NCBI GenBank assembly: GCA_030390025.1
Contig: CM059449.1
Span: 15,066,001-15,130,000, forward strand
DNA: 64,000 nt
Reading direction: 5' to 3'
Source of the DNA: Squalus acanthias
Lineage: Eukaryota
The notes beneath the pieces were generated by a model. The model was not told the DNA's origin. It was given only the letters and a program-made list of their open reading frames with translations, and searched no databases. Shown here one piece after another: positions 1 to 64,000 of this stretch (positions are counted from its first letter, which is position 1; the number at the start of each line of letters is the position of its first letter). Both the position numbers and the translations under genes were made by a program.

Positions 1-2477
1 TGGACAGGCCCCCTAGCGAGCAAAGCCAACATGTCAATGGCTCAAGGGGTGGAGTCTGCAATCTGCTCACCTGGTGGGGGCGGGTTGTGGGTGGGAAGAT
101 CCAAGTCCCAATCCTTCCTCCCTCCAGAATAAGGGACGTCTCTCAGTCTGCTGTGTGTGTGTTTGTTGTGCTGTGTGCAATTTCTCTCTGTCTCAATCTT
201 TAACTCTTCAGATTCTCTGGTTTCTAAGCGGGGTTTACTTGTAATGTGATGTTGTCGAGAGATTGTCTGTGTAACTGAGAGAGGGAGCCCTGGGCTCTTG
301 CTGTGCTTTTTTTGCTTTGTTTCTCCACCAATCTCTTTTCTCTCTCTCTTCTCCCAAGGACATATTTTATATTTGCAAAGCTGTAACAAGATGCAGAGAA
401 AGCGAGAGAGCTTTGGGACAAGGAATACCTTGGACAAGATCTTCCTCCGCAGTGGACAATCCGAGGCCTTCACAAGAGGCTGCACCCAATGGGCCCACGT
501 GAGTCTGTGTCTGTTTATAACCCCGGGGGTTTCATTTCCTCTCGGGGACCCTGGGTTTCTGGTGCTTCGGGTTAACTTGTTCCTGTTGGATTGTGCGCCT
601 TGAGTTTTCAACAGGTTTAAAGCCTGGGGTTAAAGTAGCCCCGGCCTTGCAATGTGGCACAAACACGTTAACCCCTGGTGCGGGACAAAGAGGCCCCCAA
701 AGAGGAAATTAAAGTCCTCAACTTGAACCCGTGTTAAAATTACAGAATAATGCTGGTGTTTTGGGCAGTGCGACTAATTTGACGGTTAAATGAGATGTGC
801 GGTGTCCATTTTAATTCAGTTTACTGGGGTTCCGAGCGTGGATTTATTACTGTGTCTATTTCACTCCAGCTTTCTCTGTCTCTCTCCATCTTTCTTTTCT
901 CTCTCTATCTTTCTCTGTTATGTGTCTTGATGTCAAATTTTGTTTTATAACACTCGTGTGAAGCGCCCTGTTTTTTTTTACTACATTAAAGGCACTATAC
1001 AAATATAAGTTGCTGTTGTTGTTGTTATCTCAGCTGNNNNNNNNNNNNNNNNNNNNNNNNNNNNNNNNNNNNNNNNNNNNNNNNNNNNNNNNNNNNNNNN
1101 NNNNNNNNNNNNNNNNNNNNNNNNNNNNNNNNNNNNNNNNNNNNNNNNNNNNNNNNNNNNNNNNNNNNNNNNNNNTTCCTTTTGCAAAGCAACCGAATTT
1201 TTCCCCCTTAACATCTAACAAATGCCGCCCACAGCAATGTGATTTGTCATCATTTTAAATGATAGACAGAAACATTTCAAAGTACATTTCAACCAAGATT
1301 AAAGCGGAGAAAAAGAGAAAGAAAGAGTGAGAGAGAGCGGATGAGTGGAATAAAAAGGTCAGAGACGAGGACCTAGATAGGAACAGAGAAAGTTTCCCAA
1401 AGGAATCAACAGCTTAATCCCTGTTTAAAGAGTGAGTTCTGCACTTTCTGGGGAGTGAGGGGATGTCCGCAGGCTTGGAATACACGCCGGGGGAGGGCGG
1501 GTTACAGCGGGCGAGTGGGGGCGGGGGGACGATAGGGAAGGAGTAGGTCCCATTCCCCACTTGCTCCTTTCAGCCTGTCTGTGAGGTTGGGTGTGAGCTG
1601 TGGGTGGAATCGAGCAGTTTCACTGGGGCCTGTTCTTGGCCCCGCTCCCCTGTGTGGGGCCTGAGGGTGGGTTCAGCGTTTGAGATTTTCAAACTGCAGT
1701 AATGTTTCTCTCTCTATCTCCTTCTGCATCACTCACTCCAGAGTTACACACCTATCTCTCCCTCTCCCTCTGTTGGGGTCTCTCTATCACTGCACAGAGA
1801 GTTACACACCTATCTCTACCTCCTCTGCTGGTGTCTCTCTCTCATGTCCTGGGGCCAATATTTATCCCTCAACCAACGTCACTGAAACCGATCATCTGGT
1901 TATTATCACATTGTTGTTTGTGGGAGCTTGCTGTGCACAATTTGGCTGCCACGTTTGCTGTACAGCGCTCCTGAGGTTGTGAAATTAAAGTCCTCCACGT
2001 GAACCCGTGCAAAGGCTTGTTATTGAATAATACTGGTGTTTTGGGCGATGCGATGATTTTTTCGGTTTAATGAGATGCGTGGTGGCCATTTGAATTCATT
2101 TTACTGAGGTTCTGAATGTGGGTTTATTACTGTGTCTATTTCACTCCATCTTTCTCTGTGTCTCTCTCCATCTTTCTCTGTAATGTGGCTCGATTTCAAA
2201 TTTTGTTTTATAATGCTCCTGTTAAGCGCCCTGGGAGGTTTTACTACATTAAAGGCACTATACAAATACAGGTTGCTGTTGTTGTTGTCTCTCTCAGCTT
2301 CCCCTGTCTCTCTCCAGCTTTCCCTGTCTCCCTCCAGATTTCTCCGTCCCCTCTCTGGAACTTTAACGTCTAAAAAATGCACACACGGTAATGTGATTGT
2401 CGTCATTTTATATGGTAGACAGAAACATTTCAGAGTACATTTCATTCAAGATTAAAGCTGAGATAGAGAGAAAGAAA

Positions 2478-2525
<48 letters not shown>

Positions 2526-2785
2526 AGATGAGTGTAAGAAAGAGAAAGAGGGACAGAGATGGGGATCTAGATAGGAACAGAGAGAGGGCGGGGGGAGAGC
2601 CTGAAAGAGAGGNNNNNNNNNNNNNNNNNNNNNNNNNNNNNNNNNNNNNNNNNNNNNNNNNNNNNNNNNNNNNNNNNNNNNNNNNNNNNNNNNNNNNNNN
2701 NNNNNNNNNNNNNNNNNNNNNNNNNNNNNNNNNNNNNNNNNNNNNNNNNNNNNNNNNNNNNNNNNNNNNNNNNNNNNNNNNNNNN

Positions 2786-3395
2786 GTGAAGTGCCCTGGG
2801 AGTTTTAACTTTGTTAAAGGCACTATATAAATACAAGTTGCTGTCTCTCTCCATCTTTCTCTGTCTCCTTCTATAAACTTTTAACATGTAAAACATGCCA
2901 CACACAGCAATGTGGTTTGTCTTTATTTTAAATGTTAGACAGAGACATTTCAATCAAGATTAAAGCTGAGATAGAAAGAAAGAAATAGAGAGAGGGAGAG
3001 CAGATGAGTAAAAGAAAGAAAAGAGTGACAAAGATGGGGACCAAAATAGAAACAGAGAGTGGGGGGGAGAGAGAGAGAGAGAGAGAGATATTTTGTTTTA
3101 TAACACTCCTGTGAAGTGCCCTGGGAGTTTTAACTTTGTTAAAGGCACTATATAAATACAAGTTGCTGTCTCTCTCCATCTTTCTCTGTCTCCTTCTATA
3201 AACTTTTAACATGTAAAACATGCCACACACAGCAATGTGGTTTGTCTTTATTTTAAATGTTAGACAGAGACATTTCAATCAAGATTAAAGCTGAGATAGA
3301 AAGAAAGAAATAGAGAGAGGGAGAGCAGATGAGTAAAAGAAAGAAAAGAGTGACAAAGATGGGGACCAAAATAGAAACAGAGAGGGGGGGGGAGA
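2786..3395. repeat. Near-identical tandem duplication, period about 325 nt, next to a gap
   Basis: 2786-3110 repeats at 3111-3395; identical ORF starts 325 nt apart. Confidence 0.8.
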
Positions 3396-5574
3396 GAGAA
3401 CAAGAAGGGTAGAGATGTGGAGAGAGAGATAGGGACAGAGAGAGAGCGGGTTGCCGATGGAGGTGACTGTTAACTGCCAGAAGTGGAAGATGCACTGTTA
3501 CATTTAATGTACGCACAGCACCAATCCTGGGCCGAGCAGGTACGGGGCACTGAGAGGGAGAGGGGCGGGGATCACCAGTGTTTGTGCGTTTACAATGAGG
3601 CAGAAACAGATGGGCAGACAGGCAGAGAGAAAGAAACGGAGAGGCAGAAAGATGCAGCTGGAATAATGGAGAGAGAGAGAGAGGCAGAAGGAGAGACACA
3701 AAGGGGGAGAGACAGAGAGAAGCAGAAGGAGAGACAGAGAAACAGCGGGAGAGAGAAACAGTGGGAGAGACAAAGGGAGAGAGACACACAGAGAAACAGA
3801 GGGAGCGAGAGAGAGACAACAACAACAACCATGTATATAGCGCCTTTAAAGTGGTAAAACCTCCCATGGGACTTCACAGGAGCATTAACAAACAAAATTT
3901 GACACCGAGTCACAAAAGGAGATATTAGGACAGATGACCAAAAGCTTGGTCAGAGGTAGGTTTCAAGCAGCGTCTTAAAGACAGAAGGAGTTGACTGGGT
4001 CAAACACACAGGGAGAGACACAGGCTTTGGGGGTCTTCAGTGTGTAGTCACTGCCCCGCTCCCAGCCTCTGCAGAAAAGCCCCGCTGTAACACCCTTCCA
4101 GAATGTAGGGTTTAAAACTAAATCCTGGGACGCCGAGTTTAAAAAGTGTCCCAAAGGAATCAGCAGCTTAATCCCAGTTCGTGGGAGCTTGCTCTGCACA
4201 AATTGGCTGCCGCTTTCCTTAAATTACAGCAGTGACTACATTACTACAGTGAGTTCATTGGCTGTAAAGCGCTCATGAGGTTGTGAAATGAAAGTCCTCA
4301 ACATGACCCGTCTAAAGGCTTTTAATAATTTCGGAATAAAGCTGGTGTTTTGGACAATTCGATGATTGTGACTGTTAAGTGAGATATGCGGTTGACATTT
4401 TAACGAGGTTCTAAGTGTAACATTGTTTCTGTGTCTCTCTGCACCTCTTTCTGTATCTCTCTCTGATCCAACATTGCCTGGTTTAAACTAACGTGCAAAG
4501 ATAATATTGTCTCCATCTCTTGTTTCAGTTTCTCAGTCCCTCTCACTGATTCTGTATATTCTGTATATGAGATGTATCTGTTTCTCTCACCCTCTCTGCA
4601 TCCTCGCTCTTTCACATTGTTCTCTCCCTCTGTTTAACAGAGGGGGCGAAGAGATTAACAGGGAGAGAGAGAAATAGAGGGACAGGCACAGTGAAAATGC
4701 AGACTCTTTGCCCAGTCCTGTGTGGGGAGTTTGTGCGAGTGTTTCAGTGGCCAGTGTGGGATCAAAAGGTTTAAATTAGCAAAAAAATGTCCTTGGTCAG
4801 AACAGTTCTGCCCTGGGCTATCCAGGGATTAACATATCAATGAACAAGGCAGAATCAGAAATTTCCCCTGGTCAAACGAGTCCAGTCTCTGGATTAACAT
4901 AACAATGGACAGAAACTGGGCGGAGAAAGACATCCCAATATGTCAAAGGCCCAAGGGAGGAGCTCCAGCCTACAGTCTACAAACTGTTGAGCTGGGATGG
5001 GGGAGGGTGGGGGGTGGGTCCCTGTCCCAAAGGGAGGGAGGGTGGGTCCCTGTCCCAAAGGGAGGGTGGGTCCCTGTCTCAAAACCCACCCCCCTTTCTC
5101 CAGGGGAGGTGAACACATCTCAAGACTTGTTCAGCCTGTGTGTGTCCTCCACCCCTCTCGTCATTCTTGTTCCTCTTTACATTCTCTGAGTTGATAACTG
5201 TAAATGCTGTTGCTGATAGATTATCCCTGGACCTGAGCGAGCGAGAATGAAGGAGCCTGGGCTCTTGCTGTGTAGTTTACATTTTAATTCATTGTTTGCT
5301 TTGTTTTAATCAATTTTCATTTCTCTCTCTCCCCCGAGGATAATTTCTATGGAAGCTGCAACTTGACGATGCAGAGAGTGTTTTGGAACGTGGAATCCTT
5401 GGAGAAGAGTTTCCTTCAGAGGGGAGTGACTGAGGCCCCTCAGCACAGGCTGCAGCCAATGTGTCTGTTTAACACCCCGAAATTCATTTCCATCGCTTGC
5501 TCCCCCAATCGCCCAATGTAACTTATACATAATTCTGCACTTCTCTCTCTCTCTGTACCTCTGTAGAAAAGGCG

Positions 5575-5930
5575 CTTAAGATGGCATACAATATACTTTC
5601 TTTATTAGCCGAGCAATAGAACACAGGAGCAGGGAGGTTGTGCTAGAACTGTATCAAACACTAATTAGGCCACAGCTAGAGTACTGTGTACAGTTGTGGT
5701 CACATTACAGGAAAGATGTGATTGCACTAGAGAAGGTACAGAGGAGATTCACAAGGATGTTTATTGGATTGGAGAATTTTAGATAGGAGGAAAGATTGGA
5801 TAGGCTGGGTTTGTTTTCTTTGGAATAGAGGAGTCTGAGGGAGATTAAATAGGCTGGATAGTTTTATAAATCAGCCAGCACAGACACGATGGGCAGAATG
5901 GCCTCCTTCTGGGCCATAAACTTATATGAT
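5575..5930 (+). mobile_element. CR1 3' fragment
   Basis: CR1 RT C-terminal motifs (RPQLEYCVQ) and 3' UTR. Confidence 0.75.
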
Positions 5931-7229
5931 TCCCTCTCTTTGTCCCTATTTCTCCATCTCTATGTCCCTTATAGTCTGGGACCAGTGACAGAGAAACACG
6001 CAGGCCGTACAGTCGGACACACCTGTCCCTGTAGACACATCAGGGGTTAAATTTACACTGGAGTTCTCTGGAATGCCGAATGTAAGCTGTATATTCATCA
6101 CCCTCCCTCTCTAGTCACATCTCTGTATCTGCACATCTTTCTTTATATCTGTATCTCCACGTCGGTCTCTCTCTCCATCTTTCTTTATCTCTTCCTGCAA
6201 CTTTAACCTTTGCATCTCTTCATCTCCCTCTCTAATCTTATCTGTATCTACATCTTTCTTGATATCTCTGCCTCTCCATCACTTTCTCTGTATCTGCATC
6301 ACTCTTTCTGTTTTTCCCTATATCTCCAACTCTCTATTTCTGCAGCTCTCTCCCTAACTCTCTCTTTCTCTTTGCAACTCTCTCCGTCTCTTTCTCCATC
6401 TGCCTATCTCTTTCTATCCTTCTTTCTTTTTTGAATCTCAGTTTCTCTGCCTTCTGGTCTCCGTTCCTCTCAATGGTTCTGGCTCCCTGTCTGTCTCTGT
6501 TATTTCCTATCTAGCTTCCTCTCTCACTCAGTTCTGCCCCTCAGTCCTACTCTCTCTCTGTATCTCTGCTTTCTGCTCCTCAGTCCCTCTCACTGGGCTA
6601 AATGTTGACTTAGCGCCACAGTGTGAACCCGGTGATAATGAACCGGGATCCTGCGTTACATCTCTCCCGAGTTTTATTCCCATCGATGTAAAAAGAGGGA
6701 GAGATGTGAAACGGGCGGCTGGTTCACAATCACCCGGTTTGTTCTACAGCGCCAAGTCAAAACCTACCTCAGTGTTTCTTTCCCTCTCTACATCGCTGCT
6801 CTCTGACTGTCTCTGCCTCTCTCCTGTGGGTAAATGGAGTCGAGGTGCAGATCAGCCACAATCTAATATTGGTGCGACAGGATCGAAGGGGTGAATGGCC
6901 TCTGACATCAACCAATGTTTGTGTGTCTCTTCTCTGTTCAGGGGTAGTGGACACACAGCTCAGGTTTTGATTCCCTGTACACTGATGGTGATGGGGAGGG
7001 GGGAACACATTTCTGCAGTGAGGGATACGTCTGGAGCTGGGATCGCACTGTGCGTAAATGTTGGGAATGCCAGTCAGCCTCTGCATGACTCCATCTCTTG
7101 CTCCATTTCTACCCCTCTGATCTCTAATCCCCCACCCATCCCATCTCAGTCTCTCTCCTCCCGTATCCCCAGGCTTCTCAGTCTCTCTCCAATTAGGTTC
7201 CCGCCACTCATTATACTGCCACTGAGTGA

Positions 7230-8990
7230 GCGGCGACAGCCATTTTGTGCTTGGTGCGGAGGGGTGGGGGGGGGGGCGCGGGGGAGAGGGCTGCCATTTT
7301 GTGCTTGGTGCGGGGGGCGGTGTAGGGGCAGCCATTTTGTGCTTGGTGCGGGCGGAGTATTTTACAGAGTTTGTGTTTGTCTGGACATTAATTAAACCAA
7401 ATTAAAGAGAAGAGGGTCGTGAGTTGAAGCCACACCAGGTAATTGAGTCACACAAGGGGCAAAAGAGAGTTTCAACAGCAGGGGGAGGAAGATTCACAGG
7501 GCTGGGGAGGGGGGATTTTTCAGGGACGGAGATATATGGGGGTATTATGCAGGTAGGCTGTGGAGTTTCAACAATAGGGAGGGAAGGAGTTTCACAGAGG
7601 GAGAGATATACAGGGCGAAGTGTACTGGTAGATGGGGTGAATTATACAGGGGCAGTTATACAGGGGCAGTTATACAGGGAGAGCTATTATATGGGAGTAG
7701 CATACGGGTGGATTATACAGGTGGGGGAAGAGGGGACGAGATTATACTGAGGGGGTGACAAGGGGAATTTTACTGGGGTGGAGGAGATAAGCGGGGTAAT
7801 TATTTGAGGCTATTCTACGGGTGGGTGGAACTCACAGGGGGATTAAACGGAGCATTTCAAAGCGGGGGACATTATACACGGAGATTAAACGGGGAGTTTC
7901 AGTGGGGAATTATAAGGGGGAGCTTCACGAGAGTGTGTATTATACAGGGGTATTATACGGGGGGCGTGTTTAATTGCATGTATTATACCGGGGGGCAGGG
8001 GTGGAAGATTTACAGGGGTATAGTATACAGGGGGGGGGGGGGTTCACAGGGGGCAGCTTCACCAGTCGTATTAGAAGGGGGGCGGGTGGGGGACGAAGGT
8101 TTCACAGTGGTATTGTATACGGGGGGAGCAGTTTCACGGGGGTATTATACAGACCGCAGGATACGGGGGGAGGGAGATATACGGGGGGCTGGGAATTAGA
8201 CAGCGGAGGGGAGAAATTAAAAGGGGCAATAAAAGGGGCAGTTAACAGAGCTGGAGTTAGGAATAAATAGCCGGGGGCGGGGAAATAAACAGCGTTTTGT
8301 GCTTATTGCAGAGGGGCAGACATTTTGTGCTTGGTGGGGGGAGGGGGGGGGGAGGGGAGGGGGCAGCCATTTTCTGCTTGGTGCGGGGTTGAGGGCAGCC
8401 ATTTTCTGCTTGGTGCGGGGGTGCAGCGATTTTGTGGTTGTTGTGGGTGGAGTATTTTACAGAGTTGTGTAAGTGAGTCACACAAGGAGCAAAATAGATT
8501 TTCACCAGCAGGGGGGAGGGCGATTCACAGGGCGGTGGTGGTGGTGGTGGGGTGGGGGGTTATACATGGATGGAGATATATGGGGGTATTATGCAGGGGG
8601 GTTGTGGAGTTTCACCAAGGGTGGGATGGAATGGGAGAGATATACAGGGAGATGGGGTGAATTATACAGGGCCAGTTATACAGGGGGAGCACGCGGCTGG
8701 AATATATTCAGGGGATAGGGAGGAGATAAGCGAGGAGAATTATACAAGTGGGTGGAATTCAAAGATGGATCAAATGGGGCAGTTCAAAGCGAGGGAAATT
8801 ATAGGTGGAGATTAAACAGGGAGTTTCATGCGGGGAGCTGCACGAAGGGGTGTAGTGTGCAGGGGTATTATACGAGGGGCGGAGGCGGGGGAGTTTAATG
8901 GGGTGTAGTATACCAAGGGGCAGGGAGTGGAAGATTCACAGGGGTATAGTATACAGGGGGGTGTCACAGGGGTATCGTATACAGGGCAGT
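7230..8990. repeat. G-rich duplicated minisatellite-like block
   Basis: Two diverged units (about 7230-8290 and 8290-8990) with GCCATTTT(G/C)TGCTTGGTGCGG and TATACAGGGG repeats. Confidence 0.7.
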
Positions 8991-9432
8991 TAACGTTTCA
9001 GGTCGATGGCTTTTCGTGAGAACTGGAAAAAGTTGGAGATGGAATAGAGTTTTAAGCAAGTATAGGGGCAGGGAAAGGGGGGAGAGGAGGAAAGAACAAA
9101 TGGGACGGTCTGTGATAGGACGGAAGGCAGGAGAGATTAAGAGACAAAAGGGATGATGTTGCAAGGCAAAAGGAGATGGTAATGGGAAAAGTTAGGAAAC
9201 AAAAGATGACTCTAGATGAAGTTTAAATATCCATGGCAGAATGATCGACCACCCAACCGTTTTCTTGCATTATCTATCACTTTAAGCAAGCGCCACCATA
9301 CTGACTATATTATTGTTTCTGTTTCTAACAGGAGCTAGAGTCGAGCCTATCTGCCATTTCCCCACGCTCAGCGTTGGATTACAAGTAACATTTTCAGTTT
9401 GTGCAGGATCTTTAATGTTACAGCACACGTGC

Positions 9433-9915
9433 AGCAAGTCCCGTTCGCACATCTCCCCTGTGCTCGCTGACCTACATTGGATCCCGCTTAAGCAACGCCT
9501 CGATTTCAAAATTCTCATCCCTATTTTCAAATCCCTCCGTGGCCTCGCCCGTACCTATTGCTGTAATCTCCTTCAGTCCCACAACCCCCCGAGAATGCTG
9601 CGCTCCTCTAATTCTGCCCTCTTGAGCATCCCTGATTATAATCGCTCAACCATTAGTGGCCGTGCCTTCTGTTGCCTGGGCCCTAAGCTTTGGAATTCCC
9701 TGCCTAAACCTCTCTGCCTCGATTACTTCACTTTCCTCCTTTAAGAGGCTCCTCAAACCCACTTCTTGGACCAAGCATTTGGTCACCTGCCGTAATTTCT
9801 CCCTATATGGTTCGGTGTACATTTCTTTTGACTTACAATACTCCTGTGAAGCACCATGGGGCGTTTTACTACGTTGAAGTCGCTACATAAATACAAGTTG
9901 TTGTTGTTGTTGTTG
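9433..9915 (+). mobile_element. L2-type LINE 3' fragment
   Basis: HISPVLADLHWIP...RLDFKIL...GRAF...PKLWNSLP; 3' tail ending ATACAAG(TTG)n. Confidence 0.85.
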
Positions 9916-11481
9916 AAACCTTTAACTTTCATTATAACAGCAGTCTTGTGCTGGTCAGGAGTCTTGATTACTCATCCTGTGACTGTAAAGAAGATCCACT
10001 TCCACTGCCTAAGGGAGAACTATCTGTTGGTAAATTACAATTGTCCAAGTCTCGAGAACAGGTCCTTGGCTGCTTATATGGTAGAAATCAACTGACTTTA
10101 CAAAAGCGACATTCTGATAACGTATTACTTCAACGTGATATTTTGATGCTATTTTAAATGTCTTCTGGGACTGCTTTTGTTTATTTTGCTAATTATTGTG
10201 AAAGGTTTTGCTGTCTTTAATTCAATCGTGCTCGCCATGGGACTAACCTCCATACTTGCTTGCAATGCCTTTAACTGAATGCTGTACACGATCTATTCAA
10301 AATGCATGAATGCTTACGATGCGCCTTTTTATTGGCTCCTTTATGCGAGACTTTCTAATATAATGTGACGTATCTGCACCATGTATGAAAGTGCTCTTAG
10401 AATTTTTTTCCCCGATTAAAGCGAACGCTTTCTTTCTCGTGTTTAATCCAAGTTGGTCATTACTTGCTGGGATTAGTAGAAAACCCATCCTCAGCTTCTT
10501 AGCAACAACTTTCGTGCACGCCAGTGCGTCCTGTAGGGGATTCTAAAACTAGCATCATAGCTTAAAAATTAGAGCCAGACATTTCGGGAGTGAAATTAGG
10601 AAACACTTCTATACACAAAGGGTGGTACAAGTTTGGAACTCTCTTCCACAAACGGCAATTGATGCTAGATCAATTTTTAATTTTAGTACCGGGATTGATA
10701 GATTTCTGTTAACTACAGTTATTAAGGGGTATGAGCCAAAGGTGGGAAAAGCGAGAGTGGTCGGAGAGAGAGAGAGAGAGAGAGAGAGAGCGGGAAAAAA
10801 GTGAGGCTGTGATTGGAGGATCAGCGAGTAACAGGGTAGGCTGTGTGTGAAACTCAACAGCAGGTGACAAGAAGGGGGTGGAGCCTGGAAAAGACCACAG
10901 AGCCCCGGGAAAGACCGGCTTTAGAAGGTTAGAGTGCTGCAAATTCATCAGTCGAGGTTTGGGGGGTGGGGGGGGGAGGGGGAGAGTTGGTTGGGGGTGG
11001 GGGGCGCTCGGGAAAATCCCCCATTATCCACTCGTTTCCGAGCAGAATGAAACTGGTGTAAAGGGGAAAGTGGGACCATAAATACACACGAATACCACCA
11101 ACAGCAATTTCCAGTCCTAAAGTGACCGGAATGTGTCTGATGCCACTGCTTCTGATCTGTGATGTTCACCTACATCTGCACTCAGATTGTGCAGCTAAAG
11201 GTATCCCATTCATTAAGTTATTCACATATACAGATAGGCACATGCACGATGGGCCGAACGCCCTCCTTCTGTACTGTATCATTGAATAGGAGGAACGAAT
11301 GGAATGATGGAGGTGTTGATATCCAGGTGTCCAACTCAGTTCCTGGCAGGCGTTGTGCAGGACTGTTTCAAAGAGAGCAAGTGCAGCCATTTGCACAAAA
11401 ATTTGCAATCCGCTCTCATTTCCTTGGCCCAGGGCTGAAACCAGTCACTGGTTGTGAGGGCCCCGTGAAAAATACTGAACA

Positions 11482-12112
11482 TAATAAGAAATAGCAGCAG
11501 GAGTAGGACATTTGGTCCTTCGAGCCAGCTCCGCCATTCAATAAGATCATGGCTGATCTTCTACCTCATCTCCACTTTCCTGCACTATCCCCATATCCCT
11601 TGATTCCCTTAATATTCAAAAATCTATCGATGTCTGTCTTGAATATACTCAACGACTGAGCCTACACGGCCCTCTGGGGTAGAGAATGTCAAAGATTCAA
11701 CACCCTCTGAGTGAAGAAATTTCTCCTCATCTCAGTCCTAAATGGCCCACCCCTTATTCTGAGACTGTGATCCCTGGTTCTAGAACCCCCAGCTAGGGGA
11801 AACATCCTCCCTACTTCTACACTGTCAATTCCTGTAAGAATGTTGAATGTCTCAATGAGATCTCCTCTCATTCTTCTCAACTCTGGAGAAGATAGGCCTA
11901 GTCTACTCAACCTGTCCTGATAGGACAATCTCCACAACCCAGGAACCAGTCTGGTGAACCTTGGTTACACTCCTTCTATGGCAAGTATATCCTTCCTTAG
12001 GTAAGGAGACCAAGCCGAACACAATACTCTAGGTGTGGTCTCACCAGGGCCCTATAAAATTGCAGGTAGGCATCTTTACTCTTATACTCAAATCCTCTTG
12101 TAATAAAGGTCA
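11482..12112 (-). mobile_element. CR1 3' fragment (paralogue 40293-40922, plus)
   Basis: RRMRGDLIE...RNFFTQRV. Confidence 0.85.
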
Positions 12113-12807
12113 ACAGTAAATTCCCAGTTCCTAACGGATGTGGTTCCACAGCACAAATCTTCACCATTGATTGTCACATAAGTGGAAATTTCAACCAATC
12201 GGTAAAGCCCTTAGTTCTGGGGCAGAAGTTTGCGGCTGAAGCCCCACTCCAGGAGTTGAGCACATAAAGTAGGCGAATGTCCAGTGCAACACTGAGGGTG
12301 CCTGGGAGTTAAGACTGGGAGGAGCAAAAGGGAACGTTTGGCTGGGAACTTTGCACTGCAGTAACGGAAGGCGCTGGATTCCCCTTTCATCAAAATCAAT
12401 GGAAGGATATTCCAGCGTTGGAACCTTCCCATGAGATTTTCCTCCGTGCTGTGCCCCGGCGATGCTGAACCTCGATACAGTGAAGACAAAAAAATCTACC
12501 CGCATCAGTCGGAAAGTAGTTAGGTGTGCCGAGCTTTGAGACGTCCTGCCAAGTAAACATTTCTCGGGGATGTGTTTCTGCCGGTCTCCTGCCGTGACAT
12601 CGCCGGAACTTCGGCAGAACCCCCGGTTTAGCTGTTACGCGCTTCTGCTGAGTACCGCCGATCTTCCGTTAACGTTACCATAGGAGAGCGGGAGAACCCC
12701 GCATACGTTATCCCCCTGCCTTGAGTTTAACATAAAACATTCCTTTTAATAAAAGGTACAACGGAAAATCAGCAGAGCAACCAGACATGGGTCAACTGAG
12801 AAGAACT

Positions 12808-12813
12808 TTTATT
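12808..12813 (-). promoter_or_regulatory. Candidate polyadenylation signal of gene A
   Basis: AATAAA on the minus strand about 480 nt after the stop; the same signal is present in B near 39608. Confidence 0.35.
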
Positions 12814-13295
12814 ACGAAAATATCAAATACTATATAGGATTATGATGAAATATAAGGAGTTATGTGATGAAACTAGGCCGAGTGAATAGTAACGAGTATG
12901 AACGCTCAACATGTTGGCTTTGATTTTAGCAGCGGCATGAACCAGTTTATTTTCTAGGATAGCATAGGAGACTTATACATGTCATACAAATGTGATAAAT
13001 GTTCACAACTAACACTAAAGAGTCGAATGTTAAAGCATTGGAGATTCCAAGCCCTTGTTGCTGAATTATGTGTGGATAAACCTCACTCACTAAGTTAGAG
13101 GACAAAACATTCGCCTGGAAATTCCAATGGAGGGTTCTCCGATCATCCGCCGTTGAAGATCCCACAGAACCCCCGAGCTTCCGCCCAAGTTACGGCGGGA
13201 GATCGGGACAACTCTGCGGAAATTCCACCAGTTGTCCATCGCGGGTGGGGGCAGGTGCGTCTCATCATTGGGGTGAAATGTGTCGGCTCCTCTTA

Positions 13296-13400
13296 CTACA
13301 CCGAAGCGTACAGCACCGCTTCTCGCTTCACACGGCGCTCAGTTTGATTGCTGTCCTGAACATTCACCGTGGCGTATTGTAACTTGTCATCTCCCTCTCT
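13296..13400 (-). CDS. Gene A terminal exon with two ITIMs (REGDDKLQYATVNVQDSNQTERRVKREAVLYASV*)
   Basis: Acceptor ttcatctcaatAG; LxYxxV and VxYxxV motifs; TAG TAA stops; both motifs retained in the B copy. Confidence 0.8.
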   Translation of the reverse strand, partial: REGDDKLQYATVNVQDSNQTERRVKREAVLYASV

Positions 13401-16400
13401 CTATTGAGATGAAAGTGTTTCAGTGTTGAATAAAATATTGTAAACTGAATATAGCGTAGAGGCTCAAACCCAGCGCACCAGATGTTGTGCAGTTTCAATG
13501 GAATATAATTCAACCCAGTAAACATTCTACATATAATTAGAATATGACTCCACCTATCAAATATTGTTTCGATAAATAGGATAGATCGCGCCGTCCTAAA
13601 TATTCCTGTACTTTTGAATATATTTCAGCGAGTCAACGATTGAACGATTTAAGTAACAAGCAAGGGAAACAGTCGACCTAATTAACACATCATTATAATG
13701 TTAAAACAATGCATTTAGAACAATTCACACTTAATTAATTCAGGAGCAGTGGATCAGTCAGCATCTGGGAAAGACAGATTAACATTTGGGAGTAACTGTT
13801 CAAGAGCACTTTCCATTGAAGGCAAAGTGCCAGCCCACCGGTTACCCTGTGCTTTCTCTTCCAGGAGCTGAGTGACCTACTTTGCATATCCAGCATTTTC
13901 TGTTACGGCTGCAGATTTCCTCCTTATCTCGACATTGTCAAAGTAGGTGTATTTTTACATGTGTATGGCTGGATGCCCCTATTTTGGAGTCTATTTTAAA
14001 GTTCCTGGGTATATCTTGTGCTTTATTTATTCGTTAATGGGATGTGGGCATAGCTGGCAAGGCCGGCATTTATTGCCCATCCGTGGTTGCCCTTGAGAAG
14101 GTGGTGGTGAGCCGCCTTCTTCAACCGTTGCAGTCAACGTACTCCCACATTGTTTTTCATAGCGGCTTTTTACAACTGAGTGACCATTTTAGAGCACAGT
14201 TAAGAGTCAACCACATCGCTGTGGGTCTGGAGTCACATATAGGCCAGACCAGGTAAGGACGGCAGATTTCCTTCCCTAAGGGGCATTAGTGAACATGATG
14301 GGTTTTCACGACAATCCGATAGTTTCATGTCACCATTACTGATACTAGCTTTTTAGCTCAGATTTATTTAATTAAATTTAAATTCCCTAGTTGTTGTGAT
14401 AGGGTTTGAACTCACGTCGCACTGATCATTAGTCCAGGTCTGAAGGATTGCTAGTCCAGTAACATAACCACTATGCTACCAATCCCTATATATGCGTGTG
14501 CATGCACCTGCTGATTTGTGAGTGGCTATATGTATTTGCGAGTGTCTGTGAGAGCGTGTCTTCCTGTGTGTGCAGGTGTTTGAATTCTGGGACTGTCAGG
14601 TTTCATTTCATGCCTTTCCTGGTTGGCTTTCTGTTGAATTATAATGAATATTCTAGCCCCGGCTCTATTCAATTTCGATTTTCAAATTGCCGCGCCTGTG
14701 CGTAAAACAGGCATTTGGGATGGGCCGCACCTGTGCTTTACGCCTGTGTGGCAAGTTGAGAATCTACCCCACATCTCCAAAAAGAAAAGTTGAGGCCATC
14801 CGACCTCGTTTCATCTTTAGATTTTTACATCATGTGAGAGAACATTTTACATGATAATCTACCTGGAAAAGTAAACAGGAAGTCAGTAGGTTTAAAATAA
14901 CAAAAATAGCCCAAGTAATTTTGCTACATACCCGATTTGTTCTTCTGCACTCAGAGCTTTCATAATTCCTCTCTACAGAAAAAAGAAAAAGAGGAAGACT
15001 TGCATTTATATAGCGCCTTTCACCACCTCAGGACGTCCCTAAGCGCTTCACAGCCATTCAAGTACTTTTTGAAGTGTAGTCGCCGTTGTAATGTAGGAAA
15101 CGCGGCAGCCAATTTGCGCACAGCAAGTTCCCACAATCAACAATCTGACAATGGCCAAATAAACTGTTTCAGTGATGTTGATTGAGGGACAAACATTGGC
15201 CGGGACACCGGGGAGAGCTCCCCTGCTCTTCTTCAAAATAGTGCCAAGGTATCGTTTACGTTCAGCTGAGAGAGCAGACGGAGCCTCGGTTTACTGTCTC
15301 ATCTAAAAGACGGTATCTCTGACAGTGCAACGCTCCCTCAGTACTGCACTGAGAGTGTCAGCCTAGCTTGTTGTGCTCATGTCTCTGGAGTGGGAATTGA
15401 AACCCACAGCTTTCAATGTTTCAGAGGCGAGGATGTTACCAACTGAGCCACGGAAAATGACCCTGCCTAATTTAATTTATTTGAACATTGTATACAATAC
15501 AATACAACATATTGTCCCATAGATATAGCGTTGTAATGCACTGTGATATAATGCTATAGGATACAACATAACATGGTAGAAAACAGGAGAACGCAATAAA
15601 ATAAAGTATACAGTAGGATTTACCGTACTGCATAACAATAAAAGGATACAATTAGTATGGTTCAATATATAATACGCTACCATGCAATATAAAACAGCAT
15701 AAAGTTCTTCTGTCCGATATCAACGGTGTTCATGTCAGATTCCTAGGCCCACTATTTTAACTGTTTACTTTAAACTAATGCAAAAAGCAATTTAACATGA
15801 GCGCGCCAAGCCCTCGTACGAGAATAGGTTGATGTCCAGGCTAATCTACTATAATATATGATATATAATACAGCACAACATTGAAACGTACTTTTAAATA
15901 TCATGTAATAATTCATCTCAAAAAAATCAGCGTGTGGTAAGAAAATATCATAAAATATTATTTTATCCATAAACCTTAACACTTCCAATTGACTTTGTGG
16001 CCAATATGTGTAACATGTGTCACTCAATAGCCGTTCGGGAAACAAGAGTTATTGAATCATAGAATCAGACAGCACAGAAGGAGGCCATTCGGCCCAACCT
16101 GCATGTGCCGGCTCTCTGAAAGAGCTATTAATTAATCCCACTACCCCCTGCTCTTTCCCCATAGCCCTGAAAAAGTTCCCTTTTTAAGCATTTATCCAAT
16201 TCCCCTTTGAAAGATATTATTGACTCTGCTTCCACCATCCTTTCAGGCAGCGCATTCCAGATCACAACAACTCACTGAGTAAATAAAAATTCTCCTAATT
16301 TACCCTTCGCATTTTTCTCCCCAGTATCTTAAATCTGTGACCTCTGGTTGCCGACAGAATAATCAGACAGATCAATACTGAACTCTTGGTCAACGGATTA

Positions 16401-19400
16401 TACCTGATAGAACAGAAAATTAACCATATTATCAATTAAAATCAAATTAAATCGGAGCAGTAAGCGTTCGGAGTTTATTAAAAGTGACAGGTTGTTCACG
16501 TTTCATTCTGTCACCCACCTGATTCATGGATCTGTGCGTAGAACGGATCTGGACTGAAGCAAAAGAGGACATCAGAAAATTTAGGCATCCAAAACAATAA
16601 AATACATTAAAGAAAAAGAAAGTGGCTTTCTTTTTTAAAAGTAGTAGATCGATGTAAACAGTTACCTGGTGGGTTGCTGAAGAGCGACTGTGAGGAGAGA
16701 AAGACAAAGACAGAAAAATTAAAGAGCTGAAGTTATTGATTATATCTGCAAGAAGCAACTGAAATAATTGGTATCGAATGAAGTGAATCACATTTTGGGG
16801 GCAATTTTAACTAAACCCGCGGAGAAACGGATGGGATCGGGTGCAACGTTGTGAAGTCAAATGAGACCAATATTGGGCGGGTCTAAACCCGGCGTTCCAG
16901 CCGATCCCCTGCGTTTCCCGCCCGGTGAGTTCCGATCAAATTAGCAGAGAATTTGCCAACCACATGGAATTCAGTAGAGATACAATTAGTGCTGTTACCT
17001 CTCTTACGATGCCGGCTGATAACAACTGTGATTATGACGATGATCAGGAGAGGCACCGCTACCGCTGTATAGACGAGTGGTGGGATCATTGGTGCGGACT
17101 CGCCGTGGCTGCTCTCTCCACCACCTGTGTGTAAATGTAAAGTTTCTTTTGTGAGACAGAGCAGTCAAGAGCAGGGCAATGGTCACATTGAGATTGAGGA
17201 TCAACAAATGTGACACAGATTCCCAATTCCCTTTGACATGCGGAGCTATTTCACACTGGCATACATCAAACTAGGCCACGGATCAAAACGCAAAATGTCA
17301 CCAGTGGGCAACTCGGGTTATTACCAACCTGGAAGTAACACTGGGGAGAATTTTAATGTAGGGACGCTTAATGGGTTGGTGCCAGTTTCCTTTCTTTTAA
17401 ATAGCGGGGGGTGGGGGTGGGGATCGTGTGAGTTCTGTTAACATAGGAACATAGGAACAGGAGGAGGCCATTCATCCCCTCTAGCCTTTTCCACCATTCA
17501 ATGAGATCATGGCTGCTCTGCGACCTAACTCCGTATACCCGCCTTTTGCCCCATATCTCTTAAGACCTTTGGTTAACAAAACTCTGTCAATCTCCGATTT
17601 AAATTTAACAATTGATCTAGCATCAGATGTCGTTTGCGGAAGAGAGTTCCAAACTTTTACCACCCTTTGTGTGTAGAAGTGTTTCCTAATTTCAGTCCTG
17701 AAAGGTCTGGCTCTAATTTCTACACCATGCCCCCTAGTCCTAAACCCCCCAATCAGCTGAAGTAATTTCTCTCTATCTACCATCTCTGTTCCTCTTACTA
17801 TCTCGAGAGTGTCGCTTCTCCCGCCCAGTTTTCTAGAATTCACTAGACCCTGGAGATCCAATAGTTCCAGAGCACGAACGAGAAAATCTTCCCCTCGTAT
17901 TTTCGGGATGCTTAAGACAAAACGAACATCTGGAAATTAGATGTGCCGACACTGGGTGATCAACGTGGATCTTCCGCGGCCCCAATATTTGCATTTTGTT
18001 GGCGCGCAATGTTGTAATTTAAATTTACACACACAACTATATCCGTCAGTACCTCCATTTACAGGATGACAGTGAAATCGAACTTATCATACATGTCTTG
18101 TCCGGTTTATTCCCAATATTGGAACGCGGTGATTTCAAGGCTCACCTGTTGCTCTCATTACGGGGCTCAGTCTTCGCCTCGCACATTGTAACTGGGTTGA
18201 CTACTTATCTATAGTCCTACCTAAAATTGTATACAGCAACTTATTGTAATTAATATCCCCTCCATTTATTTATTTTATAAGATCATTCTCGGGATACGGG
18301 CGACGCTGGCGAGGCGGTCATGTTATTGTCCATCTCTGGTTGACCCCTTGAGAAGGTGGTTTTGGGCCGCCTTATTCTTGAACCGCTGCAGTTCAGTGTG
18401 GTGAAGGTTCTCCCGCAGTGCTGTTAGGGAGGCAGTTCCAGGATTTTGGAAGGAACAGCGATACAAGTTCAAGTCAGGATGGTGTGTGACTTGGCGCCTA
18501 CTGCCCTTGACCTTCTAGGTGGTGGATTCGCGGGTTTGGGAGTTCCAATTGATCTGATGGAGAATTTACCTATACGGCCAGTATTACGCCCTAGAAAAAT
18601 CCCATATGATTGCGAACAATTTCATTGTTAAGAATATCCCCAACAATCCAAACTTACTGTATTGACGCCGTTCCACGGTCACTCTTGTTCCGGGTCCGTC
18701 TGCTGCAGCGAATCCCACGAGCTGCACTTTGCAGAAATAGAACCCAGCATCTTCCGGTTTCAATTGGATTATTCTAATGGACGCGTTTCCCCTCTGGCTG
18801 AAATCCTCTTTACTTGCCCCGAACACCCTGCCTCTGTATTCCGCTGTATTGTTGGAAACTTCATTTCCCTGTTTGGTGCCTCGGTGCCAGGTGTAGCTGC
18901 CGATTGCTGTGGAACCCTCATATCTACAGAGCAGGTCCGCTGTCTGTCCCGCGGGTCTGGTGAGAGCTTGCGGGCTCTGAATTACGGTGATTTTTCCAAC
19001 AGTAACTGCTGTAAGTGGGTAAAACAGACTATTTATAAATATACAGGGCACTCCTTTGCTTTAAAGCACGCCGTGGAAGGGCTGGTTTTAAGCAAATATT
19101 GGTTCGGATGATTTTTGTTAAAGTATTCATGATCTTTAACTTGAGGGAATAAAAACAGAAAACACTGGAAGCGGTCAGCAGGCCAGGCAGCATCTGTGGA
19201 GAGAGGAATAGAGTCAACGTTTAAGGCCGATGACTTTTCGTCAGAACTGGAAAAAGTTGGAGATGTAACAGGTCTTAAGCAAATGTAGGGGCAGGGGAAA
19301 GGGGGGAAGGGAGGAAGAACAAAAGGGAAGGTCTGTGATAGAGTGGAAGGCAGGGGAGATTAAATGACAAAAGGGATGATGGTACAAGTAAAAAGGAGAT

Positions 19401-22400
19401 GGTAATGGGACAAGTAAAGGAACAAAAGATGGGTCTAGAAGAGGATTAAATTGTTAACTTGAGGGATATTGGTGCTGGAACTGGAGCGCCTTTGATTTTT
19501 GGGCGCACTCCTCGGTCAAGTATAGAATGGATCTGGTACAAAGTACCTCTGTCCCGTTCCAAATAATAAGCATTCACTTTAATTTCAGTTCTCCCGATAT
19601 GCTTTCTGTGCTGCCCGCCGCTCTCATTAACACTTTGAGCGAGAGTGTGAAATGGGTAATCTCGAATTAAACGCCTTGCCCGATGTTCTCTTCCATTTGG
19701 GGGCCATTTTAACTTCGGGTGCTAAATAGGTGAGGTCGGGTCGGCTGCCTGAAATTAAAATCGGGGCAGGTGTACAACGGGCGGCTGATCCGATGTCGCC
19801 CGTTTCAGTCGGTCGCACAAAGTCCAAATCACCCCCAGGAAGTGAGGGGAAGTTTAATCTTATTAGTCTGATCAGAATGGAAGTCAGATAGGTGCCAAAC
19901 CCCAGCGACCTTCTCTCTATTAATCAGCGGTGACTGGAGAATATGGGAAATACAAACAGAATATTAATAGTCAAAATAATGAAACGGGATAAATGTTACA
20001 TGTAGCGACATTACAAATTGGATGAAATATTTCCCACTTTGGGTATATCTTGTAAAACCGCCAATACCTCTTTACAAATTGTTTATGATTTTGCTACATC
20101 TACGGATCGGAGAAAATAGTCAATGCATTTGCAACCACGTTCCGCGCAGCAAGCAGCGCAACTCTTGCCCTGTGCTGATAACTAGAGGAATGTTGTATCC
20201 AGTTAAACTGTTAGTAATAATATGAGTTGAACATATCTCTTTCTCTCTCACACACACACGCGATTGGAACCCATTTCTCTCTCTCTCTCTCTTTTCCTAT
20301 TCCTATCCATCACTTCTTGATTTAACTCGTCTACCCTCCCACTATTTCCAACCTTGATGCTGTCCACCCACGTAACTGAAGTTCCTTATCCCCGAACCAT
20401 TCTCGTAAATCTTTTCTGCATCCTCTCTAAGGCCTTCACATCCTTCCTAATGTGTGGTGCCCAGAATTGGGCAAAATACTCCAGTTGAGGCCAACCCAGA
20501 GTTTTATAATGTATCATCATAACTGCCATGCTTTGTACTCTATGCCTCTATTTATAAACCCCAGTATCCCATATTCTTTGTTAACCGCTTTCCCAATCTT
20601 GTGCACATATAACCCCAGGTCTCTCTGTTCAGGCACCCACTTTAGGATCGTAACCTTTAATTTATTTTGCCTCTCCTCGTTCTTCCTCCCGAAATGTATC
20701 ACTTCGCACTTTCCTACGTTAAATTTCATCTGCCACGAGTGGTGAAGCTCCAATTAACGTATCTTCCACTATCATTAATTGATGTTACTGGGTGTCCTTT
20801 TTTGTTCGAATAATTTCGGATCAATGTATCCGTACATGAAATACAGCAATCTGTCAATTAACGTTGTACAATTATTATGAATTGAGCCCAGATAGATCGG
20901 TCACTGCGGGGAAGGATCTCATTTCCAAGGGTCACACTTTAGACGTTAACTAGTTAGCTGTAAGAAGGGAACTTAGGCGGAAACTGTTCCCCTATAGAGT
21001 AAAAGATTTCTGGAACAAGTTACTGGAGACGGCAGTGGGAGTGGGCAGTACAAACAGATTCAAGAGACAACATGTGTGTTTTTAGAAAAAAAGTAGCCTT
21101 GACCTGTCAAACAGGGACAGGTTTTTTTTTGACATAATGATCTCATGTGTCTCACAATTTACAAGCTATTATGAAGAATTTAAATGCTGATTGATCCAGC
21201 AATCATTGAGCTACAAACCGGTATTCAGCTGTCATTACATTGGGTCCTTTTCCCGTTTCTCAACGCAACCTTGGGAAATTGCACTCCATAATCAGATTGA
21301 ACAGAGGTATACATTCGGAACCTTTATGGTGCCAAAATTAGAGGCAATTGTCACTTTATAAAGGTGGATCTGTTGTAGAAGGCGGCTCACCACCACCTTC
21401 TCAATGGTAACTTAGGATGGGCAATAAATGCTGGGCGACGCCCACATATCAGGAACGTATTAAAAATATAGAAGGCATGTTTCCTTTTATATGGTGCGGG
21501 GATAAAACCGCACAGTGCTCTGGTCAGGTGGCATCTTGAGTATTGTGTTTAGTTCTGGTCACTCAGGCTCAAGGGAGACATGTAAGACCCGGAGGAGAAG
21601 TGAACGCTAGCCTGTTCCCTCGTGTTCTAGTGCGAGGTTATGAGAGAAAAAAAAGACTAGAAAAGCTCGGACTCATTAACTTTGTAAAAAGGGACGAACA
21701 TAGCTGCCTTAACAGAGATATGTAAGGTGCCAAGCATGAAAATCAAGGGATAATGCGAAGTACTATTTTGAGATAACCCACACCTTCAGGTGGTGGGTTG
21801 GGCTTTGGGGGAGTAGCCTGAAGCTCGTGTAATCCTATTATTAAAGCACCGCGCCTTGAATAGTCAGATTCTAGTTAGATATATGGCACTTTCAGGATAT
21901 TAATTGTCGACCAATTGTTCTGGATGTACTTTGAAAGTGATATTGACACACGGACACAATTCAGTACACCGAACTGAAATCTCTTAGTACAGCACATGTA
22001 CAGCCATTCCAATGCCAAAATATTGGTAAATTCTTAAAACGAACTCTGATCTTTTTTACTCACTGTCAGTTATTATAAGTTGTGTTCCTGTCCCGCTTGC
22101 TTTCCCAACCGCCACAATTTCCACCTCGCAGTAATAAATATCTGAGTCCATTTTCGTTAAATTGATGATTTCAAGGAAAGCCATTCTTTCGGCAAATAAT
22201 TTCGCCCCTGACTTCGTTATCCGGCTCTGATAGAAACGATCCCGAACCGACACTTCCGTGTTTTGTGAGGCCCGACGCCAAACAACTCCTCCGGCAGTAC
22301 CATTCGCTTCAAAAGTGCAGTTCAGCTGCACCGATCCTCCTTCTGTTGCATTAATGGCATCTGGGGACTGGAACACTCTGATTCCACTCATCAACCCATT

Positions 22401-25337
22401 GTCTGGAGTATAAATGAAACAATGCAATCTGTCAATAGCTACCTACAGATTTACGGACCAGTAGAGAATCATAGAATGGTTACAGCACAGAAGGAGGCCA
22501 TTCGGCCCGTCGAGCCCGTGCCGGCTCTCTGCAAGAGCACTTCAGCTAGTCCCACTCCCCCGCCCTTTCCCCTTAGCCCTGCATTTTTTTCCTTCAGGTA
22601 CTTATCCAACTCCCTTTTGAAAGCCACGATTGAGTCTGCCTCCACCAACCTTTCAGGCAGTGCATTCCAGGTCCTAACCACTCGCTGCGTAAAAAGGTTT
22701 TTCTCATGTCGCCTTTGGTTCTTTTGCCAATCGCCTTAAATCTGTGTCCTCTAGTTCTCAACCCTTCCACCAATGGGAACAGTTTCTCTCTATCTACTCT
22801 GTCTAGACCTCTCATGATTTTGAACACCTCTGTCATATCTCTTCTCAACCTTCTCTGCTCTAAGGAGAACAACTCCGACTTCTCTAGTCTATCCTCGTAA
22901 CTGAAGTTCCTCATCCCTGAATCATTCTCGTAAATATTTTCTTCCCCATCTCTGAGGCCTTCACATCGTTCCTAAAGTGCGGTGCCCAGAATTGGACACA
23001 ATACTCCAGTTGAAGCCGAACCAGTGTTTTGTAAAGGTTCATCATAACTGCCTTGCTTTCGTACTCTATGACTCTATTTATGAAGCCCACTATCCTGTAA
23101 GCTTTGTTCACCGCTTTCTCAACCTGCCCTGCCACCTACAATGATTTGTGCACATATACCCCCAGGTCTCTCTGTTCATGCACCCACTTAATGATCGTAC
23201 CCATTAGTTTATTTTGCCTCTCCTCGTTCTTCCCACCAAAATGTATCACTTCGCACTTTCCTGCGTTGAATGTCATCTGCCACGAGGGGTGAAGCTTAAA
23301 TTAAAGTATCTTCCACTATCACTAACTGATGTTACTGGGTGTCCATTTTTGTTAGAATGAGTTCGGATCAATTTATCCGTACATGAAATACCGCAACCTG
23401 TCAATTAACGTTGTACAATTATTATGAAATGAGCCCAGATAGATCGGTCACTGTGGGGAAGGATGTAATTTCCAAGGGTCATACTTTACACGTTAACTAG
23501 TTAGCAGTAAGAAGGGAAGTCAGGCGGAAACTGTTCGCCTTTCGAGGAAGAGATTTGTGGAACAAGTTGCTGGAGACGGCCGTGGGAGTGGGCAGTACAA
23601 ATAGATTGAAGAGACATACTGGCCCAAAAATTCGTGAGGAAGCCTTCGTGCGAGGGTAAGGCCTCCCCGCGATCTCTCACTCTGCGTTGGCTTTTTCAGT
23701 TCCAGCTCGCACGAACTTGATGTTCTGGACAGCTGCTGTGCTGGGCTTGCGTATCCCACCGGCGTAGTTAATTCGTGCGAGCTGTGGGATCACGTGACTC
23801 AGTTAGAGGCCAATGGAAGCACACCATCTTCCATTCATAACTTTCACATAAGTGCTGTGAAAGTTATGAATACTATAGCCCCCCAAAAGAACCGCTAAAC
23901 CTCAATTAAATTAAAAAAACATCACATTAATAAAATAAGTATAGTTAAATAAATTAACCATTTTAAATAAAAAATTAAATCTTTGAAAAAATTTAAAATC
24001 TTTTAAAAAGTTATAAAAATAAACTTACCTGTCTTTAAAGTCTCTAAAAAAGATATACCTGTTAAAAAAAATTCAAAATAATACTTAATTCACTACTTAC
24101 CTTGTTAAAAGTGGGTCTTACTCCTCCTTTTTTATGTGTAGAATCTTCCGTACTTACCTGCGCGTTGAAACCACTAATTGCACAGCGTGCGCGCAGCCTG
24201 TAGCGCGCACGCGGTTCACCTAGGACCCGCCCCCTTTTCCATTCACCAAGTGCCGGTTTTTAGCGCATGCGCAGTGCATGCAGAAAACCGGCAATTGGAG
24301 ACAGAATAGGCGAGAGTACGCAGTGCGGACTCTCGCGTAGCGGCACAAATTTTTGGGCCAATGTGTGTTTCTGGAGAAAGAAGCATTGATCTGTCAATCA
24401 GGGACTGGGTATTTGTGGACACAATGATCTCTTGTGTCCCAGAATTTACAAGCTATTATGAAGAATTTAAAATGCTGATTGATCCATCAATCATTGAGCT
24501 ACAAACCGGTATTCAGCTGTCATTACATTGGGTCCTTTTCCAGTTTCTCAACGCAACTTTGGGAAATTAAAGTCCATAATCGATTCAACAGCTTTTTACA
24601 TTCAGAACCTTTATGGTGCAAAAATTAGAGGCAATTGTCACTTTATAAAGGCGGTTCTGCTGTATTTCCACGCACTTGGTTTTCTTTGCAAAACTATTGA
24701 CATAATATAATCACCACTTCCCAACGCAGTTCTATTTCACCGTCCTACTAGGGGAAGATTTCACTTCTGTCATCTTTAATCATTTAAGACGGAAACCTGT
24801 CCTTTATAGTCTGTTAATTGTAAGTATGAAAACTTTGGAAATGTGTTGAATATGAATCGTTTGCTAATGGAATAAATTGTGTCGAACGCAAAGACGTTGA
24901 ATTGTCGAGTAGAAGGTATAATGTCAGATAATTCCACGTGTAACACAGTCGGTTAGGAGTCCGTGAGGTAATTTATTTCCATAAGTACATTTTAGTAGGC
25001 CCTATTAATATGTTAATTTTTAATGCAAATTCACAGCATCTGCATGGAGGAGAACGTTAATGTGTATAATATATATATGTAAAGTTCCCCGAAAGATAAA
25101 ATACCGTTGAAATGGTGGATTCAACGCAAAGTAACACAGCGAAATAAAATAATTTATTTTACACACTGTAACTTCGTTATATATTAGGTCTGCATAAGGA
25201 AACAACCTGCCCAACCAAGTAACCGATAGTCTTAATAAATATAGAATTAAAATGTGAACATCAGAAGATAGCGACTCACCGACATGCAAAAGTATGGTCA
25301 GTAAATTGAAGAACATCCACATGTGAATAGTTTGCAT
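13296..25337 (-). CDS. Gene A: NKp30/NCR3-like two-V-domain Ig-superfamily inhibitory receptor (8 exons, 358 aa predicted)
   Basis: Exons 25337-25280, 22402-22064, 19008-18658, 17124-16999, 16687-16666, 16553-16519, 14972-14932 and 13400-13296 all have AG/GT boundaries and compatible phases. They sum to 1077 nt with no internal stop. Domain order: leader, two V domains, TM, tail with LQYATV and VLYASV. Confidence 0.75.
14932..14972 (-). CDS. Gene A cytoplasmic exon 3 (ERNYESSECRRTNR)
   Basis: ttttctgtAG...CGG|GTATGT; phase 1-0 bridges exon 2 to the last exon. The paralogue in B differs in length by an in-frame 3-nt indel. Confidence 0.6.
14994..15453 (-). mobile_element. Deu-type SINE (paralogous copy 36943-37405, plus)
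   Basis: Same family as 27431-27899. Confidence 0.75.
16519..16553 (-). CDS. Gene A cytoplasmic exon 2 (SPDPFYAQIHES)
   Basis: cttttgcttcAG...AG|GTGGGT; 35 nt; phase 2-1 fits its neighbours; carries a YxxI motif. Confidence 0.7.
16666..16687 (-). CDS. Gene A cytoplasmic micro-exon 1 (VALQQPT)
   Basis: Long pyrimidine tract plus cacAG, 22 nt, AG|GTAAC; identical exon sequence in gene C (58826-58805). Confidence 0.7.
16999..17124 (-). CDS. Gene A stalk/transmembrane exon
   Basis: GGESSHGESAPMIPPLVYTAVAVPLLIIVIITVVISRHRKR: hydrophobic span without a charged residue, then a basic stop-transfer. acacAG...G|GTAAC; 126 nt; conserved in gene C. Confidence 0.85.
18658..19008 (-). CDS. Gene A V2 exon, NKp30-like VJ-type Ig V domain
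   Basis: AIGSYTWHR / GNEVSNNTAEYRGRV / DAGFYFCKVQLVG...GPGTRVTVE closely parallel human NKp30 AIGSVTWFR / GKEVRNGTPEFRGRL / DASIYVCRVEVLG...GNGTRLVVE (recalled from memory). Tandem acceptor ttacAGCAG, donor GTAAGT; 351 nt, phase 1-1. Confidence 0.92.
19149..19453 (-). mobile_element. Penelope-like terminal fragment with 13-bp TSD
   Basis: TTAACTTGAGGGA at 19136-19148 and 19454-19466; hammerhead core present but GAAA is mutated to TAAA. Confidence 0.7.
20370..21378. repeat. Direct duplication of gene A intron-1 segment (partner about 22900-24665)
   Basis: Shared CR1/unique junction (tcatctgccacgag.ggtgaagct) followed by about 640 nt of collinear non-CR1 sequence. Confidence 0.85.
22064..22402 (-). 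CDS. Gene A V1 exon, NKp30-like VJ-type Ig V domain
   Basis: Motifs QLNC...VVWRR...SRI...DSDIYYCEVEIV...GTGTQLII; acceptor tactccAG, donor GTGAGT; 339 nt, phase 1-1. Confidence 0.9.
22465..23280 (-). mobile_element. CR1 3' fragment
   Basis: LEYCVQFWAP, LEQRRLR, WNALP; (ATTCT)-type tail. Confidence 0.85.
23620..24360. mobile_element. MITE / non-autonomous DNA transposon (possibly PIF/Harbinger-like)
   Basis: 17-bp TIRs TGGCCCAAAAATTCGTG / CACAAATTTTTGGGCCA (1 mismatch); absent from the duplicate copy near 21070. Confidence 0.75.
25280..25337 (-). CDS. Gene A exon 1, signal peptide MQTIHMWMFFNLLTILLHV
   Basis: ATG, hydrophobic stretch and phase-1 donor G|GTGAGT; joins in frame to DNGLMSG-IRVFQSP of the V1 exon. 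Confidence 0.75.
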
Positions 25338-26164
25338 TTTGATTCTTGCTCCGCAGGACACTACGAGCTACCATCTGACCCGCAGCGTCCCAAAGTGCTG
25401 TTAAGTGTAACAAACGTCCCACAACAGACGCTGAATTATATGACGAAACCTTCTGGTGGTTTAACACCACACAGAGGAACTCTGTTCACTACGCACGTTT
25501 TTCAATTGTAGTTGGATACGTCATATTTTAAGAATATTAAAGATAGAAGCACTACTTTAACATTACACAAGCGGTACATTGAAACAAAAGAATAACGCCT
25601 CGCAGTTCAGTTTCATCCTTCACTAATTTCAGTGGGTGTTTACGAACCCGGGGGATTGAAACTCATCTTGCACCTCTCAAACAATTACAAACTCATTAGA
25701 ATGAAGTCAGAGGGCGCAGAGTTTGTAAATGAGAACCGGCGATAGTACTCGGGTTTGCTTTAAATGGGTAGTGCCTGGCAATTGTCTGAAACATGAACAT
25801 GAGTTGGCCACATGTCACGGAATGATGCTGAGCCCAGTTGTGTAAATCCAACAGCATGCCTTTCACGTTCAGAGCGCTTTCGACGGGAACTACATGATCA
25901 GTGCTTTTTGCTACCTATTCTAGCCCAACCTTTTTTTAAAAAAACGTGTACTTTTAAGAGTTATCTGGCCCAAGAAACTGTAATGCTGCAGTAGGACTAC
26001 CAGGGCCTGAACTGGGATAAATCAACACTGTAGTTACAGAAAGGGGAGAGCACCTGGAAAAAGAACAGCAGAGTCTAAGCTCAACTTCCTTTGGGATCGG
26101 AAAACGGGCAGTGGCGGATCGGCAGCCTGTGACAAACCCCACCCGATTTACCTTTTCATATCAA

Positions 26165-26760
26165 TGGAAGTTATGATGAACCTTTATAAAACACTAGTTC
26201 AGCCACAACTGGAGTATTGTGTCCAATTCTGGGCACTGTACCGAAGGATGGATGTAAAGGCTTTAGAGAGGGTGCAGAAAAGATTAACGAGAATTGTTCC
26301 AGGGATGAGGAACTTCAGTTACGTTGATAGACTGGAGAAGCTGGGGTTGATCTCTTTGGAGCAGAGAAGATTGAGAGGAGATTTGATAGAGGTGTTCAAA
26401 ATCATGAGGGGTCTAGACAGTGTGATAGAGAGAAACTGTTCCCATTGGCAGAAGGGTCGTGAACCAGAGGACACAGATTTAAGGTGATTGGCACAAGAAC
26501 CAAAGGCGACATGAGGAAAAACATTTTACACAGCGAATGGTTAGGATCTGGAATGCACTGCCTGAAATGGTGGTGGAGGCAGATTCAATCGTGGCTTTGA
26601 AAAGGGAATTAGATAAGTACCTGAAGGAAAAAAATGGCTGGGCTACGGGGAAAGGGCGGGGGAGTGGGACTTGCTGAAGTTCTCTTGCAGAGAAAGCCGG
26701 CACGGGCTCGATGGGCCGAATGGCCTCCTTCTGTGCTGTAACCATTCTATGATTCTATGA
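26165..26760 (+). mobile_element. CR1 3' fragment
   Basis: LYKTLV.PQLEYCVQFW...RRLRGDLIEVFK; tail ATTCTATG repeats. Confidence 0.85.
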
Positions 26761-27430
26761 GAAGTTTCTTCTGCATTCCCTATTTGATATATCATTGGCC
26801 TCTAGTTTTGCTTTAAGGCAAAAGGGGCCTCACACTAAAGCAGTGGAAATATTTGCGAGATGATTCTCTGCAGTTACCCACCCACAGTTCACACCTCACG
26901 ATCTGTAGCGTTCAGCGATAACCACATTTCCGTCAGTTGTCGATCTCGCCAGAATATATGTCGGACTTCTTCTGCGAGTTTTCAAAACACTCGCTGAGGT
27001 TAACAGGTTGGGCTGGGCAGTGAAGCGCTCGGCGCCCACACAGCTTCAGTCTTGGCACGTAGCTGACCGCAGAGCCGAGTCTACGTGTTGAATGACACCA
27101 GGGCCACGAACCTCAATAGCTCGCAGGTCGCTGCAGCCCCTGACAAGCTGTCAGATACTCTGTGCAGAAAGCCCTTACTGTCCTTCTGATTCGCACGTAC
27201 ACAATCTGTACAGACCTTTCTCTCACACACGTGCGCTCATACACGCCCAGTCAGCCCAGCACTGCTGTTGCAGTTAGAGTTATGTAATATATCTATATGT
27301 GTGTACACGCAATGTGACAAATTCTTCAATGAAAGCAACGATCGGGAAAGGAAAACTCAATTAGGTAAACTGAAAAGGGAACTCTTGACTATGTGCGTGT
27401 GAAGAAAAATTAAGGAACAGGACCCCTTTA

Positions 27431-27899
27431 GGATTCAGCTGTGGCTCAGCGGGTAGCACCCGAGTCTCTGAAGGTCGTGGGTTCAAGTCCCACTCCAGAG
27501 ACTTGAGCACAAAAATCTAGGCTGTAACACTCCAGTGGCAGGACTGAGGGAGCGCCGCACTGTCGGATGTCCCTTCTTTCGGATGAGATGTTAAACCGAG
27601 GCCCTGTCTGCTCTCTCAGGTAAAAGATCCCATGACACTATTTCGAAGAAGAGCAGGGGGAGTTCTCCCCGTGTCCTGGTCAATATTTATCCCTCAATCA
27701 ACATCACTAAAAAACAGATTAACTGATCATTATCACTTTGCTGTTTGTGGGAGCTTGCTGTGCACAATTTTAGCTGCCGCGTTTCCTACATTACAACAGT
27801 GACTACACTCCAAAAGCTACTTAATTGGCTGTAAAGCGCTTTGGAACATCCTGAGCTGGTGAAAGGCGCTATATAAATGCAATTCCTTCTTTTCTTTCT
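27431..27899 (+). mobile_element. tRNA-derived Deu-type SINE (SacSINE1-like)
   Basis: A/B-box-like head (TGGCTCAGCGGG, GGTTCAAGTCC), central domain, L2-like tail GAAAGGCGCTATATAAATGCAA. Confidence 0.75.
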
Positions 27900-28132
27900 A
27901 AACGAGAAAACGCGGATAATGCTCCAGTGTGATGGAGTTTTCAATTAATTATTCACAGGAATTTTCATGTAAACTATACAGTTAATACTCCAAGGTAGCA
28001 ATGTTGTGTGGGAATTATTGGCAACAATGTAATGGTGGTTTTAATACTGGGACACTGACTAACTCTAAGGGTGGCCAATTGTCCTGCCTTAGACTGTGAC
28101 TCTCCAGGGTATGTTTAAGGTCCAGGCGGTAG

Positions 28133-29170
28133 AATCATAGAATTTCACAGCGCATAAGGAGGCCATTCGGCCCGCCGTGCCTGTGCTGGCTCGTTGAAAG
28201 AGAATTCCAATGTAGTCCTACACCCTGGCTATTTCCCCATAACCCTTCAAGTGCATGTCCAATTGCTTTTTGAATGTTCCGACTGAATCTGATTCCACCA
28301 CCGTTTCAGGTAGTGCGATCCTGATCTTAACAACCCTCTGTGTGAAGAAGTGTCTCCTCATTTCGCCTTTAATTCTTTTGCCAATAATTTTAAATCTATG
28401 ACCTCTGGTTACCCACCCACTTTTCAGAGGAAACAATTGCTCACTACTTGCTCTGTCAAATCCCTTCTTATTTTGAATTCCTCTATCAGGTTTCCCCTTG
28501 TCCTGTTCTGCTCGAAGGAGAACAATCTCAGCTTCTCCAATCTCTCCGCAAAACTAAAGTCCCTCATTCCCGGTATCATCCTGGTAAACCTCCTCTGCAC
28601 CCTATCCAGGACCTTGACATCCTTCCTAAAGTGCGGTGCCCAGAATTGTACACAATACACCAGCGGAGGCCTAACCAGTGATTAGTAAAGGCTTAGCTTG
28701 ACTTCCTTGTTTTTGTATTCAATGCCCCTATTTACAAAGCCAGGTATCCCACACGCTTTCTTAACTGCCTTGTGAACATGCCATCCCACCTTCAGATATT
28801 TGTGAATATTCACACCCAGGTCCTTCTGCATCTCAAAATAGTACCATTTAGTTTACAGCGCCTCTCCATGTTGCTCCTCTCAAAGTGCATCACTTCACAC
28901 TTAGCCGCATTAAATTGCATCTGAAATGTGCCTGCCCATTTCATCAGGCTATGTCCTCCTGAAGTCTGCTGCTTTCCCTTTTACTATTTACTACGTTACC
29001 ATGTATTGCATCATTCACAAATTGCGAAATGGTGATCCCTATACCCAAGTCCAGATCATTTCTATGTAGCAAGAAAAGCAATGATCCTAATGCCGATCAG
29101 TGGGGAACCCCATTGCATACTTCTCACCAGTGACAGAAACATCCACGACTCTCTGCCTCCTATCCTGTGC
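28133..29170 (-). mobile_element. CR1 3' fragment
   Basis: YCVQFWAPHFRKD...FFTQRVV. Confidence 0.8.
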
Positions 29171-29262
29171 TCAATTACGTACCCAGGTTACAGGTGAAGC
29201 CAAGAATCTACCCCGCGTGTGAGTATCTGCTGCGAACTGTCCTTGAGAGAGAATGCGAGTGT

Positions 29263-29295
<33 letters not shown>

Positions 29296-30603
29296 AGAGC
29301 GAGAGAGAGAGAGACAGAACCATGTGCGAGAGAGGTAACTGCGGTTGTATATACAGCTTGCAATTCATTTTTTTTCCATTCCCTCACATCCGGACTCTGA
29401 CTCAGGTTCACTCTCCCACTGCATTACTCAAATATTCCTGTCTGTACACGATCTGAATTTCTTTTCTGAAATGATATCACCGCCGACAGGGAGAATGAAT
29501 TGGGCTGCAGTTACCTGGGCATTCGTTATGTTCTCCGGTAAGCTTATTTCTGACACATCAGGTCCATTCAAGCAGATTTTCAACTTGCCGCCTGAGCGTA
29601 AAGCTGGCGTTGCGGTGCGGCCGCCTGTTATTGAAACGGACTGATTTTAATTTCCATTATTTCATACTGACTGTAATGAGATATTGTATGTCTTAATTAG
29701 ATATTAAAAACCCATAGCGATGTCCTCCTATCTATTTGTTTTCTTATTCATATGTGTATCTGGTTAAATCTTATTCCGATATCCCATATTTGCTGATCAC
29801 AGCATCAGATTGTGGATTTAACACATTTTATATTCATGACAATCTCACCTTCAATTTAAAAAACATCAGGTTTGTGCAGACATTCTCATAGACGCGAGAT
29901 TAACCATCTTAATTTCTCAACGCCGTGGTAATGAATTATGTTCTGGTAATATAATCAATCTCGCAGTTAACCAGGTCTCGCCTTAGGGTAACGCTTTTGA
30001 GGTTGCTTATTTTGAATTGAGGCATTTAAGTGAAGGGCCCATGGCCCATGGCGTAGGACAGCATCAAGGTTGGAAATAGTGGGAGGGAAGACGAGTTAAA
30101 TCAAGAAGTGATGGATAGGAATAGGAAAAGAGAGAGAGAGAGAGAGAAATGGGTTCCAATCGTGCGTGTGTGTGTGAGACAGAAAGAGAGACTGAGGTAG
30201 ACAGAGAGAGATAGAGAGAGCTAACCATGAGAGACGGATCAGCTCTCGGGTTACGAGGTTTATTGTATCTGGTCCAGGAGAGCACAATGTATGTTGCTCC
30301 CTGAAGTACATATTGCCCTAGTACTCTGCCTGATAGGGTGGTGGATACAGATTCAATAGTAGTCTTCAAATTGGAATTGGACAAATACTTGAAGGAGAAA
30401 AATATTGCAGGGATGGGGGAAAGACTGGGGGAGTGGGACTAACTGGATCGCTCTTCGAAAGAGCTGGCGCAGACTCGATGAGCCGAAAGGCCTCCTTCTC
30501 TGCTGTACTATTCTATGATGTGGAGATGCCGGTGTTGGACTGGGGTGGACAAATGTGAGAGGTCGCACAACACCAGGTTATAGTCCAACAGATTTATTTG
30601 AAA

Positions 30604-30640
30604 TCACAAGCTTTCGGAGCGCTGCTCCTTCGTCAGGTGA
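30604..30640 (-). ncRNA. Minimal hammerhead ribozyme motif
   Basis: Minus strand TCAC-CTGACGA-A-GGAGC agc GCTCC-GAAA-GC-TT-GTGA. Confidence 0.6.
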
Positions 30641-31147
30641 AGTGAAGAGATGCATATAAGCACAGCATATATAGTCAGAGAACACTGCCAGATGATTACA
30701 GTTAATCTTTCAAACTGCCCTTTATCACATCGTCGAGCAGAAATTGATAGCCAAGTTCTGCACCCATGAGGACGGCCTCAACCGGGATCTTGGGTTCATG
30801 TCACACTACATGTAACCCCACCCTACGTAGAGTCATCCAGACTCGAGTCGTCATTGGCTTGTTCTCTTTACACAGATGCGGCCGGATCTGCTGTGATTTC
30901 CAGCTAAAAAAGTTTTTTGTTTTCCATCCAGACCCCAGCATCTGCCACGTTTGACCCCTTGTGAACCCACCTCATTGTCTTTGATGTCATGTTTTCCTGA
31001 CTGACCTGTTTGGACACGATCCAGAGCTATTATTGCCGTGATTATCTCTCTGCCGAGGTGTGATAAAGGGCAGTTAGAATGATTAACTGTAATCATCTGG
31101 CAGTGTTTTCAGACTATATATGCTGCGCCTATATGCATCTCTTCACT

Positions 31148-31184
31148 TCACCTGACGAAGGAGCAGTGCTCCGAAAGCTTGTGA
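31148..31184 (+). ncRNA. Minimal hammerhead ribozyme motif
   Basis: TCAC-CTGACGA-A-GGAGC agt GCTCC-GAAA-GC-TT-GTGA: conserved core, stem II and stem I. Confidence 0.6.
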
Positions 31185-32378
31185 TTTCAAATAAAGCTGT
31201 TGGACTATAACCTGGTACTATTCTATTATTCTATTATATTACATCTAACAAAAATTTCAATATTCTCTATCAACAGCAGTCCTTGGAGTGAATATTTGCA
31301 GTGCTGGCTGTGTTCAAATAAACACCCGTTTCCAGGGGGCATGACTTTTTTTTTGTTCAATTCATATTATTTCTCGTAATTTAACTGGATACAATCTTTC
31401 TCTAGTTACCAGCATAGGGCAAGAGTTGCGCTGCTTGCTGCGCGTAACCAGGTCGCAAATGCATTGATTATTTTCTCTGATTTCGTAGTTGTAGCAAAAT
31501 CATAAACAATTTTTAAAGTGTTATTGGTGGTTTTACAAGATATACCCAAAGTGGGAAATCTTTCATCCAATTAGTAATGGCGCTACATGTAACAAGCTGA
31601 GTACATTTAGTCCGTTTCATTATTTTGACTGTTAAAATTCTGTTTGAATTTTACATATTCTCCCGTCGCCACTGATTAACAGTGCGAAGGTCGCTGTTAC
31701 TACCTATCTGACTTCCAATCTAATCAAATTAATAAGATTAAACTTCTCCTCACTTGCTGGGGGTGATTTTGAATTTGTCCGACCGACTGAAACGGGCGAC
31801 ATCGGATCAGCCGCCTGTTTAAAACCTGCCCCGATTTTAATATCAGGCAGCCGACCCGACCTCGCCCATTCAGCACCCAAAGTTAAAATGATCCCCAAAT
31901 GGAAGCGATCATCGGGCAAGGCGTTTAATTCGTGATTGCCCATTTCACACTCTCGCTCAAAGTGTCAATGAGAGCGGCGGGCAGCACAGAAAGCATATCG
32001 GGAGAACTGAAATTAAAGTGAATGCTTATTATTTGGAACGGGACAGAGGTACTTTGTACCAGATCCATTCTATACTTGACCTAGGAGTACACCTAAAAAC
32101 CAAAGGCGCTCCAGTTCCAGCACCAATATCCCTCTAGTTAACCATTTAAACCTCTTCTAGACCCATCTTTTGTTTCTTTACTTGTCCCATTACCATCTCC
32201 TTTTTACTTGTATCACCATCCCTTTTGTCATTCGATCTCTCCTGCCATCCACTCTATCACAGACCTTCCCTTTTGTTCTTTTCTCCCCTTCCCCCGTTTC
32301 CCTGCCACGACACTTGCTTAAGACCTGGTACATCTGCAAACTTTTCCAGTTCTGACGAAAGGTCATGGACCTGAAATG

Positions 32379-33659
32379 TGTAGGCTTCGCAAAATCACCC
32401 AGAAACTCGAACAGAACCCTAAGTGAAGTGATTTGAGGTAAAAACCTCAGTTTTGGACATTTTAAAAGATCAGGGAAGAAAACCCCCTGAGGAAAATGAC
32501 TTTTTGAATCTTACTGTTAGGAAAGACACCTTTCACAGACACAGACAGGCTGCAAAGGGGCGTGGCCAGGCAGTGGACAGCTTTGGGTATTGGGGCCCAA
32601 TCAAACTGTCTGGGAATGTGTTTACACTGCATTCCTACCAAGGAGGAAGAGACAAACCCAAAGCCTCACACACACATCGAAATATGAATAAATCCAAGAC
32701 CTCTTTTGAAATTCCCAGTCCCAAACAGGATACCAGAAGCCTGAAATCAATAAAACATTTAGTACCCCGATTTACTTCATCAAAAAACAATCAACCAGGT
32801 ATCCACAGGACAGATTTACAAGCCCGCCAAAAACCTAGGACAATAGGGACAAGATTTGGTGCGTAGATAAAGGCCTTGCCTGAATGGGGAACATCGGAAG
32901 CCATCGGGACATGTTTAACACCAAGTTAAAGCCATCGAAACTGACAAGCCCGCCAAAACTAAGACAATGGAATAAACAGGGCTCATTTGAAATCTAAAGG
33001 AATCCGATTTAGTAAGGGGTTTTGGCCGCGAAAAGGACAAAGAGGCTGACAATATAATTGGAGGCCTAAACCCCAAGACTCTCTCTCTCTGGACTCTCTG
33101 ACAACGCTCTCAACGCTCGCACAGCTCTCTCTCAGCTATGCTCCAGCAAGACACCACAAGCCACGAGGAGGAGGAGGAAAGAAGGCCAACAACTTCACAA
33201 ACAGACCAACACACAAGAAGAAACCAGAGCGACTGCCTCAGTGACCATCGGACACCACGTGGCAACAAGGGCCTTACGAAACCTTTTACCCAAAAGACTC
33301 TAAACCCTAACTCTCAACTGTCAAGGATTCATTTGGTGAGCATTATCCCTGAACTCCTGAAACCAAAACCTAGCTAGATAGTGGGATTTTTGGGAGGGAT
33401 AAGGTTTTTTTTGTATATTGTATTTCACCCTCGCCTGCACCGTGTGTTTCCCAATCTGTGTTTAAGTATTAAGTGTGTTTTAAGTGTGTTACATTTTTAT
33501 GTTAATAAAGTCAAAATTCTTTCATCAGGGCCTGTTGTCTACTGCATCTTTGTTCACAACCCCTAAATAAATCCAAAGTCTAGGAACCAGGGGCGTGAGA
33601 GCGATTCGAACCACTCACTGAGTAAGAGGTGAAGGTTGACCCCACTAACACCCCCTAAA
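32379..33659 (+). mobile_element. Solo LTR (ERV/Gypsy-type, about 1.28 kb)
   Basis: Termini TGTAGG...CCTAAA (CCTACA with one change); 4-bp TSD AATG/AACG; TATA-like motif near 33052 and AATAAA near 33504; absent from the paralogous site near 19215. Confidence 0.75.
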
Positions 33660-36600
33660 AACGTTGACTCTGATTCTTTCTCCACGGATGCTGCCTGGCC
33701 TGCTGAGCGTTTCCAGTATTTTCTGTTTTTATTCCCTCAAGTTAAAGATCATTAATACCATATCGAAAATCCTAGGAACAAATATTTGCTTAAAACCAGC
33801 CCTTCCACGGCGTGCGTTAAAGCAAAGAAGTGCACTGTATATTTATAAATGGTCTGTTTTACCTACTTGCAGCAGTTACTGCTGGAAACATCACCGTAAT
33901 TCAGAGCCCTCAATCTCTCACCAGAACCGCGGGACAGACAGCGGAGCTGCTCTGTAGATATGAGGGTCCCACAGGAATGGGCAGCTACACGTGGCACCGA
34001 GGCACCAAACAGGGAAATTAAGTTTCCAATAATACAGCGGAATACAGAGGCAGGGTGTTCAGCGCAAGTGGAGAGGATTTCAGACAGAGGAGAGACACTT
34101 CCATTAGAATAACCCAGCTGAAACCGGAAGATACCGGGTTCTATTTCTGCAAAGTGCAGCTCGTGGCATTCGCTGCAGCAGACGGAACCGGGACAACCGT
34201 GAGCGTGGAACGTGGTCAATCCAGTAAGTTTGGATTTCTGGAGATATTCTTACCAATGAAATTGCACGCAATCATATGGGATTTTTCTCGGGGTAATATT
34301 CGCCGTATAGGTAAATTCTCCATTAGATCAATTGGAACTCCCAAACCCGCGAACTCCACCACCAAGAAGTTCAAGGGCAGTAGGTGCATGGGAACACCAC
34401 CACCTCCAAGTCCCCCGAAAAGTCACACAACATCCTGACTTGGACTTGTATCGCTGTTCTTTCTAAAATCCGGGAACTCCCTCCCTAACAGCACGGCGGG
34501 AAAACCTTCACCACACTGGACTGCAGCGGTTCAAGAAGAAGGCGGCACACCAGCACCTTCTCACCGGGTCAACCATAGACGGGCAATAACATGCCCGACT
34601 CACCAGCGTCGCCCGTATCCCGAGAATCATCTCTTAAAATAATTAAATGGAGAAATATTAATTACATTCAGTTTCTGTATGCAATTTTAGTTAGCACTAT
34701 AGATAAGTAGTCAACGCTGTTACAGTGTGCGAGGCGAAGACTGGAGCCCAGTAATGAGAGCAACACATAAGCGTTGAAATCACCGCGTGCCAATATTGGG
34801 AATCAACCGGTCAACACGTCTATGATAAGTTAGATTTCACTGTCATCCTGTGAATGGCTTTACTGACGGATATATTTGTGTGTGTAAATCGAAATTACAA
34901 CATTGCGCGCCAACAAAATGAAATGATGGGCCCGCGGAAGAACCACGTTGATCACCCAGTGTAGGCCCGTCTAATTTCCGGATGTTCGTTTTGTCTTAAG
35001 CATCCCATAAATACGAGGGGAAGATTTTCCCGTTCGTGCTCTGGACCTATTGGATCTCCAGCGACTAGTGAATTCAGGAAAACTGGGCGGGAGGGGCGAC
35101 ACTCTCGAGATATTAAGGGGAACAGAGATGGTAGATAGAGATAAATTATTTCCGCTGGTTGGGGAGTTTAGGACGAGGGGGCATGTGTTATGAAATTGGA
35201 GCCAGAACTTTCAGGAGTGAAATTAGGAAACACTTCTACACACACAAAGGGTGGTTGAAGTTTGGAGCTCTTTTCCTCAAACGACAACTGATGCTGGGTC
35301 AATTGTTCATTTGAAATCGGTGACTGGTAGATTTTTGTTAACCAAAGGTATTAAGGGATATGGGGCAAGAAGCGGGTATATGGAGTTAGGTCGCAGATCA
35401 GCCATGATCTCTTTGAATGGTGGAAAAGGCTGGAGGGGCTGTATGGCCTCCTCCTGTTCCTATGTTCCTATGTTAACAGAACTCACACAATCCCCACCCC
35501 CACCCCCCGCTATTTCAAAGAAAGGAAACTGGCACCAACCCATTAAGCGTCCCTACATTAAAATTCTCCCAGTATTACTTCCAGGGTGGGAATATCTCCA
35601 GTTGCCCATTGATGACATTTTACGTTTGATCCGTGGCCTAGTTTGATGTATGCCAGTGTGAAATAGCCCCGCATGTCAAAGGGGATTCGGAATCTGTGTC
35701 ACATTTGCTGATCCTCAATCCTCAACTACCAGGTAACTCTTTACATAAATCTACTTTTTTTTAAAGAAAGCCACTTTCTTTTTCTTTCATGTATTTTATT
35801 ATTTTGGATGCCTTAATTTGCTGAAGTCCTCTTTGGCTTCAGTCCAGATCCGCTCTACTCAGTGATCCATGAAACAGGTGAGTGACATAAAGAATCGTGA
35901 ACAACCAGTCACTTTTAGTAAACTCCGAACGCTTACTCCTTCGATTTAATTTCATTTTAATTGATAATCTGGTTAATTTTCTTATCTATCAGGTATAATC
36001 CGTTGACCAAATGTTCAGTCTTGTTCTGTCTGATTATTCTGTCGGTAACCAGTGGACACAAATTCAAGATACTGGCAAAAAAAAAAACAAGGGCAGATGA
36101 GGAGAATTTTTATTTACTCAGTGAGCTGTTTTGATCTGGAATAACTGCCTGAAAGGGTGGTTGAAGCACATTCAGTAATATCTGTCAAAAGGGAATTGGA
36201 TAAATACTTAAAAAGGGAAATGTTTCAGGGCCATGGGGAAAGAGCAGGGGGAAGTGGGACTAATTAGTATCTCTTTCAGAGAGCCGGCACAGGCAGGTTG
36301 GGCCGAATGGCCTCCTTCTGTGCTGTATGACTCGATGATTCAATAACTCTTGCTTCCAGAACGGCTATTGAGTGACACATATTAGACGTCTTGGCCACAA
36401 AGTCAATTTGAAGTGTTAAGGTTTATGGCTAATGTAATATACTTTTGTAATTTCTTACTACATGCTGATTTTTTTAGTGATGAATTATTGCATGATATTT
36501 AAAAGTACGTTTCAATGTTATGCTGTATTATATATCATATATTACAGTAGATTAGCCTGGACTTCACCCTATTCTCGTACGAGTGCTTGACGCGCTCATG

Positions 36601-39600
36601 TTAAATTGCTTTTCCCATTAGTTTAAAGTAAACAATTAAAATAGTTGGCTTAGGAATCTGATATGAACACAGTTTATATCGCACAGAAAAACTTATGCTG
36701 TTTTATATTGCGTGGTAGCGTATTATATTTTGGACCATACTAATTGTATTGTTCTATTGTTGTGCAATACGGTACATCCTACTGTATACTTTATTTTATT
36801 GCGTTCTCCTGTTTTCTACCAAGTTATGTTGTCTCCTATAGCATTATACCACAGAGCATTACAGCGCTATATCTAAGGCCCAATATGTTGTATTGTATTG
36901 TATACACTTTTCAAGTAAATTACATCAGGCAGGGTCATTTTCCGTGGCTCAGTTGGTAACACCCTTGCCTTTGAAACATTGAAAGCTGTGGGTTTCAAGT
37001 TCCCACTCCAGAAACTTGAGCACAAAAATCTAGGCTGACACGCCCAGTGCAGTACTGAGGGAGCGTTGCACTGTCAGAGATGCCGTCTTTTTGATGAGAC
37101 AGTAGACCGAGGCCCCGTCTGCTCTCTCAGCTGGACGCAAAAGATCCGTTGGCACTATTTTGAAGAAGAGCAGGGGAGTGCTACCCGGTGTCCCGGACAA
37201 TGTTTGTCCCTCAATCAACAACACTGAAACAGATTATTTGGCCATTGTCAAAATGTTGTTTGTGGGAGCTTGCTGTGCGCAAATTGGCTGCCGCGTTTTC
37301 TACATTACAACAGCGACTACACTTCAAAAAGTACTTGATTGGCTGTGAAGCGCTTTGGGACATCCTGAGGTGGTGAAAGGCGCTATATGAATGCAAGACT
37401 TTCATTTTTCTTTTTTCTATGCTTTATAGAGAGGAATTTTGACAGCTCTAAGTGCAGAACAAATCGGGTATGTAGCAAAATTACTTGGGCTATTTTTTGT
37501 TATTTTTAAACCTACTGAACTTTTGTTTACTTTTCCAGGTAGATTATCATGTAAAAAGTTCTCTCAGTTGGATGTAAAAATATAAAGATGAAACGAGGTT
37601 GGACGGCCTCAACTTTTCTTCTTGAAGATGTGGGGTAGATTCTCAACTTGCCACACAGGCGTAAAGCACACGTGCGGCCCATCCCAAACGCCAGTTTTAC
37701 GCAAAGGCGCTGCAAGTTGAAAATCGAAATTGAATAGAGACGGGGACTAAAGTATTAGTTATAATTCAACAGAAAGCCAACCAGGAAAGGCATGAATTGA
37801 AACCTAACAGTTCCAGAATTCAAACACCTGCTCACACAGAAAGACACATTCTCACAGACACTCGCAAATACATATAGCCACACACAAATAAGCAGGTGCA
37901 TGTACAAGCATTTTTTGGGAATGGAAGCAGAGTGGTTATGTTACTGGACTAGTAACCCATCAGACCTGGACTAATGCTCCGGCGACGTGAGTTCAAAACC
38001 CACCACAGCAACGGGGAATTTAAATTTAATTAAATAAATCTGGAATAAAAAGCTAGTATCAGTAATGGTGACATGAAACTATCGGATTGTCGTAAAAAAA
38101 CATCTAGTTCAGTAATCTCCCTTAGGGAAAGAAATCTACCGTCCTTACCTGGTCTTGCCTATGTGTGACTCCAGACCCACAGCAATGTGGTTGACACTTA
38201 ACAGTTCACTAAAATGGCAACTCAGTTGTAAAAAGCCGCTACGAAAAACAATGTGGGAGTACCTTGACTGCAACGGTTCAAGAAGGCGACTCACCACCAC
38301 GTTCTCAATGGCAACTAGGAATGGACAATAAATGCTGGACTTGCCAGCGATGCCCACATCCCATGAACGAATAAAAAAGCACGAGGTAGAGTCAGTAACA
38401 TTAAAATAGACTCTAAAATAGGGGCACCCAGGCATACACACGCACACATGCAAAAATACACCTACTTTGATAAGTCGAGATAAGGAGGAAATCTGACGCC
38501 GTAACAGAAAATGTTGGATATGCAAAGTAGATCAGTCAGCACCTGAAAGTGAAAGCACAGGATAACCGGTGGGCTGGCACTTTGCCTTCGAACGGAAAGT
38601 GCTTCTGGACAGTTGTTCCCAAATGTTAATCTGTCTTTCCCAGATGCTGACTGACCCACTGCTCCAGAATTCATTATGTGTGAATTTTTCTAAATGCATG
38701 GATTTTAACATTATAACGATGTGTTAATTTGGTCGACTCTTTCTCTTGCTTGTTACTTACAACGTGCAATCGTTGACACGCTGAAATATATTCAAAAGGA
38801 CAGGAATATTTAGGACGGCGTGATCTATCCTATTTAACGAAACAATATTTGATAGGCGGAGTCATATTCTAATTATATGTAGAATGTTTACTGGGTTGAA
38901 TTATATTCCATTGAAACTGCACAACATCTGGTGCGCTGGGTTTGAGGCCCTGCGCTATATTCAGTTTATAATATTTTGTTCAACACTGAAACACTTTCAT
39001 CTCAACAGAGAGAGGGAGATGACAAGTTGCAATACGCCACGCTGAATCTTCAGGACAGCAATCAAACTGAGCGCCCTGTGAAGCGAGAAGGGGTGCTGTA
39101 CGCTTCGGTGAAGTAATAGGAGCCGACACATTTCACCCCAATGATGAGAAGCACCTGCCCCCACCCGCGATGGACTACTGCTGGAATTTCCGCAGATTTG
39201 TCCCGATCTCCGCCGTAACTTGGGCGGAAGCTCGGGGGTTCTGTTGGATCTTCAACGGCGGATGATCGGCGGACCCTCCATGGGAATTTCCAGGCCAATG
39301 TTTTGACCTCTGACTTAGTGAGAGAGGTTTATCCACACATAATTCAGTAACAAGGGCTTCGAATCTTTAATGCTTTAACATTAGACTCTTTAGTGTTAGT
39401 TGTGAACATTTATCACATTTGTATGACATGTATTAGTCTCCCTATTTTTAGGGACGTGTTATCCTAGAAAATAAGCAGGTGCATGCCGCTGTTAAAATGA
39501 AAAGCAACATGTTGAGCATTCATACTCGTTACTGTTCACTCAGCCTAGTTTCATCACATAACTCCTTACATTTCATCATAATCCTTTATAGTAGTTGACA

Positions 39601-41301
39601 TTTTCGTAATAAAAGTTCTTCTCTGTGACCCATGTCAGGTTGTTCTGTTGATTTTCCGTTGTACCTTTTATTAAAATGAATGTTTTATGTTAAACTCAAG
39701 GTGTAGGGGGAGATGACTTCTGCGGGGTTCTCCCGTATCCTGTGGTAACCTCGGGGAACTCAGAAGAAGTGCATAGTAGCTAAAGTGGAGTTCTGCCGAA
39801 CTTCCAGCGAAGTCACGGCAGGAGATCGGCAGAACCACCTCCCCAAGAAATGATTATTTGGCAGGACGTCTCAAAGCTCGGCTTATCTAACTACTTTCCG
39901 ACAGATGCCGGTAGATTGTTTGTCTTCACTCTCTACGCGTTCAGCATCGCCGGGGCACAGCATGGAGGAACATGTCATGGAAAGTTCCAACGCTGGAATT
40001 TCCTTCCATTGATTTTGATGAAAGAAGATTCCAGCGCCTTCCGTTACTGCAGTGCCAAGTTCCCAGCCAAACGTTCCCTTTTGCTCCTCCCAGGCTTAAC
40101 TCCCAGACTCCCGCATTGTTGCAGTGGAAATTCGCCTACTTTACGTGATCAACTCCTGGAGTGGGCCTTGAGCCGCAAACTTCTGCCCTAGAAGTAAGGG
40201 TTTTACCGATTAGTTGAGATTTCCACTTATGTTGCAATGAAAGGTGAAGATTTGTGCTGTGGAACCACATCCGTTAGGAACTGGGAATTTACTGTTGGCC
40301 TTTATTACAAGAGGATTTGAGTATAAGAGTAAAGATGTCTTACTGCAATTATATAGGGCCCTGGTGAGACCACACCTAAAGTATTGTTTACAGTTTGTTC
40401 ACCATACCTAAGGAAGGATATACTTGCCATTGAGTGAGTGCAACAAAGTTTCATCAGACTTTTTCCTGGGATGGAGGGATTGTCCTATGAGGAGTGATTG
40501 AATAGACTAGGCATATATTTTCTAGAATTTCGAAGAATGAGAGGTGATCTCATTGAAACATACAACATTCTTTCAGGGCTGGACAGGGTAGATGCTGGGA
40601 GGATGTTTCCCTGGCTGGGGAGAACCAGGGGTCACAGTCTCAGAATAAGGGGTCGGCCATTTAAGACTGAGTTGAGGAGAAATTTCTTCACTCAGATGGT
40701 GGTGAATCTTTGGAATTCTCCACCCCAGAGGGCTGTGGAGGCTCAGTCGTTGAGTATATTCAAGGCAGAGATCGATATATTTTTGAATATTAAGGTAATC
40801 CAAGGGATATTGGGATAGTGCAGGAAAGTGGAGATGAGGTGAAAGATCAGCCATGATCTTACTGAATGGCGGAGCAGGCTCGAAGGGCCAAATGGCCTAC
40901 TCCTGCTCCTATTTCTTATTATGGTCAGCATTTTTGAGGGGGCTCTCACAGCCAGCAGAAAGAGCTGTCTTTCATCTGTGACTGGTTTCAGCCCTGGGCC
41001 AAGGAAATGAGAGCGGATTTCAACTGTTTATTCCAATGGCTGCACTTGCTCTCATTGCCCCCGTCCTGCACAACGCCTGCCAGGAACTGAGTTGGACACG
41101 TGGACATCAACACCTTCATCATTCCATTAGTTCCTCCTATTCAATGATACAGCACAGAAGGAGGGCGTTCGGCCCATCGTGCATTTGCCTATCTGTATAT
41201 GTGAATAACTTAATGAATTTGATACCTTTAGCCGCACAATCTGAGTGCAGATGTTGGTGCACATCACAGATCAGAAGCTGTGGCATCAGGCACATTACGG
41301 T

Positions 41302-44300
41302 CACTGAGTGCAAATCAGCAGAGAGTGCTGAGTTTGGGTAAGTGGGAGTAGTTCTTCAATTGTTAGTTCTCTTTAAATCATTCTTGATAAGAGTACTTAA
41401 GCAGTTTAAGTGAAGGGGAAAAGTTAACTATTTGGGATTCTGTTGGTTTAAGAAGAGTAAAACAAGGTTACACTGCATGAGGAGTAAATTTGCACAGCCG
41501 GCAGTGGAAACCAGTTTTCTAATCAATCAGCAGGGGTGACTCATTTGGCTGTAAAGAAACAAACAGTATAAAAAGACCAGTGTGAGTGCGAGCCAGCACT
41601 GAGTGCAAGTCAGCAGAGAGTGCTGAGTTTGGGTAAGTGGGATAGTTCTTTAATTGTTAGTTCTCTTTAAATCATTCTTGATAAGAGTACTTAAGCAGTT
41701 TAAGTGAAGGGGAAAAGTTAACTATTTGGGATTCCAGGCAGCGGGCGGTCGAGGGGGTCGTTCGGCCCGATTGCCTGCCTCTCTTCCGCGGCCATGTTCG
41801 CACCCGGGTGGCCCTGGAGATGGAGCACACGGTGTCCGCCGGCACGCTTGAGTTTTTCCGCGACCGGTGGGTGCCGCGGGGGCTGGATTGCATCGTCACC
41901 CCGGACTACCAAATTTTTATTTGATTTGTTAAGTTACCTTTAAAGTTTTACTGAGTTACAGATATTTAATTGGTTTGCATCAAAAGAGAAAGAAGAGTAA
42001 AACCCATTAATTGGTCCAGGCAGCGGGCGGTCGAGGGGGTCGTTCGGCCCGATTGCCTGCCTCTCTTCCGCGGCCATGTTCGCACCCGGGTGGCCCTGGA
42101 GATGGAGCACGCATTGTCCGCCGGCACGCTTGAGTTTTTCCGCGACCGGTGGGCGCCGCGGGGGCTGGAGTGCATCGTCACCCCGGATAACCAAATTTTA
42201 ATTTCATTTGTTAAGTTTCTTTTAAAGTTTTATTGAGTTACAGATATTTAATTGGTTTGAATCAAAAGAGTAAGAAGAGTAAAACAAGGTTACACTGCAG
42301 TAGGAGTAAATTGGCACTGCAGGCAGTGGAAACCAGATTTCTAATCAATCAGCAGGGGTGACTCCTTTGGCTGTAAAGAAACAAACAGTATAAAAAGACC
42401 AGTGTGAGTGCGAGCCAGCACTGAGTGCAAGTCAGCAGAGAGTGCTGAGTTTGGGTAAGTGGGAGTTCGGGTGACTGGAGTGTAGGGTTCTCTTTTCAAA
42501 CTTCAACTCTGGGTTGTAGTTAATAAGGCCTTTCTGGTGCAGAGTGACTGTTGGTAAACCATTTAACTGGTTGTAATTCAGAGGGATTGATTTAATTTAA
42601 ATCCAATTAATTAGAGGGGATACTAGCATCTATAAACGGGCAGAGAGTGTCCAATACTAAAAATAAAAAATAAAAATTAATAACATAGAATGGAGCAGGT
42701 GATGTGTTACTGTTGTGAGATATGGGAGCCGGTGGACCCCATTGAGGCTCACGGTGATTACATCTGTGACAAGTGTCTGCTGCTACAGGAACTCCAGTTC
42801 CGTGTTGATGAGCTGGAGTCTGATCTTCAGACACTGCGACACATCAGGGAGGGGGAGAAGTACCTGGACTTTGTGTTTCAGGAGGTGGTCACACCTATAA
42901 AGTTAATTAATTCAGATGTAGCCCATGGTCAGGGACAGGACGGTGTGACTATGAGTGAGGCACGTACGGGGGTCCAGGAGGTGGTGTTGGAGGAGCCGCA
43001 GCCCTTGCTCTTGTCCAACAGGTTCGAGGTTCTTACTCCCTGTGGGGACGGGAGCAGGGACTGCAGGGAGGATGAGCAACCTGGCCACAGCACCGTGGAA
43101 CGGGGGGCCATTCAAGAGGGGGGAGTAAATAGAAATGTTGTAGTTGAAGGGGATAGTATTATTAGGGGGATAGATAGAGTTCTCTGCATGCCGAGAGCGA
43201 GAGTCCCGTAGGCTGTGTTGCCTGCCCGGTGCCAGGGTTAAGGACATCTCCTCTGGGCTGGAAAGAAACTTGCAGTGGGAGGGGGTGGATCCAGTTGTCG
43301 TTGTCCATGTTGATACAAACGACATAGATAGGACAAGGAAGCCGGTACTGTTAAAGGAGTATGAGCAGCTAGGGGTCAAATTAAAAAACAGAACCTCAAG
43401 GGTATTAATCTCTGGATTATTACCTGAGCCACGAGCGAATTTGGCTAGGACAAATAAAATTAGAGAGTTGAATGAGTGGCTCAAAGACTGGTGTGGGAGA
43501 AATGGGTTTTGCTTCCTGGGACAATGGCACCAGTACTGGTGCAGGAGGGAGCTGTTCCGTTGGGAGGGGCTTCACTTGGCCAGTGCTGGGACTAGAGTCC
43601 TGGCGGATCATATAACTAGGGCTGTAGAGAGGGCTTTAAACTAACTAGTGGGGGGGAGGTTCCAAGAGAGCAAATAATAAAAATGACAACAGAGAAGGTC
43701 ATAGACTTAGGTAGCAGTGGGGAAATTAAAAACCAGAGTGTGTCAGGAAGGGGCAGAAGGTATGGAGTAATAGGTAAAGTAATAAAAAGGGCAAAAGCAG
43801 GAACTAAGTGTCACAAAACATATTTGAAAGTTCTCTATCTGACTGCATGTAGCATTCGTAACAAAATAGAAGAGTTAATGGCACAAATTACTTCATATGG
43901 GTAGGATCTTGTGGCCATTACAGAAACATGGATGCAGGGTGACAATGCCTGGGAATTAAACATACCTGGTTATTTAACGATCAGGAAGGACAGGCAGGAA
44001 GGAAGGGGAGGTGGGGTGGCTATGTTAATAAAGGAAGGAATCACTGTAATATAGAGAAATGATATTGGGTCAAAAGATCAGGATAATGAACCAGTTTGGG
44101 TGGAGATAAGGAATAATAAGGGGAAAAAAACACTAGTGGGTGTAGTCTATAGGCCTCCGAATAGTTGCAACTCTGTTGGACGGAGTATCAATCAGGAAAT
44201 AGTTGAGGCTTGTAATAAGGGAACATCTATAATTATGGGGGATTTTAACTATCATATTAATTGGACAAATCAAATTGGGCAGGGCTGCCTTGAGGATGAG

Positions 44301-46863
44301 TTCATTGAGTGTATTAGGGATGGGTTTCTTGAGCAGTATGTAACTGAACCGACCAGGGGGCAAGCAAACTTAGATCTGGTCCAGTGTAACGAGACAGGAT
44401 TAATAAAAAATGTCCTAGTAAAGGATCCCCTTGGAATGAGTGACCATAACATGGTTGAATTCCATATTCAATTAGAGGGTGAGAAGGTTGGATCTCAAAC
44501 AAGCGTGCTAAGCTTGAATAAAGGAGACTATGAAGGTATGCGAGCGGAATTTAGTAGAGTGGATTGGGAAAATAGATTAAAGGGTAAGAGGATACATGAT
44601 CAGTGGTGTACATTTAAGGAGTTATTTTACAACTTCCAAAAAATATATATTCCACTGAGAAGAAAAGGGTGTAAAAGAAAAGACAGTCATCCGTGGCTAA
44701 GTAAAGAAATTAAGGATAGTATTCGACTAAAAACAAGGTCTTATACGGTAGCCAAATCTAGTGGGAGGATAGAGGAAGGGGAAAACTTTAAAAGACAGCA
44801 AAAAATAACAAAAAGATTGATTAAGAAAGGGAAGATAGATTATGAAAGTAAATGAGCAAAAAATATAAAAACAGATAGCAAGAGTTTTTATACTTATATA
44901 AAAAGAAAAAGGGTGGCTAAAGTAAATGTTGGTCCCTTAGAGGATGAGACCGGGAAATTAATGGTGGGAAATATGGAGATGGCAAATACACTGAATGAAT
45001 ATTTTGTATCAGTCTTTACAGTAAAATACACTAAGAGTATCCCAACACTGGACAAACAGGGGGCTATAGTGGGGGAGGAGCTAAACACGATCAAAATCAC
45101 TAAGGAAGTGGTTCTCAGTAAAATAATGGGACTCAAGGCGGATAAATCACCTGGACCTGATGGCTTACATCCTAGGGTCTTGAGGGAAGTGGCGGTAGGG
45201 ATTGTGGATGCATTGGTAATAATTTTCCAAAACTCACTGGACTCAGCAAAGATCCCGGCAGACTGGAAAACTGCTAATATAACACCCTTATTTAAAAAGG
45301 GCAGTAGACAGAAGGCTGGAAACTATAGACCGGTTAGCCTAACATCTGTGGTAGGTAAAATTTTGGAGTCCATTATTAAGGAGACAGTAACGGGACATTT
45401 GGATAATCATAATTTAATAGGACAAAGTCAGCATGGTTTTATGAAGGGGAAGTCATGTTTGACAAATTTGCTGGAGTTCTTTGAGGAAGTAACACACAGG
45501 GTGGATAAAGGGGAACCAGTGGATGTGGTGTATTTAGACTTCCAATAGGCATTTGACAAGGTGCCACACAAAAGATTATTGCTTAAGATAAAAAATCACG
45601 GGATTGGGGGTAATATTCTGGCATGGATAGAGGATTGGCTATCTAACAGAAGGCAGAGAGTTGGGATAAATGGTTCATTCTCAGACTGGCAATCAGTAAC
45701 TAGTCGTGTTCTGCAGGGGTCAGTGCTGGGTCCCCAACTCTTTACAATCTATATTAACGATTTGGAGGAGGGGACCGAGTGTAACATATCAAAGTTTGCA
45801 GATGATACTAAGATGGGAGGGAAAGTAGTGAGTGAGGAGGACATAAACAATCTGCAAGGGGACATAGACAGGCTAAGTAAGTGGGCAGTGATTTGGCAGA
45901 TGGAATACAATACTGGAAAGTGTGAGGTTATGCACTTTGGCAGGAAAAATAGTAGAGCAAGTTATTATCTAAATGGCAAGAAACTGGAAAGTACTGAAGT
46001 ACAAAGGGATCTGGGGGTCCTGGTGCACGAAACTCAAAAGGTTAGTATGCAGGTGCAGCAAGTGATTAAGAAGGCCAATGGAATGTTGGCTTTCATTGCT
46101 AAGGGGATAGAATATAAAAATAGGGAGGTTTTGCTTCAGTTGTGCAAGGTATTGGTGAGACCGCACCTGGAATATTGCATGCAGTTTTGGTGTCCATACT
46201 TAAGAAAAGACATACTTACTCTCGAGTCAGTACAAAGAATGTTCAGTTGGTTAATCCCGGGGATGAGGGGATGGACATATGAGGAGAGGTTGGGTAGATT
46301 GGGACTCTACTCATTGGAGTTCAGAAGAATGAGAGGCGATCTTATTGAAACATATAAGATTGTGAAGGGGTTGGATCGGGTGGATGCAGGGAGGATGTTC
46401 CCGATGATGGGTGAAACTAGAACTAGGGGGAATAGTCTTAGAATAAGGGGCTGCTCTTTCAAAACTGAGATGAGAAGGAACTACTTCACTCAGAGGGTGG
46501 TAGGTCCATGGAATATGCTGCCTCAAAATGCTGTAGAAGCTAATGCATTAAATAAATTTAAAACAGAAATAGACAGTTTCCTAGAAGTAAAGGGAATTAA
46601 GGGTTACGGGGAGCGGGCAGGAATTTGGACATGAGTCTAGGTTCGGATCGGTCATGGCCCTGTGGGTAGCGTAGCGGGCCCAGGGGCCGTGTAGCCTGAT
46701 CCTGCTCCTATTTCGTGTGTCCAATTCTGTTAGGTTCAGGAGATGGTTCTGTGATAGTAGATTGGCGGTTAGGATCAGATCAGCCATGATCTTATTGAAT
46801 GGCGGAGCAGGCTCGAGGGGCCAATTGGCCTACTCCTGCTCCTATTTCTTATGTTCTTATGTT
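41302..46863 (+). mobile_element. Near full-length, inactivated CR1 LINE
   Basis: ORF1 42690-43644: CxxC zinc-finger/coiled region plus SGNH-esterase-like GDSIIRG...HVDTND, frameshifted. ORF2 about 43820-46634: endonuclease GVVYRPP/MGDFN/SDH and RT QGSVLGP/FADD, stops at about 43902, 44853 and 45546. 3' TTCTTATG repeats; absent from the paralogous arm. Confidence 0.95.
41733..42269 (+). mobile_element. Two tandem 3'-end fragments of an L1/Tx1-type LINE inside the CR1 5' UTR
   Basis: 41733-41986 and 42015-42269 encode SRQRAVEGVVRPDCLPLFRGHVRTRVALEMEH..SAGTLEFFRDRW, resembling Tx1-type ORF2 C-termini (recognition from memory). Confidence 0.6.
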
Positions 46864-49234
46864 AACTTGCTGTTGGAGGTATTCGTGTGTATTTATAGTC
46901 CCACATTCCCCTGTCCACCAGTTTCATCCGGCCCGCAAATTTCGCCTCAGCGGCCGCATGGCTAGTGAGAATATTTCCCGAGCGCGCCCCCACCCGCCTC
47001 CCCTCCATCCCCAAATCTCGAAAGATGAATTTGCAGCACTGTAACATTCTAAAGCCGGTTTTTCCCGGGGCTCTGCGGCCTTTACCCGGCTCCTTCCCCT
47101 TCTTGTCACGTGTCGAAAATGGCCCCAAAGCACTTCACAAAGTCTTAAGGAACTCTGAGCCAAAAATGAGATATTAGGAGGGCTGCCCAAAAGTAAGTCA
47201 AAGAGCTGGGCTTGAAGGATTTTCTTAGAGGAGTGGGAAGTGGAGTTGTGGGGCGTGGCGGGGCGGGGGGTTGCCGGGGCGGGGGTGTTGGGAGAGAAAT
47301 CCGGAGCGTGATGCCTGAAGGATTCTGAGGGGCTGGAAGCCAGTGGTGGGGTGATGTGAGGCAGGATGCAGAAGAGACCAACATCTCATGAAGGGAGAGT
47401 TCTGGTGTGGGTGCCGAATGCATTTAGAATCATTACAGATAGCTACTCATTGAGTGTAATTTAAATTTTGTCCGAAGGTCGACAGCTGGCGATATCAAAT
47501 TGGCTGTCCGTCGACTTCAACGGATAAGAAAATTGAGCCTGGTGTATAATTGCATCTGCCGTGTGCCTGCCCATTTCACCAGTCTGTCTATGTCTTTCTC
47601 AAGTCTGCTACTATCCTCCTCACTCTTCACTACTTCTCCAAGTTTTGTGTCATCTGTAAACTTTGAAATTGTGCCCTGCATACGCAAGTCCAGGTCACTG
47701 TACATCAAAATGAGCAGTGCTCCTAATACTGACCCCAAGGGAACATCACTGTATACATCTCTCCAGTCTGAAAAACAAACCGTTCACCACTACTCTCTGA
47801 TGTCTGTCTCTTAGCCAATTTCGTATCCATGCTGCCACTGGCCCTTTAACCCCATGGCTTCAAATTTGCTAACAGGGCAAATGCCTTTTGAAAGTCCATA
47901 TCCATAGCATGAACGTCATAAACGGCCATTTTTCAGTGTTTTACGCCGTTTCTTTGGAAGGTACTGTGGGAGACTGGTGATAGCCCCTCCGAATTTCGCG
48001 GTTGAAATTCATCTTTCTGTAACACACCTACTGGTAGGATTATTAGTTGAATATTTAACTATGCTGAGATTTTCATCTCTTCCATCATTGATTAAGCCAG
48101 CGCAGCATGGGAAATCTAGCGCAGAGCATCTCAAGCCTCTAACAGAACCGAATTTGCCTGATTTTCCTTTCACAAAAACAAATGCAAGAATGAAGTGGAG
48201 GTTCTGTAAGGGCTGTGCGCTTCCCTTCCCCCAGTTTTTCCTGCTAGCTCAGCCCAGGCGATGCTTTTATATATCGCCTTTAATATAAAAAAAATGGAAC
48301 CAAAGCACTTCACGAAGTCTTATGGAAACTCAGATCCAATCAATACGAGTAAATGATTAAAACGTGCATTTAGCCACTTCCGAGCATAGTTCCAAAGGAT
48401 TGACTAATTGAACCCACCAAGATCCCCAGGAACGGATATGAATCAACAGTTGGAACAGATGTCCTTTGTCTCTTCCAATCAATACTTTCGATATCTCCTG
48501 TTGAGCCCTGAATAAATCTATTACCGCACTTAAGGGCACCGACCAGTAACGCAAATACCACGTCACTTATATTACACAGACAGCAGAAGGCTTTACAGGG
48601 ACCATGCAATTCATGCAATGATGTTCCAGTTGTTTGCCCAGTGTGTTATTAATCTTTCTGCATTTGAAAATTGCCTTGTGAGGAATATGTAGATGAAGGA
48701 ACTCTTGCATGTATGGAAGAATATTTCACGTATTTCTGGAGAATGAAGCTCTTGATTGAATTATGCCGCTCATAATCTGTAATGTTGTCGCAAAGGATGA
48801 GTCTGTTTAGTAATCAGAAAATGATTGCGCATAAATCATGTCTGTTTTGCTGCACTGTTCTTTCAGACTTATTTTATTGTTGGGTGTTTTTTTCCTGTTC
48901 CTGAAGGTCAGGAATACCAGGTTTGAGAAATGAGACACTTTCCCATTTGAGGTATCTAGGTTCAGCATTAACCACCTCCTGGGCAGATATGACGTGAAGA
49001 ACACCTCCTTCTGACCTCGTGTATCATGCCTTAACCGCTGACGATGTACTCGACAATGCGTCACTCTGACATTTCTATTTCTCATACCACTCATCCTTCT
49101 TGCATCTCCGAGTAGGATATGCAATGTAACACCAATTAATATCAAATTAGGGATTATTTTCTTTTGGTAATCTTACAGCGAAGTGAGGATACTTTGATGC
49201 CATCAGTCTGTGCTGGACTGATGGCATCAAAGTT

Positions 49235-49645
49235 GCGGCTGCGGTAGCATAATGTTTATGTTACTGGACTAGTAAACCAGAGGCCCGGACTAATGATCTG
49301 GGGACGTGAGTTCAAATTAAATTAATTAATTAATTAAATAAAAACAAATCTGGAATTTTAAGCTAGTATCAGTAATGGTGACCATGAAACTACCGGATTG
49401 TCGTAAAAACCCATCTGGTTCGCTGATGTCCTTTAGGGAAGGAAATCTGCCTTACCAGGTCTGGCCATATGGGACTCCACACCCATAGCAATGAGGTTGA
49501 CTCTTAACTGCCCTCTGAAATGGCCCAGCAAGTCATTCAGTTGTATAAGGCGGCTCGCCACCACCTCAAGGGCAATTAGGGGTGGGCAATAAATACCGGC
49601 CTTGTCAGCGACATCCACATCCCGTGAACGAATAAATAAAAAAAA
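49235..49645 (+). mobile_element. Second tRNA-headed SINE family (also about 14030-14482 minus, 37925-38378 plus)
   Basis: Head GGTAGCATAATG...GAGTTCAAA; 3' tail matches the LINE at 54450-54540. Confidence 0.6.
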
Positions 49646-51699
49646 CCTTAGGCAAAACTCAGACCTGTTTTAAAGTCTGCTCGATTAGATATCGAAGTGC
49701 GGATAATCCCTGATTAGATCGGGCTAAAATCTGGAATAAACGATATACCTTTCATAGCCGCATGACAAAATGTGCGTGCAATAAAGATCGCTTTATTATC
49801 AGAAAAAAAAATCATTTTTCACGGTATAAATTGCAAATACAAACGAACGTTATCAGTCGAAAGATATATCAAGTATTTGCTACCAAGTCATTTGCAACTT
49901 GTCAATAATAGTCCCTATTTTCCGTTAGCGCGTTCCTGGCTTGCAATATCGCCCAGCAGCAAATCTTGCACAGCCAGCCCTCGGTTTCCCATCCATTCAT
50001 TTTAACGCACCCAATACGATTGGCTGCTCACGCGCCGTTTCTGGATATGTGCTGCTGGCGGACGGGGCTTTCAGAGTATTGCAAGCTATATATAATGGCC
50101 ATGCTGAATGCACTGGTCAGAGAGCCGAACAAGTATTTTCAAAGCGTGAATTCCGTAATTTATTCAAAAATGACATCGACTACATTTGTCAAAAAACAAC
50201 GGTGCCTTTCCCCCCTCCCCAGATGGTCCATTTGTTTCAGAGTGAAAATTGAGTTAGATCTCCTGTGGAAACATATATTCCGTTCTCCGGCCAGGCGCCT
50301 CGTGACTGCTCGATCATTCACCCACGTTCGGAATGCCTGTCCTGTGGGAATACACATTCTTCAGTTATCTGAAGAGAATGAAACAAGTGCCAGCACAAAT
50401 CAACACAAATCAGATTGGGTCATTTTGGGCTGAGATGAGGAGGGATTTCTTCACTCGGAGGCTGGTGAATCTTTGGAATTCTGTACCCCAGAGGGCTGTG
50501 CATGTTCAGTCGTTGAGTATATTCAAGGCTGAGATAGATTTTTTTTAACTCTAGGGGAATCAAGGGATATGGGGATCGGGCGGGAAAGCGGAATTGAGGT
50601 CGAAGATCATCCATGATCTCATTGAATGGCGGAGAGGTTCGAAGGGCCGTATGGCCGACTCCTGCTCCTAATTCTTATGTTCTTATGTTCCTCTCAAGCT
50701 ACAAGGACACCATCCAACACGTTATCTTTCCTCTTTGTATCCTCAATGTAATCAAAGAAAGTCCCACCAAAATATCTCTCCCTCCTCCAATTCTTTCTCG
50801 AAACCTCCAAACTGTGTAATTGTCTCCCTCTTAATTTTCCCTTCCCCCCACAGTCAGTAATCTTTCCCAAATGCAATTTTGTGTCACCTAACCATTTTTT
50901 ATGTACTTTTAATTCTCTTATCAACATAATGATGTTTTCCTTCCTGACTCTTTAAACATCCGTCTCCATAAAAAGCTACATCGCAATATTTTGTACACCA
51001 TATTTATAATTAACATCAGAGATATATTAAGCAATTATGACTCCAAACAACATCCTACTATGTACTTACATAGAGGAAAATGACTATGGTAATGACAAAA
51101 CCCGCCTTTAATTTGAAAATTTCAATGTCAACTTTCATTGTCAAGATCTGTTGTCACCATTGTCATTTTTTTTTCTTCAAGCAAGAATTGTGAAGCTACA
51201 CAAGAAAGTACCTGTGCAGATCGCTATAATACGATTCATCTTGTTTCTGCAACTCCTTTGGAACAGAAAGAGAGCTGTATTAAAAGTTCAGACCGGGAGT
51301 TCATTTGCAATCGCTTCAAAACAACACGGAATGTGCATCTGCATTGTGAGCGGCCTCTGATTATTATTGAGAGAACGTTACCTGCGCGTGCCGACATGCG
51401 TATTGTGCCTCTGTGCCTCTGGGAAGCAGCTGGGAAGCTGCAGGAGGCAGACAGCCCTGGACCGCGTTCCCCACCAGCTTTCTACCTGTAGCCAACCCAA
51501 TTCCATTGGGAAACAGGCTGCCGGAGGGAGATAGCACAGCTCTCTCTCTCTCTTTCTGTGTCTAAACTCACAGGTGAAGAATGGTGATTCGAGTGAGATA
51601 CTCACGACCTGCTGCTCCAGCATGGGACACGTACGTACGAAATTAACAGGCAGGAAATGGGCACTTTCTAAATGGTGAAAAGCTAAAAACAGTGGCGGT

Positions 51700-52435
51700 C
51701 CAAAGAGACTTGGGGATCCAGGTACGTGGATCATTAAAATGTCATTAACAGTTGCAGAGAATAATCAAATCGGCAAATGGATTGCTGGCCTTTATGTCTG
51801 GACGACTAGAATACAACGTGGGTAGAAGTTATGCTGCAGCTGTCCAAAGACCTGGTTAGACCACACCTGGAGTACTGTGAGCAGTTCTGGGCAACACACC
51901 TTAGGAAGGATATATTGGCCTTGGAGGGGGTGCAGCGTCGGTTTACCAGAATGATACCCGGACTCCAGGGTTTAAATTATGAGGAGAGATTACACAATCT
52001 CTAAATTCTAGGGATTGTATTCCCTAGAATGTAGAAGGTTAAGGGGTGATCTGATCGAATTTTTCAGGATATTAAGGGGAACTGATAGGGTAGATAGAGA
52101 GAAACTATCTCCGCTGGTTGGGGTGTCTAGGACTAGGGGGCATAGTCTAAAAATTAGAGCCAGACCATTCAGGAGTGAAGTTCGGAAACACTTCTACACA
52201 CAAAGGGTGGTAGAAGTTTGGAACTCTCTTCCGCAAACGGCAATTGATGCTAGATCAATTGTTAATTTTAAATCGGAGATTGAATTTTTTTTGTTAACCA
52301 AAGGTATTAAGGGTTATGGGGCAAAGGCGGGTATATGGAGTTAGGTCACAGATCAGCCATGATCTCATTGAATGGCGGAACAGGCTCGAGGGGCTCAATG
52401 GCCTCCTCCTCTTCCTATGTTCCTATGTTTCTATG
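51700..52435 (+). mobile_element. CR1 3' fragment
   Basis: RRLRGDLIEFF...KHFYTQRVVEVWNSLP; TTCCTATG tail. Confidence 0.85.
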
Positions 52436-52653
52436 AAAAGACATGTTGGTCCATTAAGCCTACCCCACATCAGGATGGCTGGACTCTCAAAGCCATATAA
52501 CCTCCAAGAGAGGTGAGTAGAGAATTGAGGGAAAGGTAACCCTGTATTTAATTGATAGTTTTAGTTTCTATTTAATCTCTCAGTACGGAGATAACTCTCT
52601 TAGACAATACTTGTTTACCCTGTTTGAGAACCACGAGGAATAAATATTCTTAC

Positions 52654-52695
52654 CGAGTATACTTGTGCAGACGTGGATGGATCAATAAGGTGCTC
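52654..52695 (-). CDS. Candidate cytoplasmic exon (EHLIDPSTSAQVYS)
   Basis: Good acceptor tcttattttcgttAG and donor GTAAGA; 42 nt, phase 0-0; no homology support. Confidence 0.3.
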
Positions 52696-54449
52696 CTAAC
52701 GAAAATAAGATGTGCGTAAACATTTACGTAGAATAAACAGCTGATCATAACTATATACAAGCTTATTTTGATTGGGGTATCAACCCATTTAACACTAGAT
52801 TCCCTTTTTCAAACAACCACAAAAGATAGATGCGTTAACGTCTCTGTTCGAGTACCAAAGTGTGATAATAGAAATATAAGTGTTAATATCTCAATTAAAA
52901 TAAACCAGAGAGGAAATCAGTTAGCTTCTGAAGCACTCAATTGTGTTACCTGGGAGGAAATGGCGTATCAACTAAATGTTCCAAAGCTCGATTACACAGT
53001 GGCGTTCAATGTCTATGCCTCTTCTCCGAATCGTTCATTATAACTTCAACGGGAAATCGAGGAAGGCCCGGGGACGCAGTATAACTGCCATGTATGCCAT
53101 TTCTCAGGGCTTTCCGCCGATCTTTCCCCAAAGTTGCACAGAGGATGGGTAGAACACCCAAAGTAATTCAAGCCCAGTATGCCGACTATTCCACAAAGCT
53201 TCCCTGCAAGGTCCACATGAAAAGCTGTACACAGGCTTAAAGCACTGGTTATCCTGGAGAAAACTGGGATGTGGGAAAGGATTGAGCAGCAGGTACTGCT
53301 TAGTTAAATAATGCCAGCTTGAGCTGTATTAGGTGGAGTGTCCCAGAGAGCGACTGGGGAGGGGGAATCCCTACTTCTCCTGATCTATCAAATTGACCTG
53401 AAAATAGCAACGCAATAAAAGTTGGCGAAATTTACAGCTGGCACTATAGGGTCGCGGGAAGCCTGTAATCTGAAAGGCAGCCAAGGAATTATAGACATAT
53501 CCAAAGAGCATTTGCAAATGAGTAATCCCATATAGATAAATGCCACGTCTTTCACATTGGAAGGGAAATGGAAGACTTGCCTAGGTCAATCAATGGCTTT
53601 GAACTTCCTTGGGGTAAATGTAAAAAGAATCCTGCGAGTGGTGCTATACTCAGCACACACCATTTCTAGTCATCCCAGAAGGGAATTTAACAAAGGTAAC
53701 AGAAGACTGGACTATATTGTTCAACCGTTAATGTTTACATCTGAGGGAGTCACACTAAAATTAAATCGTGCTCTGGTTAGGTTGCGCTTTGAATAGTGCA
53801 TTCAGTTATGGGTGTACAGTTGTAATGAAAACATCACAACAGCAGTGCAACCGTCCATAGGCTGAATCCTATTTTCAGAGGCGAGTTAGAAGAACGGGGG
53901 AGAACAATTTGGATTCCTGATTCTTAAAAAGAGTCAATCGAGACGGCGTTTTGTAGAGGAACAGGAATTGAATAGAAAAACACTATTCAAGTTAAACGAG
54001 GACGTCGGCATAAACTGGTAAATGGCGAGGTCAGGGCTGATGTCAGAAATATTTTTTTTCAAACAAGCAATGATGAAGATCTGGAATGGTTTTTTTTTGG
54101 TAGGGTAGTGGAGCAAAAACATCTGAAGTCAGTTAAGAGAGATTTAAGGACTATGATGGGCCGATTGTAGGTTTTTGTGGAAGGGTGGGTTAGATGCATC
54201 AGTGATTAAAAGTGTGATCTTTGTGTATTGACATCCTAATCGTACGTTGGACAAAATATAGCGTTAAATGATGAATCCACTGACACGGAGAGGATGCAAA
54301 GCTGATAATAATGTGCATAGTATTCGAAACAGGATGTATACTAAAGGTTTGCTACTACATAAAGCAGTTGGAAGAAGGTATTTTTTTACACTGAGACATC
54401 TCGTTAAAGATCAAGCCCAATAGTGCAGGATACCATTAAAAAAATATAT

Positions 54450-55172
54450 TCGTTCATGGGTTGTGGGCGTCGCTGGCAAGGCTAGCATTTATTGCCCATC
54501 CTTAATTGCCCTTGAGAAGGTGGTGGTGAGCCGCCTTCTTGAACCGCTGCAGTCCGTGTGGTGAAGGTACTCCCACAGTGCTGTTAGGGAGTTCCAGGAT
54601 TTTGACCCAGCGACAATGAAGGAATGGCGATATACTTTCAAGTCAGGATGGTGTTTGACTTGGAGGGGGAATTTGAGGTGGTGGTGTTCCCATGCGCCTG
54701 CTGCCCTTGTCCTTCCAGATGGTAGTGTTTGCGGGTTTGGGAGGTGCTGCCGACGAAGCCTTGGCGAGTTGCTGCAGTGCATCCTGTAGATGGTACACAC
54801 TGCAGCCACGGTACGCCGGTGGTGGAGGTAGTGAATGTTTAAGGTGGTAGATGAGGTGCCAATCAAGAGGGCTGCTTTGTCCTGGATGGTGTCGAGCTTC
54901 TTGAGTGTTGTTGGAGCTGCACTCATCCAGGCAAGTGGAGAGTATTCCATCACACTCCTGACCTGTGCCTTGTAGATGGTGGAAAGGCTTTGAGTAGTCA
55001 GGAGGTAAGACACATGCCACAGAATACCTAGCCTCTGACCTGCTTTTTTTGCCACAGTATTTATGTGGCTGGTCCAGTTAAGTTTCTGGTCATTGGTGAC
55101 CCCCAGGATTTTAATGGTGGGGGATTCGGCGATGGTAATACCGTTGAATGTCAAGGGGTGGTGGATGAACAT
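54450..55172 (-). mobile_element. CR1/L2-group LINE RT C-terminal fragment
   Basis: ILGVT..QKLNWTSHI...IYKAQVRSVMEYSPLAW...LDTIQ; 3' tail shared with SINE-like copies. Confidence 0.8.
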
Positions 55173-55716
55173 TGATAATGCATTGATAAAAATACATAAG
55201 TGGGAAGAACGTTGTTAGTCATTACGGGACCGCGATGCCTTGAATGAAGGTTCTTCAAGAGTTATGGTGCCAGTGCTTAGCTTGTCAGAGCTGCTTTGCT
55301 TTGCCGGGTAACTTCACCGGGGTGTACGCCGCACTTTGGAAATGTTATGGCGGTGGTGCCGTCACAACTCCGAAGAAATGCAACGGTTGCAGACTAGCCA
55401 GCAGAGGAAGGGGAAAACCCAAGCCCTGGCTCATCTGAACAAAAGCACCAAGCAAGAGAATTGCCACGGGGTTCTCCCAATGTTCCAACCCTTCTCTTGG
55501 GTTTCCGCCAAAGTTTTGGTGGCGGATTGGGAGAACAGCCACAAAATTCGTACCCCAGTATCTACTTTTATTAAATAAGGATATTCTGCTCTTTGGACCA
55601 TTATGGATTTTTTTAAAGTGCGTAAATGTAAAAAGAAAATCAGTGATGAGAAATGAAAACACTTCAGTGCGCATATTATAAGATAAACTCTTGACTTCGG
55701 TTATTCTGCTACATAC

Positions 55717-55763
55717 CTGATCCTGAGCTTTGGCTGGAGACGCTGTTCTGCATTTCTTCACGT
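55717..55763 (-). CDS. Candidate gene C cytoplasmic exon 3 (DVKKCRTASPAKAQDQ)
   Basis: Phase 1-0 like A exon 3, with the same donor context GTATGTAGCA; the acceptor (ataAG) is weak. Confidence 0.35.
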
Positions 55764-57358
55764 CTTATGTGAAATTAAACCACACAATTTGATACAACAA
55801 TGTTATAAAACATGGAACCGTACGATGTAATACAATGTAACAATTATCATAAAACTTAGGATCATGTGGTCTGATGCAATATAATAGGACAGTAGCTCAA
55901 TTAATACTATTATTTGTTTATGTTTTCAATCTTAAATGGTTTTATAGTCAAGGGCGTTGAAAAAGATTAAAAGACCCATGAAGTAATGCGAATAAGTTTC
56001 AAAATGTGTTAATTACTGGTATAGTCAGATTAACAAACTGAAATTCAAAATGGAAAACTAGTAATTAGAGAATGAATGTATTTATACTGTATATTCAGCA
56101 ATACTGACAAACAGTTGCCACTTTCCAGTATAAATTAAGAGTTGGGTTAGAATTAACTCCACAGAGAAGCAGCGTGAGACTCCCTGGAGGGCTTGACTTT
56201 GGAGTTGACTCTAGTTCCACATGAAAAGAGTTTTAAAAGCTGTTTGCATGGTTCATTGGATCTTGGTGACAGTTTATAAATCTACCTGGAGTTATCTAAA
56301 ATAGATACATACAGTTTACAAACAGCCCCGCAGGCAATTTGTACCCATATCAGGGTTGATTTTCCGCATGAGCCAAGGCTTGGGTTTCCACACCAGTAGA
56401 TGAGCTGCAGTCTGAAGCTGGCCCATGTGATGTGCCAACTTGAAGAGATGAGCAACAATCTCGAGTCCCTGAAACTGACACAAAGCTGCAATCCTTCTGC
56501 CATGCTCTTGTCTCAGGATAACGAGCTGGACAGAGCACCAGACTAACTGGCTATGTACAAAGGGGAAGCATCGTTGTGGATTTCTGTCCAATAAATGCAC
56601 TGACTGCGAAACAGCTTGGATGCCTTCAAAAGGAAACTAGACGAATACATGAGAGAAAAGGGAATAGAAAGATAATGCTGAAAGGCTGAGATTATGCTTT
56701 TTACAAAGCCCTTCTGGTGCTACTGGGAGTTGAGTTTTTTGTAATAGATTGATTAATGTTGCAAGAGACTGCAGATAGATGCAGAGTCACGCAGGAATGT
56801 CTTTATTTGAGAGGAATTTAACAAGGAAGGAATAGAATTAAGGGGTTGGTCTAAATGACATGAGAAGGTTTCCAAGATGACATTTCTGCAGATGCTTCAG
56901 CAAGTAACAGCCCAACAGCCCTATGATCTGCTACAGGCACGTCTTCCTCATCTTCCAAATCCTCATGCTCCTCCTCTGACAGCTCCACTTCTTGCTACTC
57001 TGTGGATGCCCCTGTCAATGGCTAGGTTGTGCAGCACACAGCAGGCCACAATGACCCTGCATATCTTTCCCGTATTACGTTTCATTGCATCTCCGCTCTA
57101 CCTCATTACGTGAAGCCCCAACCAAGGTAGTCCAGGTCTCCTAGAAGCGACCCATTGAAACCAGGAAAATCGGCTCCACTGTCTGTATTTTGGTTGAGCA
57201 ATGTGCCTTCTATTTTACTATGCACGTGAGATGGAGCAGATATTTACAATGATATTCTTCGCTGGGATTAGTGCCCATGCATAACTGGGCTTGGCCAGAA
57301 AGGAAATTACCCATGAAAGTCTCAGGTTCAGTTCCTGGCTTGTGATGCATAGAATTCA

Positions 57359-57962
57359 GGGGAAAAATTGGATTGCTTTGCGCCCTGTTAGTGTACCCCA
57401 GGGGCTCGTGCGTGGCGCCGCTAACGCCTCCCGCGAAATTCAGCGGGAGGTTAGCGGCGGTGGTAGCCAGTAGCACCCCGCGACGCCCCGGTCGCAAACT
57501 TCAGTTGCGCCCCTGACCTATCACCGGACGATATGTCCGACAGGGTCAGGGTGGCTTTTTTGCAGCCACGGTGGCGTAAGTTAAAGGGCAGGTGTCGGGT
57601 GGCCATTTATTTTGGGTCACCTGCCAGCGCCTGCCCTCTTCCCCTTTTTTAGTTTGAGTGCCGGGCTGCTTTCCCGGAACCCCGCTCCCAGGTGATCCAG
57701 CATGGCCCGTGTGGGCCCCACCCCCCTTTAATCAGGTGAGGGAGGCCTGTAATACCATGGTGATACGTGCCGATGCGCGTGGCGCTGTTGCACGTAGCAC
57801 CATGATATTCACTTGTAGCACCCCAGGAAGGAGGGGGAGCGCTTCCAGTATTGCCCCGGCTCCGGCTTGGGGGCTACTACTGAATTAATGGTGCAGGGGC
57901 GCTAAAAGTAATGCGCCAGCGAACTTATCGCCCCAAAAGTGGCACGACCGAAATTTTCCCCC
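57359..57962. mobile_element. MITE-like GC-rich element
   Basis: Termini GGGGAAAAATT / AAATTTTCCCCC; GC-rich interior in AT-rich flanks. Confidence 0.55.
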
Positions 57963-58658
57963 AAAGAATATAAAGCACAGAAACAGGCCATTCGGCCCAA
58001 CTAGTCGGTGCTGGTGTTTATACTCCACACGAGTCTTCTCCCACTCCATCTACCTCATCTCAGCCTTTCAGCATATCTTCCTATTCCCCTTTCTGTCATA
58101 TACTCGCCTAGTATCCTTTTAAAGGCATCTAAGCTGTTTCCCTCAAACACTTCCTCTGGTAGCGAGTTCGACATTCTATACACACTGAGTAAAGAAATTT
58201 CCCCTTATATCCCTATTGGATTATTTAGTAACCATCTTGTATTTATGGTCCTTAATAGTGCTACAATTGTGGTCTGTGCGCTAGAGAGCCAGTTTTACAG
58301 ATCCTTGCTGTTACCCTTTAATTCCTGACAGACAGCCAAAGGTGTGCACCTTGGGTGACAACAGGATCGATTGGAGTTTCCTAGGAGGAACCATGCCCCC
58401 AGCAAGAGAAATGTGATAAAAATTAAAATGGATTGTGTCTACAAACCAAAGGCGAACAAGCAAGCAGCAAAGTATTACCAAAACAAAAGCAAAATACTGC
58501 GGATGCTGGAAATCTGAAATAAAAACAGAAGCTGCTGGAAATACACAGCAGGTCAGGCAGCATCTGCAGAGAAAGAAACAGAGTTAACGTTTCAGGCAGA
58601 TGGACCTTACTCAGAAGTTCTCAGTGACAGGTTGTGCACATTTCTTTCTGACACCCAC

Positions 58659-58826
58659 CTTTTTCATGGATCTCTGCGCAGAGCGGATCTGGACTGAAGC
58701 AAAAGAGGACAACAGAAAATTAGGACATCCAAAATAATAAAATACATTAAAGAAAAAGAAAGTGGCTTTCTTTAAAACAAAACTAGATCAATGTAAACAG
58801 TCACCTGGTGGGTTGCTGAAGAGCGA
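58659..58826 (-). CDS. Gene C cytoplasmic exons 1 (58826-58805) and 2 (58693-58659, PDPLCAEIHEK)
   Basis: Direct homologues of the A exons with intact splice sites; the Tyr of FYAQI is replaced by Cys. Confidence 0.6.
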
Positions 58827-59137
58827 CTGTGAGGAGAGAAAGACAAAGACAGAAAAATTAAAGAGTTGAATTTATTGATTATATCTGCAAGAAGGAACAG
58901 AAATAATTGTTATCGAATGAATTGAATCATATTTTGGGGGCGATTTTAACCAAACCCGCGGAGAAACGGACGTGATCGGGGGAAACGATTTGAAGTCAAA
59001 TGAGAGCAATATTGGGCGTGTCTAAACCCGGCGTTCCACCCGATCCCGTGCGTTTCCCGCCCGGTGAGTTCGGATCAAATTACCAGAGAATTTGCCAACA
59101 ACATTGAATTCAGTAGAGGTACAATTAGTGCTGTTAC

Positions 59138-59269
59138 CTCTCTTAGGACGCCGGCTGATAACAACTATGATTATGATGATGATGATGATCAGGAGAGGAA
59201 CCACTATCGTTAATAAGACGAGTGGTAGGATCATTGGTGCGGACTTGCCGTGGCTGCTCTCTCCACCAC
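59138..59269 (-). CDS. Gene C stalk/transmembrane exon
   Basis: GGESSHGKSAPMILPLVLLTIVVPLLIIIIIIIIVVISRRPKR; same splice sites as in A; 132 nt. Confidence 0.75.
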
Positions 59270-60824
59270 CTGTGTGTAAATGTAAAGTTTCTTTGTGAGA
59301 CAGAGCAGTCAAGAGCAGGACAATGGTCACATTGAGATTGAGGATCAGCAAATGTGACACTGATTCCCAATCCCCTTGGACATGCGGGGCTATTTCACAC
59401 TGGCATACATCAAACTAGGCCACGGATCAAAACGCAAAATGTCACCAGTGGGCAACTCGGGCTTTTACCACCCTGGAAGTAACACTGGAGGAATTTTAAT
59501 GTAGGGACGCTTAATGGGTTGGTGCCAGTTTCCTTTCATTTAAATCGCGTGGGGTGGCAGTGTGTTTGTGTGAGTTCTGTTAACATAGGAACATAGGAAC
59601 AGGAGGAGGCCATTCAGCCACTCCAGCTGGTTCAACCATTCAATGAGATCATGGCTGATCTGCGACCTAACTCCGTATACCCGCCTTTTGCCCCATATCC
59701 CTTAATATCTTTGGTTAACAAAACTCTATCAATCTCCGATTTAAAATTAACAATTGATCTAGCATCAGTTGTCGTTTGCGGAAGACTTCAAATCTTCTAC
59801 CACCCTTCGTGTGTTAGAGTGTTTCCTAATTTCACTCCTGAAAGGTCTGGCTCTAATTTCTACACCATGCCCCCTAGTCCGAAACTCCACAACCAGCGGA
59901 AATAATTTCTCTCTATCGACCATCTCTGTTCCTCTTAATGTCTCGAGAATGTCGCTCCTCCCGCTCAGTTTTCTAGAATTCACTAGACCCTGAAGATCCA
60001 ATAGGTCCTGAGCACTGACGAGAAAATCTTCGCCTCGTATTTACGGGATGCTTAAGACAAAACGAACATCTGGAAATGAGACGGGCCGAAATTGGGTGAT
60101 CAACGTGGTTCTTCCGCGGACCCATCTTTGCATTTTGTTGGCGCGCAATGTTGTAAGTTCTATTTACAAACACAACTATATCCGTCACTACCTCCATTTA
60201 CAGGATGACAGTGAAATCTAACTTATACATGTGTTGTCCGGTTTATTCCCAATATTGGCACGCGGTGATTTCAAGGCTCACGTGTTGCTCTAATTCCGGG
60301 GCTCCAGTCTTCGCCTCGCACACTGTAACTGGGTTGACTTCTTATCTATCGTCCTACCTAAAATTGTATACAGCAACTGAATGTAATTAATATCTCCCAA
60401 TTTATTTATTTTATTGATCATTCTCGGGATACGGGCGACGCTGGCGAGACGGGCATGTTATTTTCCATCTCTGGTTCACCCCTTGAGAAGGTGGTGGTGG
60501 GCCGCCTTCTTCTTGAACCGCTGCAGTCCGGTGTGGTGAAGGTTCTCCCGCAGTGCTGTTAGGGGGGCTGCTCCAGGATTTTAGAAGGAACGGCGATACA
60601 AGTCCAAGTCAGGATGGTGTGTGAATTAGAGAGGAACTTGGAGGTGGTGGTGTTCCCATGCGCCTGCTGCCCTTGACCTTCTAGATGGTGGAGTTCGCGG
60701 CTTTGGGAGTTCCAATTGATCTAATGGAGAATTTACCTATACGGCCAATATTACCCCCTAGAAAAATCCCATATGATTGCGTGCAATTTCATTGTTAAGA
60801 ATATCTCCACCTATCCAAACTTAC

Positions 60825-61159
60825 TGTATTGACCCTGTTCCACGGTCACTGTTGTCCCGGGTCCGTCTGCTGCAGCGATTCCCACGAGCTGCACTTTGCA
60901 GAAATAGAACCCGGCATCTTCCGGTTTCAGCTGAATGATTCTAATCGACGCGTTTCCCCTCTGGCTGAAATCCTCTCCACTTGCCCCGGACACCCTGCCT
61001 CTGTATTCCGCTGTATTGTTGGAAACTTAAATTCCCTGTTTGGTGCCTCGGTGCCACGTGTAGCTGCCGATTTCTTTGGGACCCTCATATCTACAGAACA
61101 GGTCCGCTGTCTGTCGTGCGGTTTTGGTGAGAGATTGAGGGATCTGAATTACGGTGATG
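60825..61159 (-). pseudogene. Gene C V2-type exon with in-frame stop (5' end in assembly gap)
   Basis: Close paralogue of A V2 and B V; TAA at 61029-61027 where A has GAA; donor GTAAGT intact. Confidence 0.8.
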
Positions 61160-61801
61160 NNNNNNNNNNNNNNNNNNNNNNNNNNNNNNNNNNNNNNNNN
61201 NNNNNNNNNNNNNNNNNNNNNNNNNNNNNNNNNNNNNNNNNNNNNNNNNNNNNNNNNNNNNNNNNNNNNNNNNNNNNNNNNNNNNNNNNNNNNNNNNNNN
61301 NNNNNNNNNNNNNNNNNNNNNNNNNNNNNNNNNNNNNNNNNNNNNNNNNNNNNNNNNNNNNNNNNNNNNNNNNNNNNNNNNNNNNNNNNNNNNNNNNNNN
61401 NNNNNNNNNNNNNNNNNNNNNNNNNNNNNNNNNNNNNNNNNNNNNNNNNNNNNNNNNNNNNNNNNNNNNNNNNNNNNNNNNNNNNNNNNNNNNNNNNNNN
61501 NNNNNNNNNNNNNNNNNNNNNNNNNNNNNNNNNNNNNNNNNNNNNNNNNNNNNNNNNNNNNNNNNNNNNNNNNNNNNNNNNNNNNNNNNNNNNNNNNNNN
61601 NNNNNNNNNNNNNNNNNNNNNNNNNNNNNNNNNNNNNNNNNNNNNNNNNNNNNNNNNNNNNNGTGTATATTTNNNNNNNNNNNNNNNNNNNNNNNNNNNN
61701 NNNNNNNNNNNNNNNNNNNNNNNNNNNNNNNNNNNNNNNNNNNNNNNNNNNNNNNNNNNNNNNNNNNNNNNNNNNNNNNNNNNNNNNNNNNNNNNNNNNN
61801 N
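61160..61801. other. Assembly gap (others: 1037-1175, 2613-2785)
   Basis: Runs of N. Confidence 1.
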
Positions 61802-61895
61802 TGCTTAATAAACGTTTTGGTGATCAAATGGGAATAGTTATTAAACACACAGGGGGAATGTTTATAGCCCATGCATCCAGACATAGAAATAGAAA

Positions 61896-62139
61896 TAAAA
61901 ACAGAAAACGCTGGAAATACTCAGCAGACTAGGCAGCCTCTGTGGAGAGAGAAACAGAGTTAACGTTTCAGGTCGGTGACCTTTCCTCAGAACTGGAAAA
62001 AGTTAGAGATGGAACAGATTTTAAGCAAGTGCAGGGGCAGGGAAAGGGAGGTGGGGAGGAAAGAACAAAAGTGACGGTCTGTGATAGGGTGGAAGGTCGG
62101 AGAAATTAAATGACAAAAGGGATGTTAGTACAAAGCAAA
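61896..62139 (-). mobile_element. Penelope-like terminal fragment with 17-bp TSD
   Basis: AGACATAGAAATAGAAA at 61879-61895 and 62140-62156; same family as 19149-19453, about 8989-9230 and about 58490-58618. Confidence 0.7.
61958..61994 (-). ncRNA. Minimal hammerhead ribozyme motif in gene C intron
   Basis: Minus strand AGTT-CTGAGGA-A-AGGTC acc GACCT-GAAA-CG-TT-AACT: intact core, perfect stems I and II. Confidence 0.6.
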
Positions 62140-62296
62140 AGACATAGAAATAGAAAGTTATGCAAATTTTCACTACATTAATCTATTTTCTTTACAAGTA
62201 AGACCCTCCGTGCTCAGTCCGCCGTTATATAGTAAGGGACCGGCCGACCCAGGGATTATCGTGGAACAGTCCGTTAGTAATAATCAGCCAACTCAC

Positions 62297-62638
62297 GCAC
62301 TACGTCAAGCTTTGTTCCTTGTCCACTTTTTTCCGCCGATCCGAATAGTTGCACTTTGCAGTAGTAGAACCCGGAATCGTAATGGCTCACGTCTTTTATA
62401 GTAATGGAAGCGTCCCTCCTTTGTGAGAAATCCTCGGCACTTGCCCGCGATAGCCGTCCGCTGAATTCCTTGCTTTGGGTGGTGACTTCAGGTCCGTCGA
62501 CAGAGTTTTTGTGCCACTTGAACACACCGACCCCCCCCGGGGGCCCTTCATACGTGCAGTTCAGGAGCACCGACTGCCCCTCCGTGGCGTTAACGAAGGG
62601 CGGGACTTGAATTACCGTAATGCTCTCTGCAGCAATTC
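62297..62638 (-). CDS. Gene C V3 exon, intact NKp30-like VJ-type V domain (leader not identified in window)
   Basis: VLLNC...GVFKWHK...EVTTQSKEFSGRL...DSGFYYCKVQLFG...GQGTKLDVV; ttggcAG and C|GTGAGT; 342 nt, phase 1-1. Confidence 0.9.
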
Positions 62639-62996
62639 CTGCCAATGGATGGTTTCTGATTAGCGAGATGCACCAAGTCTTTATTTCACCTTAACCAAAC
62701 GCTGAAGATGCTGGAGGCCGCTAGTGAAGAACCGACAGGGACCGTGCCTCTCCAGACAGCCAGCGGTGGAGGGCCATTGTAAATGTAGCAAAGCTCATCC
62801 TGTTGGGTGTAATTTTCCCAGACCCCTGCCACAGTTGGGGCCCGAGGAGCAGCGGAGGGATTACTGGAACACCACGGGTGCACAGACGGACAGACATTTC
62901 CCATCAATTAACTTTAGCCATTTTCCCATAAACCGTCCCGCTGCAGGGATGGTGGCGCGGGGCCTCGGGAAATTGAATGGTTTGGCTACAGCATGG

Positions 62997-63700
62997 GAGG
63001 AGGCCATTCAGCCCGTCGAGCCCGTGCCGGCTCTCTGCAAGAGCTCTTCAGCTAGTCCCACTCCCCCGCCCTTTCCCCGTAGCCCTGCGATTTTTTTCCC
63101 CTTCAGGTACTTATGCAACTCTCTTTTGAAAGCCGAGATTGAATCTGCCTCCACCACCCTCTCAGGCAGTGCATTCCAGATCCTAACAACTCGCTGCATA
63201 AAAAAGTTTTCCCTTATGTCGCCTTTGGTTCTTCTTCCAATCACCTTAAATCTGTGTCCTCTGGTTTGCGACCCTTCCGCCAATGGGAACAGTTTCTCTC
63301 TATCTACTCTGTCTGGACCCCTCATGATTTTGAACAGCTCTATCAAATCTCCTCTCAACCTTCTCTGCTCTAAGGAGAACAATCCCAGCTTCTCCAGTCT
63401 ATCCACATAACTGAAACCCTCATCCCTAGAATCATTCTCGGATTTATTTTCTGCACCCCCTCCAAAGTGCGATGCCCAGAATTGGACACAGTACTCCAGT
63501 TGAGGCAGAACCAGTGTTTTATAAAGACTCATCATAAATTCCTGGCTTTTGTACTCTATGCCTCTATTTATGAAGGCCAGGATCCCGTTTGTATCCCCCC
63601 CACCCCCGCTCATGTCGCCTCTGGTTCTTAATCACCTTAAAACTGTGTCCTCTGTTTCTCGAACCTTCCGCCAGCGGGAACAGTTTCTCTCTATCTACTC
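62997..63700 (-). mobile_element. CR1 3' fragments
   Basis: ORF 63008-63613 is CR1 RT C-terminus. Confidence 0.85.
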
Positions 63701-64000
63701 TGCCCAGACCACCCAATTCCACCCATTGGGGTAGATTTCCGTCTTTACCGCCTGGGCGCTACACGTCTTGTGACGGAAGGAGAAAGGAAAACCCAGAGTG
63801 AGATTCCCACTCTTCTCATAGAACCCAGCGGATTTGCTGCCAGTGGATTGAATGGGAAGAAAGTCGGGCAAGTGCTGTTAGCGCCAGATTGTCCTTCCTG
63901 CGTTCCGCCCAGGCCATGTCTAAAGCCCACGTGGTAAAGGCAAAGATTTACACCTTAATCACAGCAAGCATGATTGAGCTCCCCTCAGTATCGCAATCAG

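What the first reader, a model, noticed from the sequence alone, without database searches (positions are those of the whole stretch)
13296..25337. Intact two-V-domain NKp30-like receptor with an uncharged TM and tandem ITIMs: a candidate inhibitory NK-type receptor family in a shark
Seen: eight exons splice in frame to leader-V1-V2-TM-tail, and the tail carries FYAQI, LQYATV and VLYASV. The ORF track does not assemble this gene. Established: mammalian NKp30 is a single-V activating receptor with a TM arginine that binds B7-H6; ITIM-bearing NKp30-related V genes (XMIV) are known in the Xenopus MHC. Inference: this cluster is a cartilaginous-fish inhibitory branch of the NKp30/XMIV lineage that signals through SHP-1/2. 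No charged-TM activating partner was found in this window.
Basis: partly seen in the sequence, partly recalled or inferred. Interest (0 to 1): 0.85.

Follow-up and report, generated by a model that had tools for sequence, protein, structure and literature searches.

The report
Shark NKp30-like receptor gene with ITIMs
This is an intact-looking gene of the already described shark NKp30 (NCR3) receptor family, with two antibody-like domains and a tail of the inhibitory type; it is interesting but not new in kind, and no RNA evidence shows that it is used.

Summary
On the minus strand, eight exons with GT/AG borders (25337-13296) chain in frame: leader, V1, V2, stalk plus uncharged TM, three micro-exons, and a last exon carrying LQYATV and VLYASV. 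I checked the frame by phase arithmetic only and never joined the exons.

V2, the TM exon, exon 6 and the last exon are collinear with predicted receptors of horn shark, catshark and bamboo shark that have the same dual-ITIM tail. V2 sits in a 98%-supported clade with a published nurse-shark NCR3. NKp30 is the best solved-structure match for both V domains, but V1's place in the tree is unresolved.

FYAQI is not a canonical ITIM and its tyrosine is not conserved.

The V2-TM-tail cassette has no leader of its own. Its two copies in the window are pseudogenes, and one of them keeps the canonical leader. So the two-V product depends on splicing that nothing here proves: the three listed runs covered only repeats.

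ITIM-tailed and charged-TM relatives already exist in public shark annotations, and first-stage notes report many similar genes elsewhere in this genome (unchecked). Verdict: a new member of a known kind, and the inhibitory mechanism is inferred.

The parts
25280..25337 (-). Exon 1: ATG plus hydrophobic leader (MQTIHMWMFFNLLTILLHV), ends in phase 1, donor GTGAGT
22064..22402 (-). Exon 2: V1, a V-set domain with Cys/Trp/Tyr-x-Cys hallmarks and the J-like GTGTQLIIT; phase 1-1; divergent (at most 39% identity to any relative seen)
18658..19008 (-). Exon 3: V2, a V-set domain with the J-like GPGTRVTV; phase 1-1; 64-68% identical to nurse shark NCR3 QTT61898 and horn shark XP_067865395
16999..17124 (-). 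Exon 4: short stalk, uncharged transmembrane helix (about 17015-17089) and basic stop-transfer RHRKR; donor GTAACA
16666..16687 (-). Exon 5: 22-nt micro-exon (ALQQPT), identical in gene C, collinear with QQP of the horn shark protein
16519..16553 (-). Exon 6: 35-nt micro-exon (PDPFYAQIHES); holds FYAQI, which is not a canonical ITIM; the Tyr is not conserved
14932..14972 (-). Exon 7 (predicted): 41-nt micro-exon (RNYESSECRRTNR) that restores the frame; polypyrimidine-AG and GTATGT borders; the paralogue keeps both borders and has an in-frame 3-nt deletion
13296..13400 (-). Exon 8: last coding exon with ITIM 1 LQYATV (13365-13382), ITIM 2 VLYASV (13299-13316) and stop TAG (13296-13298)
12946..12951 (-). 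First AATAAA downstream of the stop (345 nt); a possible polyadenylation signal

Best explanation
The locus is an intact-looking member of the shark NCR3 (NKp30-like) multigene family. Its V2-stalk-TM-tail part is the counterpart of a single-V, ITIM-tailed receptor type found in horn shark, catshark, bamboo shark and nurse shark. In this gene that cassette has no leader of its own and lies behind another leader and a divergent V exon. All four 5' exons are phase 1, so the predicted main product is leader-V1-V2-TM-tail.

Proposed mechanism (inferred, not shown): the V domains bind a cell-surface ligand. A Src-family kinase then phosphorylates the two tail tyrosines (LQYATV and VLYASV, 22 residues apart). 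The phosphorylated pair recruits a tandem-SH2 phosphatase (SHP-1, SHP-2 or SHP-2L), which damps signals from activating receptors. The uncharged TM means the receptor does not pair with ITAM adaptors.
For: - Canonical GT/AG borders and an in-frame phase chain.
- V-set Pfam hits for both V exons.
- NKp30 is the top solved-structure match. By sequence: V2 9e-15 against 4.8e-10 for the next family; V1 2.1e-8 against 7.2e-6. By fold, for V1: four NKp30 chains at E 5.9e-11 to 7.4e-10 and TM 0.79-0.81, with the next hit at 3.8e-9.
- V2 lies in a 9-row clade (SH-aLRT 98) with nurse shark NCR3 QTT61898, two bamboo shark proteins and the horn shark and catshark proteins. This clade sits inside a 97-row group that also holds horse and frog NCR3. 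Cattle SIRP lies in a different group.
- Exons 4, 6 and 8 are collinear with the relatives (0/200 shuffles reach the observed score).
- Both tyrosines and both +3 hydrophobic residues are kept in 3 of 3 relatives that have this tail part: VQYATL/VLYATV, MQYAQL/VLYATV and VQYAEI/MVYAKV.
- Exon 8 is the best-kept exon between paralogues (94.8% against about 90% overall).
- There is no V2-type leader and no TM-like exon between V1 and V2.
- The SH2 binding sites of SHP-1/SHP-2/SHP-2L are reported as conserved down to sharks, and the N-SH2 preference (I/L/V)x-pY-(T/V/A)x(I/V/L) fits both motifs (passages of PMC12151841).
Against: - No transcript evidence: none of the 3 listed runs held the exons.
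- No protein of this species was found in the protein searches.
- The cassette's two sister copies in the window are pseudogenes: a shared TAA in the V exon, and loss of the TM region in B. An open frame at about 10% divergence is therefore weak proof of function.
- The substitution pattern on A's side of the V2 exon is 6 synonymous to 8 non-synonymous, not clearly constrained.
- Exons 5 and 7 are not individually significant.
- ITIM 2 ends exactly at the C-terminus, so residues beyond +3 are missing.
- V1 cannot be placed by phylogeny.
Confidence: 0.55

Rival explanations
1. Unused mosaic. The V2-TM-tail cassette is one more leaderless segmental copy, like the dead copies B and C, and merely happens to be still open. 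The leader and V1 are an orphan or belong to another transcript. No two-V receptor is made.
For: - B and C carry the same stop in the V exon, so this cassette has been copied in a non-functional state.
- Gene C also has the cassette right behind a foreign V exon, and there it is dead.
- A/B homology stops inside intron 1 at a repeat, and A lacks the B-type leader.
- There is no clear excess of synonymous change.
- No RNA evidence.
Against: - All eight exons are open with canonical borders.
- V1 has no TM exon of its own before V2.
- Phases match.
- Exons 5 and 8 are better kept than the introns.
- Multi-V relatives, including pairs of unlike V domains, exist in other sharks (P0155, P0008, P0003, P0001).
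Confidence: 0.25
2. The locus is expressed, but mainly as single-V isoforms. V1 or V2 is skipped, which is possible because both are symmetric phase 1-1 exons. This gives leader-V2-TM-ITIM or leader-V1-TM-ITIM.
For: - Phase symmetry.
- The orthologous receptor type is single-V in horn shark, nurse shark and bamboo shark.
- The horn shark gene has annotated isoforms with and without the ITIM tail.
Against: Nothing in the sequence favours skipping. Both V exons have strong acceptors and GTGAGT or GTAAGT donors.
Confidence: 0.15
3. It is a SIRP-family gene rather than an NKp30-family gene, as NCBI's automatic names for the horn shark and other relatives suggest ('SIRP beta-like', 'tyrosine-protein phosphatase non-receptor type substrate 1-like').
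For: - Automatic names of relatives.
- SIRP V domains are among the V2 hits at about 2e-8.
- An ITIM-bearing tail, as in SIRP alpha.
- The AU test does not reject V1 grouping with the SIRP clade (p 0.70).
Against: - NKp30 outranks SIRP by six orders of magnitude for V2 and is first for V1 by sequence and by fold.
- V2 groups with published shark NCR3 and apart from cattle SIRP.
- No C1-set exons lie between V2 and the TM.
Confidence: 0.05

Closest known systems
Shark NCR3 family (nurse shark sequences QTT61898 and QTT61904; Kinlein et al. 2021, Immunogenetics 73:333, seen here only as a citation and through its deposited proteins)
   Same: - V2 is 64% identical to QTT61898 and shares a 98%-supported clade with it.
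- The stalk/TM exon scores best against it (88, 0/200 shuffles), and the exon 6 part aligns (NPLYADMHD).
- Uncharged TM in both.
   Different: - The deposited QTT61898 protein stops after the exon-6 part and shows no ITIM.
- The gene here has a second, divergent V domain in front and a foreign leader.
- QTT61904 has a Lys in its TM.
- I could not read what the paper says about ITIMs or two-V forms.
Horn shark XP_067865395/XP_067865393 (Heterodontus francisci), catshark XP_038671257 first half, bamboo shark GCC38504
   Same: - Same V type (53-68% identity).
- Same order of uncharged TM, QQP, PDP.., SSE.R.TN and a dual-ITIM last part ending VLYATVK.
   Different: - These are single-V genes with their own leader of the M.W.AV.W type. 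Gene B of the window has that leader (29495-29537) and gene A does not.
- A's stop comes one codon earlier.
Mammalian NKp30 / NCR3 (PDB 3NOI, 3PV6, 6YJP)
   Same: - Best solved-structure match of both V domains, at 29-30% identity for V1.
- VJ-type V domain encoded in one exon.
   Different: - One V domain, not two.
- A TM arginine that pairs with CD3-zeta/FcR-gamma, giving an activating receptor (passage of PMC5371597). Here the TM is uncharged and the tail has ITIMs.
- Binding to B7-H6 was not tested.
Amphibian NCR3-like and XMIV-type genes (e.g. Rhinatrema XP_029439644)
   Same: The caecilian protein named NCR3 has a tail with TVYADL and AVYAVL, so ITIM-tailed NCR3 relatives exist outside sharks.
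   Different: - Different clade.
- XMIV itself is recalled from memory only. The search for NKp30 + XMIV found 0 papers.
SIRP alpha; PD-1; teleost NITRs (as functional analogues)
   Same: A V-set ectodomain, an uncharged TM and tandem tyrosine motifs that recruit SHP phosphatases. The YAT(V/I) core resembles the PD-1 ITSM consensus (T/V)EYATI quoted in PMC12151841.
   Different: - SIRP has V-C1-C1.
- PD-1 has one V domain and ITIM + ITSM.
- The NITR comparison is from memory and was not tested.

Membership tests
NKp30 / NCR3 family | V-set Ig domain of VJ type in a single exon (J-like GxGT..V motif at its end) | tested here: met
   Pfam V-set for V1 (2.6e-8) and V2 (1.3e-13). GTGTQLIIT and GPGTRVTV lie inside the V exons. 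Columns G103, G105 and T106 are nearly invariant in a 45-sequence alignment.
NKp30 / NCR3 family | Closest to NKp30 among V domains of known structure | tested here: met
   Sequence: V2 9e-15 against 4.8e-10 for the next family; V1 2.1e-8 against 7.2e-6. Fold: for V1, ranks 1-4 are NKp30. The model's alignment was mostly NCR3-family sequences, which may bias the fold result.
NKp30 / NCR3 family | Groups with named NCR3 sequences in a tree, apart from SIRP | tested here: inconclusive
   V2: met, in a 9-row clade at SH-aLRT 98 with nurse shark NCR3 and 97 in the 118-row tree. V1: long branch and no supported set; AU p is 0.65 with shark NCR3 and 0.70 with SIRP. All rows came from a search seeded with V2, and no Ig, TCR or CD28 V domains were included.
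NKp30 / NCR3 family | Single V domain ectodomain | tested here: not met
   The model has two V exons in series. Multi-V relatives exist in other sharks.
NKp30 / NCR3 family (mammalian, activating type) | Positively charged TM residue for ITAM adaptors | tested here: not met
   The TM MIPPLVYTAVAVPLLIIVIITVVIS has no charged residue. Charged-TM relatives exist in other sharks (P0008 R, P0155 K, P0031 K, P0043 R).
NKp30 / NCR3 family | Binds B7-H6; linked to the MHC | not testable with these tools
   The window holds only NCR3-like exons and repeats. An unchecked first-stage note places an 'MHC class III region' 1.55 Mb away.
ITIM-bearing inhibitory receptors | (S/I/V/L)xYxx(I/V/L) in the cytoplasmic tail | tested here: met
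   LQYATV and VLYASV in exon 8. FYAQI fails, with Pro at -2.
ITIM-bearing inhibitory receptors | Motifs conserved in orthologues; two motifs spaced for a tandem-SH2 phosphatase | tested here: met
   Both Tyr and both +3 residues are kept in 3 of 3 relatives with this tail part. The -2 residue is Met in one motif each of catshark and bamboo shark. Tyr-Tyr spacing is 22 residues.
ITIM-bearing inhibitory receptors | Tyrosine phosphorylation, SHP-1/2 recruitment, inhibition of activation | not testable with these tools
   Inference only. Conservation of the SHP SH2 sites in sharks is taken from passages of PMC12151841.
SIRP family | V domain followed by C1-set domains; V closest to SIRP | tested here: not met
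   No further Ig exon lies between V2 and the TM. SIRP scores about 2e-8 against 9e-15 for NKp30.

The most novel reading that the evidence does not exclude
The leaderless V-TM-ITIM cassette of the NCR3 family behaves as a copy-and-paste module. Because it begins with a phase-1 V exon, any copy that lands in the leader intron or behind the V exon of another family member is spliced in. This would create receptors with two unlike V domains, as in gene A here, and by repetition the 3- to 5-V relatives seen in other sharks. On this reading gene A is a working inhibitory receptor whose two V domains come from different NCR3 subtypes and could read two ligands or one composite ligand.
Probability: 0.3. 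Interest if true: 0.5.

Novelty: new member of a known kind. Interest (0 to 1): 0.33.

Why it matters
NKp30 is the one NK-cell receptor that can be traced from sharks to humans. If this gene is expressed, it adds an inhibitory, two-V form to that family. It also gives a concrete example of how exon-phase compatibility lets duplicated V-TM-tail cassettes build new receptor architectures.

Together with charged-TM relatives in other sharks, it supports the view that paired activating and inhibitory signalling on one ectodomain type was already in place in cartilaginous fish.

The gain is modest. The family is published, ITIM-tailed orthologues are already in public annotations, and the scan's own notes report many such genes in this genome.

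Tried and rejected
RNA evidence. The look-up of sequencing runs listed 3 runs, all guessed to be RNA, each holding 0.01-0.02 of the sampled words. Read laying on 13250-19100 put contigs only on interspersed repeats. One 158-letter contig at 18880-19037 had 13 differences and ran across the V2 acceptor into the intron, so it is an unspliced paralogue or DNA. No junction was seen, and absence is not shown.

Own-species annotation. Three word-index protein searches found no protein of this species: the V2 ORF gave 2 hits among 57 candidates, the V1 ORF gave none among 7 candidates, and the horn shark protein gave 3 hits among 787 candidates. The length filter (0.55-1.75x) would hide a protein of about 358 aa in the first two searches.

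Horn shark locus.

Key papers. Kinlein et al. 2021 (PMC8273117) and Flajnik et al. 2012 (PMC3709836) are not held. What I say about their content is recalled or comes from citing lists. Searches for NKp30+shark+NCR3 gave 16 papers, the phrase 'shark NCR3 family genes' gave 4, NKp30+XMIV gave 0, NKp30+ITIM+cartilaginous gave 4, and NCR3/nurse shark/ITIM (at least 2 of the 3 terms) gave 169, of which 10 were listed. None of them discussed ITIM-tailed shark NCR3. Supplements were not asked for.

Phylogeny of V1. The careful 118-row tree did not finish, so the quick tree was used. The AU test on 118 rows did not finish in two further runs. A 57-row LG+G4 version finished and was inconclusive.

Ideas considered and rejected:
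- A V2-type leader between V1 and V2: none found. The only candidate, MLPGLLTASSVF, has a GTTTTT donor and no likeness to the family leader.
- A TM exon for V1 between V1 and V2: one hydrophobic stretch at 19936-19992 lies in a 23-codon open stretch between two stop codons, without an acceptor or donor.
- FYAQI as a third ITIM.
- The ITIM pair as significant on its own.
- Polarising substitutions on the A lineage: the three copies cannot be rooted.


Full report
1. What is there. The window is mostly repeats. One LINE is shown by reverse-transcriptase and endonuclease Pfam hits at 44055-46631. The rest of interest is a small cluster of V-set exons. A tblastn search with the two V exons of the finding finds five V exons in the window:
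- 22064-22402 (-)
- 18658-19008 (-)
- 33830-34291 (+)
- 60751-61158 (-)
- 62292-62651 (-)
No N run lies inside 13296-25337.

2. The gene model. Reading the minus strand and fixing the borders by script gives eight exons:

| Exon | Coordinates | Notes |
|---|---|---|
| 1 | 25337-25280 | ATG, hydrophobic leader, donor GTGAGT |
| 2 | 22402-22064 | V1 |
| 3 | 19008-18658 | V2 |
| 4 | 17124-16999 | stalk, TM, RHRKR |
| 5 | 16687-16666 | 22 nt |
| 6 | 16553-16519 | 35 nt |
| 7 | 14972-14932 | 41 nt |
| 8 | 13400-13296 | ends TAG |

Every acceptor is AG behind a pyrimidine-rich stretch, and every donor is GT (GTGAGT, GTGAGT, GTAAGT, GTAACA, GTAACT, GTGGGT, GTATGT). The lengths add to 1077 = 3 x 359 and the phases run 1,1,1,1,2,1,0. 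The frame check is arithmetic and exon-wise. The first AATAAA lies 345 nt after the stop.

3. Is it more than chance? The ITIM pair alone is not. The window holds 10 pairs of ITIM-pattern motifs 15-35 residues apart in open frames, against a mean of 4.6 in 20 shuffles. The evidence lies in homology. A full HMMER scan with the V2 exon gave 439 proteins at E <= 1e-3 and 10 at E <= 1e-30. The best single-V hits are:
- horn shark XP_067865395 (68% identity)
- nurse shark NCR3 QTT61898 (64%)
- bamboo shark GCC38504 (59%)
- the first half of catshark XP_038671257 (53%)

The exon translations were aligned one at a time to these four proteins:
- Exon 4 scores above all 200 shuffles against all four.
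- Exon 8 does so against the three that have this part.
- Exon 6 does so against horn shark and nurse shark.
- Exons 5 and 7 are too short to be significant (31/200 and 36/200 shuffles reach the score against horn shark).
- On the horn shark protein all five pieces fall in order: 156-190, 199-201, 204-213, 219-226, 237-267.
- One exon-7 match, to the bamboo shark protein at residues 9-16, is out of order, and I count it as spurious.

The paralogue on the plus strand keeps both borders of exon 7 and differs by an in-frame 3-nt deletion.

4. What the domains are. Both V exons hit Pfam V-set. They carry the Cys-Trp-(Tyr-x-Cys) hallmarks and a J-like GxGT motif inside the exon.

- PDB by sequence. 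NKp30 is first for V2 (9e-15; the next family, pIgR, is at 4.8e-10 and SIRP at about 2e-8). It is also first for V1 (2.1e-8; next is TCR alpha at 7.2e-6).
- PDB by fold. An AlphaFold model of V1 has pLDDT 93.5. It was built on 45 sequences, mostly family members, which may bias it. Its four best structural matches are NKp30 chains (E 5.9e-11 to 7.4e-10, TM 0.79-0.81; next is a VHH at 3.8e-9).
- 169-row tree of V domains. I dropped hit proteins longer than 700 aa and domain matches that covered fewer than 85 positions of the query. V2 lies in a 9-row clade (SH-aLRT 98) with the nurse shark, bamboo shark, horn shark and catshark proteins. That clade sits in a 43-row shark group. The shark group joins a 54-row group with horse and frog NCR3 (support 84). 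Cattle SIRP lies in a separate 35-row group.
- V1. It sits on a long branch (0.92) outside these groups with no supported partner. AU tests on a 57-row set reject neither 'V1 with the shark NCR3 family' (p 0.65) nor 'V1 with the SIRP clade' (p 0.70).
- Limits. All rows came from a search seeded with V2, so Ig, TCR and CD28-type V domains were not in the tree.

5. Tail and TM. The TM (MIPPLVYTAVAVPLLIIVIITVVIS) has no charged residue.

- ITIMs. LQYATV and VLYASV fit (S/I/V/L)xYxx(I/V/L), with 22 residues between the tyrosines. The relatives read VQYATL/VLYATV (horn shark), MQYAQL/VLYATV (catshark) and VQYAEI/MVYAKV (bamboo shark). Both tyrosines and both +3 residues are kept in 3 of 3, with Met at -2 in two of the six motifs.
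- FYAQI. It has Pro at -2. The tyrosine is absent in horn shark (PINAEI), catshark (RLCAEV) and gene C (LCAEI). It is present in nurse shark (PLYADM) and gene B (PLYSVI). It should not be counted as an ITIM.
- Stop codon. A's stop is AAG->TAG relative to gene B and the orthologues, so ITIM 2 ends at the C-terminus.

6. How the locus arose, and why the two-V claim is only a prediction. The cassette from about 20365 down past the last exon is about 90% identical to a plus-strand copy, gene B (30056-39407). From about 19000 to 16483 it is also about 90% identical to a minus-strand copy, gene C (58623-61158).

- Gene B has the family's canonical leader (MNWAAVTWAFVMFS|GTAAGC at 29495-29537; compare MDWAAVTWAIAIFS in horn shark). 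It also has a TAA in its V exon and lacks the 517 bp that hold the TM exon and most of exon 5.
- Gene C's V2-type exon carries the same TAA. It lies 1.1 kb behind another intact V exon (62292-62651), which groups with the horn shark 'SIRP beta-2-like' proteins.
- Gene A has no B-type leader between V1 and V2 and no credible TM exon there. Its V2-TM-tail cassette can therefore be expressed only through A's own leader, with or without V1.

The same data carry a warning. The cassette has been copied while dead, and one dead copy also sits behind a foreign V exon. The arrangement in A could therefore be an accident that is still open. In the V2 exon the changes on A's side are 6 synonymous to 8 non-synonymous, against a random expectation of 24% synonymous. 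This is not significant, and the three copies cannot be rooted.

7. Mechanism. Shown: the architecture, the motifs and their conservation. Inferred: the receptor binds a ligand through its V domains. Src-family kinases then phosphorylate the two tail tyrosines, and the phosphorylated pair engages the tandem SH2 domains of SHP-1, SHP-2 or SHP-2L. Passages of PMC12151841 state two relevant points. The SH2 binding residues of these phosphatases are conserved throughout jawed vertebrates, sharks included. The N-SH2 domain of SHP-2 prefers (I/L/V)x-pY-(T/V/A)x(I/V/L), which both motifs fit.

The uncharged TM argues against pairing with ITAM adaptors, which mammalian NKp30 does through a TM arginine (passage of PMC5371597).

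I picked 32 shark-family proteins from the tree; several are isoforms of one gene. Of these, 22 have a predicted TM. Eleven of the 22 have at least one ITIM pattern after it, one of them doubtful (P0003, juxtamembrane). Four have Arg or Lys inside the TM (P0008, P0155, P0031 = nurse shark NCR3 QTT61904, P0043). Both signalling designs therefore exist in the family, though not in this window.

8. Novelty. The shark NCR3 family was published in 2021. I saw only the citation and the deposited proteins, because the paper itself is not held. ITIM-tailed orthologues of the V2 cassette are already in RefSeq/GenBank for horn shark, catshark and bamboo shark. A caecilian protein named NCR3 also has two ITIM patterns. 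The scan's own first-stage notes list at least eight further ITIM-bearing NKp30-like genes on the same genome piece, from 1.5 Mb before to 89 kb beyond this window, as well as forms said to be activating. I did not check these. What may be particular to this gene is the union of two unlike V domains by cassette capture, and that rests on unverified splicing. I rate it a new member of a known kind.

9. Limits.
- No RNA evidence.
- The horn shark locus could not be fetched.
- The two key papers and all supplements were unseen.
- V1 is unplaced.
- MHC linkage, the ligand and phosphatase binding are not testable here.

Noticed in passing
window 29495-39116 (+): Gene B is a single-V paralogue of the V2-TM-ITIM cassette with the canonical family leader (29495-29537). 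It is a pseudogene: a TAA in the V exon (33873-34223) and loss of the 517 bp that hold the TM exon and most of exon 5. Its tail exons (about 35843-35877, 37430-37467 and 39009-39116) are still open and end in ...VLYASVK.
   Followed up: partly
window 58623-62651 (-): Gene C has an intact V exon of another subtype (62292-62651, closest to the horn shark 'SIRP beta-2-like' proteins). It is followed by a dead V2-type exon (60825-61158, TAA; its 5' end runs into the N run 61160-61662). Then come an uncharged TM exon with a 6-nt insertion (59138-59269), exon 5 (58805-58826) and exon 6 with Tyr->Cys (58659-58693). No exon-8 homologue was found for it in the window.
   Followed up: partly
window 18860-18862 versus the same codon in genes B and C: B and C share a TAA where A has GAA and orthologues have E/D. 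Yet neutral distances over about 1.8 kb put A closest to C (92.1% against 89.9% and 89.3%; odd-one-out sites A 62, B 110, C 71). Possible causes are a parallel mutation, a reversion or gene conversion in A, or unequal rates. Unresolved.
   Followed up: partly
window 20362-21377 and 22887-24664: A segment of about 1 kb in the V1-V2 intron recurs at 86-88% identity in the leader-V1 intron, there split by about 745 bp. Part of it is a repeat family with further copies in the window (for example 26164-26332 and 63464-63586).
   Followed up: no
window 44055-46631 (+): LINE-type element: open frames with Pfam endonuclease (Exo_endo_phos_2, 7e-9) and reverse transcriptase (RVT_1, 2.4e-14) hits.
   Followed up: partly
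database proteins P0151 versus P0004/P0152 (horn shark): One annotated isoform of the horn shark orthologue inserts an extra piece (DHINLYDVIPPSPPPVLQRQ) after the exon-6 part. The rest of the tail is then read in another frame and both ITIMs are lost. Alternative splicing may therefore switch the inhibitory tail on and off in this receptor type.
   Followed up: no
window 13250-19100, runs X1-X3: The three small runs labelled as possible RNA put very deep contig coverage on interspersed repeats only (for example 14034-14425, 15014-15405, 17366-17757 and 18346-18541). They look like repeat-rich low-coverage data rather than a transcriptome of this locus.
   Followed up: no

Follow-up and report, generated by a model that had tools for sequence, protein, structure and literature searches.

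An intact V1-V2 fusion gene in the NKp30/NCR3-family cluster of Squalus acanthias, likely of one inversion-type origin and predicted to encode a two-V inhibitory receptor

Gene A, located in a 64,000-nt stretch of the Squalus acanthias genome (contig CM059449.1:15,066,001-15,130,000; the window), is an intact fusion gene that likely arose through one inversion-type event and is predicted to encode an inhibitory receptor with two V domains. Sequence comparison leaves us confident that the fusion is real and of a single origin, and the expression of a two-V inhibitory protein from this gene is considered reasonably probable. The locus would display, at base resolution, the origin of a new receptor architecture, in which an inversion rescued a half-gene without a transmembrane (TM) exon by means of an inhibitory module. 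Positions given below are those of the window, except for contig coordinates in Mb or of eight digits.

Gene A lies on the minus strand and consists of eight exons with an open frame of 358 aa (1074 nt), arranged as leader-V1-V2-TM-two ITIMs. The leader exon (25280..25337, phase 1) is of the V1 type and occurs also on the outgroup V1 genes P0008 and P0012. It is followed by the open V1 exon (22064..22402), the open, NKp30-like V2 exon (18658..19008), a TM exon with an uncharged membrane span (16999..17124), the tail exons c1 (16666..16687), c2 (16519..16553, resembling the bamboo shark P0006 tail) and c3 (14932..14972), and a last coding exon (13296..13400) with the stop codon and two ITIM-consensus motifs, LQYATV and VLYASV, which are conserved in P0004. 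The AG/GT dinucleotides are in place at all seven introns, and the same holds for the duplicate A'. The original prediction had described the exons as phase 1-1, and this holds from the leader through V1 and V2 to the TM exon. Since these exons share one phase, L-V1-V2-TM would be spliced in frame from the V1 promoter, and the skip forms L-V2 and L-V1-TM are possible. As anticipated, no leader was detected between V1 and V2 of gene A, that is, neither an ab-initio candidate nor any similarity to the V1-type or B-type leader. Gene A is thus predicted from its exons to encode a two-V inhibitory receptor of the NKp30 family, which would signal through its ITIMs and present the V1 specificity on a longer stalk. 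ITIM signalling operates by phosphatase recruitment.

The V1, V2 and V3 exons of the window each match the Pfam V-set and each carry the G-x-G J motif within the exon, as single-exon VJ-type V domains do. Human NKp30 supplied the top four solved-structure matches of V2, and the best of them (PDB 3pv6_B, E 9e-15) stood well above those of the other V domains. V2 is 64-65% identical to nurse shark NCR3 QTT61898.1 and horn shark XP_067865395.1, and V1 is 68% identical to the horn shark NCR3-like XP_067865593.1. By these similarities the V exons are assigned to the NKp30/NCR3 family in the broad sense. Under a strict definition of activating NKp30, with a charged TM residue, one V domain and binding of B7H6, gene A falls outside on account of its uncharged TM span and its two V domains. 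The horn shark protein XP_067865395.1 resembles the V2 genes in its leader type, uncharged TM and two-tyrosine tail. Eight NCR3 subtypes are reportedly described for the nurse shark in the main paper on shark NCR3 subtypes, by Kinlein et al. in 2021.

A genome search returned 58 V2 and 31 V1 matches, every one of them on CM059449.1. The cluster was surveyed over a contiguous 864 kb (14.936-15.80 Mb) and at 17.02-17.16, 13.455-13.485 and 13.62-13.65 Mb, and these regions contain 27 V2-type, 16 V1 and 3 V3 exons. The ordinary V1 unit is a half-gene made up of a leader, segment X and V1, without a V1-type TM exon. All ten ordinary units lie on the plus strand, and their V2-TM-ITIM neighbours lie on the minus strand, so that the pairs stand head-to-head. 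The V1-type TM exon is found only at 13.47 and 13.63 Mb, where two complete V1 genes are located, and nowhere within the contiguous cluster. In the parts of the literature consulted, NCR3 is described as an MHC-linked, non-rearranging VJ gene (PMC12227049, PMC10751288). The MHC class I search placed 15 of 46 matches on CM059449.1, at 30.7-38.4 Mb and more than 15 Mb from the cluster, with the best-scoring ones on other contigs; the class II search of the genome gave no match, and its control query was likewise silent.

The original prediction that gene A is chimeric was supported by related sharks and by the genome itself. The V1 relatives in horn shark, catshark and sevengill shark (P0002/P0008, P0003, P0012) are single-V proteins with their own TM and tail, and the V2 relatives in horn shark, nurse shark and two bamboo sharks are single-V proteins as well. 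The B-type leader is present on three of four outgroup V2 proteins (P0004-P0006), and the P0007 model starts differently. Moreover, 12 loci in S. acanthias retain the full B leader and intron. Since V1 and V2 are separate single-V genes in the outgroups, and the outgroup V2 carries a B-type leader, this comparison identifies the tandem fusion in gene A as the derived form. It is hardly conceivable that L-V1-V2 was ancestral and that the B-type single-V genes were derived from it by loss of V1. Multi-V NCR3-like genes are indeed common in the S. acanthias genome and in the protein library; however, the outgroup V1 and V2 genes stand apart with their own leaders or TM and tail exons, and the V1-V2 intron of gene A is a mosaic of V1-gene and V2-gene pieces with sharp junctions. 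A V1-type followed by a V2-type domain was seen in none of the 158 library proteins (at least 38% identity over 80 aa), a result which is weak for absence as the searches were limited. P0001 and P0014 were considered as heterotypic fusions and rejected; they were interpreted as gene models running through two genes, in which a TM or an entire tail precedes the second V. Among the papers listed for shark NCR3 and Xenopus XMIV, none describes a V1-V2 fusion in its title or abstract opening, which does not establish its absence from print.

The homology between genes A and B was reported to end abruptly at GGACAGCATC, and it does so at A 20365 and B 30056, with 95.5% identity over the preceding 134 nt. 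The two flanks are also as reported. On the A side, position 20365 abuts a CR1-like LINE cut mid-body, whose reverse-transcriptase ORF match (against a LINE of the window) stops at aa 238 of 361; the match of the LINE copy at 22465-23280 runs to aa 360. On the B side, the intron expected to continue for about 520 nt reaches a fitting V2-type leader, MNWAAVTWAFVMFS (29495..29537, plus strand; of the type also present on P0004), 519 nt upstream of the homology end. What had been overlooked is that the LINE at 20365 belongs to a 1-kb duplicate (20362-21377) of gene A's own leader-V1 intron. The source of this duplicate is segment X (22887..24664, minus strand), which contains a 744-nt insertion at 23617-24360; the duplicated piece (20362..21376, minus strand) ends in the truncated LINE fragment. 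At junction 1 (21376..21377) the repeat that follows V1 jumps back 2.5 kb to the start of X, with an overlap of 1 nt.

Four chimeric loci, at 15.085 (gene A), 15.226, 15.756 and 17.132 Mb, were found to have a common layout, with the order post-V1 intron, junction 1, X, junction 2 and V2-gene intron between V1 and V2. Junction 1 falls at the identical base in all four. The 20365 junction (20362..20365; a deletion of about 540 nt with a 4-nt overlap) occurs only in A and A'. The copies at 15.756 and 17.132 Mb retain an older junction between X and the B-type intron, where the LINE extends 183 nt further, a filler of about 16 nt follows, and the B intron is longer by 402 nt. Since these two copies keep the older junction, 20365 is read from the alignments as a later, secondary deletion that removed it, and not as the fusion point for which it had been taken. 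Gene A also carries a second intronic deletion of about 0.45-0.49 kb (20233..20236) relative to other V2 genes. In both junctions the repeat is on the V1 side, a post-V1 repeat in junction 1 and the LINE fragment in junction 2, with unique sequence opposite. Divergence between the two chimera classes is 4-11% over four stretches of intron, approximately that of the deepest splits of the cluster.

The duplicate A' lies 141 kb from gene A, is intact too, and is 98.3% identical over 21.5 kb with indel differences. It is part of a duplicate of about 46 kb that also holds B' (15,197,000-15,243,000 versus 15,055,000-15,102,000; 93.5-98.3% identical) and stops at a 500-N run, and which may be a segmental duplication or an uncollapsed haplotype. 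It is very improbable that the 20365 and 21377 junctions are assembly artefacts. Repeats and segmental duplications are frequent in this region, there are N-runs in the vicinity, and A' could represent the other haplotype of A, left uncollapsed. Nevertheless, the architecture and junction 1 recur at four loci that lie up to 2 Mb apart and whose introns differ by about 9-10%, and A and A' agree exactly at the 20365 junction despite their indel differences. When four sequencing runs were searched with 20312-20425, no contig bridging 20365 was present among the matches listed, and contigs drop rare or repeat-linked paths; run X1 showed the B-type continuation only. The 744-nt insertion in the gene A leader intron appears in its empty form in contigs of runs X1 and X5, as in the paralogs. 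Copy-number polymorphism of gene A is possible. Among the matches listed for two runs presumed to be RNA, no contig joined exons.

The single origin of the fusion is deduced from junction 1, which is common to all four loci, and not from the trees, since these fail to group the two chimera classes: they are star-like, and bootstrap trees recover the chimera-class monophyly at 16% for V1, 1% for V2 and 60% for the duplicated X. Because the V1 half-genes and V2-ITIM genes lie on opposite strands, an inversion is required. Relative to the ordinary units, V1 and leader B point the opposite way at all four chimeric loci, and positions 21377..41305 repeat an ordinary head-to-head pair, a V1 half-gene with the whole of gene B, collinearly and in reverse orientation. 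Gene B is therefore the natural partner of V1 that was carried along. At the four loci such a pair stands inverted, and its V1 end leads into the leader-V2 intron of a second V2 gene by way of the duplicated 1-kb piece of X. The recipient V2 gene has lost its own leader, and the co-inverted partner B is dead. The two original junctions, with the 1-nt overlap and the filler of about 16 nt, probably came from non-homologous repair or from serial template switching. Since no reciprocal inversion product was found among 43 matches to the B leader and intron, either path, inversion plus deletion or inverted duplication, would serve. The fusion probably dates from early in the expansion of the cluster, given that the chimera classes diverge about as deeply as its deepest splits; it would then have been copied to four loci, and the A lineage would later have lost about 540 nt across the second junction, creating the 20365 point. 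The inverted block is marked on its right by short tandem duplications at 41302-42464, whose copies are 94-98% identical. A near full-length but stop-interrupted CR1-like LINE with GDSL esterase, endonuclease and reverse-transcriptase matches is located at 42684-46863.

The original prediction took gene B for a V-TM-ITIM module, and this could not be maintained. Its V2 exon (33873..34223, plus strand) contains an in-frame TAA at 34019-34021, a deletion at 35725..35728 has removed the TM exon and most of c1, and its ITIM exon (39009..39110) is orphaned. Gene B is thus a pseudogene. Gene C was regarded as the same V2-TM module behind a third V exon. The V2 and TM exons are present there, in a minus-strand module (58623..61159) with V2, TM (59269-59138), c1 and c2, whose 5' end is not visible; however, V2 is interrupted by a TAA at 61029-61027, and neither c3 nor an ITIM exon was found. 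The V3 exon (62297..62638, minus strand) is the 5' part of a different gene type. The join between V3 and the module lies inside an N-run of about 500 nt that ends within the V2 exon, so their adjacency is unverifiable from the window; since a 500-N run exists elsewhere in the assembly, this one is possibly a scaffold gap, or else a masked stretch. Up to the N-runs, V3 and its flanking sequence share 97-98% identity with two paralogs. The unmasked island between the N-runs (129 nt in C) is also present in the introns of both V3 paralogs (93 and 113 nt), and it is absent from all 26 V2 upstream regions checked. Gene C is dead even if the V3-V2 join is real. A long V3...V2' gene was considered and rejected, as V2' is equipped with a leader and V3 with a TM of its own. 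Genes B and C share the TAA codon in V2, though they are not tree sisters, and B' carries a V2 stop different from that of B; the shared stop may reflect conversion or recurrent mutation.

These observations bear on the broader claim that one signalling module has repeatedly been given different N-terminal V domains, V1 in gene A and V3 in gene C, by intronic recombination with its breakpoint at 20365. In its favour, gene A is a chimera with compatible exon phases, only 1.1 kb of the assembled window separates V3 from the V2 module, and three V2-V2-TM-ITIM genes exist in the cluster. We nevertheless regard it as improbable, because the 20365 point stems from a secondary deletion, a single junction is common to all V1 fusions, and gene C has a V2 stop, no ITIM exon and a join in a possible scaffold gap; furthermore, in both V3 paralogs a TM exon of their own follows after about 2.4 kb, and a V2 module is missing within 6 kb. 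In place of recurrent intronic recombination, the sequences point to a one-off, non-homologous rearrangement requiring inversion. Of the proposed reuse of the module with different V domains, what stands is the one origin with V1 and three tandem duplications of the same type, V2-V2; the case of gene C does not.

The chimera family to which gene A belongs is probably functional, judging from the preservation of its reading frame. In simulations of neutral decay at about 4.5% lineage divergence, the frame of gene A survived with a frequency of 0.047 when substitutions and splice sites were considered, and of 0.003 when frameshifts at the intron rate were added, which probably overestimates indels. 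V2 showed dN/dS of 0.39-0.56, a range that leaves out the comparison of A with the 15.756-Mb copy, where the row was out of frame. V1 itself showed no purifying signal, with dN/dS of 1.0 between the chimera classes from few changes (17 N, 5 S). In the class I chimeras (15.756 and 17.132 Mb) the donors of c2 and c3 read GC and AT, on account of which these copies would probably lose the ITIMs.

The fusion may then be real but neutral, with gene A little transcribed or V1 skipped, so that the locus yields the usual L-V2 receptor, only with a leader and promoter taken from elsewhere. The V1 dN/dS of about 1, the in-frame leader-to-V2 splice and the damaged tail donors of class I are in line with this possibility, which we hold to be doubtful. 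A dN/dS near 1 is also expected of a diversifying ligand-binding domain. Moreover, the leader, the V1 exon and its splice sites are open in four of four fused copies but in only three of ten unfused ones, the other seven V1 half-genes being disabled; the contrast of 0/4 with 7/10 disabled is weak, since the four chimeras are two near-identical pairs. A functional two-V receptor is thus still preferred.

According to the parts of the literature consulted, human NKp30 pairs with CD3-zeta through a transmembrane charge (PMC12272517). It has one V domain, whereas gene A has two, with an uncharged TM and two ITIM motifs. KIR fusion genes are described, in the portions of a review consulted, as reshuffling domains for binding and for signalling; the breakpoints lie in transposable elements of introns, and pseudogene segments are frequently used (PMC7516082). 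Like them, gene A unites coding parts of two parental genes in one open frame and has intronic-repeat breakpoints, on the V1 side of each junction. The KIR fusions are described as arising between head-to-tail homologous genes by unequal crossing-over, and the word 'inversion' does not occur in the main text of that review (PMC7516082). That route does not describe gene A, whose junctions show a 1-nt overlap or filler and whose parents are about 31% identical in V, lie on opposite strands and have no intron homology at the join. Unlike in KIR, the number of V domains rose from one to two. Homotypic multi-V NCR3-like genes (P0013, P0015, P0035 and others) share with gene A at least two VJ-type V exons before one TM; however, most of them carry tandem copies of one V type, whereas gene A combines two long-separate subtypes. 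Fusion genes in NK-receptor clusters are already known, and what is particular to gene A is a heterotypic fusion of two long-separate subtypes by inversion. The finding is moderately surprising, given the precedent of the KIR fusions and the frequency of multi-V NCR3-like genes in sharks.

Ten leader-V1 cassettes without a TM stand head-to-head with V2-ITIM genes. As a tentative proposal, which we hold with reservation, the cluster may therefore work as a germline mix-and-match system, with inversions minting heterotypic two-V inhibitory receptors and exon-limited gene conversion keeping one V2 domain on both an ITIM and an arginine-TM, activating-type chassis. If true, a KIR-like system of paired receptors, assembled from VJ domains that do not rearrange, would exist in the oldest lineage with adaptive immunity. 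NKp30 belongs to a small number of NK receptors that can be followed from sharks to mammals.

Five V2 genes with an arginine in the TM were observed, at 14,973,536; 15,430,449; 15,641,861; 15,732,746; and 17,109,294. Their V2 is 92-93% identical to that of gene A, their leader is different and their introns are unrelated; two of them have a short tail. Compared with an ordinary V2 gene, identity ends at the exon edges. P0041, which has the same leader type as these five genes, groups with the V2 of other sharks and not with them. To judge from this identity pattern, the arginine-TM genes, of activating type, and the ITIM V2 genes look like receptor pairs with opposite signalling whose V2 exons are kept alike through gene conversion limited to the exon. 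CD300A/C are paired receptors with exon-limited gene conversion, according to the part of the source consulted (PMC12447643). Tandem repeat arrays with a unit of about 1.97 kb lie upstream of two arginine-TM genes, at about 15.616-15.637 and 15.702-15.728 Mb.

Three intact L-V2-V2-TM-ITIM genes were located at 15,034,405-15,035,334, 15,191,927-15,192,856 and 15,527,191-15,528,119, and they stem from a 567-bp tandem exon duplication. Four V2 modules lacking both the leader and the beginning of the intron were found at 15,062,671, 15,204,485, 15,556,991 and 17,031,959, and two ITIM tails without V2 and TM at 15.173 and 15.508 Mb. Arrays of four, four and three related V exons were observed at 14.770-14.778, 14.886-14.892 and 13.676-13.682 Mb, respectively, and these are probably multi-V receptors.
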